In this document: piece by piece, positions 1 through 64,000 of the stretch
Numbering within the stretch: the first letter of the stretch is position 1
Layout of the letters: the number at the start of each line of letters is the position of its first letter
Assembly (NCBI GenBank): GCA_964413165.1
Contig: CAYPSF010000002.1
Location: 7,324-71,323, forward strand
Length of the DNA: 64,000 bases
Origin: an uncultured Bifidobacteriaceae bacterium
GTDB lineage: Bacteria; Verrucomicrobiota; Verrucomicrobiia; Limisphaerales; UBA11358
Direction: 5' to 3'
Position numbers and translations under genes: made by a program
Notes under the pieces: model-generated
The model's input: only the letters and a program-made list of their open reading frames with translations
The model's database searches: none
What the model was told of the DNA's origin: nothing

Positions 1-792
1 ACTCGTCAAATCATGCTCACCTGGAAGATGTACGCTGATGATAACGGCGATATTCTGCCACCAAACGATTATCCTTTTAACTCGGGGGCCATAGAGGATG
101 GCACGGAGAAGAATTGGGTTTTCGGGAGCATGGCCGTAAATAATGATGTATTACATGGGGGCGCAGGTTATTACAATAACAACCCCGCAAATAACCAACT
201 CATCGGCGTGAACCCCATTTTGAGCTGTCTGGCTGCCTACAACCAGAATATCGTTATTTATAAATGTCCGGCGGACATCGTCTTGAAACAAGGCCGAGTG
301 CGCCCACGCAGCGTATCAATGAATTCATGCGTTGGAACGCGCTGGTACTCGGCGGGATTCGGAGGCGGCACCGCGGTACCAGGCTCAGTCCCGGGCGAAG
401 CAGTCGGAGGCGGATGGTCAACAGGCTCCTATCACGATCCAAATGGCGTTTACCGCTGTTATGGTAAAACCACATCATTTACTGCGCCCGGCCCCTCCGA
501 CACCTGGGTCATCATGGATGAGAACCCCTATACGATTAATGACCCGTTAATGGCCATCGCCATGGCATCCGTCATCGTTGACTGGCCGGCCAATTATCAT
601 GGCGGCAGCTCCGGCATCTCTTTCGCCGATGGCCACGCTGAAATGCATAAATGGGTGGACGACTTTACCCCGGCGATCCCTCCCGGAGTCGACCCGAACA
701 ACCCGAACCAGTTTACCACGTCTACCCTGCAAGCCTCCCCCGGTTCCAAGGATTTGGCTTGGATACAGCCTCGGACCACAGCGCTGAAGTGA
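1..792 (+). CDS. C-terminal part of a prepilin-type (DUF1559 / H-X9-DG) pseudopilin-like protein; 5' end outside the window
   Basis: Frame 1 is open from nt 1, so the ATG at 13 is probably internal. The C-terminal HGGSSGISFADGH matches the H-X9-DG motif of PVC prepilin-type processing-associated proteins. Same family as the complete copies at 33068-33910 and 53134-54024. Confidence 0.7.
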   Translation, partial: TRQIMLTWKMYADDNGDILPPNDYPFNSGAIEDGTEKNWVFGSMAVNNDVLHGGAGYYNNNPANNQLIGVNPILSCLAAYNQNIVIYKCPADIVLKQGRVRPRSVSMNSCVGTRWYSAGFGGGTAVPGSVPGEAVGGGWSTGSYHDPNGVYRCYGKTTSFTAPGPSDTWVIMDENPYTINDPLMAIAMASVIVDWPANYHGGSSGISFADGHAEMHKWVDDFTPAIPPGVDPNNPNQFTTSTLQASPGSKDLAWIQPRTTALK

Positions 793-795
793 TGC

Positions 796-1005
796 GTGTT
801 CGGGGGGGTTGCCTTCGCCATTGGCATCGCCTTCGACGTCATTGCTCAGACCTGCTCCTCCGTTTCAACCAACAGGCTGATCGGCAACACGCTGAATTTT
901 GCTGACTCCATCCCGGCCGGTTCCGGCTACGAATTCTGGCGTGTCGCCCGGGTTCATAAACGGATATCCTGGAATCACGAAAACGATCGTCGTTCGGCCG
1001 AATAA
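796..1005 (+). other. 69-codon ORF in the same frame as the upstream CDS, separated only by TGA-TGC; possible read-through or ancestral extension, or a small gene
   Basis: The sequence reads ...ALK-TGA-TGC-GTG.... Codon position 3 is strongly G/C-biased over most of the ORF, which is coding-like for this genome. It contains GYEFWRVARV, reminiscent of the FYRL-type C-terminal motif of other secreted proteins here. Confidence 0.25.
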
Positions 1006-1021
1006 ATCCGGAGTTCCGGAA

Positions 1022-2098
1022 TCACTTTTGCGCTGACGGGGCAGCGGGTGGCAACGGCGCCAGGCCGGATACGGCGCGGAGCGGGGCGATGCCCTTGAGG
1101 TATTCCGGGTCGTCCAGACTCAACGAGCGGGGATTGTTGACCAAGGTTCGCATGGCTTCGACGTCCGCCGGCTTGGTACTCACCATTTCAGCCCAGAGCA
1201 TCCACCAGGTCCACCCGGGCTGCTGTTCCAGCACCGCCAGCGTCGGCGGCGGCCCGACTTCCGCCAAGGCAACCGGTTTTCCCCCCGCCAGTTTCACCAG
1301 GTCGCGATAATAGGCCGGTGAAAAATCGCTGTGATAAACGTCCAGCGCCACAATGTCGAAATATTTGCGGCCGGGGAAAAAATCGGCGAACTGCCGTTGC
1401 GGCGTGCTGGGCCGGTCCACGTTCCAAATCCACACCAGGTTGTTGAGATGATGATGATTGACCAGCCGGTCAAACAACTGGCGGTACAGCACCTTCGTAC
1501 CGTGTTCGCCCCGGCGTCCGCCCCACCAGAACCAGTCACCATTCATCTCATGGTATGGCCGCCAGAGCACGGGGACGCGCGCGTCCTGAAGCTGTTTAAG
1601 GTAGCCGGCGATGACGTCCACCTGGTCGCACCAGCGCCGGTTCAATGCCGTCCCGGGGGTGATCAACTCGTTCCATTGTTCGTCGGTCAGCTTTCCCTGG
1701 ACACTGCCGCGGAAGGTGACCGGTTCATCGTCCGTGGGCCGCACGGCGTGCCAGCACAGGGTGATGATGGCGCCATTGGCATATTGCTGCTTGACCTCCG
1801 CGATGATGTTGGACCGGGCGGTCACGGCATCCTTGTCGCCGGGCGCAGCAAAGCCGAAATCCTGGCCGAAAACGGCCGGCGTCTTGCCCCAGGTCGCGGC
1901 CGCTTGAAGCGTGGAAGTGTCGTGAGTGTTCGGATAATTGTGCTGGCCGGTCAGCGTGTGCCGGCCGGAGATGCCCTGGATGTATTTTAACAAGGCCGCC
2001 GCCTCGGGCGAGGCCTGGGGGGTCACCGGCTTGACGGAACCGCACCCGGCACACAACCAGCCGGACAATAACACGATCAGGGTTTGTTCGATTTTCAC
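1022..2098 (-). CDS. GH26 endo-beta-1,4-mannanase, lipoprotein
   Basis: N-terminal lipobox (LSGWLCAGCGS). GH26 signature YHEMNGDWFWWGG plus W/H-rich catalytic blocks. Confidence 0.85.
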   Translation of the reverse strand: MKIEQTLIVLLSGWLCAGCGSVKPVTPQASPEAAALLKYIQGISGRHTLTGQHNYPNTHDTSTLQAAATWGKTPAVFGQDFGFAAPGDKDAVTARSNIIAEVKQQYANGAIITLCWHAVRPTDDEPVTFRGSVQGKLTDEQWNELITPGTALNRRWCDQVDVIAGYLKQLQDARVPVLWRPYHEMNGDWFWWGGRRGEHGTKVLYRQLFDRLVNHHHLNNLVWIWNVDRPSTPQRQFADFFPGRKYFDIVALDVYHSDFSPAYYRDLVKLAGGKPVALAEVGPPPTLAVLEQQPGWTWWMLWAEMVSTKPADVEAMRTLVNNPRSLSLDDPEYLKGIAPLRAVSGLAPLPPAAPSAQK

Positions 2099-2150
2099 GG
2101 ATGAATGCTTTCTTTAAAAAGAGACTTGTTACCTGCCGTTTCCCTGCCCT

Positions 2151-3329
2151 TCAACGGGCCAGCCGCAGGTTTTTCTCAATCAACCGGCAACGCTGGTCCA
2201 CACAAAGCTTCGACCGCATCGCGTCCGCCGGTGTGTGGGTGACGTAATCCAGCAATTTTTCGACGGTCGTTGTCGCCACGTGAGTGCGGGTATCGGAAGA
2301 ACCGTAATAGATGAAGACGTCGCCGTTCGGGCGGGCCGCCCAGCCATTGGCAAACGCGACATTCGACACGTCGCCCACGCGTTCATCACCCTCGGGCGCC
2401 AGAAAATAGCCGCCGGGCGCCTGGATCTGTTTGGCGGGGTCCTTCAAATCGCACAAGAACACATAGAGCACATAACGCATGCCGGCGGCGGTGTTGCGAA
2501 CACCGTGCGCCAAGTGCAACCAGCCCTTCTTCGTCTTGATCGGCGCCGGACCAAGGCCGTTCTTGCCTTCCTTGATCGTATGATAAAACCGCGGGTCGAT
2601 GATGCGTTCCTGCTCCACCACCGCCTGGGTGATGTCGGCGCACAGTCCCCAACCGATGCCGTCGCCGCTGCCGGTGGCGGCAAAATCCGCCATGGGACGC
2701 GTGTAGAAGGCATACTTGCCGTTCACCAATTCGGGGTGGAGCACACAATTGCGCTGGTGTAACGCGTTGGTTTTGAGGTCGGGCAGACGTTCCCACTTCA
2801 CGAGGTCTTTGGTGCGCGCAATGCCGCAGCGCGCGATGGCGGCGGACAGGTCACCGGGTTTTGAGTCATCGTGCCGTTCCGCGCAAAACAGCCCGTATAT
2901 CCAGCCGTCTTCGTGGCGCACGAGGCGCATGTCGTACAGATTCGTCTCCTGCGGCTCGTAATCCGGCATCCGCACCGGGTAATCCCAGAACCGGAAACCG
3001 TCCACACCGGTTTTGCTTTCCGCCACGGCGAAAAACGACTTGCGGTCCCAACCCTCGACGCGCGCCATCAAAACGATGTTCCCGTTCCATTCCATCGCGC
3101 CAACATTGAAAACGCAGTTGATCCCCAGCCGCGTCATCAGGTGCGGGTTCGTGGCCGGATTGAAATCATAACGCCAGGACAACGGCGTGTGTTCGGCGGT
3201 CAGCACCGGAAATTCGTACCGGTCGAAGATGCCGTGGCCGTTCTTTTGCGGGCGGTTGCGGCGTTGGAGCAGTTGTGCGTGCCGCCGCTGGAGTTGTTTT
3301 AATTTGTTCGGAAAGGCGGTTTGGGTCAT
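2151..3329 (-). CDS. GH130 beta-mannoside phosphorylase (4-O-beta-D-mannosyl-D-glucose / mannooligosaccharide phosphorylase-like), cytoplasmic
   Basis: GH130-type blocks ([42 protein letters not shown]). No signal peptide. Start chosen at ATG 3329, giving an ATGA overlap with the stop of the upstream gene; the ORF-track start at 3374 would overlap that gene by 49 nt. Confidence 0.85.
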
Positions 3330-5245
3330 TGGGCTTGGGCCGTTGTGGTTGAATCGGATGCTGGTTTGAGCCATTCTCCCTCAAGCGGCACCACTCGGCA
3401 ACCGGGAATAGGACGTTCCTCGACACCATTGGGCAACTCCCAGCGGACGGCGAGTTGGGTGGAGCCGGATTGTTGCTGCTGCAAAGCTTCCAGATAATAA
3501 CGTTTGCCGGCTTCCAAGGTCACCGGGATCGATTCGGCCTCGTGCGTGTGCGGCCATTTGCTGTACGGAGTGCTGCGGGTTACCTCCGCGATTTTGGCCT
3601 TTTTCGCCGGGGTGGCGTCGGTGCTCAGCCAGAGTTGCGAAACGCTTTCGTTGGCGATCCAGAATTTGTATGTACCCGTGGTCGGCGGGATCAAAAACCC
3701 CCGGTAACGAGCCTCGAAATTGGTGGCCACACTCACGGGCACCTCAAACGCCTTGCCCAGGATTTCCCGGCCGGTGGGCGGCTCAGTCAGATGATCCAAG
3801 TCCGCCAGGCTCATGTCTTTCTGGCCCGTCCACCAGTCGCGCGCAATGCCCGCCCCCGGTCCGACCTGGAAGGCCGGGCTGACGGCGCCGGCCAGACCGG
3901 CGGCTTTGGCCATCAAGGTGTAGCGTTCGCCGGCCCTGCCAATTTTCAGGTCCGGAAACGTGGCGATGCCGTTGACCGTGGCCGCCGTCAGGGTTCCGGC
4001 CAACGCGCCATCCCGGGAACCGTCTCCCAACGCCAGGGTGACGGTAAAGGCGCCCGCGCGAACCGTCCGGCCCGTCTTGTCCTGCACGGCCACCGTCACC
4101 GGCAAGCGCCGGACCCCGCCTACAGCCACGTCGCCCGGCGCGGTCGCAAAGCCCAGCCTCACCGCCGGACCGGCCGGTGAAAACGGATAATGACTGAAGT
4201 CCGGCAGGTCGCCAAGGTTGAGCACATAGGGATTATTGAACCACTCGCGCAATTGTTCGGGCGTATTCTTTTCCGTGAGCATGGACCCCGACCAGGTCGT
4301 AAAAAACAACCAGCCGGCCCTTTCCGGGACCAGCCGGTTCACATCGGGAATCGGGCCATTCTCACCGAGCGCAATGAGTTTTTGCCCGCGGCCAAACGCG
4401 GTCAGCTCATTGAACACATCCTTCGCCGTCCCGTGATTGCCATCCATGGGATAATGGTCCTGGCCGATGATGTCCACGTAGGCGTCACCCGGGTACCAGT
4501 CGGCGAGGTCGGTTTCCGCGCCGGGTGAAAAGACCCAGATGAGGTTGTTGAGTTTGTGTTTGGCGGTGAAGTTGACGAACATCAATTGCCAGAGCTTGCG
4601 GAGGGGTTCCGGCCCTTGAGCGCCCCACCAGAACCAGCGGCCGTTTGCCTCGTGTAACGGTCGCCACAGCACCGGCACGTGTGCGTCTCGAAGCACTTCC
4701 AATTCGCCTGCAATCTGGTCCAGATCGCACAACAGCGCCTCGTTTTCGGGGGTGCCTTCCGTCACGCCGCGGGCCAGGTCAAACCGGGTGTCCTTCGTGT
4801 AAAACGCCGGCTCGTTCATCGGCGCTCGCCAGTGCCAGCAGAATTCCACCAGGCCATGCCGGTTTTGATACCAGTCAATCGCGTGTCTCGCGAGGAGGTG
4901 GTTGGTATCGTACCCGCGTGACGAGCCGGTGTAACCCGACAAATCCATCGCCAGCAACGCCGGCATTTTGCCCGCAGTGCTCGCGAGATAATTCAGCTCA
5001 AAACACAAATCATTGGTCCCGCGCCGGCCTTCCTGCTGCCCGGAAATGATCTTCTTCCCGTAAATATCCGAAAAATAGGCCAGCAGCGATTGCACTTCCG
5101 GGGAGGCGTTCGGCGTAACCGGCGTGTCCGCTCCCCGGGCAACGATCGCGGGTATTGCCGTCAATGCCAGCGCCAGGAACAGCGTCACCCGGGCCACCCA
5201 TCGGTCGGCCCACATCCCGTAAATCACCTGTCGATTCGCGCTCAT
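3326..5245 (-). CDS. Secreted GH26 mannanase with Ig-like and C-terminal PA14-like domains
   Basis: GH26 motif [15 protein letters not shown]. The middle Ig-like segment is rich in V/T/A beta strands. The C-terminal PA14-like pattern is [19 protein letters not shown]...[12 protein letters not shown]. Start taken at MSANRQ... (5245), which precedes a hydrophobic signal/anchor. Confidence 0.8.
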
Positions 5246-5385
5246 TGACGTCTCTTTCAGTCTAACTTTTTTTGCCGAAGGAAGAAAGCGGCATGCCCGG
5301 CCAAAGCTGTCATCTAAACATGCGACACCAAAAAACTTCCCACCCCGCGAAGGATTTGACAGCGTCAGAACGCACTTCAAATATA

Positions 5386-6756
5386 ATGAGTCACCGCCCT
5401 TTTTCCCGCAGGGAATTCATCCAAACTTCCGCCCTGGCGCTCCCGCTGGTCGCCGCCGGTTGTGCCCGCCTGCAAACCAAACACAGCCCGGCTCAATCGG
5501 GCGCCGGCGATTTCGTCACGGTCCGCAACCGCCGGTTCGAACTGCAAGGCCGCCCCTATTTTTATATCGGCACCAATCTTTGGTACGGTTGCTACCTGTC
5601 CGACCCGGCACTCCCCGACGGCCGCCAGCGCATGGTCCGCGAACTCGACCGCCTGCAGGCAATCGGCGTCACCAATATCCGCCTGCTCGCCGGCTCGGAA
5701 ACGTCGCCGCTGGCCGGGGCTATTCCGCGCGGTATCACCCGCGCCCCGCACGATTGGGACGAAGCCCTGCTCCAGGGCCTTGATTTTTGCCTCGCCGAAA
5801 TGGCCAAACGCAACATGCGGGGAATTCTCTTCGTGTCGAACTACTGGCAATGGTCCGGCAGCTTCGCGCAATACGTCCGGTGGATCACCGGCGAAACCAT
5901 CCCCGACCCGGATCGGCCCGAGATGGCACACGGCGACTGGCATGGGTTCATGGAATTCTCCGCGCGTTTCTACACCGTCCCCGCGGCGAACGATCTTTAT
6001 CGCGGATACATCACCCATCTGGTCCAGCGCCGCAACACCGTCAACGACCGGCTCTACCGCGACGACCCCGCCATCATGACCTGGGAACTGGCCAACGAAC
6101 CGCGCCCCGGTCCGGATGACGCGAACGACGCGAGTGTCCAGGCGTTTTGCCAGTGGGTGGATGAGACCGCCCGGTTCATTCATTCTCAGGACCCGAACCA
6201 CCTCGTCTGCACCGGTTCGGAAGGCATCTGGGGTTGCTTGAAGAAATCCGATGTTTTCGTCCAGGCCCATAAAGCACCGGCGATTGATTATGTGACCGTG
6301 CACATGTGGCTGAAGAATTGGAGCTGGCTGAAGGACCCGCAACTCGGGCCCGATTACGAAACGGCAGCCGGCCGGGCGAAGGACCACGTGGAACAACACA
6401 CCGTCCTGGCCACCGACACCCTGAAGAAGCCGCTCGTGCTGGAGGAATTCGGCCTGCCGCGCGACCACGAGAAATACGAACCCGGCAGTCCCACAACGGC
6501 GCGCGACGATTATTTCGGCCGCATGTTCAACCAGGTAGCGGAGTCCTGCGCGGCCGGCCGGGCTTTGCAGGGCGCTAACTTCTGGACCTGGGGCGGAGAA
6601 GGCCGCGCCGGCGCCGGAAAACCCGACTCGGCGACCGCTCTGACCGGCGATCCCTTCTGCGAACCACAGGGACTGAATTCCATCTTCGACACCGATACCA
6701 GCACGCTGGCCGTCGTCGCCCAGGCCAACAAAAAACTGGCGGCAATTGCGGGGTAA
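5386..6756 (+). CDS. GH5 endo-beta-1,4-mannanase with Tat-type signal and lipobox
   Basis: Twin-arginine leader SRREFIQTSALALPLVAAGC. GH5 blocks NYWQWSG, TWELANEPRP (acid/base NEP) and LVLEEFG (nucleophile). Start taken at ATG 5386. Confidence 0.8.
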   Translation: MSHRPFSRREFIQTSALALPLVAAGCARLQTKHSPAQSGAGDFVTVRNRRFELQGRPYFYIGTNLWYGCYLSDPALPDGRQRMVRELDRLQAIGVTNIRLLAGSETSPLAGAIPRGITRAPHDWDEALLQGLDFCLAEMAKRNMRGILFVSNYWQWSGSFAQYVRWITGETIPDPDRPEMAHGDWHGFMEFSARFYTVPAANDLYRGYITHLVQRRNTVNDRLYRDDPAIMTWELANEPRPGPDDANDASVQAFCQWVDETARFIHSQDPNHLVCTGSEGIWGCLKKSDVFVQAHKAPAIDYVTVHMWLKNWSWLKDPQLGPDYETAAGRAKDHVEQHTVLATDTLKKPLVLEEFGLPRDHEKYEPGSPTTARDDYFGRMFNQVAESCAAGRALQGANFWTWGGEGRAGAGKPDSATALTGDPFCEPQGLNSIFDTDTSTLAVVAQANKKLAAIAG

Positions 6757-6800
6757 GTACGTTCGGTGTCCACGCTTTAGCGTGCCTTGTGTCCCTCGGC

Positions 6801-6979
6801 CAGCGCGACACCGCTTTGGAAAACCGGTTGGACAATCGATCGCGCCACGCCATCGAAAGCGCCGTCGCCGCTGCGCTCTGCCGGCGCAGTCCAAAATCAC
6901 TCACCACTCCGGCTGTTTTTAGTCGTTCCGACGTCGATTTCACCGCCATTTGTGTTGCCGGCCAAAACCGCTGGATGAT
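6801..6979 (+). repeat. Repeat unit 1 (5'-degenerate) of a tandemly duplicated ~180-bp element with 220-bp period
   Basis: 6801-6979 aligns almost base-for-base with 7021-7200 (cagcgcgacaccgctttgg...ccgctggat). It contains the inner and right arms of the palindromic core. Confidence 0.8.
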
Positions 6980-7000
6980 TTGCTGCCGCACCGGACGAAT

Positions 7001-7200
7001 TTGGACTGCGGTGGCAAGCGCAGCGCGACACCGCTTTGGGAAACGGATTGGACAATCAAACGCACCACGCCATCCGAAAGCGCCGTCGCCGCTGCGCTTT
7101 GCCGGCGCAGTCCAAAATCACTCACCACTCCGGCTGTCTTTAGTCGTTCCGACGACGATTTCAACGCCATTTGTGTTGCCGGCCGAAACCGCTGGATCAT
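7001..7200 (+). repeat. Repeat unit 2: ~115-bp imperfect palindromic core (7001-7115) plus ~85-bp tail
   Basis: Outer arm TTGGACTGCGGTGGCAAGCGCAGCG (7001-7025) pairs with CGCTGCGCTTTGCCGGCGCAGTCCAA (7090-7115). Inner arm GCGACACCGCTTTGG pairs with CCGAAAGCGCCGTCGC. REP/MITE-like, with no coding support. Confidence 0.8.
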
Positions 7201-7217
7201 TCGATGCGCCCAGCCGG

Positions 7218-7286
7218 GAGCGCGGACAGCTTTGTCCGCGTGTTCCCAGCCTCAATAGCTCCGCGCGGACAAAGCTGTCCGCGCTC
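7218..7286. repeat. Perfect 23-bp inverted repeat; each arm is itself a GC hairpin. Possible bidirectional terminator between the convergent GH5 and GH27 genes
   Basis: GAGCGCGGACAGCTTTGTCCGCG (7218-7240) and its exact reverse complement (7264-7286). Each arm folds as GCGGACA-GCTT-TGTCCGC. No clear U-tract. Confidence 0.5.
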
Positions 7287-7307
7287 CTTGAGTGTGTGAT
7301 GCCCGTC

Positions 7308-8510
7308 TTACATTTTGTCGAGCCGGAGCATCAAGACGTCGTGGGCCGGTATCTCGGCGTCCAAGGGGTCCTTCGTAGTGGGGAGATTTTTTTTCGTCCA
7401 CAGGTCGCGGACCTTGTAGGTCGTCGTGTCGAAATTGGCCTCTCTTTTTGAGAGGTCATCGGCAACCGCCTTGGTTTTCCAATCGAACACGATCTTTTGC
7501 GCACGCGGGCTGCGGTTGAGCACACACATCGCCCAGGCGTCTCCTGAAAGGGGCTTGAACCAGATTTCGAGGACTCCATCGGTAAAATATCGCCATCCCT
7601 GAATACCGAGAGCGTCCTGGTCAACGGCAATTGCGTCTTTGTTGGCCAGAACCTCCAGGGTCGCCTTGGGTATGTTCCGCAGGTCGTTGCCCGCAATCAA
7701 CGGGGCCGCCAGCATGCACCACATGGAAAAGTGCGCCCGGTCCTCATTGACACTCATGCCATTACCGACCTCCAGCATGTCCGGATCGTTCCAATGACCA
7801 GGGCCGGCATATTCGCGCAACCCTTGCTGCAGGTCGAGGATTTGCAGGATGCCCGATGATTTCCAGGTGCCATGGTCTTGCGTGCAATCGAAGCAGGGAT
7901 AAATATCCCCGGTCGTCCGCCACAGATGGCCGATCTTCGCCCCCCACAGCCAGGGTTTTTGATTGCCCCATTCGCAAATGCTGAAAACCATCGGCCGGCC
8001 CGCGGCAAAGAGCGCGTTCCGCATGGTCAGATACGCCCCTTCTGCGCTCAAAGCCTCCGTATCGCACCAGTCGTATTTCAGATAGTCCACACCCCATTGC
8101 GCGTACATTTGTGCGTCCTGATATTCGTGCCCCCGGCTGCCGGGTTTGCCGCCACACGTCTTCCAGCCGGCGTCCGAATAAATGCCCAGCTTCAAGCCTT
8201 TGCTGTGGACGTAATCCGCCAGGGCCTTCATGCCGGAGGGAAACCGCTTTGGGTCGGGCTGGATGAATCCCTGGGCGTCCCGTTCCCCGTGCCAGCAGTC
8301 GTCAAGGTTGATGTATTGATAGCCGGCGTCCTTCATGCCGTTGATGACCATGGCATCGGCCGTTTCGCGGATGAGCCGTTCGTTCACGTCGCAGGCGAAC
8401 TTGTTCCAACTGTTCCAGCCCATAGGCGGGGTTAAGGCCAGTTGATCGAATTTCTGGCCCGACGCGCTGACGCCGGCCACGCAAAGGAGGAGGAGCAGGA
8501 TTTTTTTCAT
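7308..8510 (-). CDS. GH27 alpha-galactosidase, secreted
   Basis: Signal peptide, then PPMGWNSWNKF, YQYINLDDCW and YLKYDWC motifs characteristic of GH27. Confidence 0.9.
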   Translation of the reverse strand: MKKILLLLLCVAGVSASGQKFDQLALTPPMGWNSWNKFACDVNERLIRETADAMVINGMKDAGYQYINLDDCWHGERDAQGFIQPDPKRFPSGMKALADYVHSKGLKLGIYSDAGWKTCGGKPGSRGHEYQDAQMYAQWGVDYLKYDWCDTEALSAEGAYLTMRNALFAAGRPMVFSICEWGNQKPWLWGAKIGHLWRTTGDIYPCFDCTQDHGTWKSSGILQILDLQQGLREYAGPGHWNDPDMLEVGNGMSVNEDRAHFSMWCMLAAPLIAGNDLRNIPKATLEVLANKDAIAVDQDALGIQGWRYFTDGVLEIWFKPLSGDAWAMCVLNRSPRAQKIVFDWKTKAVADDLSKREANFDTTTYKVRDLWTKKNLPTTKDPLDAEIPAHDVLMLRLDKM

Positions 8511-8541
8511 GGTTTAGGTAGGATTCAGTTCCGGTGTGGCG

Positions 8542-8570
8542 CAATTAACATCGCAACCAACTCGCGTCAA
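8542..8570 (-). promoter_or_regulatory. Candidate sigma70-type promoter of the GH27 gene
   Basis: On the minus strand TTGACG (8570-8565), a 17-nt spacer, then TAATTG (8547-8542), about 30 nt upstream of ATG 8510. Confidence 0.3.
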
Positions 8571-8582
8571 TGTGACAACGTC

Positions 8583-8696
8583 TTGGAGTGCGCTGGCAGA
8601 GCAAAGCGGCGACAGCGCTTTTGGATCGTGGGTGTGCTCGATAGTCCAAATCGATTGCCAAAGCGGCGTCGCGCTGCGCTTGCCGCCGCAGTCCAA
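8583..8696 (-). repeat. Third copy of the ~115-bp palindromic element, inverted relative to the copies at 6801-7200
   Basis: The reverse complement reads TTGGACTGCGGCGGCAAGCGCAGCGCGACGCCGCTTTGG...CCAAAAGCGCTGTCGCCGCTTTGCTCTGCCAGCGCACTCCAA. It aligns with 7001-7115 including the asymmetric loop (TTGGAC[A/T]ATC). Confidence 0.75.
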
Positions 8697-8731
8697 AATA
8701 TTTGCCGGCCGATGTCATTTTAAAAAATGCC

Positions 8732-9766
8732 TCAGGGTTGATTTGTTTGCATCGCTTTTTTGAAATAGGCGCCGGCCCGGGTCGGCGTGAAATCCCAGTT
8801 CTTGATCAAGGTGGGCCCCCAATGCGGATCGAAACACCACACGGTGTAGGAGATGCCGTGCTTGGCACAATAGGACGTAATGGCGTCGCCATAACTTTCG
8901 TCGCCGGTAATCGGGTTGTAACCGCCGGGCACCCCCGGTTCCAGGAAACCGATCTCAGTCAGGATGACGGGATATTTGTCGGAAACAAACCCCCAATCGG
9001 CCGTCCAGTGGGGTTCCCAGGGCTGTTTGGCTTTCATGGGATACGGATGGGCGACGTACCCGATGCCTTCGGCGTTGATGGGCGCCGCGGCCACCGGCGT
9101 CAGGTCGTAACCAAAATTGAAGCCGGCAACGAGCGGCACGGCCGTGCCACCGCTGGCACGGATAGTCCGGATGAGTTCCTCCATGAGCCCTTTCCATTGT
9201 GGCCAGGTGCAATCGCCCAGCTTCAGCTCGGGGTTGACGGTCGGCTCATTGAACAGCTCAAAAAACGCGATCGTGTTGTTCCCATGATAATGCTTGGCCA
9301 TGGTTTTCCAGAAATCAAAGGTTTCGTCCCGGGTGGTGTTGTAAACACTGGGCGGATAAAGCTCGGATGAGCCGGGGAAAAATTTCCCGGCGTACAAATT
9401 GCCGATGCTGTGCCAGTCGATGATGACGTAAAGGCCTTCCGCGTTGGCCCAGGCCACGCCCTGGTCGAGCAGTTTGAGGTAATTCTCCTTGCCGCGGATA
9501 TGCCAGGCCGCCGGATGGACAGGAAATCGGACGATGTTGGCGCCCCACGACTTCGCCTCTTCAAAGTAGTGTTTGTTCCATTGCCCGTTCCGTTCCAGCT
9601 TGTCCGGATCACTCGTGTCCAGTCCCCGGAAAACGATGGTTTTGCCGTCGGCAGTGACAAAATGATTGTCTTTGACGCTGACCCGGCTCAGTTCAGCGGC
9701 AGTTCCCACGGAAAACAAAGCGAAGAACAACCAGCAGAAAATAATTTTATTCATCACGTTGTTCAT
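8732..9766 (-). CDS. GH5 endo-beta-1,4-glucanase/mannanase, secreted
   Basis: Signal peptide MNNVMNKIIFCWLFFALFSVGTAAE. GH5 blocks ANIVRFPV, YVIIDWHS, FELFNEPT and ILTEIGF. Start set at ATG 9766, just after the stop of the upstream gene. Confidence 0.8.
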   Translation of the reverse strand: MNNVMNKIIFCWLFFALFSVGTAAELSRVSVKDNHFVTADGKTIVFRGLDTSDPDKLERNGQWNKHYFEEAKSWGANIVRFPVHPAAWHIRGKENYLKLLDQGVAWANAEGLYVIIDWHSIGNLYAGKFFPGSSELYPPSVYNTTRDETFDFWKTMAKHYHGNNTIAFFELFNEPTVNPELKLGDCTWPQWKGLMEELIRTIRASGGTAVPLVAGFNFGYDLTPVAAAPINAEGIGYVAHPYPMKAKQPWEPHWTADWGFVSDKYPVILTEIGFLEPGVPGGYNPITGDESYGDAITSYCAKHGISYTVWCFDPHWGPTLIKNWDFTPTRAGAYFKKAMQTNQP

Positions 9767-9771
9767 AACTT

Positions 9772-10998
9772 TCAATTTCGCTCCTTTTTCCCGGAAATGG
9801 CGTGCAACCGGTGCAGCGTTTCCAGGCACATGCGCGTCCCGTGATACGGACCTTTCCATTCACTGACCTTGGGCAGGGTTTGATCCACTGCGCCTTCCGG
9901 CGTGATCCGCCAGAACCACTCGCCCTGGGCACGGTCCACCAGTTTTTGATCGATGAAATCCCAGGCGCGCCAGGCGGCCTCGGCAAATTTCGCGTCACCG
10001 GAAAGCTGGAAAGCGTTGAGAAAACCGATCACCGCCTCGGCTTGCGGCCAGCATTCCTTGCCGCCATCAACGATTTTGCCGCCTTTCCCCTCGTAACGAA
10101 GCGCGCCATCGGTATCAATGCCTTCCCGCAGCACCACCTCCGCCATGCGCAGAGCGACGGCCTGGACCCGTTTGAGCAAATCGTCATCACCCAGCGTTTC
10201 TGCAGCTTCACACAGCAGCCAAGTGGCCTCGATGTCGTGACCGAAGGTATAGGTATCTGAGCGCACGCGCCATTGCTCGTTAAAAAAGTGATGAAGATGC
10301 AGGGTACGGGGATCGAGGATGCGCTGCTCGAAGAGGCCGATCAATTCCCGCAGCCGTTGCTCGACGCGCGGTTCCTGCCAAACCCGGTACAGATTCGTGT
10401 AAGCCTCCAGGAGATGCAGGTGGTTGTTCATGGACTTCTTCTCGTTCATGTCCTTGTCGCTGAGCCGCGCATCGGACCCGGCGGGCGTCCAGTCGCGCAG
10501 GCATACCTCGAAATAGCCGCCTTGTTCGGCGTCATGCGCGTGCCGCTCGATCGATCCGAAGAGGTCAATGGCCCGCGCCAGTGTCTCCGGCGCGCCAAAA
10601 GCCCGGCGATATTCCGCCAGGGCGTAGACGTAGAACGCCTGGCCATAGATTTTTTTGGAATCGTCCAGCACGCGCCCGGTGTCGTCCAGCCGCCAGTATG
10701 CGCCGCCAAACTGCGCGTCCCAGAACCGGTTCATGACGTAATCCCGCGCGCGATCGGCCATCTGTTTGTACCGGGGCTCAGGCCGGACCTGATGCACGGC
10801 TGAAAACGCCCAAAGAATGCGGCAGTTGATGATGAGTCCCTTGGGTTGCGTACGATCGGGCTTGAGATCGTTGGACAGCCAGCCCATCCAGCCGCCCTGC
10901 TCCGGGTCCAGGGCCGGGCCGCACCAGAACGGCATGATGTGGCCGAACAACTGATCGCTGATGCGCTGTGAAAAGTCCTTTAATTCGTTTGAATTCAT
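9772..10998 (-). CDS. AGE-family epimerase (cellobiose/mannobiose 2-epimerase-like), cytoplasmic
   Basis: (alpha/alpha)6-barrel AGE blocks: YGQAFYVYALAEY, NNHLHLLEAYTNLY, GHDIEATWLL and WPQAEAVIGF. No signal peptide. Confidence 0.8.
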   Translation of the reverse strand: MNSNELKDFSQRISDQLFGHIMPFWCGPALDPEQGGWMGWLSNDLKPDRTQPKGLIINCRILWAFSAVHQVRPEPRYKQMADRARDYVMNRFWDAQFGGAYWRLDDTGRVLDDSKKIYGQAFYVYALAEYRRAFGAPETLARAIDLFGSIERHAHDAEQGGYFEVCLRDWTPAGSDARLSDKDMNEKKSMNNHLHLLEAYTNLYRVWQEPRVEQRLRELIGLFEQRILDPRTLHLHHFFNEQWRVRSDTYTFGHDIEATWLLCEAAETLGDDDLLKRVQAVALRMAEVVLREGIDTDGALRYEGKGGKIVDGGKECWPQAEAVIGFLNAFQLSGDAKFAEAAWRAWDFIDQKLVDRAQGEWFWRITPEGAVDQTLPKVSEWKGPYHGTRMCLETLHRLHAISGKKERN

Positions 10999-11011
10999 GC
11001 GGAAGCGTTGC

Positions 11012-12853
11012 CTATTTCGGTTCCGCGGCGTGGCTGATTTCCACCCGCCCGACCTGGGTTTCGCCGGTCAGTTCAATCTTCAGAAACCGCTCATCGCCAC
11101 CTGGGTTTTCCGCGCGGTAGAGCACCGGCTTCCAATAATTATAGTCACCGGCACCCTCAAAGTAAATTTCCCGGGTAGCGGTGACGGCGCGGTACGTTTT
11201 GCCATCCGCCGAGACTGCAAACTTCGGGTCCGCGACGTCCCCGGGGAAAAAAACAAACACGCGGAAACCTTCTATTGCCGTGGGCAGCCGGTAAGTCAGC
11301 GCGTCCCCGGTATTGCCGGCAGCGCGATGCGCGTCTTCCTTGGCCTTGCGGCAGTCACGCGTTTTAATTTCCAGTTTACCCTCCCGGTCGCTGACTTTTG
11401 AGAAATCGCCCAGCTCATCCACCAGGGTTGCGTGCGTGATCTTGACCGGCCCGACCACGTTGGAAGGTTCCGAGACGCCGGTCGCATTGTTCGCGCGGAC
11501 GCGATAATACCAATCGCCGGCCGGCGCCGATTCGTCGGCAAACAGCGGGCGATATTGCACGAAGCTCTCGTCGATCCCCTGCCCGGCCACGCCCCAGGGT
11601 CCGGCCGCGCCCGGTGCGCGCTCGACCGTGTAACTGGCGGCGCCCACGGAACCCTGCCACGAAATCGCCGCCGCATCCGTGATCGGCAGCAAGGCAGGCG
11701 GCGCGGGAATCGGAACCGGTGACGGCAGCGCACCACGAATGGCGAAGGCGTTTCGACGAACCAGGTTCATCAGATTGGTTTCGTCATAGGCGGCGCCGAG
11801 GGTTGAACCCGGCCAGTGGAAAGCCTTGTAAGTATTGTTGCCGTACGGTTCGCTGTGCCAATAGAAACCGCCCTCGTGATCGCGAAAACGCAGGCTCCAG
11901 AGCAGCCCGCCGGCTGCGCCGGTGTCCCGGATCGCCTGCATGGTCTCCCCCATTTTCTCAGTGCTCACGAAACCGAATTCGCCGATAACGTAAGCTTTTT
12001 TGCCTTTCGCCTTTGCCCAATTTTCACGAATGAACTGGTCGAATGAATTCGTCCGGCGCGGATTGGGATAATGATGGGTCGTGACCACGTCGATTTCCGG
12101 CAACGCCAGGGATTCCGGACGCAGTTCCGCGGCATTGAAGCCGTCCATGACCAGGTGATGGGTATCGAGACTTTTGATGTACGCGGCGATTTCACGCGTC
12201 CAAGCCGGCGGCGACGCCAGTTCGTTGCCGGTTTCCCAGCACAGAACCGCCGGGTCATCGGCATAGCGCACGCCGGTCAGCGTATTGGTGCGGGTCAGGA
12301 CAAAGCGGATGGTTTCCTTGAAGTCGGCAATGATCTGTGGGTCGGTCCAGAAATCGTCCTTGGTTTTGCCGCGCCAGCCGGCGTATTCGGCCCGGCCACC
12401 CTGCCAGCTCCAGTTGTCCACGAGCGGAATGATGAGTCGGACGCCCTGTTCATTGGCAATCTTGAGCGCGAGGTCAAACGAACGGAAGGCTTGCTCGTTG
12501 AACTTGCCCGGGCCGAGGACGTGCCGCGGCGTGCCGGGCGCGTCATTGGTGCGCTGGACCGTGATGGCATAGGCGCGCACAACCCTGCCGCCCATCTGAC
12601 GCACGGTGGCCAGCGCATCCGTCAGTTCAAATGCATCCGGCAGGCGCCAGGGATTGGTTTGGGTAAACGGCACGTTGTCTTCGATCATCAACAGATTGGG
12701 GATGTTGAAGGAGATGAAGCGAAACGGCCTGTCGCCCTCCATCAATTGGTCACCACGAACGGTGACAAAACCATGCAGCACCGATTCCGCGCGGGCCGCC
12801 GGGGCGGCGAGCAACAGGAGCAACGCAGTTGAAAACAGGGAAAGGGTTTTCAC
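11012..12853 (-). CDS. Secreted GH5 (mannanase-like) with C-terminal Fn3-like and beta-sandwich (CBM-like) domains
   Basis: GH5 blocks IPLVDNWSWQGG, CWETGNELASP and YVIGEFGF. The start is uncertain. GTG at 12853 gives a canonical signal peptide (KTLSLFSTALLLLLAAPAARAE), whereas the ORF-track ATG at 12964 adds 37 non-signal residues. Confidence 0.75.
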   Translation of the reverse strand: MKTLSLFSTALLLLLAAPAARAESVLHGFVTVRGDQLMEGDRPFRFISFNIPNLLMIEDNVPFTQTNPWRLPDAFELTDALATVRQMGGRVVRAYAITVQRTNDAPGTPRHVLGPGKFNEQAFRSFDLALKIANEQGVRLIIPLVDNWSWQGGRAEYAGWRGKTKDDFWTDPQIIADFKETIRFVLTRTNTLTGVRYADDPAVLCWETGNELASPPAWTREIAAYIKSLDTHHLVMDGFNAAELRPESLALPEIDVVTTHHYPNPRRTNSFDQFIRENWAKAKGKKAYVIGEFGFVSTEKMGETMQAIRDTGAAGGLLWSLRFRDHEGGFYWHSEPYGNNTYKAFHWPGSTLGAAYDETNLMNLVRRNAFAIRGALPSPVPIPAPPALLPITDAAAISWQGSVGAASYTVERAPGAAGPWGVAGQGIDESFVQYRPLFADESAPAGDWYYRVRANNATGVSEPSNVVGPVKITHATLVDELGDFSKVSDREGKLEIKTRDCRKAKEDAHRAAGNTGDALTYRLPTAIEGFRVFVFFPGDVADPKFAVSADGKTYRAVTATREIYFEGAGDYNYWKPVLYRAENPGGDERFLKIELTGETQVGRVEISHAAEPK

Positions 12854-13173
12854 GGACAGATTCCGGATTAAAACGTCCCCGGCCGATATCTGGTTACGCG
12901 CAAAGCTTCGGACAAGGAAACACCGTTTGGGCTCAGGGGGCATTGCATTTGGTGATGTTGCCAAGCCGTCTCCGGGTTTTCGAGGGGATTTAAGTCATCT
13001 ATTTTGGGGACAAGGCCATCTCGCGGAAGTTTTCCCGGTTGACCCGGGCGCAGCCATGTCTTATGCCGTTACCCCATGGAAAGGCGCAATTGGATTTTCC
13101 CGGTCAGGCCTCGATTATCCGATCGCAGGGAAATCTTTCCATACGATTAGGTTGTTAGACCTCTCAAGACACC

Positions 13174-13875
13174 ATGCGTATTTTATGGTTCATCGCTCTT
13201 GTAGCAGTCGTATCCGGATGTGCTCCGAAGTCCAGTACCAGTACCGAGCGTGCACCCAGCATCACGAACGAGACTGTTGTTCTCGACGAGGCCAAAGTTC
13301 TTGCGATTGCCCGACAGGCCATTTCCACGAATGACAGCGAGCCAGCGCGGATTCTTCAAGATGTCCAGCGAGTTGTGCCGGCTGTTTCAGCTCCTGCGTC
13401 AGAGAGTGAGACGCTAGCGCTTCTACCGGCACATTTCTCCGATAGTAATTCCAAGGTCGGGGGCCCGGTTGGGCGCGGCTTGTCCGGTGAGGATCTATAT
13501 TTGTTTCCGGACCGCTCATACCTTTACCTCCGATGGGCAGATATTCTGCCGCCGACTATTTTTGACAGAGGCACATGGTTGTTCGGGAATAACGTCATGT
13601 CTCTGCAGAGCGACCATTCTGTCCCTCAGCGGGATTTTCCTAAGGACAGTCGCTTTGTTCCGCTTTACTACACGATTTCTGGCAAGCGCACATTGTTGTT
13701 GATGGGAGCGAGTTGGAATTTCTCTTACTTCGAGAAGAAGGCGAAGACGAATGATGATTTCATGCTTTTTCTCTGCACACTTACGCACATTGAACCCATC
13801 GAACCAGTGAATGCAGAAACGTTACAAAAAAAGATCTATGCGGATAGTTGGAAACCAATATTTTTCAGCAAGTAA
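13174..13875 (+). CDS. Hypothetical lipoprotein, no family recognised
   Basis: Lipobox MRILWFIALVAVVSGC. It lies on the opposite strand to all neighbours and looks more AT-rich by eye than the flanking genes. Confidence 0.55.
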   Translation: MRILWFIALVAVVSGCAPKSSTSTERAPSITNETVVLDEAKVLAIARQAISTNDSEPARILQDVQRVVPAVSAPASESETLALLPAHFSDSNSKVGGPVGRGLSGEDLYLFPDRSYLYLRWADILPPTIFDRGTWLFGNNVMSLQSDHSVPQRDFPKDSRFVPLYYTISGKRTLLLMGASWNFSYFEKKAKTNDDFMLFLCTLTHIEPIEPVNAETLQKKIYADSWKPIFFSK

Positions 13876-13907
13876 GTGCTCTAACCAATCGCTAGCGGGC
13901 CGTCAGC

Positions 13908-14642
13908 CTACTTCAGCATCTCGTCGAGCGGAGTAACCATGGCGTTGGCCCAGGTTTGGTAGCCCTTCTCATTTGGATGCAGCAGATCGGGCATGATGTC
14001 CCGCGAAAGCGTGCCATCGGGACCCAAGAACCTGGGACCAAGGTCCATGAACTTCACCGTTTTCCCGTCAGCCAGCTTCGCGAGTTGAGCATTGACCTCC
14101 TTAAGTTGGACGCGGACCGGGTCGTTCGTTTGTCCGCGCGGGAAGATGCCGAGCAGCAGGATTTTGCTTTCCGGCAGCCGGGTGCGCAGTTCCCGAACGA
14201 TGGTGGCCACGCCTTCGATGAGTTCGGGCGTGGTATTCCGGGGTTTGCCGTCGTCTTCGTTGCCACAATTGTTCGTTCCGATGAGCAGCACGATGGCTTT
14301 GGGCTTGATGCCGTCGAGTTCGCCGTGCCCGATGCGCCAGAGCACATTCTGGATGCGGTCATAGCCGATGCCGAACTCGGCGGCGTGACGCGGCGCGTAA
14401 TATTTGTTCCAGACATTCAGCCCGCCTTTGTCCCAGAGCCAGCCGGCGGTGATGGAATCGCCCAGGAACAACAGATCCACCCCACCCTGCCTGGCACGCG
14501 CCACAAAGGCCTCGTGTATCGACATCCAGTTGGTCGGAACGGTCATCCGGGGCACGGGAATGATGGCGGTATTTTCGGCCGGGGCCGGGACCGCCAGGAA
14601 CGAGGCCAGGGCAAATGCAGGAATAAGAAAACGCCGTTTCAT
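13908..14642 (-). CDS. SGNH/GDSL hydrolase (probable carbohydrate acetylesterase), secreted
   Basis: Signal peptide. Block I FLGDSITAGW, block III GTNN and block V DLLHPNEKGY. Confidence 0.8.
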   Translation of the reverse strand: MKRRFLIPAFALASFLAVPAPAENTAIIPVPRMTVPTNWMSIHEAFVARARQGGVDLLFLGDSITAGWLWDKGGLNVWNKYYAPRHAAEFGIGYDRIQNVLWRIGHGELDGIKPKAIVLLIGTNNCGNEDDGKPRNTTPELIEGVATIVRELRTRLPESKILLLGIFPRGQTNDPVRVQLKEVNAQLAKLADGKTVKFMDLGPRFLGPDGTLSRDIMPDLLHPNEKGYQTWANAMVTPLDEMLK

Positions 14643-14730
14643 GCGGCGATGTTACCGTTCGAAATGACAAAAGCAACCGGCCGGAGCAGCCGGGCGTGAA
14701 ATTATGCCTGCGACAAACAACTGGTTTGTT

Positions 14731-14875
14731 TCCTTCTCCCTGCCCAAGCGGAGAGAGGGTGTCGCGAAGCGACCGGAGAGGGGAGCTTATGGAACCGGAG
14801 CCGAAACTCTTTACCTTTAGTGAAATCAGCACCACCCTCCCCGACCCTCTCCCCCGCTGCGCGGCGGAGAGGGGG
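14731..14875. repeat. GC-rich REP-like structured element (GGAGAGGGG / CCCTCTCC motifs)
   Basis: Hairpins GTCGC-GAA-GCGAC (14761-14773) and CCCTCTCC-N13-GGAGAGGG (14845-14873). The left-half GGAGAGAGGGTG is partly complementary to the right-half CACCCTCC. Non-coding spacer between two minus-strand genes. Confidence 0.35.
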
Positions 14876-14998
14876 ATGGCGGTCTGCCTCAATCGTTACT
14901 CAGTTTGTCAAAGGCATAATCCCGATCGGGTGTGTCGCAAGTTTGTGTTTCACCCGCCTTCGCGGCTTTCGGCAAATAACTGACCACCAATGCCGTTT

Positions 14999-17443
14999 TC
15001 AACGCTGCAAGCGGTAAAGCCCCTGGCCGTTGGTCGCGGACATGGTGAGCTGCCATTGGTCGCTGAGGAGAGTCGGAGGCTGGACCACCGGGTTCCAGGC
15101 GGCGCCCAGGGCGGGAGCGGTTTGCAGCCCGAAGCCGGCAGCCCACGACGGCCAGGAAAAGGTGAGGCTGGCGGCGGCATTGGATTGGACCAGCGCGACC
15201 GGCAACGCGAGCGCGTCGGGGCCAAACGTGTCATTGGCGGCGATTTCCTCCGGCGTTAGGCGGCCATCGTAGATGCGCAGCTCATCGATCGTTGCGTTGA
15301 GCCAGCCGTCGGAGCTGAAAAACGAACGGCCGATGAATGACCAGGCCGTGCTGACGCCGTTCAGCGCCGGCAGCGCGTTGGTGACAGCACTCTGGAGCAC
15401 GGCATTGGTGTAAATGGCGCAGTAGCCGTTGGCCGGGTCCAGGATGCAGACCACATGGACCGCACGGTTGTCCAGCGTGCCGGCAGGATCAAAATTGACG
15501 GTGGAAGCCGCCGTGGAAATGCCGAAACGCTGACCGCCGACGGAAGTGTGCGGGCTGTAAGAAACGTAATTTTGTCCGCTGCCGCCGAAGATGTTGCCGA
15601 AAGCAAACACCCGCGCCCAATCGGCATTCGCGCCAAACGTGGCCCAGAATTCGACCGTCAGCGCCGAACTGCCCGAGACCAGACCGCCGGGCAGATTGAC
15701 ATAATCGCCGGCGGAGCCGGTGAGATTGAGCGCAGTATTCGTCACGAGGGCATTACCCATCAGTGTGCCGTGCGCCATGCCGATGGAATCCCAAGCATTG
15801 CTGGTAAAACTGTAACGGTGGGCCAATGCCGGCTGGGCCCAGGCGAGGTCCTGGATTTCCGCGTCGCTCAACGCCCGGCCAAAGATCCGAAACGAACTGA
15901 TCTCGCCGGAAAACAACGGGTCGGGAAACTGGCTTTTGCCGAGGTAATTATTCTTCGCCAGAATCTGCCACGGGCGGATGGTCAGGGCGCTGTTGGTGGC
16001 CAGGGGCTTGCCATCGAGATAAAGCACTCCCCTGGCCCCGTTCAATGTAACGGCAACGTGGACCCAGGAATTGGTCGGCAGCGCGGACGGCGCGTTGATC
16101 TGCTGCTCTCCCGCAGTGCCATTGGTCGTGATGGCAAAACGCATCAGGCCGCCGCCGGCCCGCGGGCTGAGGAAAAAGTAATTGGTCGTGCTGGAGCCAA
16201 AATCGAAAATCCGCTGCCAGTCCGCGCCGCCGCGCCATTTGACCCACGCGGCAAACGTGCTGGCGTTGGCCACGGAAAGCGGGAGGGTAACATAGTTGGT
16301 CACCCCGTCGAGATTCAGCGCCTTGCCGCGCGCCGGCTCGTTGGTGATCGACGGATTGTTCCGCAGCGTGCCGTTGTAAAGAGCAAGGTGCTCACCGGCA
16401 CCGGAACTAAGCGGATAAAATGCGCTCCAGTCGTTGGTCAACACCGGCCAGCCGTCGGCGGACCAGTAAACCTGGTTCATGCCCACCGTGGCCGCGCCGT
16501 TGTTCTTGCCGTCGTAATAGTGGTAGGTGAACCAGTTGGTGCCGTTGTCGTTCATGATGGCGGGATGGCCCGGGCCGATGTAGCGCGCGGTGCTTTCGAG
16601 CACCATCGTGCCGCCGCCACTGACCATATTGCTTCCGTTCCGGTCGAAATAGGGCCCGGTGACAATGGCGCTGCGGCCTACACGAATGTTGTAGGTGCTG
16701 TTCACGCCGGCGCAACAGCCGCCGAAGTTGACGAACAAATAATAGTAGCCGCCGTGCTGGTAAAGGCAGGAACCTTCCTCGGTATTGCTGAAAAACACCC
16801 GGCCGTTGTTGGCCACCCGGTAGATCGTGGAATTGGGGGCGATGCGTTTGCCCGTGGACGGATCCAGTTGCATGATCAGGATGCCGTCCGAATACGAACC
16901 GAAGGACATCCACACCGTGCCGTTGATGTCCACCAGGATGCTCGGGTCAATGCAGTTGTAGGCGGTGAGGTCGGTGGTGGCGTTTGTTGCAAAATTCGGA
17001 TTGGACTGGATGACTTTCCCCTGATCCGTCCAAACCGGTGAACCCAGCGAAGGCGACGTGACGAGGCCGATGGCGGAATTGATGGTTCCAAATATTGAAC
17101 AGACATAATAAAGGTTATATCGCCCGTTGAAGTAAGCGGTGTCCGGTGCCCAGTTGTAACCGGTGAAGCCAGGGACGGCGTTCGTCGTCCATGCCGGCGG
17201 GTTGCCGGGAAAAATCGGGCTGGTCGCACTCCAATTGCGCAAGTCGGTAGAAGTAATTCCTGAGATACCCTGGCCGTCGCCGTAAATGAAATATGAATTC
17301 CCATCCTTGATCATCGTGCCCGGGTCATGCAGAAAGTAACTGCCGAAAAAAGGTATCTGGGCATTGACCGTCTGTCCATAAAGCAACACCAGGAGGGATA
17401 ATGCTGCCGGCCGCAATCCAGGTACGAAGTTCTTAATTTGCAT
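14999..17443 (-). CDS. Secreted GH43 (arabinanase-like) fused to two LamG-like domains and a C-terminal FYRL-type domain
   Basis: GH43 blocks HDPGTMIKDGNSYFIYG, NWAPDTAYFNGRYNLYY and SAIGL. Two LamG_3-like repeats (FAAWVKWRGGADWQRIFDFG / VEFWATFGANADWARVFAFG). Ends in ...LTFSWP...GLYRLQR. Start at ATG 17443 precedes the signal peptide. Confidence 0.85.
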   Translation of the reverse strand: MQIKNFVPGLRPAALSLLVLLYGQTVNAQIPFFGSYFLHDPGTMIKDGNSYFIYGDGQGISGITSTDLRNWSATSPIFPGNPPAWTTNAVPGFTGYNWAPDTAYFNGRYNLYYVCSIFGTINSAIGLVTSPSLGSPVWTDQGKVIQSNPNFATNATTDLTAYNCIDPSILVDINGTVWMSFGSYSDGILIMQLDPSTGKRIAPNSTIYRVANNGRVFFSNTEEGSCLYQHGGYYYLFVNFGGCCAGVNSTYNIRVGRSAIVTGPYFDRNGSNMVSGGGTMVLESTARYIGPGHPAIMNDNGTNWFTYHYYDGKNNGAATVGMNQVYWSADGWPVLTNDWSAFYPLSSGAGEHLALYNGTLRNNPSITNEPARGKALNLDGVTNYVTLPLSVANASTFAAWVKWRGGADWQRIFDFGSSTTNYFFLSPRAGGGLMRFAITTNGTAGEQQINAPSALPTNSWVHVAVTLNGARGVLYLDGKPLATNSALTIRPWQILAKNNYLGKSQFPDPLFSGEISSFRIFGRALSDAEIQDLAWAQPALAHRYSFTSNAWDSIGMAHGTLMGNALVTNTALNLTGSAGDYVNLPGGLVSGSSALTVEFWATFGANADWARVFAFGNIFGGSGQNYVSYSPHTSVGGQRFGISTAASTVNFDPAGTLDNRAVHVVCILDPANGYCAIYTNAVLQSAVTNALPALNGVSTAWSFIGRSFFSSDGWLNATIDELRIYDGRLTPEEIAANDTFGPDALALPVALVQSNAAASLTFSWPSWAAGFGLQTAPALGAAWNPVVQPPTLLSDQWQLTMSATNGQGLYRLQR

Positions 17444-17477
17444 GCTGTTATGACGTTCGTGCCGCAGCACAATCACC

Positions 17478-17500
17478 GCTGCAATATCCAATATTGCAGC
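17478..17500. promoter_or_regulatory. Perfect 10-bp-stem palindrome in the GH51/GH43 intergenic spacer (operator or intercistronic hairpin)
   Basis: GCTGCAATAT-CCA-ATATTGCAGC. No U-tract. It lies 35 nt upstream of ATG 17443. Confidence 0.35.
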
Positions 17501-17558
17501 GAAGAAACAAACGCCACTTTGCGAAACAAAACCACCAGAATGCGAACGGGGGGATGCC

Positions 17559-20036
17559 TCACTTTTGCGGAATGCGCAATGTAGTCAATGAGTATGGTTC
17601 GACTGTGCAGGTAAAGGTCGGCGCGACGCCGGTGAATTCACTGACCTGCGGCACTACCGCGGCCGGGCCGCCGACGGAATTTTCGGCGTCCGGATTGGGA
17701 TTTGCCAGGGTGATGACCCGGGCCGATTTTCCCAGTTTGCCGGCGCCGTTCAGATTCACTGTCACCGACATGGATTCGGAGAACGGATTGACCATTTGCA
17801 GGACCAGTTCCCCGGCGCGTTGATCGCGACCGGCGGCGGCGTAGAAGCTTGCGACCGGCCGGTTGTCCGCCTCATGGATCAATTTATCGTCGAGATATGC
17901 CTTCACGTTGCCATCCTGCAATTCGATGCGGATGTCGTACCAGCGGCCGGTCTCGATCGAACCGCGCACGTGATTTTCGGCCAGGTTTCCACCCTGCAAG
18001 GAATGCTCGGTATTGCCCCAGCCGCCGATGTTCCACCAGACCGTGTGATTGATGTCCGGCGTCTGGAACAGGACCAGGAAACCCTCATCGCCGTCCAGTT
18101 TGCGCGCCTTCACGGTCAGCGTGTAGTTCGTCCAGGCTGGGTCACCCGCGACAGCGCGGACGTTTTCGCCGCCGGCATTCTGCCGCAGGGCGCCGTCCGC
18201 CACGGTCCATTCGCCGCCCGCCGTTTTCCAGCCCGCCAGGCCTTTGGTGAAGTCACTGGCGTACAGGACCCGGCCGTCCGGGGCGGTGACACGGATGTCC
18301 TTGTATTCCGCGCGGGTATTCCAAGTACCGACCCCGATCATGCCGGCATGACGTTCCGCGGTCCGGGGGGCTTCGACCTTCACGGGCAAGACCACGTCCG
18401 GGCGATTTTGCGCGAATTGCGCCTGCACGTAGTACGACGGTGTCAGTCCCACGCGGGAGTTGTCGAACCAGATCAAATCCGGGTGCCATTGGTCGTGGCC
18501 GAGCTTGCCGAACAGCGGCGCGTAGGAGGCCAGGACAATTTCATCCGCATTCTTCCACAGGCCGGTCATATAAGCGGCTTCGGCCAGCGCCGCGCGCAGA
18601 TTATTGCGCCGGGCCGTGCCGTCGTGGGCGGCAAATTCGCCGACAAAAATTTTCGGGCCCTGGCGGTCATAGTTGTCGTACCGGTCCACATTCTGGTAGA
18701 GCCATTGGGGCGGTACATAATAGTGTTCATCCACGGCATCGGCGGGCGTTCCCGTATGGAATTTATTCCAGGCAAACTGCCAGAGCGCGTCGTTGGGTAA
18801 AGGCCCGGCGCTGCTGATGATTTTGAGGTCCGGATATTTTGCCTTGAGAGCTCGATGGAACACATCATAGCGGTCAAAATAAACCTGTTGCCATTGCTCG
18901 TTCCCGACGGCAAGGAACTTGAGGTTGAACGGCGCCGGGTGTCCCAGCGCGGCGCGTTTGGCGCCCCAGGCGCTGTTGGTCGGGCCATTGGCAAATTCAA
19001 CCAGGTCGAGGGCATCCTGCACGTAGGGGCCGATTTGATCGAGCGGCACCGGCGGTCCCCGTCGTGCCTGGCAACACATGCCGCAGTTGACCACGGGCAC
19101 CGGTTCCGCGCCGATGTCCTCGCAAAACTGGAAATACTCGAAGAAGCCGAGTCCATAGGTCTGGTTGTATTCCGGCGACCGGTTGTCCTGCCACACATTC
19201 CAGTTTTGTTTGCGTTCGGACACATCGCCGATGGTGTCCTTCCACCGGTACATATTGCCAAAATCCCGGCCCTCGACGATACAGCCGCCCGGAAAGCGCA
19301 GGAACCCCGGCTTCATGTCCGCCAGCGCCTGGGCCAGGTCGGCCCGCAAACCATTGCGCCGGCCACGGAAAGTCTTTTCCGGAAACAGTGAAACCATATC
19401 CAGATCCACCACTCCGGGCTGGGTCGCCAAAACGACCAGCCGGGCATTGGTGACCGAAACGGTGCTGGCCAGGCTGGCCTCGAATTTCGTCCAGCTATCG
19501 CCCAACCCGGTGAGATCGGCCGCCGCCAAAGCCCGGCCATCGCCGTCTTCGAGGGCGATATGCAGGGCGGCGGAATCCCCGGCCCGGCGGCGTGCGTAAA
19601 TCGAGAACAGATAATTGTCACCGGCGCGCACCGCGATGCCGTCGAAACCCGAGTTGACCGCGCCGTATCCGGTGCGGCCGGGATCGGCGGCATAGAGGCG
19701 GAGGAAATGAAGGTTATTGGCGTTGAGCGGCGATTCCGATTCGACCGCGAGCCGGCCCCGGGTCCCGCTGTTGGTCACTTCCCGCCAGGCATAGAGCGGT
19801 TGGCGATCTTCAAACGACCGGTTTTGCACCAGTTCGGCGTAGAGCCCGCCGTCGGCCCCATAATTGATGTCCTCGAAAAACAGCCCGTGCAACGTAGGCG
19901 GAAACGCCAGCCCGGCTTGGTTCACATCTACCGTGAGCCGGGACTGGGCGGCATGGATGTTCAGCGGCGCGGCGGATGCCGCGGCCAGCAAAAAAGCAAC
20001 CAGCAGACGGATTGAATTCATGATTCTGGTCTTCAT
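17559..20036 (-). CDS. Secreted GH51 alpha-L-arabinofuranosidase with an inserted beta-sandwich (DUF1080/LamG-like) domain
   Basis: GH51 blocks GGLYAELVQNRSFE, FLRFPGGCIVEG, AVGNEQWQ and ASYAPLF. Signal peptide follows MKTRIMNS (ATG 20036). Confidence 0.85.
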   Translation of the reverse strand: MKTRIMNSIRLLVAFLLAAASAAPLNIHAAQSRLTVDVNQAGLAFPPTLHGLFFEDINYGADGGLYAELVQNRSFEDRQPLYAWREVTNSGTRGRLAVESESPLNANNLHFLRLYAADPGRTGYGAVNSGFDGIAVRAGDNYLFSIYARRRAGDSAALHIALEDGDGRALAAADLTGLGDSWTKFEASLASTVSVTNARLVVLATQPGVVDLDMVSLFPEKTFRGRRNGLRADLAQALADMKPGFLRFPGGCIVEGRDFGNMYRWKDTIGDVSERKQNWNVWQDNRSPEYNQTYGLGFFEYFQFCEDIGAEPVPVVNCGMCCQARRGPPVPLDQIGPYVQDALDLVEFANGPTNSAWGAKRAALGHPAPFNLKFLAVGNEQWQQVYFDRYDVFHRALKAKYPDLKIISSAGPLPNDALWQFAWNKFHTGTPADAVDEHYYVPPQWLYQNVDRYDNYDRQGPKIFVGEFAAHDGTARRNNLRAALAEAAYMTGLWKNADEIVLASYAPLFGKLGHDQWHPDLIWFDNSRVGLTPSYYVQAQFAQNRPDVVLPVKVEAPRTAERHAGMIGVGTWNTRAEYKDIRVTAPDGRVLYASDFTKGLAGWKTAGGEWTVADGALRQNAGGENVRAVAGDPAWTNYTLTVKARKLDGDEGFLVLFQTPDINHTVWWNIGGWGNTEHSLQGGNLAENHVRGSIETGRWYDIRIELQDGNVKAYLDDKLIHEADNRPVASFYAAAGRDQRAGELVLQMVNPFSESMSVTVNLNGAGKLGKSARVITLANPNPDAENSVGGPAAVVPQVSEFTGVAPTFTCTVEPYSLTTLRIPQK

Positions 20037-20150
20037 GTGTTTGTTGATGCGACGAGGGACGGGTTGATTTTGCCCGGGGCATTTTACTGCCACCGGCCGG
20101 GCCGGCGCATGGGAGTCGATCGAGGTGCGCGTCATTGAAATTGAAAGTGG

Positions 20151-23078
20151 TTAATGCGCCAACCGATAAAATTTCACCGCGTCGGATTCGGGTATCCGAA
20201 TCGGGTCAACGGCGCCGCCGGAACCGGTCCAGGGGCCCGATACATTGGTGCTCACCTGGAGCGTCGCCGCCGGCCAGGTCCAATAGACAAGTTTTTCATC
20301 CGGATAGAGAGCGAGGCCGATCTTCAACGGATCACCCGGCAGCGAGTCCGTGGCAAAATAGGCACGCGTGACCGTGCCCAGCTGGGAATTGGCCGGGTTG
20401 CCCAGGGTAACGCGAAAGAACGTACCCGGCTGCAGGAGGGCGGCCGGCCAGGGAATGTTTGTGACCAGAATGCCCGGAACCAGATGCAGCGTACCATTCG
20501 TCACCACCGTGCCATCCGCCGTCTCGATACGGTAATCCACGGAAACCGTGTTGGTGACAAAGGAACTGAGACCGACGGGAATGCCGTTGGGCATTGAAGC
20601 CGTATCATTTGCGTTGGTCCCGACCCCGAGGCCCACCGAGATGGGCGATGCGGGAGGCGTTTGCAATCGAAGAATGGAGAGGGAATTGGCCGGGAACGTA
20701 CAAACAAAATTGGTTCCGGCGTTGGTGATGTTGGTGGCAACGGGAAACACTTTCGTTGGCGAGGCGGGTGAATTTTCGTCCAACGGGCTGGCGGAGGTCA
20801 ACTGCTCCAGGCCGGCCACGGGGACAATCGACGAAAGGCCGTCCAGGTTGAAGGTGGTGGTGATCGGATTGGCGGAGACGTTCGCCGCCTTGACAATGAC
20901 CTGGCCGCTGGCCCGGGCGTAACTGGCCGAGGCATAAAGCGGCAGGATGACGGGATAATTCACATCGAGGACCAAGGCACTGTTGAGATAACATTGGATG
21001 CGGGTGCCATTGAGGACGATGCGGATGTCGTACCATTGACCGGTAACAACGGAACCGGGAACACCCTCGCCGATGATGGTTTTGGCGCCATTGACCATTT
21101 GTTCGACGGCGGTCTGCGTATTGTTCCAGCCGGCCACATTGAACCAGGTCCAGTTATTGTCATCGAGCCAGTTGAACAAAATGAGGAAGCCCTCGCTGCC
21201 GCCGACCTTTCGGGCACGGAGGGTGATGGTGTAATTGCTCCAGTTGGAGTTGCCGGTGGTCGAACGGCAGTCGGTGGCAACGGCGGTCTGCTGGTAAACG
21301 CCGCCGCTGGTGCCCCAGGTGCCGTTAAAAACCTGCCAGCCCAGAGCGCCGGAAGTGAAATCACTTTGATAAAGCGTCACGCCGTTGCTGGTGACGACAA
21401 TATTGGTGTATTGGACCGACGTATTCCACGACCCCAGACCAATGGCGCCACGCGGCGGCGGGTTGGTCGTGCCACCGGTGAAAGTGACGGCCAGGGGCAA
21501 GACGACGTCGCCGCGATTCTGCGCAAACATCTGCTGAACGTAATAAGAAGGTGTGCCATACACCTGCGAGCCGGTAAAATAGATCAGGTCCGGGTTCCAG
21601 TTTTTGTTGTTCAGGTTGGCAAAGAGCGGGGCGTAAGAGGCCATCGTCACGACATCCGAGTTGCGTTCCATGCCGGTCATGAAGGCCGCTTCGCCGAGCG
21701 CACCGGCCAGATTGCCGTTGCCGGCGCCAGCGGTTACAGCATATTCACCCACGTAAACTTTCGGGCCGCTACGGCTATACGTGTCATAGCGGGTGGCGTT
21801 GATCATGAAGAAGCCGGGATCGGCATAATAGTGTTCATCGCTGATCTCCACCGGGCGGGAGGCGGGGAGGCCGCCGAAGTTATTGGCCACGATTTGGATA
21901 TCGGGGTAATTGCTTTTGATGGCGTCGTAGAAGAGCGCGTAGCGGTCACTGTAGGCCGAGCCGCCGTTTTCGTTGCCGATTTCGATGTATTTCAGTTTGA
22001 ACGGCGCGGGATGGCCAGCGGCGGCACGCAATGCGCCCCAGTTGCTGTTGGTCGGACCATTCGCATATTCAACGGCATCCAGCGCGTCCTGCACGTACGG
22101 CCCCATCTGAGCGAGCGGCACCGAGTCGCCGACGTAAAAGACATCCATGCCACAATTGATCACGAACAACGATTCCGCGCCGATGTCCTCGCACAGCTGG
22201 AGGTACTCGTAATAACCAAGGCCATTGTCCACGTAATAACCCCAGAGATTATGTTGCAGCCAGCGGTCCCCGACCGGCCCGATAGTCCGTTTCCAGTTGT
22301 ACAGGTTGGCGAGAGAATCGCCATTGACCCAGCTGCCGCCGGGAAACCGCATGAACGCGGGTTGCAGCCCGGTGAGCATATTGGCCAGGTCGGGACGCAG
22401 GCCATTGGTGCGGTTATGGAACGTCTGGCGGGGGAATAATGAAACCACATCAAGCCACACCTTCCCCACTTGCGAGAAGGCGATGGACAACCGGCTGTTG
22501 GCATTGCTGCCCAGTGCGACCAGCGGCAGGGAGAAATGCTGCCAGCCGGTAGTCAGGCCCGTCACGGTGCCCAGTGCATAAATCTGGCTGCCATTGGCGC
22601 TTTCCAGGCGGACGGAGAGAGCGCCGCCAAAGCCGGCGGAACAGCGCGCGTACAGGTTCAAGTCGTAAGTCTGGCCCGCCTGGAGATCCATTCCCCAATA
22701 ACCGTTATTCGCAATTCCCACGCTGCCGACGCCGGAAGTGAGGGTCAGGCTGGCCGAATACAGATTACTCGCATTCAGCGGCAGCGAGGAATCGGCGAAC
22801 CAGGACCCGCTGCCCGTCCCAGTCGTGATGAACTGCCAGAAATTGGTGTTGCCCGGCTCTTCAAAGGAGCGGTTCCGCACCATTTCCGCATAAATCCCGC
22901 CATCACCGGCGCTGTTGATCTCCTCGAAAAAAATGCCGAACAGGTTGGAACTGATGGTCGCTCCCGGCTGGTTCGCCTGGATGGCGATGGTAGCAGCAGA
23001 TTGCGCCTGAACCGCGAGGGCCGTCAGGGTGATCAGCGCCAAAACCAACCGGCGGCAACTTTTAAAAACGACCTTCAT
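20151..23078 (-). CDS. Secreted GH51 alpha-L-arabinofuranosidase, long form with Ig-like C-terminal extension and FYRL-type end
   Basis: GH51 blocks GGIYAEMVRNRSFE, FMRFPGGSWVNG, EIGNENGG and ASYAPLF. Signal peptide follows MKVVFKS (ATG 23078). Ends in ...YWTWP...VKFYRLAH. Confidence 0.85.
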   Translation of the reverse strand: MKVVFKSCRRLVLALITLTALAVQAQSAATIAIQANQPGATISSNLFGIFFEEINSAGDGGIYAEMVRNRSFEEPGNTNFWQFITTGTGSGSWFADSSLPLNASNLYSASLTLTSGVGSVGIANNGYWGMDLQAGQTYDLNLYARCSAGFGGALSVRLESANGSQIYALGTVTGLTTGWQHFSLPLVALGSNANSRLSIAFSQVGKVWLDVVSLFPRQTFHNRTNGLRPDLANMLTGLQPAFMRFPGGSWVNGDSLANLYNWKRTIGPVGDRWLQHNLWGYYVDNGLGYYEYLQLCEDIGAESLFVINCGMDVFYVGDSVPLAQMGPYVQDALDAVEYANGPTNSNWGALRAAAGHPAPFKLKYIEIGNENGGSAYSDRYALFYDAIKSNYPDIQIVANNFGGLPASRPVEISDEHYYADPGFFMINATRYDTYSRSGPKVYVGEYAVTAGAGNGNLAGALGEAAFMTGMERNSDVVTMASYAPLFANLNNKNWNPDLIYFTGSQVYGTPSYYVQQMFAQNRGDVVLPLAVTFTGGTTNPPPRGAIGLGSWNTSVQYTNIVVTSNGVTLYQSDFTSGALGWQVFNGTWGTSGGVYQQTAVATDCRSTTGNSNWSNYTITLRARKVGGSEGFLILFNWLDDNNWTWFNVAGWNNTQTAVEQMVNGAKTIIGEGVPGSVVTGQWYDIRIVLNGTRIQCYLNSALVLDVNYPVILPLYASASYARASGQVIVKAANVSANPITTTFNLDGLSSIVPVAGLEQLTSASPLDENSPASPTKVFPVATNITNAGTNFVCTFPANSLSILRLQTPPASPISVGLGVGTNANDTASMPNGIPVGLSSFVTNTVSVDYRIETADGTVVTNGTLHLVPGILVTNIPWPAALLQPGTFFRVTLGNPANSQLGTVTRAYFATDSLPGDPLKIGLALYPDEKLVYWTWPAATLQVSTNVSGPWTGSGGAVDPIRIPESDAVKFYRLAH

Positions 23079-23116
23079 CCGGCCAAATTCACTTTTGCAT
23101 CTCAGGGATTGAATCA

Positions 23117-25834
23117 TCACGGCAATTGCAGCCGGAAGAACATCTGATTGTTCGTGGGTGCGAGGCTCAGGAAATTGATGCCATTGGTCGGAAGCAGCAC
23201 ACCGGCGACCGGCACCCACGCTGAACCGAAACCAAGATTGGGCGAACTGCCCAACACCAGCCCGTTGGTCCAGGCCGGCCAACTGAGGGTCAAGGCTGAC
23301 GCATTGTTCGCGAGGTTGATGCCGGCGGCGGTGATTTGTTCGATGGGCAAGGATTGCGAGTTAATTTGCACCGAATCGATCTGGCCGTTGAAGTTGGTGT
23401 CCGCAGAGAACTGGCTGCGCCCAAAATAATTTATCGAACCGGCCACATCGGACGGCAGAAGATTGATACTGGGATTCACGGCCACGGCCTGGCCGTTGAC
23501 AAACATCACCGCCTCGCGGCCATCGAGCGTCACCGCCACGTGCGTCCAGACGTTCACCGGCAGGGGGCTGGGCGCGTCCACGTGCCGGGCCTCGGAACCG
23601 CCGTTGGGGGTGATTTCAAAACGCAACGCGCCATTGTTGGCCTTGGCCGTGAGCATGGCATAGCTGGTGGTTCCTGAACCGAAATCGAAGATGCGCTGCC
23701 AGACATTGCCGCCGCCCCACTTGACCCACGCGGCAAACGTGCGCAGGGCACCCACGCCAACCGGTAGGGCAACGTATTCTGACGCACTGTTGTTCAGATT
23801 CAAAACGGGGCCGCGGATGGAGTCGGCGGGTGTGGTCGCCCCGTTTTGCAGCGCGCCATCAAACAGCCCATTGGCATCGGCGGCATCGCCGTTGAAGGGA
23901 TAGAACGCCGCCCAATTCGAGCTGGTCGCGTTGGGCAGCACGTCCACAAAATTGGTCGCCAGACGGCCGAGGCTGTCGACGGCCGCCAGCACAATGCGAT
24001 GAAAACCGTTGGTGGCTTCCACACCGGTGGCCGGAATGGCGTAACTTCCGCCGCCGACTCCCGGCAGCGGACCGAACACGACGTTGGTGACGCCCGCGTC
24101 ACGGAACTCAACCGTCCAGGTGAGCCCGGTGGCGGACAAGGGTGTATCGGCAAAATCGGTCGCGGTACCAGTGAACTGCAGGGTGTCGCCGGGGCGGTAA
24201 TACGAGCCGGCGGATGGCGAGGTAATCACCGGTTGCGGCGCAACTATTTCGTTCGCGGAAAGCGCCCGGCCGTAAATGCGGATGGAACCGATCTGGCCGT
24301 TGAAGTAGGGGTCGTTGGTGAAAGGACTGCGGCCGAACCAGGTATTGGTGGGCGCGAAGTCCGGCGGCGTCAACGTCATCGAAGTGTTGGTCGCCACCGG
24401 CGCGCCGTTGACGTAAAGAATTCCGCGCGCGCCGTCCGTGGTCACGGCCACGTGCGTCCAGACATTGGTCGGCAAAGGATTGGGCGCGTCCAGAGTCCGT
24501 TCACCGGCGCTGCCCGAGGAAGTGATGGTGAATCGGGGCAATCCATTGGCAGCTTGCGGCGTGATGAAGGCGTATTTGTTGGTATTGCGGCCAAAGTCGA
24601 GGATCCGCTGCCAGGGCAAGCCGCCATTCCATTTGAACACGGCGGCAAAGGTGCAGCCGTTGGCCACGCCGTCGGGCAGATTGACATACTGATTCGTTCC
24701 GCTGAACACGAGCACGTTGCCGAGCAAGGGATCGTTGTGAACGTAAGCGCCGTTCTGGATCAAACCGTAATACTGGCCGTTGTCATCGCGGGCATCCCGC
24801 TGGAAGCGATAGGCCGCCGACCAATCGTTCGTGAACAGCGGCCAATCATCCGGTGTCCAGGACAACGGCTCGATGTCATACGTGGGTGCCCCATTGGCGT
24901 TGCCGTCGTAATAATGGTAGCCGAAATATTCGACGCCACCTTCATTGAGAATGCCGATCTGGCCCGGGCCGATAAATTTGCCGGTCGTCTTCAAAAAAAG
25001 CGTGCCGCCGCTGAAGACCATGTTGGCGTTGTTGCGGTCGAAAAACGGGCCGGTGATGTTAGCGCTGCGACCGACGCGAATGTTGTAAGTGCTGTCCACC
25101 CCGGCACAACAGGCGCCCCAATTGACGAACAGGTAATAAAAACCTCCGTGAGTATAAAGATAGGAGGCCTCAATCGGGTCGCCGCTGGCGGCATTGTCGG
25201 TGGCTACCGAGTAAACCGTCAGGTTGGTGGTGCTGCGTTTACCGGTGGCCGCATCGAGCTGAATCATCCGGATGCCGCCAAAAAAGGACCCCAAGGACAT
25301 CCACAAATTGCTGGAGGCGTCGAACATGACGCTCGGATCGATGGCGTTATAAGTGACGCTGGAACTGGACTGGATGACCGCGCCCTGGTCGGTCCACAGA
25401 TAGCCCGGGTCGCTGGGATCGAGCGTAGGATTGGTGGCGAGCCCGATCGCCGAGACCTGGCTGCCGAAGGTGGAGATGGCATAGTACAGGTGATACTGGC
25501 CGTTGAAGTAGATGACATCCGGCGCCCAGAAAGTCCCGGCGAATCCCGGCACGGAATTCGTGGTCCAGACCGGCGAATTGGCGAACACCGGCGGGCCGGT
25601 CACCCAATAGGTTTTATCAGCGGACGATTTCGAGCTGATCCCGAACCCGGTGCTGAAAACGTAATAGCGACCATTGCACGGAATCATGGCCGAGGGATCG
25701 TGAACTCCGAGGCTGCCGCGCAAGATGGACGGAGCGGCCTGAAGCAAACCGGGGAGGATGCCGACCACCAGGATGATGAGGCTGAATTGACCGGCGGCGA
25801 ACCGGCGGAACCAAGGGATCAAGATCATTTGCAT
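23117..25834 (-). CDS. Secreted GH43 (arabinanase-like) with two LamG-like domains, an Ig-like domain and an FYRL-type end; paralogue of 14999-17443
   Basis: GVHDPSAMIPCNGRYYVFSTG, FWAPDVIYFNGQYHLYY. LamG-like FAAVFKWNGGLPWQRILDFG and FAAWVKWGGGNVWQRIFDFG. Ends in ...LTLSWP...MFFRLQLP. Confidence 0.85.
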   Translation of the reverse strand: MQMILIPWFRRFAAGQFSLIILVVGILPGLLQAAPSILRGSLGVHDPSAMIPCNGRYYVFSTGFGISSKSSADKTYWVTGPPVFANSPVWTTNSVPGFAGTFWAPDVIYFNGQYHLYYAISTFGSQVSAIGLATNPTLDPSDPGYLWTDQGAVIQSSSSVTYNAIDPSVMFDASSNLWMSLGSFFGGIRMIQLDAATGKRSTTNLTVYSVATDNAASGDPIEASYLYTHGGFYYLFVNWGACCAGVDSTYNIRVGRSANITGPFFDRNNANMVFSGGTLFLKTTGKFIGPGQIGILNEGGVEYFGYHYYDGNANGAPTYDIEPLSWTPDDWPLFTNDWSAAYRFQRDARDDNGQYYGLIQNGAYVHNDPLLGNVLVFSGTNQYVNLPDGVANGCTFAAVFKWNGGLPWQRILDFGRNTNKYAFITPQAANGLPRFTITSSGSAGERTLDAPNPLPTNVWTHVAVTTDGARGILYVNGAPVATNTSMTLTPPDFAPTNTWFGRSPFTNDPYFNGQIGSIRIYGRALSANEIVAPQPVITSPSAGSYYRPGDTLQFTGTATDFADTPLSATGLTWTVEFRDAGVTNVVFGPLPGVGGGSYAIPATGVEATNGFHRIVLAAVDSLGRLATNFVDVLPNATSSNWAAFYPFNGDAADANGLFDGALQNGATTPADSIRGPVLNLNNSASEYVALPVGVGALRTFAAWVKWGGGNVWQRIFDFGSGTTSYAMLTAKANNGALRFEITPNGGSEARHVDAPSPLPVNVWTHVAVTLDGREAVMFVNGQAVAVNPSINLLPSDVAGSINYFGRSQFSADTNFNGQIDSVQINSQSLPIEQITAAGINLANNASALTLSWPAWTNGLVLGSSPNLGFGSAWVPVAGVLLPTNGINFLSLAPTNNQMFFRLQLP

Positions 25835-25857
25835 AATAAATCGCCTTTACAACGGAA

Positions 25858-28272
25858 TCACTGCGTTTTGATGCGCAGTACCGTCATTGAGTGTTTTGGA
25901 AACCGATGGTCGAACCGGAGCCCGGCGATTTTAAAAATCGATTCCACCGGAGCGACCGCGAGCGGGTGGTCCAGTGAATTCACATCGCCCGGGCTGGCAC
26001 TGGCCAATGTAACGGCTTTCACTTCGGGGGCGACCGACGTCAAACCGTCGAGATGAATTTGGGCTTCACCAGCGGCATCGCCCGGGTTGACCACTTTGAG
26101 GATGAGTTCGCCCGCTTTTTCATCCCGGACCGCGCTGGCGTAAAGCTGCTGGACCTGAGGCGGCGGCACTTCGGCGCTCTGTATGAGTTTCCCGTCGAGA
26201 TAACAATCCAGCTTCGCGCCTTTGAGTTCGATCTTCACGTCATACCATCGTCCCGTCTCAATTGAGCCGGGCACCTGCGCGACCAGGTGATCCTGTTGGG
26301 CCCAACGGGCCTGGATGCCGTGAATCCTGTTTTCATAGCCGCCGAGGTTCCAAACCACGTGATTTTCCGGCCCTTCATAACGCACCATGACGGCAAAGCC
26401 TTCCGCGCCGGCAAGCTTCCGTGCCTTGAGCGAAAGGGTGTAATCACTCCAGGAAACCTCACCGGCCAGGACGAGGCCCGATGCTTTCGGGTCGGCCTGT
26501 TGAAACGCGCCGTCTTTGACGGACCAATTGCCGCGTTCAACCGACCATCCCGGCGTGCCGTCGGTGAAGCGGGAACTCAGCAGCGTCTGGCCATCGCGCG
26601 TCACCTGCACGTCTTTGAATTCCGCAGCGGTCTGATGGGTGCCCAACCCGATGTGTCCGCCCGGCCGGGCGGGAAGTTCAACTCCCGTCAAAGTCACGGG
26701 CAGCACCACGTCCCCACGGTTGAGGCTGAAGAGTTGTTGCACGTAGTAGTTGGGCGTGCCATAGACGCGGAGGTTGTCGGTCCAGATCAAGTTAGGCGTC
26801 CATTGCCAGCCTTCGACGTGCGCAAACAACGGCGCGTAGGAGGCCATGCGCACGACGTCCGCATTGCGTTCGAGGCCGGTCAGATAGGCCGCTTCGGCCA
26901 ACGCGCACTCGAGATTATTCCGGTTTTTGACGCTGACCATGGCCACGCTCTGCGCGGCGTATTCCCCGAAGAACACCTTGGGGCCGCTACGATCGTAATG
27001 GTCGTAGCGACGGGAATTGGCGAGGAACCAGAGCGGCGGCGCGTAGCAATGCTCATCCACGATATCCATCTTCAACTCGCGGAATTTCGGCCACAGGAAT
27101 TGAAAACGTTCATCGGCGGGCAAGGGACCGGCACTGGCGACGAGGGCGATTTCAGGATGTTTTTCCTTGAGCACTTTCACGAAACGCGCGAGCCGTTCAA
27201 TGTATTGAGGCCCCCACTGTTCATTCCCGACCCCCAACATTTTCAGATGGAACGGTTCCGGGTGGCCCATGGCGGTCCGCCGGGCGCCCCAGGGGCTGGC
27301 GGCCGGACCGTTGGCAAACTCAATCAGATCGAGGGCATCCTGGATATAGGGCTCCAGTTCATCCAGCGGCACCAGCTCGCCGGAATTGAACTGGCAGGCC
27401 ATGCCGCAATTCAGGATCGGCAACGGTTCCGCACCGATATCGTCGCATAACTGGAAGAACTCGAAAAAGCCCAGGCCGAACGACTGGAAGTAATCCGGCG
27501 CCGGCCGGTGCAAAAATTCATAGTTCCACCGGTTGATGAGCAGCTGGCGGTCTTCGACCGGACCGAGGGTGTTTTTCCACTGATAGCGCCGCTCCAACAC
27601 GCTGCCTTCGACGATGCACCCGCCAGGAAAGCGCAGGAAGCCGGGCTTCAGGTCGGCGAGCAGCTGCACCATATCCGCGCGCAGGCCGCCGGGCCGGTTC
27701 TTCCATGTTTTTTCCGGGAAGAGCGATACCATGGCGAGGTCAACCGTGCCTTTTCCTTCCACGAGGAGCGCCAATCGCGCCTTTGCGTCGGTATCGTTGG
27801 GGCGCAAAGTCGCCGTGCATTTTTTCCAGTTCAAGGAAAATCCCCCCAACGGCACGGAGTCCAGCAAACTGCCGTCGGCGCCATAGAGTTGCACGAGCAA
27901 AACGGGCGAACCGGTCATGCCGCGAATTTGCGCGGAAAAATGATATGCCTCGCCCCGGCGGACGCCCATACCCCGAAAACCCTCGTTGGAAATCCCGAAC
28001 GGCGCGGTGCCTTCCGACTGAATACGCACAAAGTGAGAATTGGTTGGCGCAAACGGGCCGCCATCACGAACGGATATCTCTCCCCGCGCATGACTGGGAC
28101 TGACCTTGATCCAGCCCATCAGGGGATCGGGAAATTCGAACGCACGGTTCTTGACCAGCTCGGCATAAAGCCCGCCGTCGGCGCCAAAGTTGATGTCCTC
28201 GAAAAATATCCCCCACATGGCGGGATTGATCTTCGCGCCCGGCTGGTCCGCCTGAACTTTTATGGTCGTCAT
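25858..28272 (-). CDS. GH51 alpha-L-arabinofuranosidase, no signal peptide (cytoplasmic)
   Basis: Starts MTTIKVQADQPGAKINPAMWGIFFEDINFGADGGLYAELVKNRAFE. Blocks FLRFPGGCIVEG, GVGNEQWG and ASYAPLF. Confidence 0.85.
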   Translation of the reverse strand: MTTIKVQADQPGAKINPAMWGIFFEDINFGADGGLYAELVKNRAFEFPDPLMGWIKVSPSHARGEISVRDGGPFAPTNSHFVRIQSEGTAPFGISNEGFRGMGVRRGEAYHFSAQIRGMTGSPVLLVQLYGADGSLLDSVPLGGFSLNWKKCTATLRPNDTDAKARLALLVEGKGTVDLAMVSLFPEKTWKNRPGGLRADMVQLLADLKPGFLRFPGGCIVEGSVLERRYQWKNTLGPVEDRQLLINRWNYEFLHRPAPDYFQSFGLGFFEFFQLCDDIGAEPLPILNCGMACQFNSGELVPLDELEPYIQDALDLIEFANGPAASPWGARRTAMGHPEPFHLKMLGVGNEQWGPQYIERLARFVKVLKEKHPEIALVASAGPLPADERFQFLWPKFRELKMDIVDEHCYAPPLWFLANSRRYDHYDRSGPKVFFGEYAAQSVAMVSVKNRNNLECALAEAAYLTGLERNADVVRMASYAPLFAHVEGWQWTPNLIWTDNLRVYGTPNYYVQQLFSLNRGDVVLPVTLTGVELPARPGGHIGLGTHQTAAEFKDVQVTRDGQTLLSSRFTDGTPGWSVERGNWSVKDGAFQQADPKASGLVLAGEVSWSDYTLSLKARKLAGAEGFAVMVRYEGPENHVVWNLGGYENRIHGIQARWAQQDHLVAQVPGSIETGRWYDVKIELKGAKLDCYLDGKLIQSAEVPPPQVQQLYASAVRDEKAGELILKVVNPGDAAGEAQIHLDGLTSVAPEVKAVTLASASPGDVNSLDHPLAVAPVESIFKIAGLRFDHRFPKHSMTVLRIKTQ

Positions 28273-28284
28273 ATCGGGTAAGGT

Positions 28285-29685
28285 TCAGACGACCGGCATC
28301 TCTGTGCCGCCGTCCGGGCGCTCGTGGGTGACCAACTTGCGTATCTGTTCGTTGTAGTACTTGTCGGTGATGAAATATTTGTACATCAAGAGCCCCATGA
28401 TGAGGTGGAAGACGCCGGGAATGACCGTGAGCAGCAGCGCCAGGCCGTTCAGGGTGAACGCGCTCTGCACCTGGTCCACTCCGTCCACCGGGGCTTGGTA
28501 ATGGAAGAAGACCAGCATCCAGCCGACCATTCCAGCAGCCAGGCTCATGCCCATCTTCTGGGCAAAGGAAATGCCGCCGAACGCCATGCCGGCGACGCGC
28601 TTGCCGCTCCTGACCTGACCATAGTCCACCGCCTCCGAAATGATCGACCAGAACACCGGCCCTTGCAGGTCCACGATGAAGTTGATGAGGAAGAACAGGA
28701 CGAAAGCCATCGCAATGTCACCGGGCTTCACCACCAGGTACATGGTCACACTCAACGCAAAGGTGAGCAGTTGGGACCAACGAAAAAGTTGAATCTTGCA
28801 GAACTTCTTTGTGATCCACGTGGAAGCGACCATGGCGAGGATGTTGCCGACGATGCCGACGGTGCCGAATGCGGACAGCATCTTCGCTCCGCCGCCGAGG
28901 TAATATTTTGCGTAGTGAAATGTCACCGAGCCGCGGAGCACGTAACCGATCGTACCAATCACGCAAACCCAGGCCAGAACCATCCACTGGCTGTTCTGGG
29001 TGAGCAGGACAATCTGGTCCCATACCGGCTTCCGGTCATTCTTATGCACCACCCGTTCGGTCGTCGTGAAGAAACAGAAGATGAACAGCAGCGTGGCCAC
29101 GACCGCCATCACCGCCATCGCAATCTGGTAGCCCTTCGCGAGGTGCGCCTGCCCCCATTTGTCCGCATAGCTGGCCGCAAAGATCGGAACAAAAATATTG
29201 ACCCCCAGCGAGGCGCCCTTGGCGAAGAACAGCCGGTATCCGTTGGCCGAAAGCCGCTCCTGCGGGTCGGCGGTCAGCACGCCGGGCAGGGAGATGTACG
29301 GGATCACGATGGCGGTGAACACGAGCATCATCAGGATATACGTCGCGTAGGCCCAGATGAGTTTGCCGTTGTACGACAGATCCGGCGTCGTGAACACCAG
29401 CATGATCGAGATCCCAAACGGAACGGCGAAGACGAGGAAATACGGGCGGTAGCGGCCCCAGCGCGTGGTATGGCTGTCCGTGTACATGCCCATCAAGACA
29501 TCGGCAAACGCATCAATCAGCCGGGGAAGAAGCCCCAACAACGCGATGTGCTCGACTTTCAGCATGAACACGTCGGTGTAGAAAAATGTGATGATGATCG
29601 CCAATGCCGACCAGACGACGTTCACGGCCGCGTCACCGCCGCCGAACCCGATTTTTTCAAGGACTGTAAGTCTGGGAGTTTTCAT
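28285..29685 (-). CDS. GPH-family glycoside-pentoside-hexuronide:cation symporter
   Basis: About 12 predicted TM helices. The N-terminal LEKIGFGGGDAAVNVVW...YTD and DAFADVLMGMYTDSHTTRWGRYRPY motifs are typical of MelB/XynT-like GPH transporters. Confidence 0.85.
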   Translation of the reverse strand: MKTPRLTVLEKIGFGGGDAAVNVVWSALAIIITFFYTDVFMLKVEHIALLGLLPRLIDAFADVLMGMYTDSHTTRWGRYRPYFLVFAVPFGISIMLVFTTPDLSYNGKLIWAYATYILMMLVFTAIVIPYISLPGVLTADPQERLSANGYRLFFAKGASLGVNIFVPIFAASYADKWGQAHLAKGYQIAMAVMAVVATLLFIFCFFTTTERVVHKNDRKPVWDQIVLLTQNSQWMVLAWVCVIGTIGYVLRGSVTFHYAKYYLGGGAKMLSAFGTVGIVGNILAMVASTWITKKFCKIQLFRWSQLLTFALSVTMYLVVKPGDIAMAFVLFFLINFIVDLQGPVFWSIISEAVDYGQVRSGKRVAGMAFGGISFAQKMGMSLAAGMVGWMLVFFHYQAPVDGVDQVQSAFTLNGLALLLTVIPGVFHLIMGLLMYKYFITDKYYNEQIRKLVTHERPDGGTEMPVV

Positions 29686-29773
29686 TATTATATTCTACGA
29701 TTGATCGGAGGCAGCTCGGTTCCGGGTTTTAGATCATGCCGGAGGAAACGCGGCGATCCGGTCGGGAAATGGT

Positions 29774-30913
29774 TTACTTCACCAGAACGCTTTTGTAGTC
29801 GTCGAGAACCTTTTCATCAATGACCGGCCACTGTTTTTCATCCCATTTGATTTCGGCGATCTTCAATTTTTGCAGACCGTTATCCGCGGTTTCATAAGCG
29901 TGAAAAACGAGGTAATCTTTGCCGTCAAAGGTATACGCGCTGCACCCCCCCATCCCGGCCCAGGCGGTGTTGCCAGCCAGCACCAGGCTCCCGCCACCCG
30001 CGGCCAGGCTCCTGCCCTCCTTGTCCCAGTATGTGCCGTTCAGGTCTTTGGACCGCCCGACCATCATTTTGTAAGTACTGTCCTTGCCGCGGCAGCACAG
30101 GCCCCAGGAAACAAACAAATAATAGTAATCACCCTTTTTGAAAATAAAGGGTCCTTCGACCTCGGCCGGACCCGGGACTTTGTCATCAACGAATATCGAA
30201 CGCTCTCTTTTGGCCAGGGGGTACCATTCCTGCGGTTCGGCCACGGCTTTCCAGCTGGAGTCCAGCTTGACCAGCTTGAGGCCCGACCAAAAGGAACCAA
30301 AGCTCATCCAGGGCGTGCCACTTTCATCCACGATGACATTCGGATCGATGGCATTCCAAAGATCGCGGCCGGGTATTGAGCGCAGCACAATGCCCTGGTC
30401 TTCCCACTTATAGTCGGGCGAATCAGGATTGAGCGTTTTATTGATGGTCAAACCGATGGCCGAGCTGTTTTGGGCCGGTGAGGACACGGCATAATACAAA
30501 TAGTATTTGCCGTCATGCTGAATAATATCGGGCGCCCAAATATGGCCGTTGAAACGGCTGGCCACTCCCCTCGCCCAGGACGGATCGCCCGGGAACACGC
30601 GCCCCCCCAACTTCCAATTGATCATGTCCTTGGAACTGTAAAAGGTGATTCCCGGCCCGGAACTGAAGAGGTAGTAGGTATCGCCCTCCTTGGCCATGGC
30701 CGGGTCATGGATATCCACCTGTCTTCCCTGGGCGGCCAACAGACCCCCGACGATGAGCAATCCCAAAGCCGAACGGAATTTGCTTTTCGACCCGCCGCGG
30801 GCAAGGGAAAACCGGATGGTGGTTGCCCCGCTTAAAACTGTCTGGGCGATGAGGGTGGCCAGCAAATATTTGAGGCCCGTAAAACCGGAGGTGTCTCTTT
30901 TTACCGTATTCAT
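29774..30913 (-). CDS. GH43 endo-alpha-1,5-L-arabinanase-like, secreted/anchored
   Basis: DIHDPAMAKEGDTYYLFSSG, IWAPDIIQHDGKYYLYY and SAIGL blocks. Start taken at ATG 30913 (MNTVKRD...). Confidence 0.85.
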   Translation of the reverse strand: MNTVKRDTSGFTGLKYLLATLIAQTVLSGATTIRFSLARGGSKSKFRSALGLLIVGGLLAAQGRQVDIHDPAMAKEGDTYYLFSSGPGITFYSSKDMINWKLGGRVFPGDPSWARGVASRFNGHIWAPDIIQHDGKYYLYYAVSSPAQNSSAIGLTINKTLNPDSPDYKWEDQGIVLRSIPGRDLWNAIDPNVIVDESGTPWMSFGSFWSGLKLVKLDSSWKAVAEPQEWYPLAKRERSIFVDDKVPGPAEVEGPFIFKKGDYYYLFVSWGLCCRGKDSTYKMMVGRSKDLNGTYWDKEGRSLAAGGGSLVLAGNTAWAGMGGCSAYTFDGKDYLVFHAYETADNGLQKLKIAEIKWDEKQWPVIDEKVLDDYKSVLVK

Positions 30914-30998
30914 GTCGGCGATGTTATGTTGAACGACGGTCACAATGCCAGACTGTAGCGAGCGCCCGCTAAAACCGTTGCCACCCGATGAAAATATT

Positions 30999-31022
30999 GG
31001 GGGCGGGAACTTTCCCGCCCCC
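30999..31022 (-). terminator. Rho-independent terminator candidate after the 31073-33016 gene
   Basis: GGGGGCGGGA-ACTT-TCCCGCCCCC, a 10-bp GC stem. On the minus strand it is followed by AATATTTTCA. It lies 50 nt past the stop. Confidence 0.55.
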
Positions 31023-31072
31023 AAGTCTATTCAATCCCATGCTGGATGGGGTCAAGCCTGCCCAATGTGTTC

Positions 31073-33016
31073 TTACAAACCAATCCGATAGAATCGGGTA
31101 CCGGATGTTGGCATGGGAATCACATAAGGACTGGTGCCCGATACGTTGGTCCAGCCGGCCGGATTATTCAGGCTGGTGTTCGATTGCAAACTGGCACCGG
31201 CAACATTCCAGGTCAGCGTCAGGTTGCCGCCACCGATGGCGCTTTTTACCTTGGGACTGTCAAAAACCCTGGCCTGGAAACTATCCACTGCAATGGTCTT
31301 GTGGACGTTGTTCACCACGTCCTCGGCGAACACTCCCGCAAACATGGTCGGCGAGCCGTTGATCCACGTCGGTTGGGTGAGGACATCCCATGGAACTCCG
31401 TCGATGTAGTAGTGCCACACGCCGGCGGTGCGACTGATGACGACGTTCATGGGGATGGCGCTGTTGAAACCAAAGCCGAAATATTGGCCGCCGTTGTTGA
31501 ACGGCACGCCCGCCCCGTTGGTTTGCACGTTTTCCGAGTAACGTTCCTTGCCGGCGAAAGTGATGCTGCCGGCGCGGGTATGCTGCAGTGAGCTCGGTCC
31601 CACGATGATGCCAAACTGGTCGAAACTGGCCGTGGGCGGGAACGGTTGCGGGAAGAGCGCGGTTACCTGCAAATCTTCCGGGCCGGTGAATCCAAGGGTC
31701 CCCAATTCCACGCCCAGGTTCTCGTTTACGTTCAAGGCATTTCCGCCATTGTAATCGCTGCTGGTGGTGGTGATGTTCAGCAAACCATTGACAGTATCCA
31801 GGACCAGATTGGTATCGCTCGCCAGCAATGAGGTGCCAGTCCCGGACAACCGGCTCGGGAAGCCGGTTCCCACACCATTACTGTCCTGGATGCCACCGGC
31901 CGCCGAACTGAAATTCAACGCGAGGCTGCCCTTGGGCTGGATGACATAAAGCGGGGCGACGCTGCTGGTGATGCTGCCGAGAGAATTGGTAATGACCACG
32001 GTATAATTGCCGGGAATGGTCACGTCCGATATGGCCAGGGTGCCATTGGTTGCACCGGTGATCGGGATGTTATTGGTGCACCACTGGTAAGAAACGGGCG
32101 ATTTGGTGCTGTCGGAGACAGTAACAGAGAACGATGCGGGATTGTCCAGATCAATGATTTGTTTTTGCGGCTGAACCGCAATGCTGGGAGGAGAATTCCC
32201 GGAAACGCTTAGGGAAAAAGATTTCAAGTCGGCGGTCCACGGACTGTCATTAAACACGTCCTGGGCTACAACTCCCACAAACAGGTCGGAGGCGGCATCC
32301 AAGCCAATTACCGTGGGCGGTTCCGGTGTTCCCGTTCCATCAATGGCTGAATTGGGCATGCGGTCCAGACCGTTGACCGTCACGCTCCACACCCCGCCGA
32401 TCCGTTTGATTTGAACGGTCATTCCGGTCCCCACATCCAATCCGAAAAAGCGCGGAAAGGCATCCGAGCCCCCGGACGTCAATACTCCAAAACCTTCATT
32501 GTCCCGCACCGCATTGGTATTAATCGCGTCAAAGTTGATAAAACCGGCCCGCACCATGTTGGCCGGATCGGTGCCCACGACCAGGCAAAGCTGGTCCGGT
32601 TGCAACACCAAATCCGTGTTGGTGTTCCCCGGCAACTTGTCGGCGGGAATATTGGTAAAAACGGCAGTGGCAGTAAAATCGTTGCCCCCGGTAAAACCGA
32701 GGGATGACAGATTGAAACCGACAACCGTGGCTGAACCCAGCGCCACCTGGCCATTGAAATCCGCGCCAGGCGAAGTGTGCATGTGCAGGAGGCCTGCCCC
32801 CGTACTCAGCAGCAGATTGGTGTCGTTGCCCGTAATATCCGCGCCCGTGCCCGGCATGCGCAGACTGAACCCCGTCCCGACCCCGTTGGTGTCGAGGACT
32901 GTTCCTCCCGCGGAAGTAAAATTCAGCGTGAGGGATGATGCCTGCACTGAGGCAGGAATTAAAAAGCCGGCCAGCATCAGGCCCAGCCCGGCGATTCGCA
33001 TTTTTTTGTTTTTCAT
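31073..33016 (-). CDS. Secreted protein of unknown function: two copies of a ~240-aa beta-sandwich (ConA/LamG-like) domain flanking an Ig-like domain, with an FYRL-type end
   Basis: Signal peptide MKNKKMRIAGLGLMLAGFLIPASVQA. Internal duplication: SLTLNFTSAGGTVLDTNGVGTGFSLRMPGTG... versus SLALNFSSAAGGIQDSNGVGTGFPSRLSGTG.... The Ig I-set-like segment is PPSIAVQPQKQ...YTVVITNSLGS. Ends in ...LTLTWN...TRFYRIGL. Confidence 0.7.
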   Translation of the reverse strand: MKNKKMRIAGLGLMLAGFLIPASVQASSLTLNFTSAGGTVLDTNGVGTGFSLRMPGTGADITGNDTNLLLSTGAGLLHMHTSPGADFNGQVALGSATVVGFNLSSLGFTGGNDFTATAVFTNIPADKLPGNTNTDLVLQPDQLCLVVGTDPANMVRAGFINFDAINTNAVRDNEGFGVLTSGGSDAFPRFFGLDVGTGMTVQIKRIGGVWSVTVNGLDRMPNSAIDGTGTPEPPTVIGLDAASDLFVGVVAQDVFNDSPWTADLKSFSLSVSGNSPPSIAVQPQKQIIDLDNPASFSVTVSDSTKSPVSYQWCTNNIPITGATNGTLAISDVTIPGNYTVVITNSLGSITSSVAPLYVIQPKGSLALNFSSAAGGIQDSNGVGTGFPSRLSGTGTSLLASDTNLVLDTVNGLLNITTTSSDYNGGNALNVNENLGVELGTLGFTGPEDLQVTALFPQPFPPTASFDQFGIIVGPSSLQHTRAGSITFAGKERYSENVQTNGAGVPFNNGGQYFGFGFNSAIPMNVVISRTAGVWHYYIDGVPWDVLTQPTWINGSPTMFAGVFAEDVVNNVHKTIAVDSFQARVFDSPKVKSAIGGGNLTLTWNVAGASLQSNTSLNNPAGWTNVSGTSPYVIPMPTSGTRFYRIGL

Positions 33017-33067
33017 AGGTTGGAGGTTGGATTTGGGTTTTCTAATTTTTGGAACCGAGCAGAAGCG

Positions 33068-33886
33068 TCACCACCAGAAATACACTCCGGCGATGTTTTG
33101 GGAGCGAATGATGATGTCGGGGTCAGACACATTGATCCGGTGCCATTCAACATGATTATCGAGAAAGGCCACATTATTGCCCACCGGCAGGCCCCAACTA
33201 AGATGGGGCGTTTGATGGAGTTCACTAAAAGCGCCTTTAACCGTAGTCCAATTGTCAGAACTGAGATTGGCATTGTTCTGCACCGAAATGACGGCACAGG
33301 TAAGCAAAACACGGTCGGACGGTGGCGGCGCCTGTGCGGTGCCACCCAGGTTGTCGATCCGGATTTTCGTCTGGATGAAACTGAAATTGAAATTGGAAAT
33401 AATAAGGTGGGACCCGATGCTGGCGTAATTGGCAATATCGGGAAAAGTGGCGGCATAACCGGTGACCCGGACGGCCGGGTTGTTTGTGAAATACCATAAT
33501 TCGTCGGTGTCCTGATCGGTGAACATCGGGTCGTACATGATGTGCCGTTGCGCACCATTATCGGTCAGCATGTCCGCTGTCTTGATAGGTATATCCCAAA
33601 GCCAGTTCGCCGGGGTAAAAGTGGTGGGCGGGTTATAGTTATTGGGAAGATTGTCCGCGGCATCGTTGGCATACATCCGCAAGGAGGTCGCGTATTGCCG
33701 CTGGTTGCTGGCATCCTGAATACGCTTGGCCTTGTCTTTGGCTTTGGCCAGTGCCGGCAACAGGATCGCCGCCAGAATGGCAATGATGGCAATCACCACC
33801 AGCAATTCAATCAAGGTGAACGCCCCGGCGCGACGTTGGCGCACAAGCGAAAACCCGGGCAGGCGATTCTGGGGATTGAAAATCAT
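33068..33886 (-). CDS. Prepilin-type N-terminal cleavage/methylation protein of the DUF1559 / H-X9-DG-like family
   Basis: [30 protein letters not shown] class-III signal. C-terminal variant motif [13 protein letters not shown]. An alternative start lies at 33910. Confidence 0.8.
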
Positions 33887-33937
33887 TTTGTTATACACTG
33901 GATTATACACTGGATTAAATTATAAACTGGATTAATT

Positions 33938-35179
33938 TCACTTTAGCCCCGCGGCGGCCGCGGGAACAACGCCACTTCGCGGAAAAGAATCGCCATTTTG
34001 CGAACGCCACAATGATGCGCCTGGCCGGCCATGGGCCTTGCGATAGGCGACCGGGCTGAGGTGTTTGTCGGCCTGAAAGTAACGGGCGATATGCTGGGTA
34101 TCCGGGAACCCCAGCAGGTCGGCGATTTTCGCGACCGGCAAATTCGTCTCCACCAGCAATCGCGCAATCTGATCGGTCCGCAGCCGGCGAACTTCTTCCA
34201 AAATGGAACGTCCCAGCTGTTTGCGAAATCGCTTCTCCAGCGCGCGCCGGGACAGGCCGACGGACAGGGCGATTTCATCCACGGAAACTCCGCGGCGCGC
34301 GTGATCACGGATAAATCGCAGCGCCTTGGCCAGATGCGGCTCTTCGGCCGCCACGAAATCCGTTGAGCGGCGCGCCACCACGTGTGAAGCCACGGCGGTG
34401 ATCCGGTCGGGAACGACCCGGGCACCCTGCATCAGACCATCCAGCGCGGACGCCGCTTCATAACCAGCCCGCTCGAAATTGATGGCAATGCTGGACATCG
34501 GAGGATTGGTCAAGCCACAGACGACTTCATCGTTGTCGGCGCCGATGATGCCAACCATGTCCGGCACGGTCAGTCCGGCCAGTTTGCAGACTTCCATCAC
34601 GCGTTGCGCACAATCGTCATTGCAGGCCATCAAGCCGGCCGGTTTGGGGAGCGAATCCAGCCAGCGGGCCAGCAAACGCCATTCCTTGGACCAATCCTTG
34701 GCCAGCGCGGACAAGGTGTAAACCGGCGGGCTTTCAAAGCCGGCTTCCTGGATCCGTTTACAGAAAAATTCCCGGCGAATCTCCGCCCAGGTGGTGTTTT
34801 CATACGGGGTCTTCCGATAACTGCAAAAAGCGAAATGCTTGAAACCGCAGCCCAACAGATGGTCCGCCCCCAGGCGCCCGATGGTCTCCGAATCGGTCAC
34901 CACATTGACCAGGCCGGGGATTTCCGTTTTCCGATGCCCGACCACCACGGTGGGCAGTCCATAGGCCATGATTTCCTCCGCCCCCGCCACATCCCGGAGA
35001 ATAATCCCGTCGGCTTCTCCGGTTTCGAGCAGAGGTTGAACCTTCTCCAGGCCCGCCGGTTCCCAGGAAAACGACCAAGGACCGTGATGGTGCGAATAGT
35101 CAGCTATCCCCCGGAGCAATGCACGCCCTGAAACACGCGAAGATTCAATCAAAAGGATGACTTTGGGGACTCGTAACAT
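33938..35179 (-). CDS. XylR-type hybrid regulator (periplasmic-binding-protein-like sugar sensor plus AraC-family HTH)
   Basis: N-terminal LacI/PBP-like fold (VILLIESSRVSGRALLRGIADY..., GIIGADND). C-terminal AraC HTH (VDEIALSVGLSRRALEKRF...FPDTQHIARYF). Start at ATG 35179. Confidence 0.8.
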   Translation of the reverse strand: MLRVPKVILLIESSRVSGRALLRGIADYSHHHGPWSFSWEPAGLEKVQPLLETGEADGIILRDVAGAEEIMAYGLPTVVVGHRKTEIPGLVNVVTDSETIGRLGADHLLGCGFKHFAFCSYRKTPYENTTWAEIRREFFCKRIQEAGFESPPVYTLSALAKDWSKEWRLLARWLDSLPKPAGLMACNDDCAQRVMEVCKLAGLTVPDMVGIIGADNDEVVCGLTNPPMSSIAINFERAGYEAASALDGLMQGARVVPDRITAVASHVVARRSTDFVAAEEPHLAKALRFIRDHARRGVSVDEIALSVGLSRRALEKRFRKQLGRSILEEVRRLRTDQIARLLVETNLPVAKIADLLGFPDTQHIARYFQADKHLSPVAYRKAHGRPGASLWRSQNGDSFPRSGVVPAAAAGLK

Positions 35180-35354
35180 GTAATAATCCGGTACAACAAC
35201 AAGCCACAGCAACGGGGTTCATCCCCGTGGCTGGACGGCATTGTTCATGGCTTATACTATCACATGCGCCATCGGATGGCTGAACCCGACAGGGAATTTT
35301 GCACTTTATTGAAAATACGGTAAAAATGCAGCAATCAGGGGGAGGGGGAGGCGG

Positions 35355-37589
35355 TCATGGACCGTCGATCAGCCCGGTCGCTTCGCGCAGCAGAACCTGT
35401 GCAAAGAGCCAGTCGAACCAGAAACCCTGCACGCCGGTCCCCCGTTCCAAGCCTCCTTGCAACCTGTTTTCGATGATTTTACGGGCTTGATCCAGTTCGG
35501 AGCGGGCTTCGTCGGATTGTCCAAGTTGGTGGCAGGCCATGGCCAGGATAACCCGGGCGGTTGCCGTCCGCGGTGCGTTGTATTCCGAGTAAGCCAGACA
35601 ACGCCGGCACCAGCCAGCCGCCTCGGAGTAATTTCCCCGCCGATACTCCATCAAGGCCAGGGAAACTGACCGCCAGGCGGCGAGAAAAACGTCGCTGTCG
35701 ACATTGATGTTCGTGGCAAATGATTTTGCCGCTGCCGCCGCCAGGGGATCCAATGCCTTCAGAATCTTTTCATCCGCCGGCAGGAGCAGGCTGATTTTGA
35801 TGATGCGGTCCGCAAACGGGTATGCGGCGTCGGCAACGCGAGCCACGGCAGCTTGACGGAAGCGCTCATAGCCGGCGGTGTCGCCCAGTTCGATCAGCAC
35901 GGGACCGCACTCCAGATAATCCAGGGTGGAAATATCCCAGCCATCCAGCCGGTCGATTTGCAGGAGAACGGTAAAACGGTCAACCGCCAGCTGCCACTGG
36001 TTTTGCAGGGCATACCACTCGCCGAGCGAACGAAGCACGGCCGCGCCTTCCACCGTCGGCTCGGTAAGGGAAATCTCATTCATCAATTGGTCAGCTTCTT
36101 CAAATTTCTCCTGGATCACCAGCAGCCGGGCCTGCGTGATTTTCTCCCGGGTTTCGGCCTGGCGCCGCAATTCCGCTTCGTTGGCGCGGGCCTGTTCCGC
36201 TTCCTGACGCAAACGGGCCTGTTGTTGTTCGGCAGCGACCGCCCGTTGCCGGGCCACTTTTTCTTCGACGAAAAGCCAGGTCGAAGTCCCCAGGCCGATG
36301 ATGAGTGCGACCGCCACGGCTGCCCCGGCGGCAAAAACGACCTTGTTCCGGCGAACCAGTTTCTGGAACCGGTAAAACCGGCTGGGCGGACGGGCGACGA
36401 CCGGTTCATTGTTGAGATAGCGGTTGATGTCCATGGCCAGGCCGTTGGCGGTTTCGTAACGGCGCCGGCGGTCCTTTTCCAGCGCTTTCATCACAATCCA
36501 ATCCAGGTCCCCCCGCAACATTGAAATCAATTTAGGCGGTTCCGCGTGACGATGTTCGGCCGTCTTGGTGAGTTCCTGGCCCTGCAACGTGGTGAGCATG
36601 GTCGAAGGCCGCTGCGGTTCCCGTTCCCGCAACGTTCGCCGCATTTCATCCAAACCACGCGAGACCAGTTCCTTGGGATCAAACGGGGTCCGGCTCGTGA
36701 GCAATTCGTAAAGCAGCACTCCCAGGCTGTAAATGTCACTGCGCGTGTCAATGTCCAGACCGCTCATCTCCGCCTGTTCGGGACTCATGTAAGCCGGCGT
36801 GCCGATGATCTGTTCATAGGCCGTGAAGAAGGTTTTGTCCGTCAGCTGCACCTCGGTGGCCTTGGCAATGCCGAAGTCAATCACCTTGGGCACTGGCACG
36901 CCATCGTGCAAGGTGACCAGGATGTTCGACGGTTTGATGTCCCGATGAATGATGCCCTTTTGGTGGGCATGCTGGATGGCCTGGCAAATTTGAATGAACA
37001 AATCGAGCCGTCCGCGGGTGTCGAGCTGGTTCTGATCGCAGTAATCGGTGATTTTGACGCCGCGCACCAGTTCCATGACGAAATAGGGCCGGCCGGTTTC
37101 CGTCGCGCCCGCGTCGAGCACCCGGGCGATGTTGGGATGATCCATCATCGCCAGCGCCTGCCGTTCAGCCTCGAACCGGCCGATGACGCTTTTGGTGTCC
37201 ATGCCCAGTTTGATGATCTTGAGGGCCACGCGACGGCGGACTGGCTCTTCCTGCTCCGCCATATAGACCACCCCGCCCCCGCCTTCACCTATGCGCTGCA
37301 ACAATTTATAACGGTCGATGCGTGTGCCGGGAACCTCGGTCAGCACGGATTTGCCGGCAGCCATACCGTCGGCGGACTCCGAATCATCGAGTGACGCGGT
37401 TGCCAATGGCGCAATCTCGTCGAAAAATTTGTCCGCCTCCGTTTGGGCTGACAATAATTCCTCTACCTGGCCACGCACTTTGGGATCACCGGCACAGGCT
37501 TGATCGAGAAATGCCTGGCGGGCTACCGGGCTGGTCAGGTTCCGGGCGGCCTCAAACAATGTCTCCACCTGCTGTTTCGTGTCGGTCAT
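35355..37589 (-). CDS. Membrane Ser/Thr protein kinase with coiled-coil and TPR-like C-terminal region
   Basis: Hanks kinase blocks GEGGGGVVY, VALKIIK, HRDIKPSNIL, DFGIAK and GTPAYMSPEQ. One TM helix (VVFAAGAAVAVALIIGLG). Start at ATG 37589, 4 nt after the sigma-factor stop. Confidence 0.85.
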   Translation of the reverse strand: MTDTKQQVETLFEAARNLTSPVARQAFLDQACAGDPKVRGQVEELLSAQTEADKFFDEIAPLATASLDDSESADGMAAGKSVLTEVPGTRIDRYKLLQRIGEGGGGVVYMAEQEEPVRRRVALKIIKLGMDTKSVIGRFEAERQALAMMDHPNIARVLDAGATETGRPYFVMELVRGVKITDYCDQNQLDTRGRLDLFIQICQAIQHAHQKGIIHRDIKPSNILVTLHDGVPVPKVIDFGIAKATEVQLTDKTFFTAYEQIIGTPAYMSPEQAEMSGLDIDTRSDIYSLGVLLYELLTSRTPFDPKELVSRGLDEMRRTLREREPQRPSTMLTTLQGQELTKTAEHRHAEPPKLISMLRGDLDWIVMKALEKDRRRRYETANGLAMDINRYLNNEPVVARPPSRFYRFQKLVRRNKVVFAAGAAVAVALIIGLGTSTWLFVEEKVARQRAVAAEQQQARLRQEAEQARANEAELRRQAETREKITQARLLVIQEKFEEADQLMNEISLTEPTVEGAAVLRSLGEWYALQNQWQLAVDRFTVLLQIDRLDGWDISTLDYLECGPVLIELGDTAGYERFRQAAVARVADAAYPFADRIIKISLLLPADEKILKALDPLAAAAAKSFATNINVDSDVFLAAWRSVSLALMEYRRGNYSEAAGWCRRCLAYSEYNAPRTATARVILAMACHQLGQSDEARSELDQARKIIENRLQGGLERGTGVQGFWFDWLFAQVLLREATGLIDGP

Positions 37590-37593
37590 GGTT

Positions 37594-38166
37594 TCAGGCC
37601 TGGGATCGAATCTTTCGAAACAACCAGGCTTTCGCATAGGCCCATTGGCGCTCGACTGTGCGCTCCGTAATTTCCAGGGTCCGGGCCACGTCCTGATTGG
37701 TCAAGCCGCCGAAAAATTTCAAAATCACGATCCGCGCCTTCTCAGGGTCCTCGGCCTCCAACTGTTCCAGGGCCTCATCCATCAGCAGGATTTTATCATC
37801 GGGAGTCGCCCCGGCGATTTCCAACTCATTGATGTCCAATCGGACCTGGCCGCCGCCCCGTTTCAGCCTGGATTTGCGCCGGGCGTTTTCGATCAGGATG
37901 CGCCGCATCGCCTCGGCGGCGGCGCCGAAAAAGTGGGCGCGATTTTCCCATGTCCGATCACCGTCGCCGACCATGCGCAGCCAGGCTTCATGCACCAGGG
38001 CGGTGGCTTGCAGGGTCTGGCCGGCCGCTTCCTGGGCCATGCGCGCGGCCGCCAGCCGGCGCAGTTCATCGTAAACCAGCGGCAATAATTCCGCCGAGGC
38101 GGGATGTTGCCCGCGCCGGATGGCCTGCAATACCTGGGTGATTTCGCTCGTGTTTTCGGAAGGCAT
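37594..38166 (-). CDS. ECF sigma factor of the Sigma70_ECF / TIGR02999 type (kinase-associated)
   Basis: ITQVLQAIRRGQHPASAELLPLVYDELRRLAAARM, ATALVHEAWLRM, and region-4 HTH LTNQDVARTLEITERTVERQW. Start at ATG 38166. Confidence 0.85.
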   Translation of the reverse strand: MPSENTSEITQVLQAIRRGQHPASAELLPLVYDELRRLAAARMAQEAAGQTLQATALVHEAWLRMVGDGDRTWENRAHFFGAAAEAMRRILIENARRKSRLKRGGGQVRLDINELEIAGATPDDKILLMDEALEQLEAEDPEKARIVILKFFGGLTNQDVARTLEITERTVERQWAYAKAWLFRKIRSQA

Positions 38167-38362
38167 AGACAGGACTTCTACAAACCAGATATACCGACAG
38201 CTTACCCCGAGCAAACACCAAGTAAAGAAAACAGCGCGCCACCCGGCCCACCCGGTGAACCCAGCCATCCGCTCCCCGGTTTTTATCCGGAAATGGTCCG
38301 GAAACGGCCGGCAGCCAATCCCTCCAGTAGCCAAATCGGCCGGACTTTCCTATGCTTGGCCC

Positions 38363-39439
38363 ATGAAACTCGGTTTGGGACTCTATCGCCACCAGCTCAA
38401 CCCTGAGCATTACCGCTTCGCCCGGCAATGCGGCTGCACGCATCTCGTCATTCATCTGGTGGATTACTTTCGTTCCTCCCGCAGCAACCAACCGGGCGAC
38501 CAGCCGGTGGGCGACGACGCCGGCTGGGGATTGGCGGGTGATCCGGACAAGCTCTGGACCTATGAGGAACTCGCCGCGATCAAAGAGGAAATCAACGCCG
38601 CCGGGCTGGAACTGGAAGCCATTGAAAATTTCGACCCGGCCCATTGGCACGATGTGTTGCTCGACGGGCCGAAGAAATTGCAACAGCTCGAGAATCTCAA
38701 AATCATCATCCGCAACGTCGGCCGGGCGGCCATTCCGATTTTCGGCTATAATTTTTCCATCGCCGGTGTCGCGGGCCGGATCAAGGGCCGGTTTGCGCGC
38801 GGCGAGGCCGAAGCGGTGGGCATGGACGGCCCGCTCGACAAACCAGTGCCCAGTGGGATGGCGTGGAACATGGTTTATGACCGGAATGCCGCGCCGGGTG
38901 TTGTGCCGTCAGCCACATCGGAACAATTATGGCAACGGCTGAAAGTCTTTCTCGACGCCATCATTCCGGTGGCCGAGGCCGCCGGCGTCACCCTGGCGGC
39001 GCATCCGGACGACCCGCCGCTGCCGACCGTCCGGGCTCAGCCGCGGCTGGTTTACCAACCCCCACATTACCAGAAGCTCATTGACCTCAAGCCGAGCCCG
39101 CGCAATGCGCTGGAATTTTGTGTCGGCACCCTGGCCGAGATGACGGACGGCGACATTTACGATGCCGTGGACGCTTACAGCCGGCAGCACAAGCTGGCCT
39201 ATGTACATTTGCGCAACGTTCGCGGCAAGGTGCCAACCTACAAGGAAACCTTCATTGACGACGGCGACGTGGATGTCCTGCGGGTGCTGCGCATTTTGAA
39301 GCAGAACCATTTCAACGGCGTGATTATTCCCGACCACGCTCCGCAGATGAGCTGTGCCGCGCCTTGGCACGCCGGCATGGCCTACGCGCTGGGATACCTG
39401 CGCGCCGGATTGAAAACTCTCGAGAACGAAGGCGGTTGA
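38363..39439 (+). CDS. uxuA: Mannonate dehydratase
   Basis: TIM-barrel UxuA-like sequence starting MKLGLGLYRHQLNPEHYRFARQCGCTHLVIHL. Start at ATG 38363; the ORF-track start at 38120 overlaps the sigma gene. Confidence 0.75.
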   Translation: MKLGLGLYRHQLNPEHYRFARQCGCTHLVIHLVDYFRSSRSNQPGDQPVGDDAGWGLAGDPDKLWTYEELAAIKEEINAAGLELEAIENFDPAHWHDVLLDGPKKLQQLENLKIIIRNVGRAAIPIFGYNFSIAGVAGRIKGRFARGEAEAVGMDGPLDKPVPSGMAWNMVYDRNAAPGVVPSATSEQLWQRLKVFLDAIIPVAEAAGVTLAAHPDDPPLPTVRAQPRLVYQPPHYQKLIDLKPSPRNALEFCVGTLAEMTDGDIYDAVDAYSRQHKLAYVHLRNVRGKVPTYKETFIDDGDVDVLRVLRILKQNHFNGVIIPDHAPQMSCAAPWHAGMAYALGYLRAGLKTLENEGG

Positions 39440-39451
39440 CGGGCGAGGCGA

Positions 39452-41060
39452 CTATTTTTCCGCGAGGCGATATTCAAACCAATCAAAGTCCGCCGGGCGG
39501 GTGCTGCTTTGGCCGTTTCCGGTGGCATACAGGCCGATAAACACACCGGTAAAACCGCCGACCTTTTCCGAGGACAAATCGCCGGTCAATGCCGTGCCCA
39601 GCTTTTTCGCCGGACCTTTGCCCGATTGGTAGAAAAACTCATAGGCCAGCGGCGCGGCCGCCACGGACAAAACGAAGTCCCCCGCCCCAATTTCTTCATA
39701 TTGAACCGGCTCACTGACTTTGCCGTTCAGGGTTCTTCGGAAGAAGACCTGCCGTTTCCCGTCTTTCCGGGTGAGGCCAATTTCGTAATGATTTTTCTCG
39801 TTGCCGCGCACGACGAGCCCCGCCTCCTCGTTTTCGCGCTGTGGATCGAAGGAAAGCAGAATGGCAGCGCGGCACGCCAGATCCGTCTGGCGGCGGCCGA
39901 CGAATGCCGGTGAATCCTGGTCATTCAGGGTCACTGCCGAACCGTTGAGACGCAACCAGCCCGAACGTTCGCTGAGAGAGAAATCGGCGGCATAGGGATT
40001 CCGGAGAAAATTCCAGGACAAGCCCAAGGCCGGTTGGTCGAAATCATCTTTAACCGGTTCCGGTTTCCACGCATGTGGGGCCAGATGAGGCGCGGGCAGG
40101 GTGAATTCCAGCTTGCCGTTTCCATTGACCACCGGCCAGCCGTCGGCAGACCAGGTCACCGGAGCCAGATACGTTTCGCGTCCCAGATGGTGGAGCGTGC
40201 CCCCTTGCGGACGGATGCCCAGGCACACCAGCCACCAACCGTCGGGTGTCTCCACCAGATCCGCGTGACCGAGCGCCTGGATGGGGCTGTCCGCGCGGTC
40301 GCGATGAGTCAGGATGGGATTTTTTGGGTCCGGCACGAACGGTCCCCAGGGAGAATCGCTGCGCGCGACGGTGACCATGTGCCGATAACTGGTGCCACCC
40401 TCGGCGATCATGAGATAATATTTTCCGTTAATTTTGTAGAGGTGAGGCCCCTCGGGCCAGACGCCGCCGGTCCCTTTCCACACCTGTTTAAATTCCCCGT
40501 CGAGCTTGCCGGTTTGGACATTGATTCTGGCCTGGCCGATAAACCCATCGCCCATGCCTTCGTGCCGGGTGTAGTAAGCGGTCCCGTCCTCATCAAAAAA
40601 CAGGGAAGGATCCATGCCGCTCTGGTCCACCCAGACCGGCTCCGACCAGGGGCCGGCGGGATTGGTGGCGGTCACAAAAAAATTTCCTCCTTTGTCCACG
40701 AGCGTCGTGATCAGGTAAAACGTGCCATTGTGATAACGGAGGGTCGGCGCATAAATGCCGCCGGAAGCCCGGGCGTGGTCCAGGTTCAATTGGCTCTTGC
40801 GGGTCAGGCAGTATCCGATTTGTTGCCAATGCACCAGATCCCGGCTGTGAAAGATGGGAACGCCCGGAAAAAACTCGAACGAGCTGTTCACCAGATAATA
40901 ATCATCATCGACCCGGCAGATGCTCGGATCGGGATAAAAGCCGGGGATGACCGGATTTTGAAAAGTTTGGGCGGCCCCGGCGGCCTGGCCAGCGGGCAGC
41001 AACCCGACCAGGGCGAGTAAGAGGGCCAGGGTCCGTCGCGCGCGGAAAAAACGCGCCGGA

Positions 41061-41074
<14 letters not shown>
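39452..41074 (-). CDS. Secreted GH43 beta-xylosidase/alpha-L-arabinofuranosidase with a C-terminal beta-sandwich domain
   Basis: [46 protein letters not shown]. Start MNLFDP... is computed from the ORF-track frame and overlaps the xylA 3' end by about 14 nt. Confidence 0.85.
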
Positions 41075-42374
<1,300 letters not shown>

Positions 42375-42408
42375 GATATAAGTTTTGTCTAATCAATCTA
42401 AATGGCAG

Positions 42409-42437
42409 TTATAATGGGTCAAACCCCGCATTGGCAA
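42409..42437 (-). promoter_or_regulatory. Candidate sigma70-type promoter of xylA
   Basis: On the minus strand TTGCCA (42437-42432), a 17-nt spacer, then TTATAA (42414-42409), about 35 nt upstream of ATG 42374. Confidence 0.35.
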
Positions 42438-42573
42438 TTAATAACCTTTTTTTACCAAGCTGGTAACCTTCAACGATTTCCCGGTAGCGATTCCCGCCTG
42501 AATTCCCCGGCGAATGCCCGCAGTCAGTTACATCCTGTGTGACCGAATAGACTGATCGAATCAGCAGTGGGAG

Positions 42574-42610
42574 GGAATGGATGAAAATATGTTTCGCATG
42601 GACAATCCTC
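42574..42610 (-). promoter_or_regulatory. Copy X of the conserved TCCATGCGAA-N11-TCCATTCC cis-element, upstream of xylA
   Basis: Minus strand reads GAGGATTGTCCATGCGAAACATATTTTCATCCATTCC. Half-sites and 21-bp spacing are the same as the copies at 56211 and 63322. Confidence 0.55.
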
Positions 42611-42697
42611 TGCTGGGTCGCATTTTCGCCCTGGATTCCGGTAGAGATTTTACCAGCCAAAAGCCGTCACCGATATCCGATAACGGCTGTAGCCGAT

Positions 42698-45600
42698 CTA
42701 GAACGGTGCCAGCCGATAGAATACGGCGTTGGTCGTACCCGGTGTGTTCGTATAGCCATTAGCGGCGTCGGTTCCCGGAATGGTGACCCAATTGGTGCTC
42801 AGACCGATCGTCGCTGGATTGGTCTGGCTTTGCAAATGCAGGCCCGTCCAAGTGTCCGGCCACGACAGGACCAACTGCCCGCCCGGACTCGTCGCGCTGA
42901 TGGCTGGCAACGGCGCGATGCCAGACACTGTGACTGATCCGTCCAGCGCCAGATTGTTTACAAAGGTGAAACCCGGCAAAATAATCAGCATGGCAGCACC
43001 GCCGGTGACCGGCTGGCTGAAGATGGTGAACTGGTCTCCGACAGCGAGGGCCGGGCCGACATTGAGCAACTTCAAGGTGCCGCCGGTATAGTTGATGGCG
43101 TGGGTGACCGTGAAAACGCTGTTCGACCGCGGCGACAACGACTTGTTCAGGACCGCCCAAACAGTTCCCGATGAAATGTTCAGGTTGTTCGACACGATCA
43201 ACGTGCCGACCGCGCTGGCAGAGGCCGCAACCAGAGTGCCCCCTTTCACGTTCACGTCGCCCTCGGCCGCACTGACCACCAGCGTGCCGTTGCTGACCGT
43301 GGTGGGGCCGGTGTAAGTGTTCGCGCCGGTCAGGGTCACCGTGCCGGAGCCATTTTGCACCACCGCGCCCGGGGTCAGCCCATCGCCGATAACGTTGGCG
43401 ATCGTCACGTTGTCCGAGCGGTCGAACACGAGCGTGCCCTCGTTCACGATGGAACCGCTGCCGATGGAGCCGGTCGTACCGCCATTGCCAACTTGCAGCG
43501 TCGTCGCGTTGTTGCTGATCGTCGTGCTGCCCGGATAACTGTTATTGGCGGTAACGATTACCTTGTTCGTCAGCACCGTCAAGGCACCCGAGTTTGCCGC
43601 CGACGAGTCAGTGACCATACTGGTGATTCGGTTGGTGAACAAGTAGCTGCTCTCCGCATGCATGAAAATGAGTGTTCGGGTGAGGAAATTGGCACCCGCA
43701 GTGTTGGTAAACACGACATTGCCAACAATGGTGCCGGCGCCGGGATTGATGCCGTCACCGAGTTGAATGGCACCGCCGGCAATGAACGTGCCGCCGGTAT
43801 AAGTGTTTGTGCCGGCGAGCACGATCCAACCGGGGTTAGGGTTGAGGTTATCCTTCAACACCCGGCCGGTGCCGACAATGCTGTTGCTGTAACCGCGGGC
43901 TGCGGGGGAGAACTCTTGAGCGGTAAAGAGGAGCGTGCCGTTGTTGGTGATCGCACTGCTGGCTGACGCGCCTTGGTTGCCATCAATAAACTGGAACGTG
44001 GCCTCCGGATCTATTTGCGTCCAACCCGCATAGGTGTTCCCCGGCCCGGCGTAGGCCTTCACCACACCCGCATGCACAATCACATTTCCCGTGCCGCTGA
44101 TGATGGAATTGTAGGACGACAACACCGTCGGAGCCGTGCTGTTGAAGACCAGCAGGCTGTAATTGACGATCGCGCGGTCGGCCAAAGAACCGGCGGCACC
44201 GCCATTGCCGACCTGCAACATGCCCGCGTTGATGGTCGAGCCACCAGTATAGGTTTCATTGGCGGCCAGGATAATCGTGCCGGGGCCGTTGACGGTGAGG
44301 GAGCCGGTGCCGCTGATGACACCGCTGTTGGTCGTGGTGTTGGAGCGATTGAAGATCAGGCTGCCGTTGTCGGTGACGCCGCCGCTGCCGAGCGTGCCAC
44401 TGGTGCCGCCGTTACCGATTTGCAGCGTTCCGTTGGCAATCGTCGTCACGCCTGAGTACGTATTGGCGCCGGTCAAAGCCCACCAGCCGGTGCCGTTCTT
44501 CGTCAGGATCGTTGTGCCGCCGTTGTCTCCGAGCGAGGCCTCGAGCAGGTTGGTGTCCGTGCTGGTGCCGGTCAGAGTCAGCACGCGCGCGCCGGTTCCG
44601 ACCAGGCCCACAGAGCCGGTGTTGTTCAAGTCCAATCGGCCGGTACCGGGGGCGCCGGAGGCGTCAATCGTGCCGCCGCCGGTGCGCACCGTGAAGAGGC
44701 GGTCGATGCTGGCCGCCGGACCGGTGTATTGCAACGTGCCGCCGTTGAAGACCAGATTTGTCGCGCTGCTGCTTGCCGCCCCAATGTCACTGGCAGTACC
44801 GCCGTTGGCCAATGCGCTGACGCTCACGATACCGGCATTGAACTTCGTGACGCCGGTGTAAGTGTTGGCGCCGCCGGACAGGGTCAGTGTGTTATTGCCG
44901 CTCTTGGTCAAACCGCCCGTACCGCCGATGTTGTTCGCGCCGCTGGAAGCGATGCTGTACACGTTGGTGGTGTTGTTGACGGTAACGCCTCCCGGTATGA
45001 TGGCCGCGGCGACCGTCACGCTCAAGTTTGCGGTGGTCGTGTCGTCAAACAACGCCGCGCCGCCATTGACGAACGGCCCCGGCGTGGCGCCGACCTTCCA
45101 GTCCGTCGAAGTCGTGTTCCAATTGCCATCGGTCGCGCCGGTCCAGGTATAGGCCAGCCCGGTGATGTTCAGTCTGACCGTGTTGGTAAGGATCGAGAGA
45201 TAGCCACCTCCGCCAATCAAACTATCCAGGCTGACGGTTGGCGGCGAACCGGTGGTCCAGTGAAACAACGGATAGCTTTGTCCGGGGGTTAATGTGCCAC
45301 TGTTCACGTTGACGAAGAGCGTGCCAGGGGCGGTCAGCGTGCCCGCCCAGAGCGGCGCGGTGGCCGTGCTGTTGATGTTATAGAATTCCGTCATCGAGCC
45401 GTCACCGGTGGTGAGCGTTCCGGGCGTTACTTGCGTGCCCGTGTCCGTGACCGCAACGGTCGCGCCGGGCGACACACTGATGTCGCCCGAGCCGGTCTTG
45501 GTGCCTTGAAACCACACTTTGCCGCCGCTGATGGTCGTCGCCCCGCTGTAAGCGCTCGCACCCGAAAGCGTGAGGATGCCCGGACCGACTTTGTTCAGGG

Positions 45601-46771
45601 TACCGCCGCTGCTGGTCAGTGCGGACGCGAACGTCACGTTTTGGCCGGCCGTGTCAATGCGGTACGCCTGACCCGCCGCCGTGCTGAAGCGCGGAGAGTA
45701 ATCGAAGACGTTGTTTGTGCTGAATCCCAGCGTACCGCCGGTGAAGGAGATGGGGTTGACGCCGGAGCCGAGCGGGCCGGTGCTGCCGTTATCCGCGCCG
45801 CCGGCGATCAGTTCGCCGCCGCTAAGAAAGACATTGCCGGTGAAGCTGCTGGCGGCCGATGAAAGCTTAAGCGTGCCGGCATTCACCTGCAGGTCCAGAG
45901 TACCAGGACTACCGCCAATGGCCAAAGCGAGGGTGCCCGATTGCGCAGCAGCATCCCATTCCAACCGGGTAGGAATGGAGCCGTCATTGTTTTGGAGGGT
46001 CTGCGTTCCAGTGACAAAGGCAAGCAGATTGGAACTCTTGAGAATCAGGGTGCCGCCGTTGAGCGTCACCGGGCCTGCTATGCTGCTATTTTCCGCGGAG
46101 AAGGGGTTTTTTCCGGACGCCCAAATCATCGTGCCGGGTCCCGATTTTGCCACGACCGTCGGGCTGCCAGCCGCAGTGAGTAGGTCATTAGTAATGTGAA
46201 AATCTCCCGTGCCTTGAAAGAAGAATGTGTGAGTGCCGCCGCCGCCAAATCGCCACCTCGTGTTTGGTGTGATAATCATCGGATTCACTGAATTGTTTAT
46301 AAAATTTGCTGTCTCTCCACTCGCTCCTCCCCAAAGGGTATCAAGCGAATTGGTCATGCTGTCACTCCCCAGTTGAAAGCTCGCGGCGCCGCTATCCATG
46401 GTAATACTGTTGAATCGAATACCCGCGGACGCCGTATTTGCCACCGTCGTGTCAAAGGTCACCGGATCGACTTGATTGGCCGTAAGATGAACAACCAGTC
46501 CAATACCGGGTGAAGAATGGCCTACTTGACCGCTGCCGTTAGATCGGCCAATGACCGGACCGGTGGATTGACCGTCGAACAGCATGGTGTCCCCGCCTCC
46601 GTTGTTAGGATCTGGCACGCCATTGGGGTTCCAATTGGTGGTGCCGGCGAGGTCCAGCTGCCCACCCATGGAGTTAGTCCAGGTATAGGTCGTCTGGCCA
46701 TAGACAGCCATCGTTGCGAAGGCAACGCACAAAATGACGGTGAATTTGAGGATTGTGAGTTTGGTTTTCAT
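42698..46771 (-). CDS. Giant secreted autotransporter-associated beta-strand repeat (PATR) protein, paralogue 1 (1357 aa)
   Basis: Signal peptide MKTKLTILKFTVILCVAFATMAVYGQ. Many approx. 30-aa repeats of the form G-G-L-T-K-x-G-x-G-x-L-x-L-x-G-x-N-T-Y-T-G-x-T-x-V-x-x-G-T-L. No beta-barrel. Ends in ...LVLSWPDTW...AVFYRLAPF. Confidence 0.8.
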   Translation of the reverse strand: MKTKLTILKFTVILCVAFATMAVYGQTTYTWTNSMGGQLDLAGTTNWNPNGVPDPNNGGGDTMLFDGQSTGPVIGRSNGSGQVGHSSPGIGLVVHLTANQVDPVTFDTTVANTASAGIRFNSITMDSGAASFQLGSDSMTNSLDTLWGGASGETANFINNSVNPMIITPNTRWRFGGGGTHTFFFQGTGDFHITNDLLTAAGSPTVVAKSGPGTMIWASGKNPFSAENSSIAGPVTLNGGTLILKSSNLLAFVTGTQTLQNNDGSIPTRLEWDAAAQSGTLALAIGGSPGTLDLQVNAGTLKLSSAASSFTGNVFLSGGELIAGGADNGSTGPLGSGVNPISFTGGTLGFSTNNVFDYSPRFSTAAGQAYRIDTAGQNVTFASALTSSGGTLNKVGPGILTLSGASAYSGATTISGGKVWFQGTKTGSGDISVSPGATVAVTDTGTQVTPGTLTTGDGSMTEFYNINSTATAPLWAGTLTAPGTLFVNVNSGTLTPGQSYPLFHWTTGSPPTVSLDSLIGGGGYLSILTNTVRLNITGLAYTWTGATDGNWNTTSTDWKVGATPGPFVNGGAALFDDTTTANLSVTVAAAIIPGGVTVNNTTNVYSIASSGANNIGGTGGLTKSGNNTLTLSGGANTYTGVTKFNAGIVSVSALANGGTASDIGAASSSATNLVFNGGTLQYTGPAASIDRLFTVRTGGGTIDASGAPGTGRLDLNNTGSVGLVGTGARVLTLTGTSTDTNLLEASLGDNGGTTILTKNGTGWWALTGANTYSGVTTIANGTLQIGNGGTSGTLGSGGVTDNGSLIFNRSNTTTNSGVISGTGSLTVNGPGTIILAANETYTGGSTINAGMLQVGNGGAAGSLADRAIVNYSLLVFNSTAPTVLSSYNSIISGTGNVIVHAGVVKAYAGPGNTYAGWTQIDPEATFQFIDGNQGASASSAITNNGTLLFTAQEFSPAARGYSNSIVGTGRVLKDNLNPNPGWIVLAGTNTYTGGTFIAGGAIQLGDGINPGAGTIVGNVVFTNTAGANFLTRTLIFMHAESSYLFTNRITSMVTDSSAANSGALTVLTNKVIVTANNSYPGSTTISNNATTLQVGNGGTTGSIGSGSIVNEGTLVFDRSDNVTIANVIGDGLTPGAVVQNGSGTVTLTGANTYTGPTTVSNGTLVVSAAEGDVNVKGGTLVAASASAVGTLIVSNNLNISSGTVWAVLNKSLSPRSNSVFTVTHAINYTGGTLKLLNVGPALAVGDQFTIFSQPVTGGAAMLIILPGFTFVNNLALDGSVTVSGIAPLPAISATSPGGQLVLSWPDTWTGLHLQSQTNPATIGLSTNWVTIPGTDAANGYTNTPGTTNAVFYRLAPF

Positions 46772-46880
46772 AAGTTGTATTTCATGCCACACCGATTGCG
46801 ACGGTGATCCACTTCGCGTTTTTCGTGAAGCTTCCCACGGCACGGAACAGGATATTTTTATCTTCGTTAGCCCGGCTTTA

Positions 46881-48734
46881 TTACGGCGCCAGACGATAGA
46901 ACACGGACCCGTTGATCACATTCAGTGTGTTCGTATAACCATTGGCGCCGTCGGTTCCCGCAATCGTGACCCAACTGGTGCTCAGACCGATCGCCGCTGG
47001 ATTGGTCTGGCTTTGTAAATGCAGGCCCGTCCAAGTGTCCGGCCACGACAGGACCAACTGTCCGCCCGAACTCGTCGCACTGATGGCTGGCGACGGCGCG
47101 AAGCCAGACACTGTGATCGATCCGTCCACAGCCAGATTATTTGCGAAGGTGACACCCGGCAAAACAATCGTCATGGCAGCACCACCGGTGACCGGCTGGC
47201 TGAAGACGATGAATTTGTCTCCGGGCGCCAAGGCCGGGCCGACATTAAGCAACTTCAAGGTGCCGCCGGCATTGTTGACATCGCCGGCAACCGTAAAAGT
47301 GCTGTTTGACGGCGATAACGTCTTGTTCAACGAAACCAAAACGGTTCCTGATGTCATGTTCATATTGCTCGCGACGGTCAACGTGCCGATCGCTCCGGCA
47401 GCCGCTGGAGCAAGAGTGCCGCCGCTCACGTTCATGTCGCCGCCGACCAAGCCGACCACCAACGCACCGTTGCTGACCGTGGTCGGACCGGTATAAGTGT
47501 TCGTGCCGGCAAGCGTGAGCGTGCCGGAACCGAGTTTGGTGAGCGTGCCGCCGCTGCTGGTCAGTGCGGACGCGAACGTCACGTTTTGGCCGGCGGTGTC
47601 AAAACTATACGCTTGATTGGGCGACGGGTCGAAGCGCGACGAGTAATCGAAGATGTTGTTTGTGCTGAATCCCAGCGTGCCGCCGGTGAAGGAAATGGGG
47701 TTGGCACTGCTGCCGAGCGGGCCGGTGAAGCCGTTATCAGCGCCGCCGGCGATCACTTCGCCGCCGCTAAGAAGGACATTGCCGATGAAGCTGCTGGCGG
47801 CCGATGAAAGCGTAAGCGTGCCGGCATTAACCTGCAGATCCAGAGTACCGGGGAAACCGCCAATGGCCAAACCGATTGTGCCCGACGAAGGAGCATCCCA
47901 TTCCAACAGGGCCGGAATGGAGCCGTCATTATTTTGGAGAGTCAGCGGCGCAGTGACAATGGAAGATTGAAGCAGAGTGGAACTCCTGAGAATCAAGGTG
48001 CCGCCGTTAAGAATCACCGGGCCTTGTATGCTGCTGCTGCCAATTCCCCCGGAAAATGGGTTGCGTCCGGTCGTCCAAATCATTGTGCCGGGTCCTGATT
48101 TTGCTATGGACGTCTGGATGCCACCCGCGCCAATCAGGTCATTGGTAATGTGAAAATCTCCCGTGCCTTGAAAGAAAAAAGTATGATTGCCGCCGCCGCC
48201 AAATCGCACCCTCAAGTTCGGAGTAAAAATCATCGGATTCACTGAATTGTTTACAAAATTTGCTATCTCTCCACCCGCTCCTCCCCAAATGGCCTCAAGC
48301 GAATTGGTCATGCTGTCACTCCCCAGTTGAAAGCTCGCGGCACCGCTATCCATGATGATACTTTTGAATCGAATACCCGAGGACGCAGTATTGGCTACCG
48401 TAGTGTCAAAGGTCACTGGACTGACTTGATGCGCCGTGAGATGAACAACCAGTCCAACACCGGCTGCAGAAGATCCTGTTTGAAGGCCGCTGTTAGATCG
48501 GCCAATTACCGGACCGATGGATTGGCCGTCGAATAGCATGGTGTCCCCGCCTCCGTGGTTAGGAAGAGGCACGCCATTGGGGTTCCAATTGGTGGCGGCG
48601 GCGAGGTCCAGTTGCCCGCCCATGGAGTTGGTCCAGGTAAAGGTCGTCTGACCAAAGAACGCCAGCGCGGCAAGGGCGCTGCACAAAACGATGGTGAGTT
48701 TGGTTTTCACAAGCAGCAAGGATTGGATTTCCAT
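46881..48734 (-). CDS. PATR protein paralogue 2, a short form with an internal deletion relative to paralogues 1 and 3
   Basis: N-terminal ~400 aa and C-terminal ~200 aa are colinear with paralogue 1. The start is ambiguous: ATG at 48734, or GTG at 48710, which is homologous to the MKTKL start of the paralogues. Confidence 0.75.
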   Translation of the reverse strand: MEIQSLLLVKTKLTIVLCSALAALAFFGQTTFTWTNSMGGQLDLAAATNWNPNGVPLPNHGGGDTMLFDGQSIGPVIGRSNSGLQTGSSAAGVGLVVHLTAHQVSPVTFDTTVANTASSGIRFKSIIMDSGAASFQLGSDSMTNSLEAIWGGAGGEIANFVNNSVNPMIFTPNLRVRFGGGGNHTFFFQGTGDFHITNDLIGAGGIQTSIAKSGPGTMIWTTGRNPFSGGIGSSSIQGPVILNGGTLILRSSTLLQSSIVTAPLTLQNNDGSIPALLEWDAPSSGTIGLAIGGFPGTLDLQVNAGTLTLSSAASSFIGNVLLSGGEVIAGGADNGFTGPLGSSANPISFTGGTLGFSTNNIFDYSSRFDPSPNQAYSFDTAGQNVTFASALTSSGGTLTKLGSGTLTLAGTNTYTGPTTVSNGALVVGLVGGDMNVSGGTLAPAAAGAIGTLTVASNMNMTSGTVLVSLNKTLSPSNSTFTVAGDVNNAGGTLKLLNVGPALAPGDKFIVFSQPVTGGAAMTIVLPGVTFANNLAVDGSITVSGFAPSPAISATSSGGQLVLSWPDTWTGLHLQSQTNPAAIGLSTSWVTIAGTDGANGYTNTLNVINGSVFYRLAP

Positions 48735-48848
48735 CGCTGTAACTGGCGTCAGGCGCGGAATGTGATTAACAGCGCTTGCCGTTCCAATGGATCGTGTTTT
48801 CACAGGCGATAACCACCGGCGGTTCGGTCAACTTAAACAATGGAAAGC

Positions 48849-48882
48849 GTGAGTGGGTGGTGTTCGCACACCACCCACTCAC
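48849..48882 (-). terminator. Perfect 15-bp-stem hairpin between PATR paralogues 3 and 2 (terminator/attenuator candidate)
   Basis: GTGAGTGGGTGGTGT-TCGC-ACACCACCCACTCAC, 37 nt after the paralogue-3 stop. The downstream minus-strand sequence GCTTTCCATTGTTT is only weakly U-rich. Confidence 0.5.
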
Positions 48883-48918
48883 TTGCTACTTCAATTTATT
48901 CGTGTCAATTCAACTTTA

Positions 48919-51900
48919 TTACGGCGCCAAGCGATAGAACACGGCCCCGTTGGTCGGATTGATTGTGTTCGTGTAACCATTCGCGAGGTCGGTTCCCGGG
49001 ATGGTGACCCAATTGGTCTTCAAACCGGCCGCCAGCGTATTCGTCTGGACTTGCACATGCATGCCCAACGAACCGATCGGCCACGACAGCACCACCTGCC
49101 CGGCCGGATGCGTCACGGTAATTACCGGTGACACTGCCGGGATGGTGGACACCGTGATTGACCCGTCCGCAGCCAGGTTGTTGGCGAAGGTGACGCCCGC
49201 CGGCGGAACAATCACCACGCCAGCACCGCCGGTGACCGGCTTGCTGAAGATGGTGAACTTGTCTCCGACCGCCAGGGCCGGGCCGACATTGACCACCTGC
49301 AAACTGCCTCCGGTATAGTTGATGCCGTTGGTGACCGAGTAAACGCTGTTCGACTGGGGCGACAGCGACTTGTTCAGGACAGCCAAAACAGTTCCCGATG
49401 AAATATTCAGGTTGTTCGACACGATCAATGTGCCGACCGCGCTGGGAGAGACCGCAGCCAGAGTGCCGCCTTTCACGTTCACGTCGCCGGCCGCCGCGGT
49501 GAGCACCAGCGTACCGTTGCTGACCGTGATGGAACCGGTGGTCAGATTAGTGCTGTAGGGCGCGGTAAGCGTCAAGGTGCCAGAACCGGCTTGCACGACT
49601 GAACCCTGGGTCACCCCGCCGCTGATAACGTTGGCCAGCGTCACGCTGTCCGAGCGGTTGAAGATGAGCGTGCCCTCGTTCACGACGCCACCGCTGCCGA
49701 TGGAGCCGCTCGTACCGCCGTTGCCAACTTGCAGCGTCGACGTGCTGTTGCTGATGGTCGTGCTGCCCGGATAACTGTTATTGCCGGTAAGGATTACCTT
49801 GTTCGTGAGCACCAGCAAGGCACCCGAGTTGAACCCCGGCGAGTCAGTTACCACACTGGTGATTGAGCCCGGGAACGTGACGCTGCTATCCGCATAATTG
49901 AATATGAGGGTTCGGGCCAGGAGATTGGCCGTGGCGGTGTTGGTAAACACTACGTTGCCAACAATCGTGCCAGCGCCGACATTGATACCGTCGCCGAGTT
50001 GAATTGCGCCGCCGGCGATGAACGTGCCGCCGGTATAAGTGTTATTTGTGCCGGCGATCACGATCCAACCGGGATTGGCGTTGTTGTTGTCTTTCAACAC
50101 CCGGCCGGTTCCGACAATGTTGTTGCTGCAACCGCGGGCGGCGGGGGAAAACTCCTGACCGGTGAAGAAGAGCGTGCCGTTGTTGGTGATAACTGGGCTG
50201 GTTGACGCACCTTGATTGCCATCAACAAACTGGAACGTGGCGCCCGGATCTATTTGCGTCCAACCCGTATAGGTGTTCCCCGGCTGGCCGTAAGCTTTTA
50301 CAAAACCCGCATGCACAATCACGTTTCCCGTGCCGCTGATAATGGAATTGAAGCTGGACAAAACAGTCGGAGCCGTGCTGTTGAAAACGAGCAGGCCGTT
50401 ATCGACTATCCCGCGGTCGGGCATAGCACCAACGGCGCCACCAGTGCCAACCTGCAACGTGCCCGCGTTGATGGTCGAGCCACCCGTATAGGTTTCATTT
50501 GCGGCCAGGACAATTGTGCCGGGGCCGTTGACAGAGACGGAGCCGGTGCCGCTGATGACACTGCTGTTGGTCAGGGCGTCGGAGCGATTGAAGATCAGGC
50601 TGCCGTTGTCGGTGACGGCGCCACTGCCGAGAGTGCCGCTGGTGCCGCCGTTGCCGATTTGCAGCGTTCCGTTGGCAATCGTAGTCACGCCCGAATACGT
50701 ATTGGTGCCGGTCAAAACCCACAAGCCAGCGCCGCTCTTCGTCAGTATCGTTGCGCCGCCGTTGTTACCGAGCGAAGCCGCGAGTAAGTTGGTGTCCGTG
50801 TTGAGGCCGGTCAGCGTCAGCACCCGCGCGCCGGTTCCGACCAGGCCCACGGAGCCCGTGTTATTCAAGTTCAATCCGCCGGTACCGGGGGTACTGGAGG
50901 AGTCAATCGTTCCGCCGCCGGTGCGAACCGCAAAGAGGCGGTCAATGGACGCCGCCGGACCGGTGTATTGCAACGTGCCGCCATTGAAGACCAGATTGGT
51001 CACGCTGCTGCTTGCAGCCCCAATGTCACTGGCGGAACCGCCGTTAGCCAGCGCGCTGACGCTCACGATACCAGCATTGAATTTCGTGACGCCGGTATAA
51101 GTGTTGGCGCCGCCGGCCAGCGTCAGCATGACGTTGCCGTTCTTGGTCAGGCCGCCGCTGCCGCCGATGTTATTCGCGCCGCTGGAGGTGATGGTGTAAA
51201 CGTTCGTGCTGGTATTGACGGTAACACCTCCCGGCGAGACAGCCGTGGCAACGGTCACACTCAGGTTGGCGGTGGCCGAGTCATCGAACAAAGCCGCGCC
51301 GCCATTGACGAACGGCCCCGGGGTGGCGCCGACCTTCCAGTCCGTCGAAGTCGTGTTCCAATTGCCATCGGTCGCGCCGGTCCAGGTATAGGCCAGGCCG
51401 GTGATGTTCAGTCTGACCGTGTTGGCACTGATCGAGAGATTGCCAGCCGCGCCAATCAAGGTATCCAGGCTGACGGTCGGCGCCGAGCCGCTGATCCAGG
51501 CGAACAGCGGATAGCTTTGCCCAACGGTGAACGTGCCGCTGTTCACGTTGACGAAGAGCGTGCCGGGGGCGGTCAGCGTGCTCGCCGCGAGCGGCGCGGT
51601 GGCCGTGCTGTTGATGTTATTGAATTCCGTCGTCGAGCCGTCGCCGGTGGTGAGCGTTCCGGGCGTTACTTGCGTGCCCGTATCGGTAACCCCAACGGTT
51701 GCGCCGGCCGCCACAGTGATGTTGCCCGAGCCGGTCTTTGAGCCGACAAACACCAGTTTGCCCCCGCTGACGGTGGTCGCCCCACTGTAAGAACTCGCGC
51801 CCGAAAGCGTGAGGTTGCCAGGCCCGGATTTGGTGAGCGTGCCGCCGGTGCTGGCGAGTCCGGTCGCGAACGTCACGCTTTGTCCGATCGTGTCAAAGCT

Positions 51901-53007
51901 ATACGCCTGATTCGCAGCATTGGTGAAGCGCGAAGAATAATCAAAGGTGTTGTTCGCGCTGAATCCCAGCGTGCCGCCGGTGAAGGAAATGGGGTTGGCA
52001 CTGCTGCCGAGCGGGCCGGTGGTGCCGTTATCAGCGCCGCCGACGATCAATTCGCCACCGCTAAGAAAGACATTGCCATTAAAGGTGCTGGCTGCCGATG
52101 AAAGCGTAAGCGTGCCGGAATTAACCTGCAGATCCAGAGGACCGGAAATGGTTAAACCGATTGTGCCCGATTGCGCAGTAGCATCGTATTCCAACAGCGT
52201 CGGAATGGAGCCGTCATTATTTTGGAGAGCCAGCGTTCCAGTGACAATGGAAGGTTGAAGCAGAGTGGAACTCTTTAGAATCAAAGTGCCGCCGTTAAGA
52301 ATCACCGGGCCTTGTATGGTGCTATTTTCCGCGTTGAAGGGGCCGTGTCCGGCCGCCCAAATCATCGTGCCGGGTCCGGTTTTTGCCACGGACATTGCGC
52401 TGGCATTGGCGGTGACCAAGTCATTCGTAACGCGAAAATCTCCCGTGCCTTGAAAGAAAAATGTATGATTGCCGCCGCCGCCAAATCGGAACCTCGTGTT
52501 GGGAGTAATAATAACCGGATTCGCCGAGTTATTTACCCAATTTTGTATTTGCCCGCTCACGCCTCCCCAAACGGTATCAAACGCATTGGTAGTGGCATCA
52601 CTCCCCATAATAAAGCTCGCGGCGCCGCTATCCACGGTAATACCGTTGAATCGAATACCCGTGGACGCAGTATTGGCTACCGTAGTGTCAAATGTTACCG
52701 GACTGACTTGATTCGCCGTGAGATGAACATTCAATCCAATAGCGCTTCCGGAAGAGCCGGTTTGAAGGCCGCTGTTAGATCGGCCAATTACCGGACCGGT
52801 GGATTGGCCGTCGAATTGCATGGTGTCCCCACCTCCGGTGTTAGGATTGGGCACGCCATTGGGATTCCAGTTGAAGTTGGTGGCAAGGTCCAGTTGCCCA
52901 CCGGCGGAGTTGGTCCAGGTAAAGGTCGTTTGGCCAAAAACAACTGTCGTGGCGAACATGACGCACAACAGGATGGCAAGTTGGAGGCTTCTGAGTTTGG
53001 TTTTCAT
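48919..53007 (-). CDS. Giant secreted PATR protein, paralogue 3 (1362 aa)
   Basis: Signal peptide MKTKLRSLQLAILLCVMFATTVVFGQ. Colinear with paralogue 1 throughout. Ends in ...VVLSWPIGS...AVFYRLAP. Confidence 0.8.
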   Translation of the reverse strand: MKTKLRSLQLAILLCVMFATTVVFGQTTFTWTNSAGGQLDLATNFNWNPNGVPNPNTGGGDTMQFDGQSTGPVIGRSNSGLQTGSSGSAIGLNVHLTANQVSPVTFDTTVANTASTGIRFNGITVDSGAASFIMGSDATTNAFDTVWGGVSGQIQNWVNNSANPVIITPNTRFRFGGGGNHTFFFQGTGDFRVTNDLVTANASAMSVAKTGPGTMIWAAGHGPFNAENSTIQGPVILNGGTLILKSSTLLQPSIVTGTLALQNNDGSIPTLLEYDATAQSGTIGLTISGPLDLQVNSGTLTLSSAASTFNGNVFLSGGELIVGGADNGTTGPLGSSANPISFTGGTLGFSANNTFDYSSRFTNAANQAYSFDTIGQSVTFATGLASTGGTLTKSGPGNLTLSGASSYSGATTVSGGKLVFVGSKTGSGNITVAAGATVGVTDTGTQVTPGTLTTGDGSTTEFNNINSTATAPLAASTLTAPGTLFVNVNSGTFTVGQSYPLFAWISGSAPTVSLDTLIGAAGNLSISANTVRLNITGLAYTWTGATDGNWNTTSTDWKVGATPGPFVNGGAALFDDSATANLSVTVATAVSPGGVTVNTSTNVYTITSSGANNIGGSGGLTKNGNVMLTLAGGANTYTGVTKFNAGIVSVSALANGGSASDIGAASSSVTNLVFNGGTLQYTGPAASIDRLFAVRTGGGTIDSSSTPGTGGLNLNNTGSVGLVGTGARVLTLTGLNTDTNLLAASLGNNGGATILTKSGAGLWVLTGTNTYSGVTTIANGTLQIGNGGTSGTLGSGAVTDNGSLIFNRSDALTNSSVISGTGSVSVNGPGTIVLAANETYTGGSTINAGTLQVGTGGAVGAMPDRGIVDNGLLVFNSTAPTVLSSFNSIISGTGNVIVHAGFVKAYGQPGNTYTGWTQIDPGATFQFVDGNQGASTSPVITNNGTLFFTGQEFSPAARGCSNNIVGTGRVLKDNNNANPGWIVIAGTNNTYTGGTFIAGGAIQLGDGINVGAGTIVGNVVFTNTATANLLARTLIFNYADSSVTFPGSITSVVTDSPGFNSGALLVLTNKVILTGNNSYPGSTTISNSTSTLQVGNGGTSGSIGSGGVVNEGTLIFNRSDSVTLANVISGGVTQGSVVQAGSGTLTLTAPYSTNLTTGSITVSNGTLVLTAAAGDVNVKGGTLAAVSPSAVGTLIVSNNLNISSGTVLAVLNKSLSPQSNSVYSVTNGINYTGGSLQVVNVGPALAVGDKFTIFSKPVTGGAGVVIVPPAGVTFANNLAADGSITVSTIPAVSPVITVTHPAGQVVLSWPIGSLGMHVQVQTNTLAAGLKTNWVTIPGTDLANGYTNTINPTNGAVFYRLAP

Positions 53008-53133
53008 AAACGCTGAGGGTTGGACTCCCAACGCCGTGGCTGACGCCCGGCGCGGGATTTGCAGGGTTTGGGGGTTTGGAGTTTTCATTTTGTTTATCTG
53101 GGTTTTCGGTTTAGCGGTGAGGACTTAAAAGGG

Positions 53134-54024
<891 letters not shown>

Positions 54025-54064
54025 AGATTCGTTGTTTGGCGTTTAAATATTCTTCGCATTCCGG

Positions 54065-54643
54065 TCAGTATTTCGCCCCATTTCTGCAGCCGGCCAGTTT
54101 CAAAGCGTCGAGGCCCTGCCGGCCACAGTTTGCCTCCACTTCCGGATCCGGGCAGGAACCGTTGCGTTCCAGGCCGGCCCGAATTCCCCGGCCGGAGGAG
54201 AAACGCAGGGTAATACCGCAACTCCGGACAGCCTCCTTGGCTCCGTTCTTGAGCAACCGGTATTCGCTCGGTGCGACCTGGTTGACCGACTTGAAAACAC
54301 GTGAAAAATAGAACGGGTCGTCGTAGCCCAGCTTGGTGGCCACCTCCTTCACACTCAATGCCGTCTCGTCAAGCAACCGGCAGGCATGTTGCATGCGCAG
54401 GCGGATGAAGTAGTCAATGGGAGCACAGCCGACCTGACGTTTGAACAACGCGAAGAAATGGGACGGTGAAACATTGGCCAGGGCCGCGAGCGTGGCCACC
54501 TGTAACGTTTCATCCAGATGCCGCAGCATATAAGTGATGCTTTGCTCAATCTTCCGGACCGCTTCCGATTCGCAAGCCCCCCCCTGACCGCCGGCAGCAT
54601 TGGGAGAGGCCGGTTTCGGAGTTTCAATTTCAACGGTTTTCAT
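54065..54643 (-). CDS. Small AraC-family transcriptional regulator
   Basis: Two HTH units: LAALANVSPSHFFALFKRQVG and VKEVATKLGYDDPFYFSRVFK. Start at ATG 54643 (MKTVEIE...). Confidence 0.8.
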   Translation of the reverse strand: MKTVEIETPKPASPNAAGGQGGACESEAVRKIEQSITYMLRHLDETLQVATLAALANVSPSHFFALFKRQVGCAPIDYFIRLRMQHACRLLDETALSVKEVATKLGYDDPFYFSRVFKSVNQVAPSEYRLLKNGAKEAVRSCGITLRFSSGRGIRAGLERNGSCPDPEVEANCGRQGLDALKLAGCRNGAKY

Positions 54644-54660
54644 TGTCGCTGCACGGCTAA

Positions 54661-54683
54661 AATTAGTTCGCCACACGAACAAA
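54661..54683. promoter_or_regulatory. Operator-like palindrome upstream of the AraC / prepilin / PATR block
   Basis: AATTAGTTCG-CCACA-CGAACAAA, with half-sites TTAGTTCG / TTTGTTCG. It lies 20-40 nt upstream of ATG 54643 and shares the 10-mer AATTAGTTCG with 55974-55983. Confidence 0.4.
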
Positions 54684-54721
54684 ATCGGTGATTGCTCATT
54701 TTCAGTTTTGTTTATGGTGGT

Positions 54722-55933
54722 TCACGCGATCAAAGGCGCGCCAAAATGCTTCTGGAGCACGAGCGCCATGGTCCCCCGCAGCCGGGGTTGCGCTTCCGGG
54801 TCGGTAGGCAAAACCCGCGTGGCCGCATGGGTAAAGGTGCAGCGCCTGACGGCTTCGGTCACGACCGGCCCGACTTTGTCCCAGACCCGTGTCACCTCGC
54901 CCACCACCACCAATACATCCGGTGCCAGCCCGGTCACCAGCATGGCGATGCCGGTGCCCAGATGATGCGCCATTTGATTCAAAGCTTTACAGGCCCGGGC
55001 GTCATTCTGTTCCACCAGTCGCAAGATGTCGCCAAACGGCAGCTTGGCCATGTCACTCTTGGACCCGACCTCGCCTCTGCGGATCGACGCCGACTCAGCG
55101 TAATACCGCACCGCAGCTGAATTGGAAGCCAGCACCTCCCAGCAACCCGTGTTGCCACACCGGCATTTGGGACCGCCGGGCATCTGGGCGACGTGCCCGA
55201 ATTCCCCAGCCACGCCGTTGGAGCCCCGCACCAACTGACCGTTCATGATCATGCCCACACCGATGTCATCCGACACCGTCACGGCCACCAGGTTGCGCAC
55301 ACCATCCATGTGTCGTCCCGACCATAGTTCGGCCAGCGCGCAGGCGTTGGCGGCATTTTCCAGTTCCACCGGCAATCCAATGGCGCGTTCCAAATTCGTC
55401 TTTAAATCCAGATCACTCCAACCCAAGGTGGGCGCAAAGATTAATTGTTGTGACGAAGCGTCTACCCGGCCTGGCAGGCTGATGCCAATACCTTCGTAGG
55501 AGTTTTTGGGATGCGCCCGCATCAAATCCTTGACCCGGCGGCTTAACCGGGCGATGAATTCGGCCGGGTCCCTTTCCGTGGACATGGATTCCTGGGCCAG
55601 AAATTGGCTGTCCATGCCGGCAACCGCCAGGGTGGTTGTGGCCGGTTGAATATCAACGCCCACCACCCCGCACCGCTCGGTGTTCAAATGCAGAAAGGTC
55701 GGCTTGCGCCCGCGAGGCAGATCACCAACCGCCCCTTCCTTCAACCAGCGTTCCGCAATCAACTGCTCGGCAATCGCCGACACGGTACTGCGTTGCAACC
55801 CTGAGAAACGCATCAAATCGGCCCGGGAAACCGGTTGGTGCTTGCGCACCAAATTCAACATGATGCGACTGTTGATGTCGCGGACCGTTTCACTGGTCGC
55901 TACCTGAAAGTTGTTCAGATCAATTTTGCGCAC
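54722..55933 (-). CDS. ROK-family transcriptional regulator (XylR/NagC-like repressor)
   Basis: N-terminal winged HTH (INSRIMLNLVRKHQPVSRADLMRFSGLQRSTVSAIAEQL). ROK sugar-kinase fold with the zinc motif CRCGNTGCWE. GTG start at 55933. Confidence 0.85.
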   Translation of the reverse strand: MRKIDLNNFQVATSETVRDINSRIMLNLVRKHQPVSRADLMRFSGLQRSTVSAIAEQLIAERWLKEGAVGDLPRGRKPTFLHLNTERCGVVGVDIQPATTTLAVAGMDSQFLAQESMSTERDPAEFIARLSRRVKDLMRAHPKNSYEGIGISLPGRVDASSQQLIFAPTLGWSDLDLKTNLERAIGLPVELENAANACALAELWSGRHMDGVRNLVAVTVSDDIGVGMIMNGQLVRGSNGVAGEFGHVAQMPGGPKCRCGNTGCWEVLASNSAAVRYYAESASIRRGEVGSKSDMAKLPFGDILRLVEQNDARACKALNQMAHHLGTGIAMLVTGLAPDVLVVVGEVTRVWDKVGPVVTEAVRRCTFTHAATRVLPTDPEAQPRLRGTMALVLQKHFGAPLIA

Positions 55934-55973
55934 AAAAAAGGCCTAATATGGCCATGAGGCATCCGTCAAATGG

Positions 55974-56003
55974 AATTAGTTCGTATGTCGAATTTTATTA
56001 GTT
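55974..56003. promoter_or_regulatory. Operator-like sites upstream of the ROK regulator gene
   Basis: AATTAGTTCG-TATGT-CGAATTTT is followed by a second ATTAGTTTAG 22 nt downstream. The sites lie 40-70 nt upstream of the ROK start in an AT-rich divergent region. Confidence 0.4.
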
Positions 56004-56210
56004 TAGCCCTGTCTGTCAAGGGTAAAGTTTGAGGGTCGAACAAATTCATTGTAACCATGCCAGAATTAAGAGCTTAAAGTTAGAGCATTATCAACGGTTA
56101 CCAACCGGTTCAATTTTCAGCCATTAAACCCCGTTAATACAGGGATTTTGCTGTGGTCTCCCCGCAGGCGAACTCCAGCTATCAGCCGGGGTCAACCCCG
56201 GCAAAACGAT

Positions 56211-56249
56211 TGGAGTATCCTCCATGCGAATCGTAATATTGTCCATTCC
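56211..56249 (+). promoter_or_regulatory. Copy A of the conserved cis-element, upstream of the GH8 gene
   Basis: TGGAGTATCCTCCATGCGAATCGTAATATTGTCCATTCC. By my count 34/39 nt are identical to copy B. It contains the TGGAG-N4-CTCCA inverted repeat and TCCAT direct repeats 21 bp apart. Confidence 0.6.
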
Positions 56250-56276
56250 GTGACCTGCCAGGATGCAGTTTAGTGG

Positions 56277-57758
56277 GTGCCTCCTCGGAGCAGGCAGGAG
56301 AGAAAACTATTGAATTCCGTGAGCACAGTTAAATACGTCGGCAACCGGGCAATCAAGCAGGCGCCGGCCCTGAAAACCGGTCTCGTATGGCTTGTTGGAT
56401 CCATGAGTCTGCTGGTTTTCGGCGCAACACCCCAGCCTGCGCCAAACCATCCCAAGGCGCCGGACGCCGAGTTGAAGGCCCCTGCCGTCACCCAACCCGG
56501 CCCGGCAGACAGGCTCGACACTGTAAAGGCCGCCAGCGCGAACGGCTCCGGGACCTTCGCCACCGGCCAGTACCGCAACCTCTTCGTTGAAGGCGGACAT
56601 CCCGCCGACGAGGTAACCAACAAAATCAACGCTGCCTTCCAACAATTGTTCCACGGCAACCCGGCCAACCAGGCGGTTTATTATGCCGCCGGGTCCAATT
56701 CGAACGGTCCCCTCGCCTACATCACGGACATCAAACACCACGACGTGCGGACGGAAGGCCTGTCTTACGGCATGATGATTGCGGTGCAAATGAACCGGCA
56801 GGCAGAATTCGATGCACTCTGGAACTGGTCGAAGACCTACCTGTATCATGACTCGCCCACGCACCCCTCGTACGGATTTTTTTCGTGGCAGGCGCGGACG
56901 AACGGCACGGTGATGAGCGAATTCGTGGCGCCGGATGGCGAGTCCTATTATGTCATGGCCCTTTACTTTGCCGCAAACCGCTGGGGCAATGGCATCGGTA
57001 TTTACAATTATCATGCCGAGGCCGACCGGTTGCTTGCCGACATGCGACATCGCGCCTTGATCAAAGGTCAGATTGCTTCGTCCCGGCGGGAAACGAACAG
57101 TGTAACGACCGCAACGGCCGGGCCGCTGTTCAATGCCGAACATAAAATGGTTGTTTTCTCCCCGAGTTCCGAACGTCCGCAGTTCACCGATCCTTCCTAT
57201 CATCTGCCTGCATTTTACGAATTATGGGCGCGCTGGGGCCCGGCAACCGACCGGGATTTCTGGCTGGCAGCCGCTGCCGCCAGCCGGGATTTCTTTCCGC
57301 GCACGGCCCATCCGGTCACTGGGCTCACACCGGACTATGCGAATTTTGACGGAACGGTGATCAGCAACGCCCGGAACCGGGGCGCGGTCAATTTTCGTTT
57401 CGACGCGTTTCGCACAGCGGGGAACTGGTCGGTGGACTGGTCCTGGTGGGGCAAAGATGCCCGGGAACGGGAACTCAGCGACCGGTTGCAGGCCTTTTTT
57501 GAATCCAAAGGGATGTCAAATTACGGATGCCAGTTCACGTTGGATGGCCAACCGCTGGATGACCGGCATGCGCAGGGATTGGTGGCAGTGAATGCGGTGG
57601 CCAGCCTGGCCGCAACCAATCCGCGCGCGAATGAGTTCGTTGAAGCGTTGTGGAACTTGCCGGTACCGGACGGTATCGAGCGCTATTACGAAGGTCTGCT
57701 GTACATGATGGCCCTGCTCCATTGCAGCGGCGAATTTCGCATCTGGTCGCCACCCTGA
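56277..57758 (+). CDS. GH8 (reducing-end xylose-releasing exo-oligoxylanase-like)
   Basis: (alpha/alpha)6 GH8 blocks DVRTEGLSYGMMIAVQMNRQAEFDALWNW, ESYYVMALYFAANRWG and DAFRTAGN. The true start may be downstream, since a hydrophobic segment lies at residues 35-50. Confidence 0.75.
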   Translation: MPPRSRQERKLLNSVSTVKYVGNRAIKQAPALKTGLVWLVGSMSLLVFGATPQPAPNHPKAPDAELKAPAVTQPGPADRLDTVKAASANGSGTFATGQYRNLFVEGGHPADEVTNKINAAFQQLFHGNPANQAVYYAAGSNSNGPLAYITDIKHHDVRTEGLSYGMMIAVQMNRQAEFDALWNWSKTYLYHDSPTHPSYGFFSWQARTNGTVMSEFVAPDGESYYVMALYFAANRWGNGIGIYNYHAEADRLLADMRHRALIKGQIASSRRETNSVTTATAGPLFNAEHKMVVFSPSSERPQFTDPSYHLPAFYELWARWGPATDRDFWLAAAAASRDFFPRTAHPVTGLTPDYANFDGTVISNARNRGAVNFRFDAFRTAGNWSVDWSWWGKDARERELSDRLQAFFESKGMSNYGCQFTLDGQPLDDRHAQGLVAVNAVASLAATNPRANEFVEALWNLPVPDGIERYYEGLLYMMALLHCSGEFRIWSPP

Positions 57759-57804
57759 AATCGCACTGGAACCTCGTGTTCCGGCGGCAAACCTGCCAAG
57801 GCAT

Positions 57805-60066
57805 TTACGGCCAGGTGACCCGATAATATGCTGCGCTTGGGCCGGCGGAATTATCAACGTTGGTAGTGGTATATGTTTTGGCCGCGGCGGTTATCCCCGT
57901 CGCGACCGTGGTCCACGCAATCGGAGGATTCAAAGCCGCGGCTTTTTGCAGGGTATAGGTTGGCGTGGACAGTGACATTTCCGGCGGTGGTGAATTCCAT
58001 ACGAGCGTAACCGCAGACGGCCCGCCGGGGTAAACCTTCTGGATTCGGAACGGCTCCACTTTCGCATAGCTGACGCCGTCATACCAGGTGCGGTTGGTGC
58101 TGCCGCCAAGAGTGGTGCTGCCCGTCCGCAGGGCATTGCCACCTACGATGATGTTGAGCGTGTTGCTGGCCGAAGCCACAGCTCGCCCGAGATACGCTTG
58201 ATAGAGATAATTGTTGACCGGCGTGGTGTTGGTGAGCACCAGGGCCGTGTCCTCGCTTGCGGCCTGGACCTGTTGGCATTTCTCGGAGCGGAATGTCTGC
58301 ATGTCGCCCGGGGTTAGTCCCGCAAGGATCCGCCAGTCGAGGTTGGTGGTGGCGGTCCCCCAAAAATCGACCCACACATCGTAGGTGCCGGGCCCCGGGG
58401 TGGTCACCTGTGTCGTAATCAGGGGCGGCGTTTCGGCCACCGAATCGGCCGAGCTCAGGACGGTTCCGCCATTGCCGACACCCGCTTGAGAATGCCACTG
58501 GTTGGCTGACGCACTCAAGGTGAGGGTCCCGCCATTGGTCAGCGTGGTGTTGCCGCCGACCCCGGCCGTCGCATCCATGTAATGCATCGGCCCGACGACC
58601 TCCGCCCGATGTTCCACCATGCCGACTGGCGCACAGTCGTAATTCTGCGCAGCGTTGGCAGCATTGTAAGTCCCGCGAAACCAAAGCAGGGCAGTATTGT
58701 TGTTGTCCCACACCGGCACAATCGGACGAAGATTGTCACGAACCGAGTTCTGAGTAATGGGTGTCCAGGCAAAGCTCGCTCCGTGATTGGTGGTGACCCC
58801 TTTCCAGATTTCGCGCACGGCCGAATACGGCTGGTTCGTGTCGAACACGCCGGGCGTGACCGCGCGTGGATCGTACTTCGTGGACAGGTAGATGGTGTTG
58901 GGATTATTCGGGTTGAGAGCGCCAAGGCCGACGTAGTCCGCCTCCGCGGAATACAACTTGTAACCAGCCTGGCATAGATATGTCGAAATCCAATTCGTGC
59001 CGTTCCAGCGGCAGAAAAAGAACGCGTGATTTGGATCCTCCGTGTCGGGGTAGCCGGGCGGGTGAATGAACTGGTTAATGCGCGCATGAATGACGGCCTC
59101 CACGGTGCCATCGGGGTACCACTGCACGTCGGAGTTCCAGCAGCGATAGTTGGTTTGTCCCTGCGGCATCACCGTGCCATTGGAGAACACCAGCATGAAG
59201 TCCGACGAGAGCGGTGCGTTTGTGTCGTTAAGGTTGCCGTCCACCAATGTTCCGTCAGTTTTAAAACTCATGCCGTTGCTGATGTACCCGTGATAGATGC
59301 TGGTGAGCGTGTCTCGTGGATGCGATTCGGTGCAGATAAAGTCAATCCGATCCAGACCATTGTCACAAAATCTGTAGTATCCGGGGTTGTAGCCGGAGCC
59401 CGGATAACTTCGGTTCAGTTTTCCGTAGTATGTCCAAGTGTCGCCGTAGTTGGTCGAAACCAGGATGTTCATGCTCTTGATGTCCAGGGATCGAACGAAG
59501 GTGTAGGTCCGGCCTTCGGCGGGCAGATAGTGGGGATTCGAATAGCTGGCCATTTCGCTGCTGGTGGCGCCGAGGGCTTGCCAGTCGAATGTTGTAGACG
59601 GGCTCCAACTGGTGCCGTCAAAGACACTGAAATAACTCAGAAAGTTTTGGTTGTGACCCGTCCATTGCGCCAGATACTTGCCGTCCGGCCGGACCATCAT
59701 TCCCGGCGTGTTATGATCGTCCGGGCCCAGCGTTCCGCTGGCCAGGATTGTGTACCGTTTCGACGATCCGCTCTGAAGCTCGAACAGGCTGGCTTCAATC
59801 GCTCCATTGCGGGGCGAACCGCCCAAGCCGCTGCCGTTGGCGTCCACCCCCACCACCAGCTTGCCACCCGCCGGATCAACGATGGCGCGCTCGTCTGAAT
59901 ACCACGTCCACGCGCCGTTATCGCTGAACTGGATCAAATTGCCATTGGCGATGTCCTTTGTCTGGGCGCAGGCAACATTGGTCCCGATCAACGCAGCAAG
60001 CACCCCACGCCAAAAGGTCTGCCCGACAGGAGACCCGTAACGGTGAAATGGAGCCTTCATGACCAT
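57805..60066 (-). CDS. Secreted beta-propeller protein (BNR_4-like?) with C-terminal beta-sandwich and FYRL-type (YYRV) end; function unknown
   Basis: Signal peptide. WTWYSDERAIV and GPDDHNTPGMMVRPDGKY resemble BNR-4 repeat family motifs. Ends in ...VTLVWN...AAYYRVTWP. It sits between GH8 and GH115. Confidence 0.45.
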   Translation of the reverse strand: MVMKAPFHRYGSPVGQTFWRGVLAALIGTNVACAQTKDIANGNLIQFSDNGAWTWYSDERAIVDPAGGKLVVGVDANGSGLGGSPRNGAIEASLFELQSGSSKRYTILASGTLGPDDHNTPGMMVRPDGKYLAQWTGHNQNFLSYFSVFDGTSWSPSTTFDWQALGATSSEMASYSNPHYLPAEGRTYTFVRSLDIKSMNILVSTNYGDTWTYYGKLNRSYPGSGYNPGYYRFCDNGLDRIDFICTESHPRDTLTSIYHGYISNGMSFKTDGTLVDGNLNDTNAPLSSDFMLVFSNGTVMPQGQTNYRCWNSDVQWYPDGTVEAVIHARINQFIHPPGYPDTEDPNHAFFFCRWNGTNWISTYLCQAGYKLYSAEADYVGLGALNPNNPNTIYLSTKYDPRAVTPGVFDTNQPYSAVREIWKGVTTNHGASFAWTPITQNSVRDNLRPIVPVWDNNNTALLWFRGTYNAANAAQNYDCAPVGMVEHRAEVVGPMHYMDATAGVGGNTTLTNGGTLTLSASANQWHSQAGVGNGGTVLSSADSVAETPPLITTQVTTPGPGTYDVWVDFWGTATTNLDWRILAGLTPGDMQTFRSEKCQQVQAASEDTALVLTNTTPVNNYLYQAYLGRAVASASNTLNIIVGGNALRTGSTTLGGSTNRTWYDGVSYAKVEPFRIQKVYPGGPSAVTLVWNSPPPEMSLSTPTYTLQKAAALNPPIAWTTVATGITAAAKTYTTTNVDNSAGPSAAYYRVTWP

Positions 60067-60197
60067 GGATGATGAATTAATACACCCTCGACCTTCATTT
60101 TTTCGCTGACCACCACCGGCGGTGTTAAGTGTTAACTTTCGGTAGTGTATTGTTTTCTAATTCTTCGTGGCATCGATTTCAAGAACGAAATCGTAAA

Positions 60198-60227
60198 TCC
60201 AGTCAAAAACATAGTATTGTCCATTCC
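60198..60227 (+). promoter_or_regulatory. Copy C (more divergent) of the conserved cis-element, upstream of the GH115 gene
   Basis: TCCAGTCAAAAACATAGTATTGTCCATTCC, with 22-bp half-site spacing. It is preceded by the inverted repeat CGATTTC-N6-GAAATCG (60173-60192). Confidence 0.45.
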
Positions 60228-60290
60228 CGGATGAGAAAATGTTGCCACCGTAGCACCGAACGCGCGAAAATTGTCCATCGAAACCAGAAC

Positions 60291-63275
60291 ATGCCCATGA
60301 AACCTTCGGTGAAATTTGCTTCACTCCTTTTCTTCGGCCTGCTGTTTTTTGCACGGCACGGCTTCGCTCTCGGCCAGATCCAGTATGTGGAGTCGGTTGC
60401 CGGTCCGGGCAGCTTTCCCGTGGTGGAAAAGTATTCCGCCGCGACTTTGCTGGTGGACAGCAATGATTTTGCCGGGGTTCTTCGCGCCGCCGGCGATCTC
60501 CGGGCGGACGTTGCCCGCCTTACCGGCCTGACACCCGAAATAAGCTGTGACCCGGACCGCCGGGCAACCAACGCCATCATCATCGGGACCATCGGCCGGA
60601 GCCGGATCATCGACCGGCTGATCCGCGAGGGCAAAATTGATGCTTCGCCGATCATCGGCAAATGGGAATCCTTTTTCATTCAGGTCGTGCCGGAACCTTT
60701 GCCCGGGGTCGCCAGCGGACTGGTCATCGCCGGCAGCGACAAGCGGGGAACCATCTATGGCATCTACGATTTGTCCGAATCGATGGGCGTGTCGCCGTGG
60801 TATTGGTGGGCCGATGTGACCCCGGCACACCGGGACGCGCTTTTTGTGAAACCGGGCCGATACCTCCAGGGGCCGCCCGCGGTCAAATACCGCGGCATTT
60901 TCCTGAACGATGAGGCGCCGGACCTGAGTAATTGGATCACCAATACTTTTGGTCTGGTCCCGACCAACAGCAATCCGCCCGTACCTCCGGGCGTTGCCAA
61001 TTACAACCGCCAGTTTTACACCCGCTTGTTCGAATTGATTCTGCGACTGAAGGGCAACTATCTCTGGCCGGCCATGTGGAACAATGCCTTCAACGAGGAT
61101 GATCCGGAAAACCCCCGGCTCGCGGATGAATACGGCGTCGTCATGGGCACCTCGCATCAGGAACCGATGCTCCGGGCCCAAAAAGAATGGGATCGTGGCC
61201 TGGGCCGGCAGTACGGCAGCTGGAATTACAACAACACCAACCAGCAGCCGGTGCTGCAACAATTCTGGCGTGAAGGCGTCCGCCGCAACCGGCCTTACGA
61301 GAGCATCATCACGCTGGGCTTGCGCGCGGAAAATGACAGCGGCCTGCCGATTGGCAGGGATTTGACCGAACAAATTGTGAATACACAGCGGGAGATTCTG
61401 GCCGAAGAGTTCAACACCAATCTCACCAGTGTTCCGCAGATGTGGTGTCTCTACAAAGAAGTTCAAGGGTTCTACAACGAAGGTTTGCGCGTCCCGGATG
61501 ATGTGACGCTCCTGTGGGCCGAGGATAATTGGGGCAACGTCCGCCGCCTGCCGACCGCCGAAGAACGCCAGCGCAGCGGCGGCGCTGGAGTCTATTATCA
61601 TTTCGACTATCATGGCGGTCCGCGCAGCTACCAGTGGATCAACACCAGCCCGATTCCCAAGATCTGGGACCAGCTGTCACTCGCGAAACAATACGGGGCC
61701 GACCGGATCTGGATCGTAAACGTGGGCCACCTCAAGGGCTACGAGTTCCCCCTCGAATATTTCATGAACCTGGCCTGGAACCCGGACCGATGGACCAACA
61801 CCAACCTGGACGAATTCACCTGCCTGTGGGCGGAGCGGGAATTCGGACCGGCCCACGCCAAAGACATTGCCGACATCGTTGCGCAATACACGAAATACAA
61901 CGGCCGCCGCAAACCCGAGTTGCTGGCGCCGGATACCTACAGCCTTGTAAATTATCACGAAGCCGAAAACGTCGTGAGGGATTTCCAAGCCATCACCAGC
62001 CGGGCAGAAGTGATTTACCGCCGGTTGCCCGCGGACAAGCATGCAGCCTTCTACCAGCTCGTGCTCTTCCCGACCAAAGCCTGTTGGCTGCTGAACACAC
62101 TCTATCTCGCCGCCGGGGAGAATGCCCTGTACACCCGCCAGGGCCGCGCCAGCGCCAACGACTGCGCAGCCGAAGCCCGGCTATTGTTCCAAGCCGACAC
62201 GAACTTGATGAACGACTTCAACCAGACCTTCGCCGGCGGCAAGTGGGACCATTTCATGGACCAGTCGCACATCGGTTACACCACGTGGCGCGACCCGGCT
62301 CAAAACAATCTGGGCGCCATCCAGCTCACGGAGATTGAAGTGCCGGAGGCGGCGGCAATGGGCATCGCCGTGGAAGGTTCCGACGAGGCGTGGCCCGCCG
62401 CAACGAATCGCGCCGTCCTCCCGATGTTCGACGTCTTTAACCGTCAGCAGCGGTACATCGACGTGTTCAACAAGGGCAAAACTCCCTTCGCCTTCACCGC
62501 CAGGGCCAGCAAATCCTGGATCACGCTCAGCGAAACCAAAGGCCCCGTCGAAACAGACGAACGCCTCCAGGTGAGCATCAACTGGAACAAAGTTCCCAAA
62601 GGCAAAGCCAGCGGAAACGTCAAGCTCCACGGCGCCGGCACCAGCGTGATTGTGAACGTGAATACCTTCAATCCCACGACAGTCATCCGCGATTCCCTGA
62701 AAGGCTTTGTGGAAGGTGAGGGTTACGTTTCCATCGAGCCGGAGCACTTCACCAGGAAAATTGACGCCGGCGCCAATCGCTGGATCAAGATTGATGACTA
62801 CGGCCGGACCTTGTCCGGCATGCGGGCCGAGGCGCCGGTGGACACGCCCGGCGACATGACAGGGAAAGATGCCCCCTGCCTCGAATTCCAGATGTATTTG
62901 TTCACCACGGGAAAAGTTGATGTTGTCGCCATCACGGGCCCCACCTTGAATTTCGTTCCGGGCCGGGGACTTCACTACGCGGTTTCCTTTGACGATGAGG
63001 TGCCACAAACGGTCACGCTCGTTCCCCAGGAATATAATGCCCAGAACGGAAATCAGGACTGGGAGAAATCGGTAGAAGACAATGCGCGCTACAGCCGCAC
63101 GCAGCACACGTTGACAAAATCCGGACCCCATACGCTTAAATTCTGGATGGTGGATCCCGGCATCGTGTTGCAGAAACTCGTCGTGAACCTCGGGGGCGTG
63201 AAGCCCAGCTACCTTGGTCCGCCGGAAAGCCATCGCCTCAACGGGAAACCAAACCGCCCGGCGGCATCAAACTGA
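60291..63275 (+). CDS. GH115 xylan alpha-1,2-glucuronidase, secreted
   Basis: GSDKRGTIYGIYDLSESMGVSPWYWWADV, YRGIFLNDE and GTSHQEPM are typical of GH115. Signal peptide follows MPMKPSV (ATG 60291). Confidence 0.85.
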   Translation: MPMKPSVKFASLLFFGLLFFARHGFALGQIQYVESVAGPGSFPVVEKYSAATLLVDSNDFAGVLRAAGDLRADVARLTGLTPEISCDPDRRATNAIIIGTIGRSRIIDRLIREGKIDASPIIGKWESFFIQVVPEPLPGVASGLVIAGSDKRGTIYGIYDLSESMGVSPWYWWADVTPAHRDALFVKPGRYLQGPPAVKYRGIFLNDEAPDLSNWITNTFGLVPTNSNPPVPPGVANYNRQFYTRLFELILRLKGNYLWPAMWNNAFNEDDPENPRLADEYGVVMGTSHQEPMLRAQKEWDRGLGRQYGSWNYNNTNQQPVLQQFWREGVRRNRPYESIITLGLRAENDSGLPIGRDLTEQIVNTQREILAEEFNTNLTSVPQMWCLYKEVQGFYNEGLRVPDDVTLLWAEDNWGNVRRLPTAEERQRSGGAGVYYHFDYHGGPRSYQWINTSPIPKIWDQLSLAKQYGADRIWIVNVGHLKGYEFPLEYFMNLAWNPDRWTNTNLDEFTCLWAEREFGPAHAKDIADIVAQYTKYNGRRKPELLAPDTYSLVNYHEAENVVRDFQAITSRAEVIYRRLPADKHAAFYQLVLFPTKACWLLNTLYLAAGENALYTRQGRASANDCAAEARLLFQADTNLMNDFNQTFAGGKWDHFMDQSHIGYTTWRDPAQNNLGAIQLTEIEVPEAAAMGIAVEGSDEAWPAATNRAVLPMFDVFNRQQRYIDVFNKGKTPFAFTARASKSWITLSETKGPVETDERLQVSINWNKVPKGKASGNVKLHGAGTSVIVNVNTFNPTTVIRDSLKGFVEGEGYVSIEPEHFTRKIDAGANRWIKIDDYGRTLSGMRAEAPVDTPGDMTGKDAPCLEFQMYLFTTGKVDVVAITGPTLNFVPGRGLHYAVSFDDEVPQTVTLVPQEYNAQNGNQDWEKSVEDNARYSRTQHTLTKSGPHTLKFWMVDPGIVLQKLVVNLGGVKPSYLGPPESHRLNGKPNRPAASN

Positions 63276-63321
63276 CCGGCCAGCTAGTTGCCGGGCATTT
63301 GTCGTGGAGAAACCTCCCGAA

Positions 63322-63360
63322 TGGAGGATTCTCCATGCAAATCGTAGTATCGTCCATTCC
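63322..63360 (+). promoter_or_regulatory. Copy B of the conserved cis-element, upstream of the GH3 gene
   Basis: TGGAGGATTCTCCATGCAAATCGTAGTATCGTCCATTCC. It is followed by a possible TTGCGA-N16-TATTTT promoter and then ATG 63440. Confidence 0.6.
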
Positions 63361-63439
63361 TGCTCAAGATTGCGATTGAAATACTGCGCGCTATTTTAGA
63401 ACGTGGCAAACATGTCCGAGCCGCTATGCAAAATGTAAC

Positions 63440-64000
63440 ATGAAAAAACCGTTCGCCGCCAACCTGCCGATCTACAAAAACCCCGCGCAACCCGCTGACC
63501 GCCGGGTCAAAGACCTGTTGTCGCGCATGACGCTGGAGGAAAAAGCCGCACAAATGATGTGTGTCTGGCAGAAAAAATCCGAGACGCTGGTGAACGGCGA
63601 TGGGAGCTTTGACCTGCGGAAAGCCAAAGCCGCCTTTAAAAAAAGGCACGGACTCGGCCAGGTCGGCCGTCCCAGCGACGCGGGCAAGGGAAAGAACGCG
63701 CGCGAAATGGCCGAGCTGACCAACGCCATCCAGAAATTTTTCCTCCAAAACAGCCGGCTCGGCATCCCGGTAATGTTTCACGAGGAATGCCTGCACGGCC
63801 AGGCCGGGATCGGCAGCACCAGCTTTTCCCAGCCGATCGGTCTGGGGGCGACGTTCAATCCCGGACTCGTTGAATCGCTCTACGCCATGACCGCCGAAGA
63901 GGCGCGGGTTCGCGGCACACATCAGGCGCTCACCCCGGTCGTGGATGTCGCCCGGGACCCGCGCTGGGGCCGCGTTGAAGAAACTTTCGGCGAGGACCCG
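63440..64000 (+). CDS. GH3 beta-glucosidase/beta-xylosidase, N-terminal 187 codons (runs off the window; absent from the ORF track)
   Basis: Hand translation gives MKKPFAANLPIYKNPAQPADRRVKDLLSRMTLEEKAAQMM...LGIPVMFHEECLHG...VDVARDPRWGRVEETFGEDP, which are classic GH3 N-domain blocks. The frame is open to nt 64000. Confidence 0.85.
   Translation, partial: MKKPFAANLPIYKNPAQPADRRVKDLLSRMTLEEKAAQMMCVWQKKSETLVNGDGSFDLRKAKAAFKKRHGLGQVGRPSDAGKGKNAREMAELTNAIQKFFLQNSRLGIPVMFHEECLHGQAGIGSTSFSQPIGLGATFNPGLVESLYAMTAEEARVRGTHQALTPVVDVARDPRWGRVEETFGEDP

Follow-up and report, generated by a model that had tools for sequence, protein, structure and literature searches.

The window, which is the whole 64,000 nucleotide stretch of DNA analysed here, belongs to a soil-type, Limisphaerales-type Verrucomicrobium and contains two modules, both on the minus strand and both within xylan/arabinan digestion clusters. 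Module 1 has the order ROK regulator, sensor-less AraC-type regulator, prepilin-like protein and PATR beta-helix protein, the last of these being present here as a tandem triplicate. Module 2 has the order XylR-type AraC hybrid, prepilin-like protein and 647 aa protein, and heads an arabinofuranosidase array. The module gene order was found within the window at the coordinates given below. An earlier note on this DNA had described a twice-repeated module; the order is indeed present at both sites, but the ROK regulator of module 1 had been missed. There are only two AraC-type genes in the window, each of them followed directly, in the same direction, by a prepilin-like gene. The probability of both being so placed by chance is roughly 0.005, which is an estimate rather than a computed value.

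A sigma-70-like promoter match (TTGACA-16-TAAAAT; 55992–56019, minus strand), which is a consensus match only at 11 of 12 positions, is situated approximately 60 nt upstream of the start of the ROK gene and is a candidate for the start of the module 1 transcription unit. The NagC/Mlc/XylR-like ROK-family regulator (54722–55933, minus strand; 403 aa; PF00480, 5e-54) matches the NagC model at 8e-47, which is below the cut-off, and is 79–90% identical to its counterparts in the orthologous loci L084 and L086. It is followed by an AraC-family protein (54065–54643, minus strand; 192 aa in the public call) that consists of the HTH domain alone, PF12833 (4e-22) being matched by residues 65–142 of the 205 aa ORF, in agreement with the small AraC regulator already placed there. 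The layout is MarA/SoxS-like, with no ligand-binding domain, and both AraC proteins of the window belong to the AraC/XylS family through PF12833 and PF00165. A sensor domain (Peripla_BP_3, XylR-type) is present in only one of them, the module 2 hybrid at 33938–35212. The suggestion that the regulators are sugar-responsive is not supported for the module 1 AraC protein itself, since it has no sensor domain; the adjacent ROK protein is more likely to be the sensor of module 1. The genes of module 1 are co-directional; from ROK to PATR_B adjacent ORFs are 40–115 nt apart, and the gap before PATR_C is 37–106 nt.

The three PATR genes, all on the minus strand, encode PATR_A (48919–53088; 1389 aa), a beta-helix-type protein with a Sec signal, its short paralogue PATR_B (46881–48803; 640 aa, or 617 aa in the public call) and PATR_C (42698–46774; 1358 aa). 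All contain PATR/TIGR02601 repeats, with TIGR02601 scores of 129.7, 43.7 and 113.9 bits, respectively, against a cut-off of 19.85, and PF12951 scores of 112, 42 and 90 bits. The three tandem PATR-repeat proteins reported previously are thereby confirmed. Full-length identity between PATR_A and PATR_C is 78%. PATR_B is 58–59% identical to the N-terminal 560–620 aa or so of both, has no counterpart of their middle part, and is 76–89% identical to them in its C-terminal DNA. A hairpin with a perfect 15 bp stem and without a clear T-tract is located between PATR_A and PATR_B (48849–48882, minus strand). Weak sequence matches of the PATR proteins are to the passenger beta-helices of IcsA and of a serine-protease autotransporter. 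No autotransporter beta-barrel translocator family was found among their Pfam and NCBIfam matches, and the C-terminus is a 65 aa FYRL domain with no barrel; the PATR proteins are not classical (type Va) autotransporters.

Beside module 2, an ECF sigma factor of the PF07638 type (37594–38334) is paired with a Ser/Thr protein kinase with TPR repeats (35355–37637), and this pair is kept in the same place in related loci. Both are on the minus strand, as is the XylR-type hybrid (33938–35212), in which a periplasmic-binding-protein-like sugar-binding domain (PF13377, 2e-30) is joined to an AraC HTH (PF12833, 9e-17). The second prepilin-like gene, pil280 (33068–33886/33910, minus strand), is the first of a long co-directional array, followed by that of the secreted 647 aa protein, dup647 (31073–33016, minus strand). 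All three members of the previously described order of module 2 were thus located. The dup647 protein has a signal peptide, a jelly roll, an Ig domain, a second jelly roll and an FYRL domain. In its AF2 model (pLDDT 87.4) the two jelly rolls are ConA/LamG-like, with Foldseek matches to 3mep (TM 0.63), to the C-terminal ConA-like domain of GH43 xylosidases and to laminin LG domains; the Pfam LamG model does not match dup647 itself. The glycan-binding role envisaged earlier is plausible for dup647 from its predicted structure. Downstream are seven further co-directional genes (14999–31024, minus strand) in the order GH43, MFS_2 transporter, GH51, GH43 with two LamG domains (FYRL-tailed), GH51 (FYRL-tailed), GH51, and GH43 with one LamG domain (FYRL-tailed). 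This array is an arabinan/arabinoxylan utilisation set.

The prepilin-type proteins pil296 (53134–54024, minus strand; 296 aa) and pil280 (272 aa in the public call) both have a class III signal, as had been proposed for the first of these. Scores for PF07963 (cut-off 21.2) are 34.5 and 30.5 bits and for TIGR02532 (cut-off 16.3) are 33.6 and 24.2 bits, respectively, with E-values for pil296 of 1e-8 (N_methyl) and 2e-8 (TIGR02532). In pil296 the signal has G-1, F+1 and E+5. Between its alpha-1 helix of 51 residues and a beta-sheet at the C-terminus is a large middle region that is variable, and the motif of the protein is H-X14-DG, that of pil280 being H-X14-DN. In an alignment of 112 homologues F+1, E+5, the hydrophobic N-terminus of alpha-1, and H257, D272 and G273 of pil296 are invariant, and the scan pattern drawn from it has G or A before F+1. 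Positions W62, Y69, D72, W92, D93, W112 and F113 are among the other invariant or near-invariant ones.

Assignment of the module proteins to the DUF1559/H-X9-DG family was not upheld. Neither PF07596 (DUF1559) nor TIGR04294, a C-terminal 22-residue model of H, nine residues and DG, is matched at E≤10 by pil296, pil280 or the third prepilin-family protein of the window, and the spacing in the two modules is H-X14-D[GN]. Planctomycete proteins used as the positive control for the H-X9-DG search scored 38–49 bits, while verrucomicrobial H-X9-DG proteins reach just 13–15 bits against the TIGR04294 cut-off of 19. Weak precomputed DUF1559 matches exist in relatives from L093 (37% identical to pil280) and L100. 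Subfamilies have hypervariable globular regions, and at profile level (hhalign) these align with canonical members only in 16–20 columns around the C-terminal motif, at a probability of 38–72%. The third protein, of which the C-terminal part is encoded at 1–792 (plus strand), is the only one of the three with the literal H-X9-DG motif, YHGGSSGISFADGH. The motif agrees with the earlier reading of this ORF as prepilin-like, but the curated models do not match it. The ORF is convergent with GH26, so a same-strand downstream partner is absent in the window.

The profile of pil296 matches solved pilins and GspG over alpha-1 alone. Against the GspG model (TIGR01710) pil296 and pil280 score 31.6–33.2 bits, the cut-off being 88.85, through N-terminal matches to model positions 1–52 and 3–57 of 134, respectively. 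Neither has a full-length match above the equivalog cut-off to the minor pseudopilins GspH–K. The AF2 model of pil296 (pLDDT 92.7) has the 51-residue alpha-1 helix and the C-terminal beta-sheet of a predicted pilin-like fold, and type IV pilin 1ay2 was the sole Foldseek return. No periplasmic binding protein fold was found with this model, and no carbohydrate-binding fold was detected by Foldseek for its globular domain. Pfam scanning of the window ORFs gave no match for a T2SS/T4P ATPase, platform protein, secretin or prepilin peptidase, in agreement with the reported absence of pilus and T2SS assembly genes. Likewise, no TonB-dependent receptor or SusD family was matched among the scanned ORFs. 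A Sus-like polysaccharide utilisation locus requires an adjacent susC/susD-like pair, which the window does not have, and its Sus-independence is in this sense supported.

The FYRL tail is a C-terminal domain of about 65 aa, described as a beta-sandwich, that is matched by no Pfam model. It is located at 48922–49131 in PATR_A, 46884–47093 in PATR_B, 42701–42910 in PATR_C and 31076–31285 in dup647. It also ends the GH51 at 20151–23282, the GH43 with two LamG domains at 23117–25834 and the GH43 with one at 14999–17491, and a BNR_4 protein (57805–60066, minus strand) that has no adjacent pilin-like gene has an FYRL-type end, …AAYYRVTWP. The tail is therefore present on 8 of the approximately 33 window genes. 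The large proteins do share this domain, as had been noted, but so do four other secreted proteins of the window, and it is found in at least 8,572 protein clusters, which makes it a widespread module rather than a private partner domain. Elsewhere it is also repeated internally, in tandem arrays with as many as 17 copies. These arrays, together with its presence on four window proteins away from pilin-like genes, point to a general Ig-like module and not to a dedicated tag. Neither the PEP-CTERM Pfam model nor the NCBIfam C-terminal sorting domains matched these window proteins.

The module order is kept in related Limisphaerales-type Verrucomicrobiota. The order GH8, ROK, AraC, pilin-like and PATR is found in L084/L085 and L086/L087, which are independent assemblies with pilin identities of 54% and 51% and in which module 1 is again beside GH8, BNR_4 and GH115 genes. 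At this degree of divergence the retained order supports the claim that the prepilin-like gene and the next secreted protein are a conserved unit. In L094 (pilin 72% identical) a PATR gene is next as well. Module 2 has its pilin-like gene in two of the three loci examined (L091 and L093); L092, the locus of a dup647 orthologue, has none, and one pil296 relative (L088) is without such a partner. The next gene encodes a PATR beta-helix (window, L084, L086, L094), a PD40 propeller (L090, L095), a 674 aa protein of no recognised kind (L089) or a ConA-like duplicate (window, L091, L093). In L097 a LamG protein is preceded by two pilin-like genes and followed by a third. All complete partners in the pil296/pil280 clade end in the FYRL motif, and the tail is thus common to partners of different folds. 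The FYRL HMM is significant for most of them, weak for those of L095 (0.005) and L097 (0.001), and without a match for the L090 partner.

Of 11 genes of at least 200 aa that directly follow a pilin-like gene, 8 carry the FYRL domain, compared with 19 of 120 (16%) other genes (Fisher p 1.4e-4, with orthologous loci counted as independent and crude ORF calling). Untailed next proteins are a GH30/CBM protein in L084 and an esterase in L100. In the reverse test, of three FYRL proteins taken from the representative search, two are directly followed by a pilin-like gene and one is truncated by the contig end. Identities in L084/L086 are 51–54% for the pilin-like protein and 41–45% for the PATR N-terminal region, compared with 71–90% for ROK, GH8 and GH115. 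The first two are therefore the parts of the module 1 locus that evolve fastest, which would fit exposed or co-evolving components. In a broad sample of 80 PVC loci with about 100 prepilin-like genes, 18% of downstream ORFs are at least 500 aa, against a background of 18.6%, neighbouring Pfam families are mixed, and an AraC gene adjoins the prepilin-like gene in 2 of 80 loci, both divergent. The triplet of regulator, pilin and large protein is not a general rule.

The gene content, the class III signal features and the conservation of synteny are observed at these loci. The reading that is tentatively preferred, at somewhat less than even confidence, is that each prepilin-like protein is a locus-specific pseudopilin-like subunit with FYRL-tailed cargo as its partner, for export or for display at the surface. 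Each module would be a substrate-induced unit in a hemicellulose-utilisation locus, regulated in module 1 by the ROK repressor-type sensor and the sensor-less AraC activator, and in module 2 by the XylR-type hybrid with its sugar-binding domain. In each module, expression of the pseudopilin-like protein and of one or more Sec-exported FYRL-tailed proteins would be turned on by the regulator. Processing, filament assembly, cargo handling and glycan binding are inferred. The pilin-like protein would be cut by prepilin peptidase and join a machine for type II secretion or for type IV filaments, the genes of which would be in another part of the genome; F+1 and E+5, the alpha-1 helix and the pilin-like model are features that such assembly would need. 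Its fast-evolving globular domain would then handle the co-expressed cargo, either in crossing the outer membrane or in being held at the cell surface. This cargo would be the adhesin-like PATR beta-helix protein in module 1 and the ConA-like, lectin-type protein in module 2, which may bind xylan or arabinan beside the secreted glycoside hydrolases. In Verruconatronum alginivorum a pulG-like pseudopilin gene, which has 67 paralogues, is part of an alginate-induced cluster, and another pseudopilin was over-expressed on alginate (PMC13274419).

The pilin-like proteins could instead catch the glycans themselves, as major or tip subunits of fibres that bind polysaccharides, each variant being tuned to the substrate of its locus; the large secreted proteins would then be neighbours only through co-regulation within one utilisation locus. 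Dextran binds pili-like fibres of Planctomycetes (PMC5394234), a pseudopilin is induced on alginate (PMC13274419), the hypervariable globular region is the expected appearance of substrate-specific variants, and the conserved aromatic and acidic residues from W62 to F113 are also consistent with such a role. This is nevertheless unlikely, as it does not account for an adjacent partner that changes in fold yet retains the FYRL tail, and Foldseek detected no carbohydrate-binding fold in pil296. It is very doubtful that they are periplasmic oligosaccharide binders or sensors anchored in the inner membrane, feeding the MFS transporter or the regulators. In Pfam, DUF1559 is grouped with the solute-binding-protein families under the name SBP_bac_10 (PMC2754498), a precedent for class III signals on sugar-binding proteins is known from archaea (PMC3047682), and an MFS_2 sugar transporter is present in the module 2 array. 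However, pil296 and pil280 do not match PF07596, the high-confidence model is pilin-type with no periplasmic-binding-protein fold, and E+5 and the hydrophobic alpha-1 N-terminus, which are features of filament assembly, are invariant.

An adjacency without functional meaning, in which abundant pilin-like paralogues and FYRL proteins are clustered in rearranged accessory regions, is highly improbable. It would agree with the mixed neighbours and background sizes of the broad PVC sample, with a tail on 8 of about 33 window genes, and with the tandem duplication and mosaic identity of the PATR genes, which indicate a dynamic region. Against this, the order is kept at 51–54% pilin identity across different assemblies, FYRL directly follows pilin-like genes in 8 of 11 cases as opposed to 16% elsewhere, the genes are tightly spaced and co-directional, and both AraC genes of the window are equally placed relative to the pilin-like gene. 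The preferred reading of a subunit working with tailed cargo has an extension that is decidedly unlikely, in which FYRL is the handling tag of a PVC-type pseudopilin-dependent pathway and each locus supplies its own adaptor for export or display, the cargo being FYRL-tailed enzymes, lectin-like proteins and beta-helix adhesins. If true, type II or type IV filament machines would sort cargo by a new principle, and the large expansions of DUF1559/H-X9-DG-like paralogues would gain a function.

Such paralogues, with 67–74 copies in three PVC genomes (68 DUF1559-type in Planctopirus, 74 in Rhodopirellula and 67 pulG-like in Verruconatronum), are among the largest families without a function, and these PVC bacteria break down complex polysaccharides without the Sus/TonB systems of Bacteroidota. 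The conserved, co-regulated pairing of pilin-like protein and partner, with its common tail, is a testable handle on the family. Like its members (PF07596, TIGR04294), pil296 and pil280 have a class III signal, a length in the region of 250–350 aa and a C-terminal ...H...DG[HS]V... strand-turn motif, yet they fall below both curated models and differ in the H-X14-D[GN] spacing. With the T2SS pseudopilins (GspG–K) and type IV pilins they share the cleavage/methylation motif including E+5, and pil296 also the long alpha-1 packed on a C-terminal beta-sheet, the best partial model matches being GspG and PilA. Unlike these, they are about twice the size of GspG, with some 180 residues between alpha-1 and the sheet that have no structural match, and are found singly in catabolic loci rather than in gsp or pil operons. 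Their type has dozens of paralogues per genome and does not reach the equivalog models.

The PATR proteins have the beta-strand repeats of the type Va autotransporter adhesins from which the PATR/TIGR02601 name comes, with the 65 aa FYRL end in place of the beta-barrel translocator. FYRL resembles the T9SS CTD and PEP-CTERM in being a small domain at the extreme C-terminus of many secreted enzymes and adhesin-like proteins of one lineage that are otherwise unrelated, but it has internal tandem repeats and no known dedicated machinery. As in the Sus-type loci of Bacteroidota (SusD/E/F-like), dup647 is a non-catalytic, lectin-like secreted protein encoded with glycoside hydrolases, with which it is probably co-regulated together with a sugar-sensing regulator; the modules differ in having no SusC/SusD or TonB-dependent receptor, and dup647 and the PATR proteins have no lipoprotein signal. 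The proteins of the Sulfolobus bindosome, assembled by Bas, are solute-binding proteins of ABC transporters with a known binding fold, whereas the modules have a predicted pilin-like fold and no ABC transporter, and their host is a diderm bacterium. The bindosome nevertheless resembles the modules in combining a pilin-type signal with sugar acquisition, and in being encoded with sugar-utilisation genes while its machinery is elsewhere (PMC3047682).

The pilin-like genes of this lineage form a conserved, tightly spaced, co-directional unit with a gene for a secreted protein inside catabolic loci, and the pairing with partners that carry a FYRL tail is what deserves following. The observation in the earlier note holds and is largely correct; the reading placed on it has partial support. 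Both modules lie on the minus strand throughout, and their coordinates and gene order were correct on checking. Module 1 comprises a ROK regulator (54722-55933), an AraC protein (54065-54643), the prepilin-type protein pil296 of 296 aa (53134-54024) and three tandem PATR/TIGR02601 proteins, PATR_A (48919-53088), PATR_B (46881-48803) and PATR_C (42698-46774). The order listed in the earlier note stands, but the ROK gene, which is part of the module, had been omitted. Gaps between ORFs from the ROK gene to PATR_B are 40-115 nt, that ahead of PATR_C is 37-106 nt depending on the start codon, and a promoter-like site with 11 of 12 consensus positions precedes the start of the ROK gene by about 60 nt. 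Sugar-responsiveness had been proposed for the small AraC protein; this is unsupported for a protein of 192 aa that consists of the HTH domain alone. A database protein of 475 aa (P0015) joins an AraC HTH to a pil296-like prepilin protein (53% identity), either as a true fusion or as a merged gene call, and in both cases is further evidence for the adjacency of AraC and pilin-like genes.

Two related loci with pil296 orthologues of 54% and 51% identity (L084 and L086) have a divergent GH8 gene, a ROK gene, an HTH-only AraC gene, the pilin-like gene and one PATR gene (~1,400 aa), followed by a second pilin-like gene, beside BNR_4, GH115, GH30/CBM or CE15. Identity to the window in L084 and L086, respectively, is 79% and 90% for ROK, 71% and 80% for GH8, 66% and 74% for AraC, 54% and 51% for the pilin-like protein, and 41% and 45% for the PATR N-terminal region, with GH115 at 76% (L084 only). 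The pilin-like protein and the partner N-terminus, having the lowest identities across the locus, are therefore its fastest-evolving components. A PATR gene also follows a 72%-identical pil296 relative. In remoter relatives (36-45% identity, one 62-65%) the partner downstream is still large but has another fold: a PD40 propeller of ~1,050 aa (L090, L095), a LamG protein of 773 aa with two pilin-like genes before it and a third directly after (L097), or an uncharacterised 674-aa protein (L089). One further pil296 relative (L088) is without a partner.

The tandem PATR proteins of the window are paralogues. Full-length identity between PATR_A and PATR_C is 78%, and PATR_B has 58-59% identity to their N-terminal ~560-620 aa, the middle part of both having no counterpart within it. 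At the DNA level (42698-53088) the three genes are a mosaic of segments of 75-90% identity in which the closest pair shifts along the gene, with 76-89% identity in the C-terminal ~220-300 nt. This pattern suggests gene conversion or recombination between the copies. The triplication is lineage-specific, since the orthologous loci carry one PATR gene each. The 5' leader and signal-peptide region is likewise duplicated among the tandem genes. The 115-nt gap between PATR_A and PATR_B contains a perfect hairpin with a 15-bp stem (48849-48882, minus strand) and no clear T-tract, which could be an attenuator or RNA-stability element setting the ratio of the paralogues. The PATR proteins have only weak matches to autotransporter passenger beta-helices, and no barrel domain was found in them with Pfam or NCBIfam. 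Autotransporter, PEP-CTERM and T9SS-type sorting were rejected for the large proteins because the defining domains are absent from them.

The FYRL domain, ~65 aa at the C-terminus, is real, with 14 invariant positions among four window proteins. It had been described as belonging to the large partner proteins, but it is not private to these and also ends other secreted proteins of the window, occupying the C-terminal ~200 nt of minus-strand genes for a GH51 (20151-23282), a GH43 with two LamG domains (23117-25834), a GH43 with LamG (14999-17491) and a BNR_4 protein (57805-60066). A narrow HMM made from the three PATR tails failed to detect dup647, the 647-aa secreted protein of module 2, and a broader profile of eight sequences was therefore required, which does detect homologues. 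Its matches number at least 8,572 clusters (50% identity), mostly at the extreme C-terminus, and some matches are tandem arrays of up to 17 copies. Companion domains in 46 sampled members include PATR (20), Ig (11), LamG (8), lipases/esterases, propellers and cadherins. No Pfam model is common to these 46 members or falls on the tails of the window proteins, and no description of the domain turned up in Pfam or NCBIfam.

In the Limisphaerales-type loci, the FYRL motif closes every complete partner of a pilin-like gene, regardless of fold; the HMM match is significant for most, weak for L095 (0.005) and L097 (0.001), and lacking for L090. Eight of the 11 genes of at least 200 aa directly downstream of a pilin-like gene are FYRL-positive, against 19 of 120 others (Fisher p = 1.4e-4, with orthologous loci taken as independent). 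In the reverse direction, three FYRL proteins from a representative search were all PATR proteins, two of which are directly followed by a pilin-like gene; the third is truncated by its contig end. In one of the two loci, a divergent pilin-like gene additionally precedes a 1,151-aa fn3 protein. There are exceptions: dup647 is present without a pilin-like gene in L092, L084 and L100 include pilin-like genes whose next protein has no FYRL tail, and four FYRL-tailed proteins in the window adjoin no pilin-like gene, three of them within the array headed by pil280, the prepilin-type protein of module 2. In related loci the FYRL-tailed protein is often succeeded by another pilin-like gene (L084, 15329-16150; L086, 15571-16443; L097, 13546-14502; L099, 2711-3637; L100, 8306-9163), giving the order pilin, putative cargo, pilin. 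The window has no second pilin-like gene after PATR_C.

The triplet of regulator, prepilin-like protein and large secreted protein is not a general rule. A family-alignment scan using one genome per species caught the generic FTLIELLV pattern, yielding a broad PVC sample rather than orthologues: 80 loci with ~100 prepilin-type genes, 49 of them H-X9-DG, 10 H-X14 and 43 other, the counts from which are rough because gene calling was by a simple ORF heuristic. Across these 80 loci, same-strand downstream ORFs of at least 500 aa are not enriched (18% versus 18.6% in the background), AraC genes are found in three loci and adjoin the pilin-like gene in two, both divergent, and the neighbouring Pfam families are heterogeneous. 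Signal-peptide-like N-termini are about twice as frequent downstream (41% versus a background of 21%, using a crude heuristic). A metagenome scan with the globular part of the pil296 family found only five loci. The pairing is conserved and specific in this lineage; neither a general triplet rule nor a private FYRL partner domain is supported.

In module 2 an ECF sigma factor of the PF07638 type and a Ser/Thr kinase with TPR repeats (35355-38334) are followed by a XylR-type Peripla_BP_3+AraC hybrid (33938-35212), pil280 (33068-33886) and dup647 (31073-33016). The array 3' of dup647 is unbroken and co-directional, running from GH43 through an MFS transporter to several GH51/GH43 genes and ending at 14999. 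Within it, a GH43-like protein of 905 aa with two LamG-type repeats (23117-25834) did not show in a map of longest ORFs; for the next GH51 gene (20151-23282) the longest ORF overlaps it by 166 nt, and the true start of this GH51 gene is probably the internal MKVVFKSCRRLV… signal peptide. There are ~40 full-length homologues of dup647. Its model (pLDDT 87.4) runs from a signal peptide through two jelly rolls, with an Ig domain between them, to a small C-terminal sandwich, and by Foldseek the jelly rolls are ConA/LamG-like, resembling 3mep, the C-terminal domain of GH43 xylosidases and laminin LG domains. The predicted fold makes a lectin-like role plausible, and in this the one partner agrees with the glycan-binding type proposed in the earlier note. 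All three dup647 orthologue loci (L091, L092 and L093) have a GH51 downstream and the ECF sigma factor/kinase nearby; two also have the pilin-like gene, and one has the XylR hybrid. Across these three loci the sigma factor/kinase pair is more consistently conserved than either of those two genes, and may be the main regulator of the dup647/GH51 cluster.

The window as a whole is a hemicellulose-utilisation gene block with a G+C content of 54-63% in 2-kb windows. A mannan set on the left (GH26, GH130, GH26+PA14, GH27, GH5 and epimerase) is followed by an arabinan/arabinoxylan set (GH43, three GH51, GH43+LamG proteins and an MFS_2 transporter), and a glucuronoxylan set is on the right (GH43 xylosidase, GH8, BNR_4 protein and GH115). 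Identical copies of window proteins are present on metagenome contigs of up to 76.6 kb, and the named sources of close homologues are Verrucomicrobiota or Limisphaerales. A 650-aa secreted protein without a Pfam match in the mannan cluster (11012-12964, minus strand) has GH5-like catalytic motifs by eye (…WETGNELASPP… and …VIGEFGF…) and may be a divergent mannanase. Between the mannan and arabinan sets, a 233-aa ORF (13174-13875, plus strand) begins like a lipoprotein (MRILWFIALVAVVSGC) but matches no family. A third prepilin-family ORF crosses the left window edge and stops at nt 792. The window ORFs scanned gave no T2SS/T4P core gene, as had been noted, and neither a SusC/D pair nor a TonB-dependent receptor; Rfam models matched nowhere in the window.

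Assignment of pil296 and pil280 to the DUF1559/H-X9-DG family did not hold. Neither protein matches PF07596 or TIGR04294 even at E<=10, and both also fail the GspG-K membership tests. TIGR04294 gave 38-49 bits on planctomycete proteins as a positive control, and 13-15 bits, under the cut-off, on verrucomicrobial H-X9-DG proteins. The conserved motif of the pil296 family is H257-X14-D272-G273, placed by the model on a strand and hairpin turn of the C-terminal sheet, and homologues number at least 7,897 clusters among 8,000 candidates scored. In profile-profile comparison with canonical H-X9-DG sets, only 16-20 columns of the globular regions align, around the C-terminal motif. The superfamily therefore looks pilin-like, with an N-terminus and a short C-terminal element that stay constant around a hypervariable body. 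The best description of pil296 and pil280 is that of a divergent verrucomicrobial branch within the H-X9-DG/DUF1559-like prepilin superfamily. In the confident AlphaFold model of pil296 (pLDDT 92.7), ~180 residues of loops and short helices separate a 51-residue alpha-1 helix from an antiparallel C-terminal sheet. A profile of 112 homologues matches solved pilins and GspG through the N-terminal helix alone, and the sole Foldseek match in the PDB is the type IV pilin helix, with no periplasmic binding protein or carbohydrate-binding module. Since sequence and fold searches of the PDB with the pil296 globular domain matched only alpha-1, the idea of a solute-binding protein found no support.

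The pilin-type protein of the unit carries the full set of sequence features by which such proteins are processed by a peptidase and incorporated into filaments, and its partners have a C-terminal domain in common. Xylan- or arabinan-derived sugars would act through the ROK protein in module 1 or the XylR-type hybrid in module 2, with the sensor-less AraC protein as a downstream activator. The pilin-like protein would join a filament machine of type II or type IV whose genes lie elsewhere, and would handle the co-expressed FYRL-tailed cargo, in outer-membrane passage or surface display, and the cargo would bind polymer beside the secreted hydrolases. This handling of cargo is put forward tentatively, as a possibility somewhat short of an even chance. 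The dextran-binding fibres of Planctomycetes (PMC5394234) are a precedent for the pilin-like protein itself being a subunit of a glycan-binding fibre, which is unlikely here. An inner-membrane-anchored binding protein of the bindosome type also has precedents (PMC3047682, PMC2754498), but the predicted fold of pil296 argues against it, and it is considered quite improbable. That the adjacency of pilin-like and FYRL genes is meaningless is a little more doubtful still. If the partner families are taken as about five independent ones and the base rate as ~16%, the FYRL link has an estimated, rather than computed, chance probability of ~1 in 10^3.

The pairing of FYRL-tailed and pilin-like proteins is not described in the literature searched, coverage of which was incomplete, and this is absence of evidence only. 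A response to substrate by pilin-like paralogues in polysaccharide loci has been reported once, in Verruconatronum alginivorum, where a pulG-like gene with 67 paralogues is inside the induced alginate cluster and another pseudopilin is over-expressed (PMC13274419). Otherwise DUF1559 is mentioned only for its very many paralogues and unassigned function (PMC10632474). The pilin-like proteins resemble pseudopilins in build and, putatively, in working.

Follow-up and report, generated by a model that had tools for sequence, protein, structure and literature searches.

Eight otherwise unrelated secreted proteins encoded in the window, by which we mean the whole 64-kb stretch of DNA that was analysed, are closed by the same small terminal module. 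All of them are minus-strand ORFs whose stop codon follows 0 to 3 residues past a (F/Y/L)(F/Y)R(L/V/I) strand. The module belongs to a large uncatalogued family which is so far known only from Verrucomicrobia and is modelled in no curated library. Judging from its sequence and from structure models, the tail may constitute a common localisation handle, namely a non-covalent module attaching exported proteins to a shared partner, and we assign a probability of about 0.42 to this reading.

Carriers of the tail module in the window

The tail motif consists, in this order, of W-(P/N), L-Q, a second W and the terminal aromatic-aromatic-R-(L/V/I). Its length among the eight carriers ranges from 52 to 75 residues, so that the uniform extent of about 55 residues assumed in the sequence-only reading does not hold. 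An HMM built from the eight tails matches just these eight among 870 six-frame ORFs, always at the C-terminus and with scores of 54 to 90 bits compared to 7 bits for the next-best ORF. The bare motif terminates 8 of the 521 window ORFs of at least 60 aa, which are exactly the eight carriers (4-mer count: 13 in 93,321 residues). Motif and HMM single out precisely those ORFs for which a shared terminal pattern had been proposed. The segment 42698-42890, in which this pattern had been located, indeed holds the PATR1 tail together with its stop codon; the actual domain boundaries are given in Table 1.

Leave-one-out HMMs, comprising five to seven window tails each and too weak for this purpose, missed the tails of the long GH51 protein, the BNR protein, PATR1 and PATR3. 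In their place we used a model made from 146 non-window copies, each of which is less than 45% identical to any window tail. This independent model recovers seven of the eight tails (E 4e-14 to 1e-6), corroborating that one homologous module is borne by unrelated carriers with signal peptides. For the GH51 tail it yields a non-significant E of 0.43. Every conserved column of this tail nevertheless aligns in register with the other tails, and its alignment-driven AF2 model displays the same strand order as the other tail. The GH51 tail is part of an extension of about 170 aa which is absent from two GH51 paralogs. A homologue search with this C-terminal extension found none, and hhalign with single-sequence queries lacked power for this comparison, missing even the BNR positive control. 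We consider the GH51 tail a probable, highly divergent member of the family.

In agreement with the sequence-only reading, the carriers comprise three PATR proteins, two GH43+LamG proteins, one GH51 protein, one weak-Ig protein and one BNR_4 protein, and the N-termini of all eight are, by inspection, signal-peptide-like. The tail is missing from the GH26, GH27, GH5, GH8 and GH115 enzymes of the window as well as from further GH43 and GH51 enzymes, among the latter a cytoplasmic and a secreted GH51 paralog. This agrees with the earlier statement that the other secreted GH5, GH26, GH27 and GH115 enzymes and the cytoplasmic enzymes are tail-less. Since the tail is present on eight of the window proteins with a signal peptide and absent from about 11 of them, among these GH27, GH5, GH8 and GH115 enzymes and the secreted GH51 paralog, it marks a subset and is dispensable for Sec export.

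Table 1. Tail modules and prepilin-like genes located in the window
Feature	Position	Strand	Remarks
PATR1 tail module	42701..42895	-	65 aa; stop codon 42698-42700; AF2 pLDDT 88; independent model E 3.5e-9
PATR2 tail module	46884..47078	-	65 aa; independent model E 1.2e-11
PATR3 tail module	48922..49116	-	65 aa; independent model E 9.7e-9
GH43+LamG protein A tail module	15002..15187	-	62 aa; independent model E 4.2e-14
GH43+LamG protein B tail module	23120..23314	-	65 aa; independent model E 9e-14
Tail module of the 647-aa weak-Ig "DUP" protein	31076..31243	-	56 aa; independent model E 2.5e-10
BNR_4 propeller protein tail module	57808..58032	-	75 aa, loop insertions; independent model E 1.1e-6
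Long GH51 tail (probable, highly divergent)	20154..20309	-	52 aa; motif in register; AF2 pLDDT 72
Prepilin-like (N_methyl) gene	33068..33910	-	52 bp upstream of DUP carrier; PF07963/TIGR02532; tentative associate
Prepilin-like (N_methyl) gene	53134..54024	-	46 bp upstream of PATR3; tentative functional associate
Third prepilin-like gene, 3' part, cut by window edge	1..792	+	blastp E 5e-31 to L038 pseudopilin

Family, placement and fold

An exhaustive search delineates a family of 6,869 clusters at E<=1e-3. Pfam and NCBIfam scans at E<=1 gave no match for seven of the window tails (all except PATR2), and even a protein harbouring eight module copies (P0074) matches no Pfam family whatever. The organism labels obtained, which stem from two sub-branches of the family, are all Verrucomicrobiota (Limisphaerales/Pedosphaera) bar a few MAG bins which we take to be mislabelled. 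One MAG supplies at least 24 of the top 80 loci, indicating many copies per genome. In the literature we found no relevant description of a verrucomicrobial C-terminal domain or of DUF1559 function.

In three sets of carriers the module occupies the extreme C-terminus in 140 of 144 (141 on re-inspection), 84 of 85 and 44 of 45 proteins, so the terminal position emphasised by the sequence-only reading is very strongly conserved. The expectation that HMM matches would always be C-terminal is borne out for about 97-99% of the carriers and fails for three proteins (P0180, P0183 and P0240), the true exceptions, in which the module directly follows the signal peptide. A position between two other domains was never seen in the carrier sets inspected. 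Tandem arrays of 2-8 copies are present in 60 of the 144 top representatives, and small proteins built almost wholly of such arrays occur. Common internal positions had been named beforehand as an observation that would speak against a terminal tag; internal copies are found solely within homotypic arrays that themselves reach the end of the protein, so that this objection does not apply in spirit. They close with the same FYRL strand, which is then followed by a linker, and FYRL thus represents the last beta-strand rather than a signal requiring a free C-terminus. The Arg of this strand is kept in all 140 terminal copies compared to 81 of 94 internal ones, which hints at a special status of the last copy in an array and would agree better with a signal read by a machinery than with simple avidity.

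The cargo is broad. Fifty carriers contain 47 Pfam families and the majority are not CAZymes: PATR (17/50), LamG (10/50) and Ig (10/50) are accompanied by lipases, peptidases, GSDH and subtilase. Signal peptides are present on those carriers whose N-terminus is complete. Within 34 gene pairs, a set chosen by tail similarity, tail identity amounts to about 69%, compared to about 21% for the bodies of the carriers. A tail conserved above its carrier body would fit one shared partner.

The AF2 model of the PATR1 tail (pTM 0.74) shows six strands. The top 50 Foldseek matches are all Fn3 domains or Fn3-containing chains such as monobodies and cytokine receptors, in line with the previously suspected Fn3-like fold, but the similarity is weak (E >=0.028, TM 0.45-0.54). 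From these models the tail is predicted to be a self-folding, six-stranded beta-sandwich of about 62 residues which weakly resembles Fn3. Its strands probably correspond to A, B, C, C', E and F of Fn3 while the G strand appears to be lacking, as read from the DSSP string and the sequence register; array linkers of just 4-7 aa leave no room for it. The Pfam fn3 profile (PF00041) gives no match to the tails at E<=1. A CBM32/discoidin fold, suggested by a 55-residue local profile match to PDB sequences with an E of about 1e-3, was rejected as Foldseek returned only Fn3. Conservation is strongest at W, P, G, L-Q, W and F-Y-R-L. The alternation of residues along the strands, read from the same DSSP string and register, suggests that Q, F and R are exposed.

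Possible roles of the module

In the reading that we prefer, the module, appended to the end of Sec-exported adhesin-like PATR and LamG/Ig giants, glycoside hydrolases, lipases and peptidases, would tie this selected set of exported proteins non-covalently to a single partner common to all of them, be it in the envelope or extracellular. Such attachment would result in surface retention or display, tandem copies would add avidity or reach, and the conserved, presumably exposed Q/F/R patch may be the contact site. Homology, fold class, terminal placement, tandem arrays, breadth of cargo and the narrow range of taxon labels are backed by the analysis, whereas the binding function, the shared partner and this site are inferred. 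Tandem arrays and small array-only proteins are typical of avidity-based anchoring modules. Because of the arrays and the use of either terminus, anchoring or binding fits better than a cleaved signal, and we favour anchoring over a cleaved sorting tag. What survives of the originally proposed sorting or anchoring tag is hence a favoured role in localisation or attachment; the notion of a one-off tag gives way to that of a repeatable folded domain.

The genes next to the carriers bear on another reading, which appears unlikely to us. According to this, the terminal copy would be recognised for export by an outer-membrane pathway, probably T2SS-like or a pseudopilus with prepilin-like (DUF1559/H-X9-DG-like) proteins, so that tagged periplasmic intermediates would be sent out while untagged ones would remain periplasmic. 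A prepilin-like gene lies immediately downstream on the same strand of 34 out of 79 carriers, compared to 12 out of 220 other positions (p=1.5e-13). When, conversely, 70 independent pseudopilin relatives are taken as the starting point, 11-16 of them lie behind a tail ORF. The pairs of carrier and pseudopilin are old since the globular parts of the pseudopilins are just about 25% identical. Six out of six neighbouring proteins tested match the prepilin N-terminal domain (TIGR02532/PF07963) above cut-off and one matches DUF1559 (PF07596), while all GspG/H/I/J equivalog models stay below cut-off. Two pseudopilin genes of the window lie at a distance of some 50 bp from a carrier. A third, truncated by the window edge, encodes the motif H..FADGHAEMHKW and is of the subfamily that occurs downstream of carriers elsewhere. 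The invariance of the Arg in terminal copies, lost in some internal ones, agrees with export recognition, as does the window's set of tail-less secreted enzymes, which are mostly exo-acting and plausibly periplasmic. A precedent is provided by Pel3/PelI of Pectobacterium/Dickeya, where loops of an Fn3 domain form part of the T2SS secretion signal (PMC7949064).

Several observations oppose export recognition. Carriers and pseudopilin genes do not always go together: six of the eight carriers in the window lack an adjacent pseudopilin gene, and none neighbours the tail in the contigs examined with BNR-type and GH43-type tails, assemblies which are ridden with frameshifts. We had predicted a tail on the protein encoded upstream of the pseudopilin at the window edge, but the neighbour present there in locus L164 is a secreted protein without tail. 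Arrays of up to eight copies and N-terminal placement are unexpected for a secretion signal, the far stronger conservation of the tail compared to the adjacent pseudopilins renders binding to their variable domain unlikely, and a search for fusions of prepilin and tail found none. We tentatively regard the prepilin-like genes as functional associates of the carriers. A more specific proposal, quite improbable in our estimation, sees in the tail the part by which cargo is grasped in a PVC-specific pathway for export or display, one relying on massively expanded prepilin-like (DUF1559/H-X9-DG-like) proteins. The six-stranded, G-less module would then dock on a pseudopilus or pseudopilin, e.g. 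through strand pairing along its open F-strand edge, and the docked cargo would be driven out via a secretin or stay attached to a short fibre at the surface.

Alternatively, the tail could act as a carbohydrate-binding module, binding a polysaccharide substrate or particle instead of the cell and bringing enzymes or adhesins to plant or microbial glycans. The location in a hemicellulose-degradation locus, which the window is, would be consistent with this, and the conserved aromatic, Gln, Arg and Asn residues resemble CBM binding sites. CBMs are, moreover, commonly terminal and tandem, and a weak profile similarity exists to the CBM32/discoidin chitosan-binding modules 4zy9 and 2rv9 (E about 1e-3). 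This match, however, is confined to a short strand motif within a domain that has twice the length of the module, and the fold neighbours are Fn3 and not CBM32. Together with the predominance of PATR, LamG and Ig over CAZymes in the cargo, and with one strongly conserved sequence on diverse cargo, which suggests a single invariant ligand, this makes glycan binding improbable.

To about the same low degree we credit a passive or maturation role, in which an Fn3-like cap would serve as spacer, folding or stability aid, export-chaperone handle or auto-inhibitor with no bearing on localisation, and might be removed following export. Fn3 modules are indeed common as inert linkers in bacterial enzymes, and internal array copies could serve as stalk segments. 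In CbsA from Xanthomonas oryzae the C-terminal FnIII domain mediates the interaction with SecB, inhibits activity and is missing from the secreted form (PMC9190976). Yet a mere spacer would not be expected to stand at the terminus, with no sequence behind it, in 97-99% of the proteins, array-only small proteins leave nothing to space or stabilise, and conserved predicted surface residues as well as tail conservation above that of the carrier body imply a specific interaction. An OMP beta-signal was rejected because the last residue of most tails is Pro or polar instead of aromatic, and a lipoprotein or TM anchor because the tails possess no hydrophobic segment.

Members of the Limisphaerales/Pedosphaera group of Verrucomicrobia abound in soil and freshwater, where they degrade polysaccharides. 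If the proteome-wide role is true, the module would offer a simple sequence marker for the surface and extracellular proteome of these mostly uncultured bacteria, a means of tracking down the partner or machinery and, possibly, a first hint at what the large families of pseudopilin-like genes in the PVC superphylum do. Docking on pseudopilins, if true, would account for the terminal tag as well as for the many pseudopilin genes beside large secreted proteins. Even on the most conservative reading the module deserves a curated domain model, which would lead to better annotation.

Comparison with known systems

The best structural neighbours, within the TM range given above, are Fn3 domains (PF00041) such as those of CtXyl5A (5g56) and of a C. 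thermocellum Fn3-like protein (3mpc), and the B-strand Trp and the aromatic-rich F strand seem, by sequence, to stand in equal register. In contrast to Fn3 with about 90 aa and seven strands (ABE + C'CFG), the module has about 62 aa and six strands and apparently ends at the F strand, as suggested by DSSP and register, without a G strand. Pfam fn3 misses it even in the eight-copy protein, and it is terminal while bacterial Fn3 modules are usually internal linkers. Like the present module, the Fn3-fold modules of Pel3/PelI and CbsA are found on secreted plant-cell-wall enzymes; they affect export, by way of T2SS recognition loops or of SecB interaction, and that of CbsA is also C-terminal (there removed on secretion). 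They are, however, properties of single proteins rather than a proteome-wide tag and show no detectable sequence relationship, and the Fn3 domain of PelI is N-terminal. CBM32/discoidin (F5/8 type C) differs as a jelly-roll domain of about 140 aa.

PATR-repeat proteins usually end in PEP-CTERM or in autotransporter beta-barrels. With both of these the module shares the position at the end of PATR-repeat proteins and the occurrence in PVC-group bacteria. Unlike PEP-CTERM (TIGR02595/PF07589), the tails contain neither PEP motif nor TM helix nor basic tail and give no HMM match. Unlike autotransporters, PATR1, PATR2 and PATR3 match only PF12951 and carry the tail at the C-terminus, without a beta-barrel domain. 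The T9SS CTD of Bacteroidota (Por_Secre_tail, PF18962/TIGR04183) resembles it as a small C-terminal beta-sandwich on unrelated Sec-exported proteins, lineage-restricted and present in dozens of copies per genome, and the logic in both cases would be that of a proteome-wide address label. Neither these models nor that of type B (PF13585) match the seven tails at E<=1, and the present module, in contrast, makes tandem arrays and sits N-terminally in three proteins. T9SS is not known from the host phylum. The absence of any HMM match, TM helix or basic tail upholds the initial assessment that the module is neither a T9SS CTD nor PEP-CTERM.

SLH, GW and LysM domains, choline-binding repeats and dockerins, whose partners are secondary cell-wall polymers, lipoteichoic acid, peptidoglycan and cohesins, are unrelated in fold and sequence, and the present host is a diderm. 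With them the module has in common the use of either terminus, tandem copies, varied cargo and restriction to a lineage.

The terminal module in the window

The sequence-only reading had claimed that eight secreted proteins share a terminal motif, and this is borne out by the window: the eight ORFs, all on the minus strand, stop 0 to 3 residues past (F/Y/L)(F/Y)R(L/V/I), a closing strand abbreviated FYRL, ahead of which W-(P/N), L-Q and a second invariant Trp are found. The bare motif ends 8 of the 521 window ORFs of at least 60 aa, which are exactly the eight carriers; its closing 4-mer occurs 13 times in 93,321 translated residues. Among 870 six-frame ORFs of the window, an HMM of the eight tails, as had been proposed for a check, matches the same eight only (54 to 90 bits, next 7), at the extreme C-terminus in every case. 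Since this model is circular, an external one was built from 146 copies of other proteins, each less than 45% identical to all of the tails in the window. Seven of the latter are detected by this model with E values from 4e-14 to 1e-6, and that of the GH51 carrier is missed (E 0.43). In the GH51 tail, every conserved column is aligned in register, and an alignment-driven AlphaFold2 model (pLDDT 72) shows the strand order of the other modelled tail; it is a probable, very divergent member of the family. No homologue of the GH51 extension of about 170 aa was detectable in a search. Upstream of the tail, at about 20400-20560(-), this extension contains a stretch ("...NIPWPAALLQPGTFFRVTL...") resembling a second, degenerate W-P...L-Q...FFRV copy, matched by no HMM.

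The window is a hemicellulose-utilisation locus with GH26, GH130, GH27, GH5, GH43, GH51, GH8 and GH115 enzymes, an MFS transporter and AraC/ROK regulators. The carriers comprise three PATR-repeat proteins, two GH43 proteins with LamG, one GH51, one weak-Ig protein (DUP) and one BNR_4 propeller, all of which, by inspection, have signal-peptide-like N-termini. Eight signal-peptide proteins of the window bear the tail and about 11 do not; it marks a subset of the exported proteins. Among the GH51 paralogs, one is cytoplasmic with neither signal peptide nor tail, one is secreted without tail, and the third is secreted with the C-terminal add-on which closes in the tail. Hence, as the secreted tail-less paralog indicates, the tail is dispensable for Sec export. 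In the PATR paralogs the signal peptides, the mature N-termini (GQTT(F/Y)TWTNS) and also the tails are nearly identical, and all three lack a C-terminal autotransporter barrel or PEP-CTERM; both identities were rejected for the tail.

Features in the window and in L164, the locus with a full-length copy of the window-edge pseudopilin
Feature	Position	Strand	Remark
Three GH51 paralogs	17559-20135, 20151-23282, 25858-28272	-	natural with/without comparison
Three tandem PATR-repeat paralogs	42698-53088	-	1381, 640, 1389 aa
PATR1 stop codon and tail	42698-42890	-	position from the sequence-only reading
Prepilin-like gene	33068-33910	-	about 50 bp upstream of DUP
Prepilin-like gene	53134-54024	-	about 50 bp upstream of PATR3
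Prepilin-like gene, cut by left window edge	1-792	+	third in window
L164: signal-peptide protein, 692 aa	9433-11511	-	no Pfam match, no tail (ends ...TPFTD)
L164: full-length copy of window-edge pseudopilin	8361-9323	-	110 bp from the 692-aa protein

Fold, position and cargo

Scans of seven of the tails against Pfam-A and NCBIfam gave no match at E ≤ 1, in agreement with the earlier claim that they are neither T9SS CTDs nor PEP-CTERM, and no description of the module was found in the searchable literature. When 1.84 billion representative proteins were searched exhaustively with a profile, 6,869 clusters were obtained at E ≤ 1e-3 (197 at E ≤ 1e-10). AlphaFold2, supplied with a 52-sequence alignment, predicts the PATR1 tail as a compact all-beta domain of six strands (pLDDT 88, pTM 0.74). 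The proposed Fn3-like fold is probable insofar as each of the top 50 Foldseek matches in the PDB is an Fn3 domain or a chain that contains one; these matches are, however, weak (best E 0.028, TM 0.45-0.54), and the module escapes the fn3 model of Pfam even in an eight-copy protein. A CBM32/discoidin match (E about 1e-3), weak, local and confined to a single strand motif, was discounted. The tail follows the register of Fn3 strands A, B (with the Trp), C, C', E and F, whereupon the protein ends, and the 4 to 7 residues between successive copies in tandem arrays would not accommodate a seventh (G) strand. The modelled fold is probably a trimmed Fn3 which, judging by sequence and DSSP string, would be six-stranded and G-less.

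Of the 144 best representatives with the module, 84 have a single copy, which in 82 of them lies no more than 8 residues from the C-terminus, and 58 of the 60 tandem arrays (2 to 8 copies) extend to that end. On re-inspection, one more weak copy was seen at the end of P0086, and P0124 appears to be a read-through artefact; in P0180 and P0183 the module directly follows the signal peptide. Within 79 genome loci, fetched with one sub-family pattern, the stop lies 0 to 4 codons past the module in 84 of 85 complete carrier ORFs, and in a further set it is C-terminal in 44 of 45, the exception, P0240, having it N-terminally behind a signal peptide. The anticipated invariable C-terminal placement is thus nearly, but because of these three N-terminal cases not strictly, observed. 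Internal hits, which the sequence-only reading had associated with a generic module, were seen inside arrays; among the carriers examined, none is flanked by two different domains. The FYRL strand also closes the internal copies, where it leads into a short linker rich in Pro, so that the motif is the last beta-strand rather than a peptide signal requiring a free carboxyl end. Its Arg is present in 140/140 terminal versus 81/94 internal copies (p = 4e-6), the non-Arg internal copies being drawn from six proteins; in P0074 (960 aa, eight copies) all seven internal copies carry Q or E instead (YYQL / FYEL), while the terminal one keeps FYRL. Small secreted proteins of about 300-580 aa (P0075, P0077, P0082, P0092, P0222-P0230) were also noted as a family; in these, an N-terminal domain some 80 aa long and conserved, with D(F/Y)xI(D/E)W(F/Y)(S/T)(L/I/V)D.GGG, is followed solely by 3-7 tandem module copies, and P0075 has a precomputed PF08410 match.

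In 50 full-length carriers, 47 Pfam families are represented (PATR 17, LamG_3 10, Ig_3 10, Big_7 7; further lipases, M6 peptidase, FG-GAP, NHL, GSDH and a PL4-like domain), to which other carrier sets add subtilase, RCC1-like and sortilin/BNR proteins. Carriers which look full-length start with a signal peptide. A few implausible bins excepted, the 79 loci, at least 24 of them from one MAG, are labelled Verrucomicrobiia, Limisphaerales, Pedosphaera or "subdivision 3"; the tandem-array branch is labelled Pedosphaera or Verrucomicrobiota. Verrucomicrobial-type carrier genes also occur in otherwise-labelled MAGs (L012, L019, L046, L058, L076 and others), among the odd labels being Candidatus Sulfotelmatobacter, Bifidobacteriaceae, Rhizomicrobium and Angelobacter; mislabelling or contamination of the bins is the probable cause.

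Pseudopilin-like neighbours

Clustering of all neighbour genes in the 79 carrier loci reveals a dominant family of 40 genes from 37 loci, all with a prepilin-type N-terminal methylation motif. Such a gene lies immediately downstream of 34 of the 79 carriers, on the same strand and usually within 40 bp, compared to 12/220 elsewhere (odds ratio 13, p = 1.5e-13). The paired carriers are LamG/Ig giants in 25 and PATR proteins in 7 of the 34 cases. The pairs are old, as follows from the low identity of both the pseudopilin globular parts (about 25%) and the carrier bodies (about 21%). The partner pseudopilins, whose globular part comprises about 250 aa, pass generic prepilin-domain cut-offs alone, one touching DUF1559; by eye, an H-x9-(F)xDGH motif is common to them. 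Conversely, 11 of 70 evaluable metagenome pseudopilin relatives sit behind an HMM-positive tail ORF (about 16 when divergent ORFs ending in FYR are counted as well), with 14/14 tail ORFs on the pseudopilin's strand. One metagenome locus, L098, contains several prepilin-like genes in tandem, a local family expansion. The DUP-adjoining pseudopilin harbours, at residues ~207-232, a segment like the tail's LQSQTN...NWVTV.G and more than once came out as the top "unrelated" ORF in searches with tail HMMs (E 0.006-0.08); this may be chance.

The prediction of a tail on the gene upstream of the window-edge pseudopilin failed, its counterpart in L164 being tail-less. Pseudopilin genes therefore also adjoin tail-less secreted proteins. 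On other contigs, no pseudopilin gene adjoins the BNR-type and GH43-type tails, and no prepilin-tail fusion was present in the protein sets examined. The pairing is thus not exclusive, and the association may concern large secreted proteins in general rather than the tail itself. An export-recognition domain tied to a pseudopilin/T2SS-like system, to which the gene neighbourhood, the Arg asymmetry between terminal and internal copies and the Pel3/PelI precedent (PMC7949064) point, is weakened by this non-exclusive pairing, by the tandem arrays and by the N-terminal modules, and we consider it unlikely.

A possible attachment role and known systems

We favour, at a probability of roughly 0.4, a shared localisation or attachment module: the folded terminal domain would bind one common envelope or extracellular partner, which would lead to retention or display of a chosen subset of exported proteins. 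Arguing for attachment are the near-absolute terminal placement at either protein end, the highly varied, mostly non-CAZyme cargo, the apparent restriction to one lineage, in the branches with taxon labels, with many copies per genome, and conservation concentrated on residues expected to be surface-exposed, presumably Q of LQ together with the F and R in FYRL. Avidity is suggested by the tandem arrays and by proteins built of arrays alone. That the tail is a substrate-binding CBM appears improbable in view of the mostly non-enzymatic cargo. Equally improbable is an Fn3 cap that is passive or related to maturation, comparable to the FnIII domain of CbsA (PMC9190976), against which strict terminality and array-only proteins speak.

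The tail may be a terminal beta-sandwich localisation domain; in practice it offers, at present, a domain model together with a hypothesis that can be tested in predicting the surface proteome of Verrucomicrobia. Failed profile tests place it outside the T9SS CTD, SLH and dockerin families; in logic it would most resemble a T9SS CTD or an anchoring module of the SLH or dockerin type.

Follow-up and report, generated by a model that had tools for sequence, protein, structure and literature searches.

What is the 39-bp element that stands upstream of several xylan and xylose genes in this stretch of DNA, and which of the regulators encoded nearby binds it? In peat and soil, plant polymers are degraded by abundant Limisphaerales and related Verrucomicrobia, for which we know of no cultured model. 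In the literature we found no transcription-factor regulon described for these bacteria, and no report from Verrucomicrobia of either this box or a ROK-AraC cascade. An answer would offer a first way into how plant-fibre digestion is turned on in these inhabitants of peat and soil. Comparison of the window (i.e., the whole 64,000-nucleotide stretch that was analysed) with the rest of its genome and with related genomes suggests that the box is the cis-regulatory site of a Limisphaerales xylan/xylose regulon, bound by a short AraC-type protein, araC205, in a cascade topped by a ROK-family regulator. We give this interpretation a probability of about 0.68.

Four copies of the box occur in the window. 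The one preceding the GH8 gene, which is divergent from rok, lies at 56211-56249 of the plus strand (TGGAGTATCCTCCATGCGAATCGTAATATTGTCCATTCC), with its two repeat units at 56213-56227 and 56234-56248, and scores 52.6 bits with a position-weight matrix (PWM) of four sites and 56 bits with one of 22 sites (R1 model, E 7e-12). The copy preceding GH3 (63322-63360, plus strand, TGGAGGATTCTCCATGCAAATCGTAGTATCGTCCATTCC) is the best in the genome (54.8 bits; R1 model, E 2e-13), and a third precedes the xylA-GH43 operon on the minus strand (42574-42612, CAGAGGATTGTCCATGCGAAACATATTTTCATCCATTCC). The copy preceding GH115 (60189-60227, plus strand) is degenerate and scores 20.6 bits: its unit 2 is intact (CATAGTATTGTCCATTCC), its unit 1 is eroded, with a TCCAG out of register, 1 bp upstream of the expected position of TCCAT, and the R1 model matched it at positions 23-46 only (E 1e-3). 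All four are intergenic and oriented as the gene downstream, just as the sequence-only reading had it when describing near-identical elements before GH8 and GH3, a third on the minus strand before xylA and a more divergent one before GH115.

Such a set of sequences is hardly expected by chance. With up to three mismatches allowed, the core pattern matches the window four times (three of them exactly) against 0.14 expected, and four or more matches were seen in none of 100 shuffles. The PWM scan of the 4.9 Mb genome, proposed earlier as a check, returned four matches of 49-55 bits, the next best reaching 25.7 bits. Three of them are the GH8, GH3 and xylA copies, and the fourth strong copy is on another contig (C103:11852), about 110 nt upstream of a GH11 xylanase; the four lie 60-200 nt upstream of their genes, each of which is a xylan or xylose gene. 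This distribution agrees with the box of a xylan/xylose regulon, as had been proposed, rather than with a dispersed repeat, and, as had been reported, the window's mannan and arabinan part has no box.

The box is also conserved. A sequence-only model found it in 71 of the 151 genomes of the same Limisphaerales genus, in 1-7 often clustered copies each, and in four genomes from other families of the order. It stands upstream of the GH3 orthologues of two other families (G185 and G210) and of the xylA orthologues of two other families (G233 and G244), whilst 16 further collected loci have it before GH3 or GH3-like genes and five further loci in the genus before xylA. GH3 is the first downstream gene at 17 of the 72 collected sites, GH8 at 10 and xylA at six; GH43, GH31, GH10, GH11 and PD40 propeller proteins are among the others, and 24 of the 72 sites precede secreted PEP-CTERM-type proteins of unknown function.

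In structure, the box is made of two 15-bp direct repeats, [G/T]AGnAT[T/C]nTCCAT[G/T]C, that begin 21 bp, or two helical turns, from each other. Across 68 sites, units 1 and 2 are identical at 9.4 of 15 positions at offset 21, compared to 2.4-3.7 at offsets 18-24 and about 3.4 at other offsets, so the direct repeats that had been likened to those of the AraC family are real. The inverted repeat TGGAG-N4-CTCCA, which had been taken as part of the architecture, is not conserved, being perfect in just 16 of the 68 sites, and unit 2 is without any. Of the 5-mers repeated at 21 bp, TCCAT recurs in 14 of 17 group-1 loci, where a scan for 13-mer direct repeats at the same distance proved too strict even for true boxes.

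Judging from its domain, its location and its recognition helix, the best candidate for binding the box is araC205 (54065-54643, minus strand), a 192-aa AraC-type protein with a DNA-binding domain only. Its Pfam matches are HTH_18 (4e-22) and HTH_AraC and no others, and its top NCBIfam match is the DNA-binding domain of Escherichia coli AraC (1e-22). The ATG at 54643 is its start codon, whilst the TTG at 54682 falls within the third of the ROK palindromes (operator 3) described below. The AF2 model has a seven-helix core (residues 21-140, with pLDDT above 93 over about 31-130) between disordered tails, and Foldseek matched it to the DNA-binding domains of AdpA (TM 0.89) and AraC (0.81), and also to those of MarA and SoxS. 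It fits the DNA-binding domain of the AraC/XylS family in its length of about 100 aa, its two helix-turn-helix motifs and its seven helices. No N-terminal effector or dimerisation domain was found in it, the roughly 20 residues before the core and 50 after it being disordered and poorly conserved, which places the protein in the MarA/SoxS-like subgroup that consists of the DNA-binding domain only. An AraC among the local regulators had been mentioned earlier as a vaguer alternative, and this short gene is the one that fits it best.

Might the box be bound instead by another, unlinked transcription factor (e.g., a two-domain AraC), with araC205 regulating other genes, for instance the pilin-like and large secreted-protein genes beside it? 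The window genes immediately downstream of araC205 have no box before them, a related variant of the box adjoins AraC genes of about 300 aa in three genomes (G003, G008 and G018), and five box-bearing genomes are without a close araC205 homologue. Thus, no araC205-family gene was found in G012, G048, G069 and G089, which have strong boxes and are 73-93% complete (best AraC match 36-40% identical), and in other families G244 has no araC205 homologue and G185 only a 170-aa open frame 39% identical to it; in G210 and G233, moreover, the regulator pair is on a different contig from the box. The genomes without a close homologue, however, are fragmented or incomplete metagenome bins. The association of the two is systematic: an araC205 homologue is on the box contig, usually within about 2 kb, in some 45 genomes (related, and so not independent), 31 of the 35 strong-box genomes have a member of the family, and in many genomes the box directly follows the pair formed by araC205 and a pilin-like gene. 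In addition, two box-associated clades that are only about 57% identical have recognition helix 3, SH[F/Y]FALFKRQ, in common, whereas clades without a nearby box have HYSALFKRW, HFTALFKRY or HFF[Y/C]LFKRH. An unlinked factor is therefore an explanation to be kept in mind, though an improbable one.

The proposed top of the cascade is rok (54722-55933, minus strand), a ROK-family regulator with an N-terminal HTH (Pfam ROK; NCBIfam NagC and Mlc over the full length), whose orthologues, 56-91% identical, adjoin araC205 in most loci. Its promoter, TTGACA-N16-TAAAAT (55992-56019, minus strand), matches at 11 of 12 positions and is conserved in orthologous loci, which tells us that the organism uses canonical sigma-70 hexamers. 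Around it are ROK-type palindromes of the consensus TTnGTTCG-N5-CGAACnAA: the first (56025-56043, AAGTTTGAGGGTCGAACAA) is directly upstream of the rok -35, the second (55977-55995, TAGTTCGTATGTCGAATTT) overlaps the rok -10 and start region, and the third (54664-54682, TAGTTCGCCACACGAACAA) precedes the ATG of araC205 by about 20 nt. A loose search pattern for ROK operators matched 394 places, mostly by chance, and was replaced by a PWM, which left four sites above 21 bits in the genome, three of them at rok-araC205 and one at a paralogous araC on contig C4. Most loci that retain ROK have kept the third palindrome too, whilst in L100, L105, L107 and L111, which are without ROK, it has decayed or disappeared. 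The presence of these palindromes both at the rok promoter and before araC205 suggests a cascade from ROK to AraC to the box. This cascade does not seem obligatory, as rok was not found in nine of the 35 strong-box genomes, including the near-complete G104, G108, G121 and G142; these four keep araC205 and boxes, and three of them retain a rok remnant of 30-36 aa.

It could be argued that the ROK protein itself binds the box, as a xylose-responsive repressor. In Firmicutes and Thermotogae a ROK-type XylR does regulate genes for xylose and xylan (PMC2873477, PMC3553997), rok adjoins boxes in many genomes (in the window it is divergent from GH8), and in G089 it is rok, and not araC205, that sits beside the box. 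Nevertheless, ROK regulators bind palindromes (PMC3553997), of about 19-25 bp, whilst the box is a direct repeat, and a distinct palindrome family, the putative operators of ROK, stands at rok and araC205 and, as the only other strong site in the genome, at the paralogous araC. Boxes persisting in the nine genomes where rok was not found point the same way, and we regard direct binding of ROK to the box as quite unlikely.

Downstream of the repeats there is a second conservation peak at box positions 56-64, a block in fixed register 17-25 nt downstream of the box. A TAnnnT starts at box positions 57-61 in 32 of 68 sites, as opposed to 0-10 in control windows outside the 55-64 block, and the block often reads TGnTAnnnT. 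Each gene group has its own -10-like version in the same register (TGATAAT or TGATATAAT, TTGAAATACT, TGTAATTT, GTTTAGT). For GH8 the predicted -10 is TTTAGT at 56269-56274 of the plus strand (box positions 59-64), and the GH8, GH43 and PD40 gene groups keep GCAGTTTAGTG in that register. For GH3 an extended -10, TG-a-AATACT, is predicted at 63377-63385 of the plus strand (box positions 56-64); almost every collected GH3-type locus has TTGAAATACT at that register (one has TTGAAATGCT), as do G185 and G210. Both the GH8-type (TTTAGT) and the GH3-type (AATACT) blocks deviate from TAnnnT at a key position, and the xylA copy of the window has no clear -10 at the expected register. A promoter scanner detected the canonical rok promoter, and no sigma-70 promoter for GH8 or over the box. 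If the downstream block is a -10, as we read it, the box would span about -70 to -32 of promoters with a recognisable, often extended -10 and no -35, and transcription would start downstream of it; the last 4 bp of the box would overlap the -35 position, a layout like that of AraC/XylS activators.

The same data bear on the idea that the box is itself a core promoter. Its internal TAGTAT would then be the -10 and GGAGAA an odd -35, used by the housekeeping or by an alternative sigma factor (e.g., the ECF sigma encoded at about 37.6-38.3 kb), and a repressor would bind the TCCAT repeats around the start. The nearly invariant TA at positions 24-25 and T at 29, around a variable interior, are the pattern of a -10 hexamer, and TAATAT/TAGTAT had been offered as a possible -10 before. 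However, this hexamer of unit 2 corresponds to GAGAAT in unit 1; since nAGnAT recurs 21 bp upstream in this form, the hexamer belongs to the repeat. Nor does the box look like a sigma-70 core promoter of an organism whose rok promoter is canonical: what stands 17 bp upstream of TAGnAT is nnGAGA, and the better -10, fixed in register and often perfect (TGATATAAT, TGATAAT), is in the separate block further downstream, which this idea leaves unexplained. As for the other sigma factors, the box has no GGAAC or CGTC pattern of ECF promoters, and the kinase coupled to the ECF sigma has no homologue in any fetched box locus; a sigma-54 promoter was discarded too, the GG and GC in TGGAGGATTCTCCATGCA being 14 bp apart and not 12. 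We thus consider it unlikely that the box acts as a core promoter.

The regulator favoured by the sequence-only reading was the PBP-AraC hybrid at 33938-35179, a XylR-like protein. It is an AraC-family protein with a sugar-binding domain, and shares its domain architecture with E. coli XylR (4fe4 and 4fe7 are among the PDB matches). Yet it is beside the box in no other genome, and in four of the five box-bearing genomes checked it is either absent or represented only by 32-33% identical sequences: no match in G121, a genome 96% complete with four boxes or more, and only paralogues in G142, G016 and G138. It heads a module of its own, made of the regulator, a pilin-like gene and a secreted-protein gene, and its binding to the box seems very unlikely to us. 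That the box is a transcribed RNA element or a mobile or dispersed repeat is scarcely credible, for although the GH3 copy is foldable (z = -2.4), Rfam has no match, folds differ among copies, two of them being no better than shuffles, the inverted repeat is not conserved, and the strong copies are only four, all in xylan promoters.

Returning to araC205 as the binding protein, two copies of it would occupy the repeats, both on the same helical face, and bring in RNA polymerase, in a class II activation like that by XylS, AraC, RhaS, MarA and SoxS. Because AraC205 is without a ligand-binding domain, the sugar signal would most likely enter via its amount. ROK, whose putative operators flank the rok promoter and precede araC205, would be the sugar-sensing repressor on top of the cascade: xylose or a xylo-oligosaccharide would release it, allowing araC205 to be made and the box promoters to fire. 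Activation of the AraC/XylS type is classical, so the value of these results resides in annotation and experimental access and not in a new principle. At about 50 bits, the box predicts xylan-responsive genes in hundreds of metagenome-assembled genomes and points to a large class of secreted proteins without known function as members of the xylan response, whilst the candidate pair, a 192-aa activator and a 39-bp site, is compact enough for tests in E. coli and might find use as an expression switch.

Several known systems resemble the proposed one in part. In E. coli AraC, the proximal half-site of araI overlaps the -35. This protein has the nearest named DNA-binding domain to that of araC205 (NCBIfam 1e-22; PDB 2k9s), and its araI1-I2 site consists, as the box does, of asymmetric half-sites in direct repeat every 21 bp. 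The I1-type half-sites, 17 bp long and recurring every 21 bp, contain TAGC...TCCATA, and both the AraC half-site TAGCATTTTTATCCATA and unit 2 of the box TAGCATCGTCCAT contain TAGC and TCCAT (PMC2241862). The distance from TAG to TCCAT is, however, 8 bp in the box and 11 bp in araI1; with this 3-bp difference in sub-box spacing the geometry of recognition is not identical, and identity of the box unit with the I1 half-site was rejected. AraC205 also differs from E. coli AraC in having no arabinose-binding and dimerisation domain, and no sign of looping sites was seen.

XylS likewise has a site of two 15-bp direct repeats, both divided into a 5′ and a 3′ sub-box, and this site overlaps that of RNA polymerase (PMC5481539). 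One monomer binds each repeat, and the amount of the activator is set by an upstream regulator, XylR controlling xylS (PMC5481539), as is proposed here for ROK and araC205. The differences are in the repeat (TGCA-N6-GGTA in XylS, [G/T]AGnAT-N2-TCCAT in the box), in the N-terminal effector and dimerisation domain that XylS has and AraC205 has not, in the upstream regulator, which is a sigma-54 activator there and a ROK repressor here, and in the substrates, aromatics as opposed to plant xylan. In the MarA, SoxS and Rob regulons the activator is, as AraC205 is, a DNA-binding domain only, with about 110 structured residues (Foldseek 1bl0, 7w5w), and in the MarR-MarA and SoxR-SoxS cascades the activator is presumably set by its own transcription under an adjacently encoded sensor, as would be the case for AraC205. 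MarA and SoxS, though, bind a single asymmetric 20-bp box as monomers, whilst here there are two tandem sites; the sensor here would be a ROK sugar repressor, and the regulon is one of carbohydrate catabolism and not of stress. With the ROK-family XylR of Firmicutes and Thermotogae the present ROK would share the link to xylose and xylan genes, palindromic operators and autoregulation (PMC2873477, PMC3553997). Unlike in those regulons, the palindromes here are confined to regulator operons, and the enzyme genes carry the AraC-type box.

It is tempting to speculate further, and doubtfully, that Limisphaerales glycan loci might be under a modular two-tier circuit, in which a ROK represses its own operon only and its AraC activates a dispersed box regulon. 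Paralogous ROK-AraC pairs (the one on contig C4, and a group 2 clade with a changed recognition helix) could then serve other glycans, and the box would mark a large set of secreted PEP-CTERM proteins that have no known domain as new parts of xylan capture or processing. For the group 2 pairs no target motif was found, the shared 10-mers being ROK palindromes and coding sequence only, and the census of 5-mers repeated at 21 bp recovered nothing in this group. If true, this two-tier arrangement would be the verrucomicrobial counterpart of the control by SusR, hybrid two-component systems and ECF factors in the polysaccharide utilisation loci of Bacteroidota.

The element found 5′ of the xylan and xylose genes is a tandem direct repeat. 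Its 39-bp consensus, nnGAGAATTnTCCATGCRAAWCRTAGYWTYRTCCATTCC, holds one 15-bp unit, [G/T]AGnAT[T/C]nTCCAT[G/T]C, twice (columns 3-17 and 24-38), and identity between the two units is 9.4/15 at an offset of 21, as opposed to 2.4-3.7 at offsets 18-20 and 22-24, which bears out the 21-bp spacing noticed in the sequence-only reading of the window. Since the units repeat at 21, the internal TAGTAT/TAATAT (positions 24-29), which that reading had taken as a possible -10 element, is the second unit's counterpart of GAGAAT (positions 3-8) in the first. The inverted repeat TGGAG-N4-CTCCA, also proposed there as part of the architecture, does not define the box: no more than 16 of the 68 sites have it in perfect form, and the second unit has no equivalent. 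The four copies do lie in the window where they had been placed: before the GH8 gene (56211-56249, +), the GH3 gene (63322-63360, +) and the xylA-GH43 operon (42612-42574, -) and, in weaker form, before the GH115 gene (60189-60227, +), where unit 2 (CATAGTATTGTCCATTCC) is kept and unit 1 is eroded and 1 bp out of register. By Pfam, the downstream genes encode GH8, GH115, GH3, GH43 with GH43_C2 and a xylose-isomerase-like TIM barrel. Three stretches of the window match the core pattern TCCATGCRAA-N11-TCCATTCC exactly; with up to three mismatches allowed there are four, where 0.14 would be expected, and none of 100 shuffles yields as many.

Scanning the whole assembly (4.93 Mb, 356 contigs, 58.6% G+C; the window is G000:C2:7324-71323) with the 39-bp weight matrix gives four matches at 49-55 bits, the next best scoring 25.7 bits. 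The fourth strong box (C103:11852) lies about 110 nt 5′ of a GH11 xylanase gene (Pfam, 1e-46), so that all four strong copies in the genome precede xylan or xylose genes; the element is therefore no dispersed repeat, and its earlier interpretation as a regulon box holds. The fifth-best site (G000:C264:2207-2245, locus L002, 25.7 bits) lies 16 nt 5′ of a gene whose product is secreted and beta-propeller-like (L002:2261-3385); it could be either a chance match or a box in decay.

The related records are Limisphaerales (Verrucomicrobiota) metagenome bins from peat and soil. Of 151 genomes in the same genus, 71 are hit at E <= 0.01 by a sequence-only covariance model (A1, R1) made from 22 sites, and about 35 genomes at E <= 1e-8, with one to seven box copies per genome, frequently grouped inside 20-30 kb. 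Outside the family, the model hits four out of about 138 genomes in the order, again 5′ of GH3 (G185, G210) and xylA (G233, G244). The collected loci provide 72 distinct box sites, 68 of them scoring above 40 bits, and the first gene 3′ of the box is GH3 at 17 of the 72, GH8 at 10 (some fused to an esterase-like N-terminal part) and xylA at 6, others being GH43 beta-xylosidase, GH31 with PA14, GH10, GH11 and PD40 propeller proteins. The box genes thus form a predicted xylan and xylose regulon. In its largest group, 24 of the 72 sites, the first gene is for a secreted protein 250-830 aa long (e.g., L083:6988-7827, L049:3336-5840 and L080:13763-16039 in related genomes); the members checked have no Pfam or NCBIfam domain, a PEP-CTERM tail, present in some, being their sole recognisable feature, and these proteins are candidate new xylan-binding or xylan-processing surface proteins. 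In L087:13152-15650 (G138) and L081:1525-3990 (G066), the GH8 enzyme under box control is a fusion of 820-830 aa, whose first 400 or so residues look esterase-like by eye.

Three regulators encoded in the window are candidates for binding the box: a PBP-AraC hybrid (33938-35212), a short AraC-type protein, AraC205 (54065-54682 as an open reading frame, -), and a ROK-family regulator (54722-55933, -, divergent from the GH8 gene). The reading we favour is that two AraC205 molecules on the two repeats would activate promoters carrying a -10 and lacking a -35. When the three proteins were compared by tblastn with all collected box loci, araC205 and rok were found to adjoin boxes in nearly every cluster, the usual gene order being rok, araC, pilin-like gene, box and secreted-protein gene; amongst 35 strong-box genomes, 31 have an araC205-family gene and 26 have rok. 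AraC205 contains HTH_18 and HTH_AraC and nothing else in Pfam; in NCBIfam it best matches the C-terminal DNA-binding domain of E. coli AraC (1e-22), and the PDB sequences that it matches best are likewise AraC-type DNA-binding domains (6swi, 2k9s). An AlphaFold2 model from 15 orthologues has seven helices in residues 21-140, a pLDDT exceeding 93 from about residue 31 to 130 and disordered N- and C-terminal tails, and Foldseek matches it to the DNA-binding domains of AdpA (3w6v, TM-score 0.89), AraC (2k9s, 0.81), SoxS (7w5w, 0.79) and MarA (1bl0, 0.77). As the tails vary or are missing among orthologues, AraC205 is a stand-alone MarA/SoxS-type DNA-binding domain. Mapped onto a tree of 80 homologues, 'box within 4 kb' is clustered, needing 16 changes against 26.7 when shuffled (none of 500 as low), a difference inflated by relatedness. 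Helix 3 reads SH[F/Y]FALFKRQ in two box-associated clades only about 57% identical, and HYSALFKRW, HFTALFKRY or HFF[Y/C]LFKRH in clades without a nearby box. The 'group 2' clade, with the changed recognition helix HYSALFKRW, has no canonical box within 4 kb, and a search for its own target motif found none.

A regulator unlinked to the box was also weighed. The main evidence against the assignment to AraC205 comes from box-bearing genomes without a close homologue of it, namely G012, G048, G069 and G089 (same genus; 73-93% complete) and G244, to which G185 adds a homologue only 39% identical, in a 170-aa open frame; these cases may be assembly gaps. Binding of the box by ROK would fit the position of its gene, but the largely complete G104, G108, G121 and G142 keep araC205 and boxes without rok, and the box is therefore independent of ROK. 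The XylR-like hybrid, favoured in the sequence-only reading, was set aside: it never co-localises with boxes in the collected loci, has no match in G121 (96% complete, seven contigs, at least four boxes), and its paralogues in G142, G016 and G138 are just 32-33% identical.

Across 68 box-aligned sites, conservation is at background from just after position 39 and climbs again at positions 55-64 (consensus TTGAAATAnT); TAnnnT begins at positions 57-61 in 32 of the 68, compared with 0-10 in 5-nt control windows outside 55-64. The block in this register is TGATAAT, TGATAGTAT or TGATATAAT at PEP-CTERM genes, TTGAAATACT at GH3 genes, including those of other families, TGTAATTT or ATATAGATT at xylA genes, and GCAGTTTAGTG at GH8, GH43 and PD40 genes. 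Several blocks match the textbook extended -10 (TGnTAnnnT), those of GH8 type (TTTAGT) and GH3 type (AATACT) fall short of a perfect -10 hexamer, and the window's xylA copy has no clear -10 at the expected register. That the organism uses canonical sigma-70 hexamers follows from the rok promoter, TTGACA-N16-TAAAAT, conserved across orthologous loci; no such promoter was called for GH8 in a promoter scan. With the predicted -10 at positions 59-64, the -35 would be expected at 36-41 (TTCCnn) and the box would span about -70 to -32, reaching four bases into the -35. This predicted layout is that of class II activators of AraC/XylS type: XylS binds two 15-bp direct repeats in a site overlapping RNA polymerase's (PMC5481539), and 17-bp half-sites of AraC I1 type repeat every 21 bp (PMC2241862). 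Two further rivals considered were a core or alternative-sigma promoter and an RNA or repeat element; against an RNA stand the lack of any Rfam match in the window and the inconsistent folds of the box copies.

If AraC205 activates the regulon, its own supply could be the point of control. Eleven rok upstream regions were compared: the canonical promoter recurs in most of them, usually with a palindrome on either side, TTTGTTCG-N5-CGAACTTT just 5′ of the -35 and AGTTCG-N5-CGAACTAAT across the -10 and the start region. A third, TTTGTTCGTGTGGCGAACTAAT, precedes the araC205 ATG by about 20 nt; as it contains 54682, the TTG start there is spurious, and orthologue alignment places the true start at ATG 54643, giving 192 aa, not 205. 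Palindromic sites are what ROK regulators are known to bind (PMC3553997). Just four sites in the genome exceed 21 bits with a symmetrised weight matrix, three at rok-araC205 and one 5′ of a paralogous araC (C4:59334). Most rok-keeping loci have the third palindrome intact; in the ROK-less L100, L105, L107 and L111 it is eroded or gone, L113 being an exception. The simplest reading would be that ROK controls the regulator operon only, repressing rok-araC205 until a sugar frees it. Given that AraC205 is without a sensor domain, its level would probably carry the sugar signal, and by analogy with ROK-type XylR the inducer is likely to be xylose or xylo-oligosaccharides. This logic, here predicted from sequence, resembles MarR-MarA, SoxR-SoxS and XylR-XylS. 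In ROK-less lineages the regulon would be constitutive or otherwise controlled.

Rok has been lost repeatedly from beside araC205: remnants of 30-36 residues persist there in G104 (L183:8260-8349), G142 (L084:3184-3291) and G108 (L184:14892-14987), and in G121 (L107:3850-4000) the rok promoter is now directly 5′ of araC205. The window's own genome has a second ROK-AraC pair (G000:C4:58796-60603, L179; ROK 81%, AraC 53-58% identical), whose araC is the one with the fourth palindrome in front, and a third paralogue, AraC alone (G000:C48:24797-25234, L180); the 'group 2' clade is related to these.

An activator site of AraC/XylS type made of tandem direct repeats is a classical kind of element; the novelty lies in the regulon, the regulator predicted for it and the proposed cascade, all in a lineage that has no cultured member, and our literature search found neither the box nor a ROK-AraC cascade described for Verrucomicrobia. 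Typical Limisphaerales rok-araC loci also occur in public contigs (L106, L113, L117, L135, L137, L155, L161, L170) from bins named Bifidobacteriaceae, Acidoferrum, Sulfopaludibacter, Limnocylindrales, Pseudomonadales, Sulfotelmatobacter and Binatia, which are probably mis-binned or mislabelled. A variant box, CAATTATCCATGCnnnTTGTTAGAATGTCCATTCC, keeping the TCCAT-N16-TCCAT frame, is found at L022:1491-1529 (G003:C29), L012 (G008:C324) and L016 (G018:C41), adjoining genes for two-domain AraC proteins of about 300 aa (HTH region 45-48% identical), and one copy lies 5′ of what is, judging from sequence, an MFS-type sugar transporter gene.
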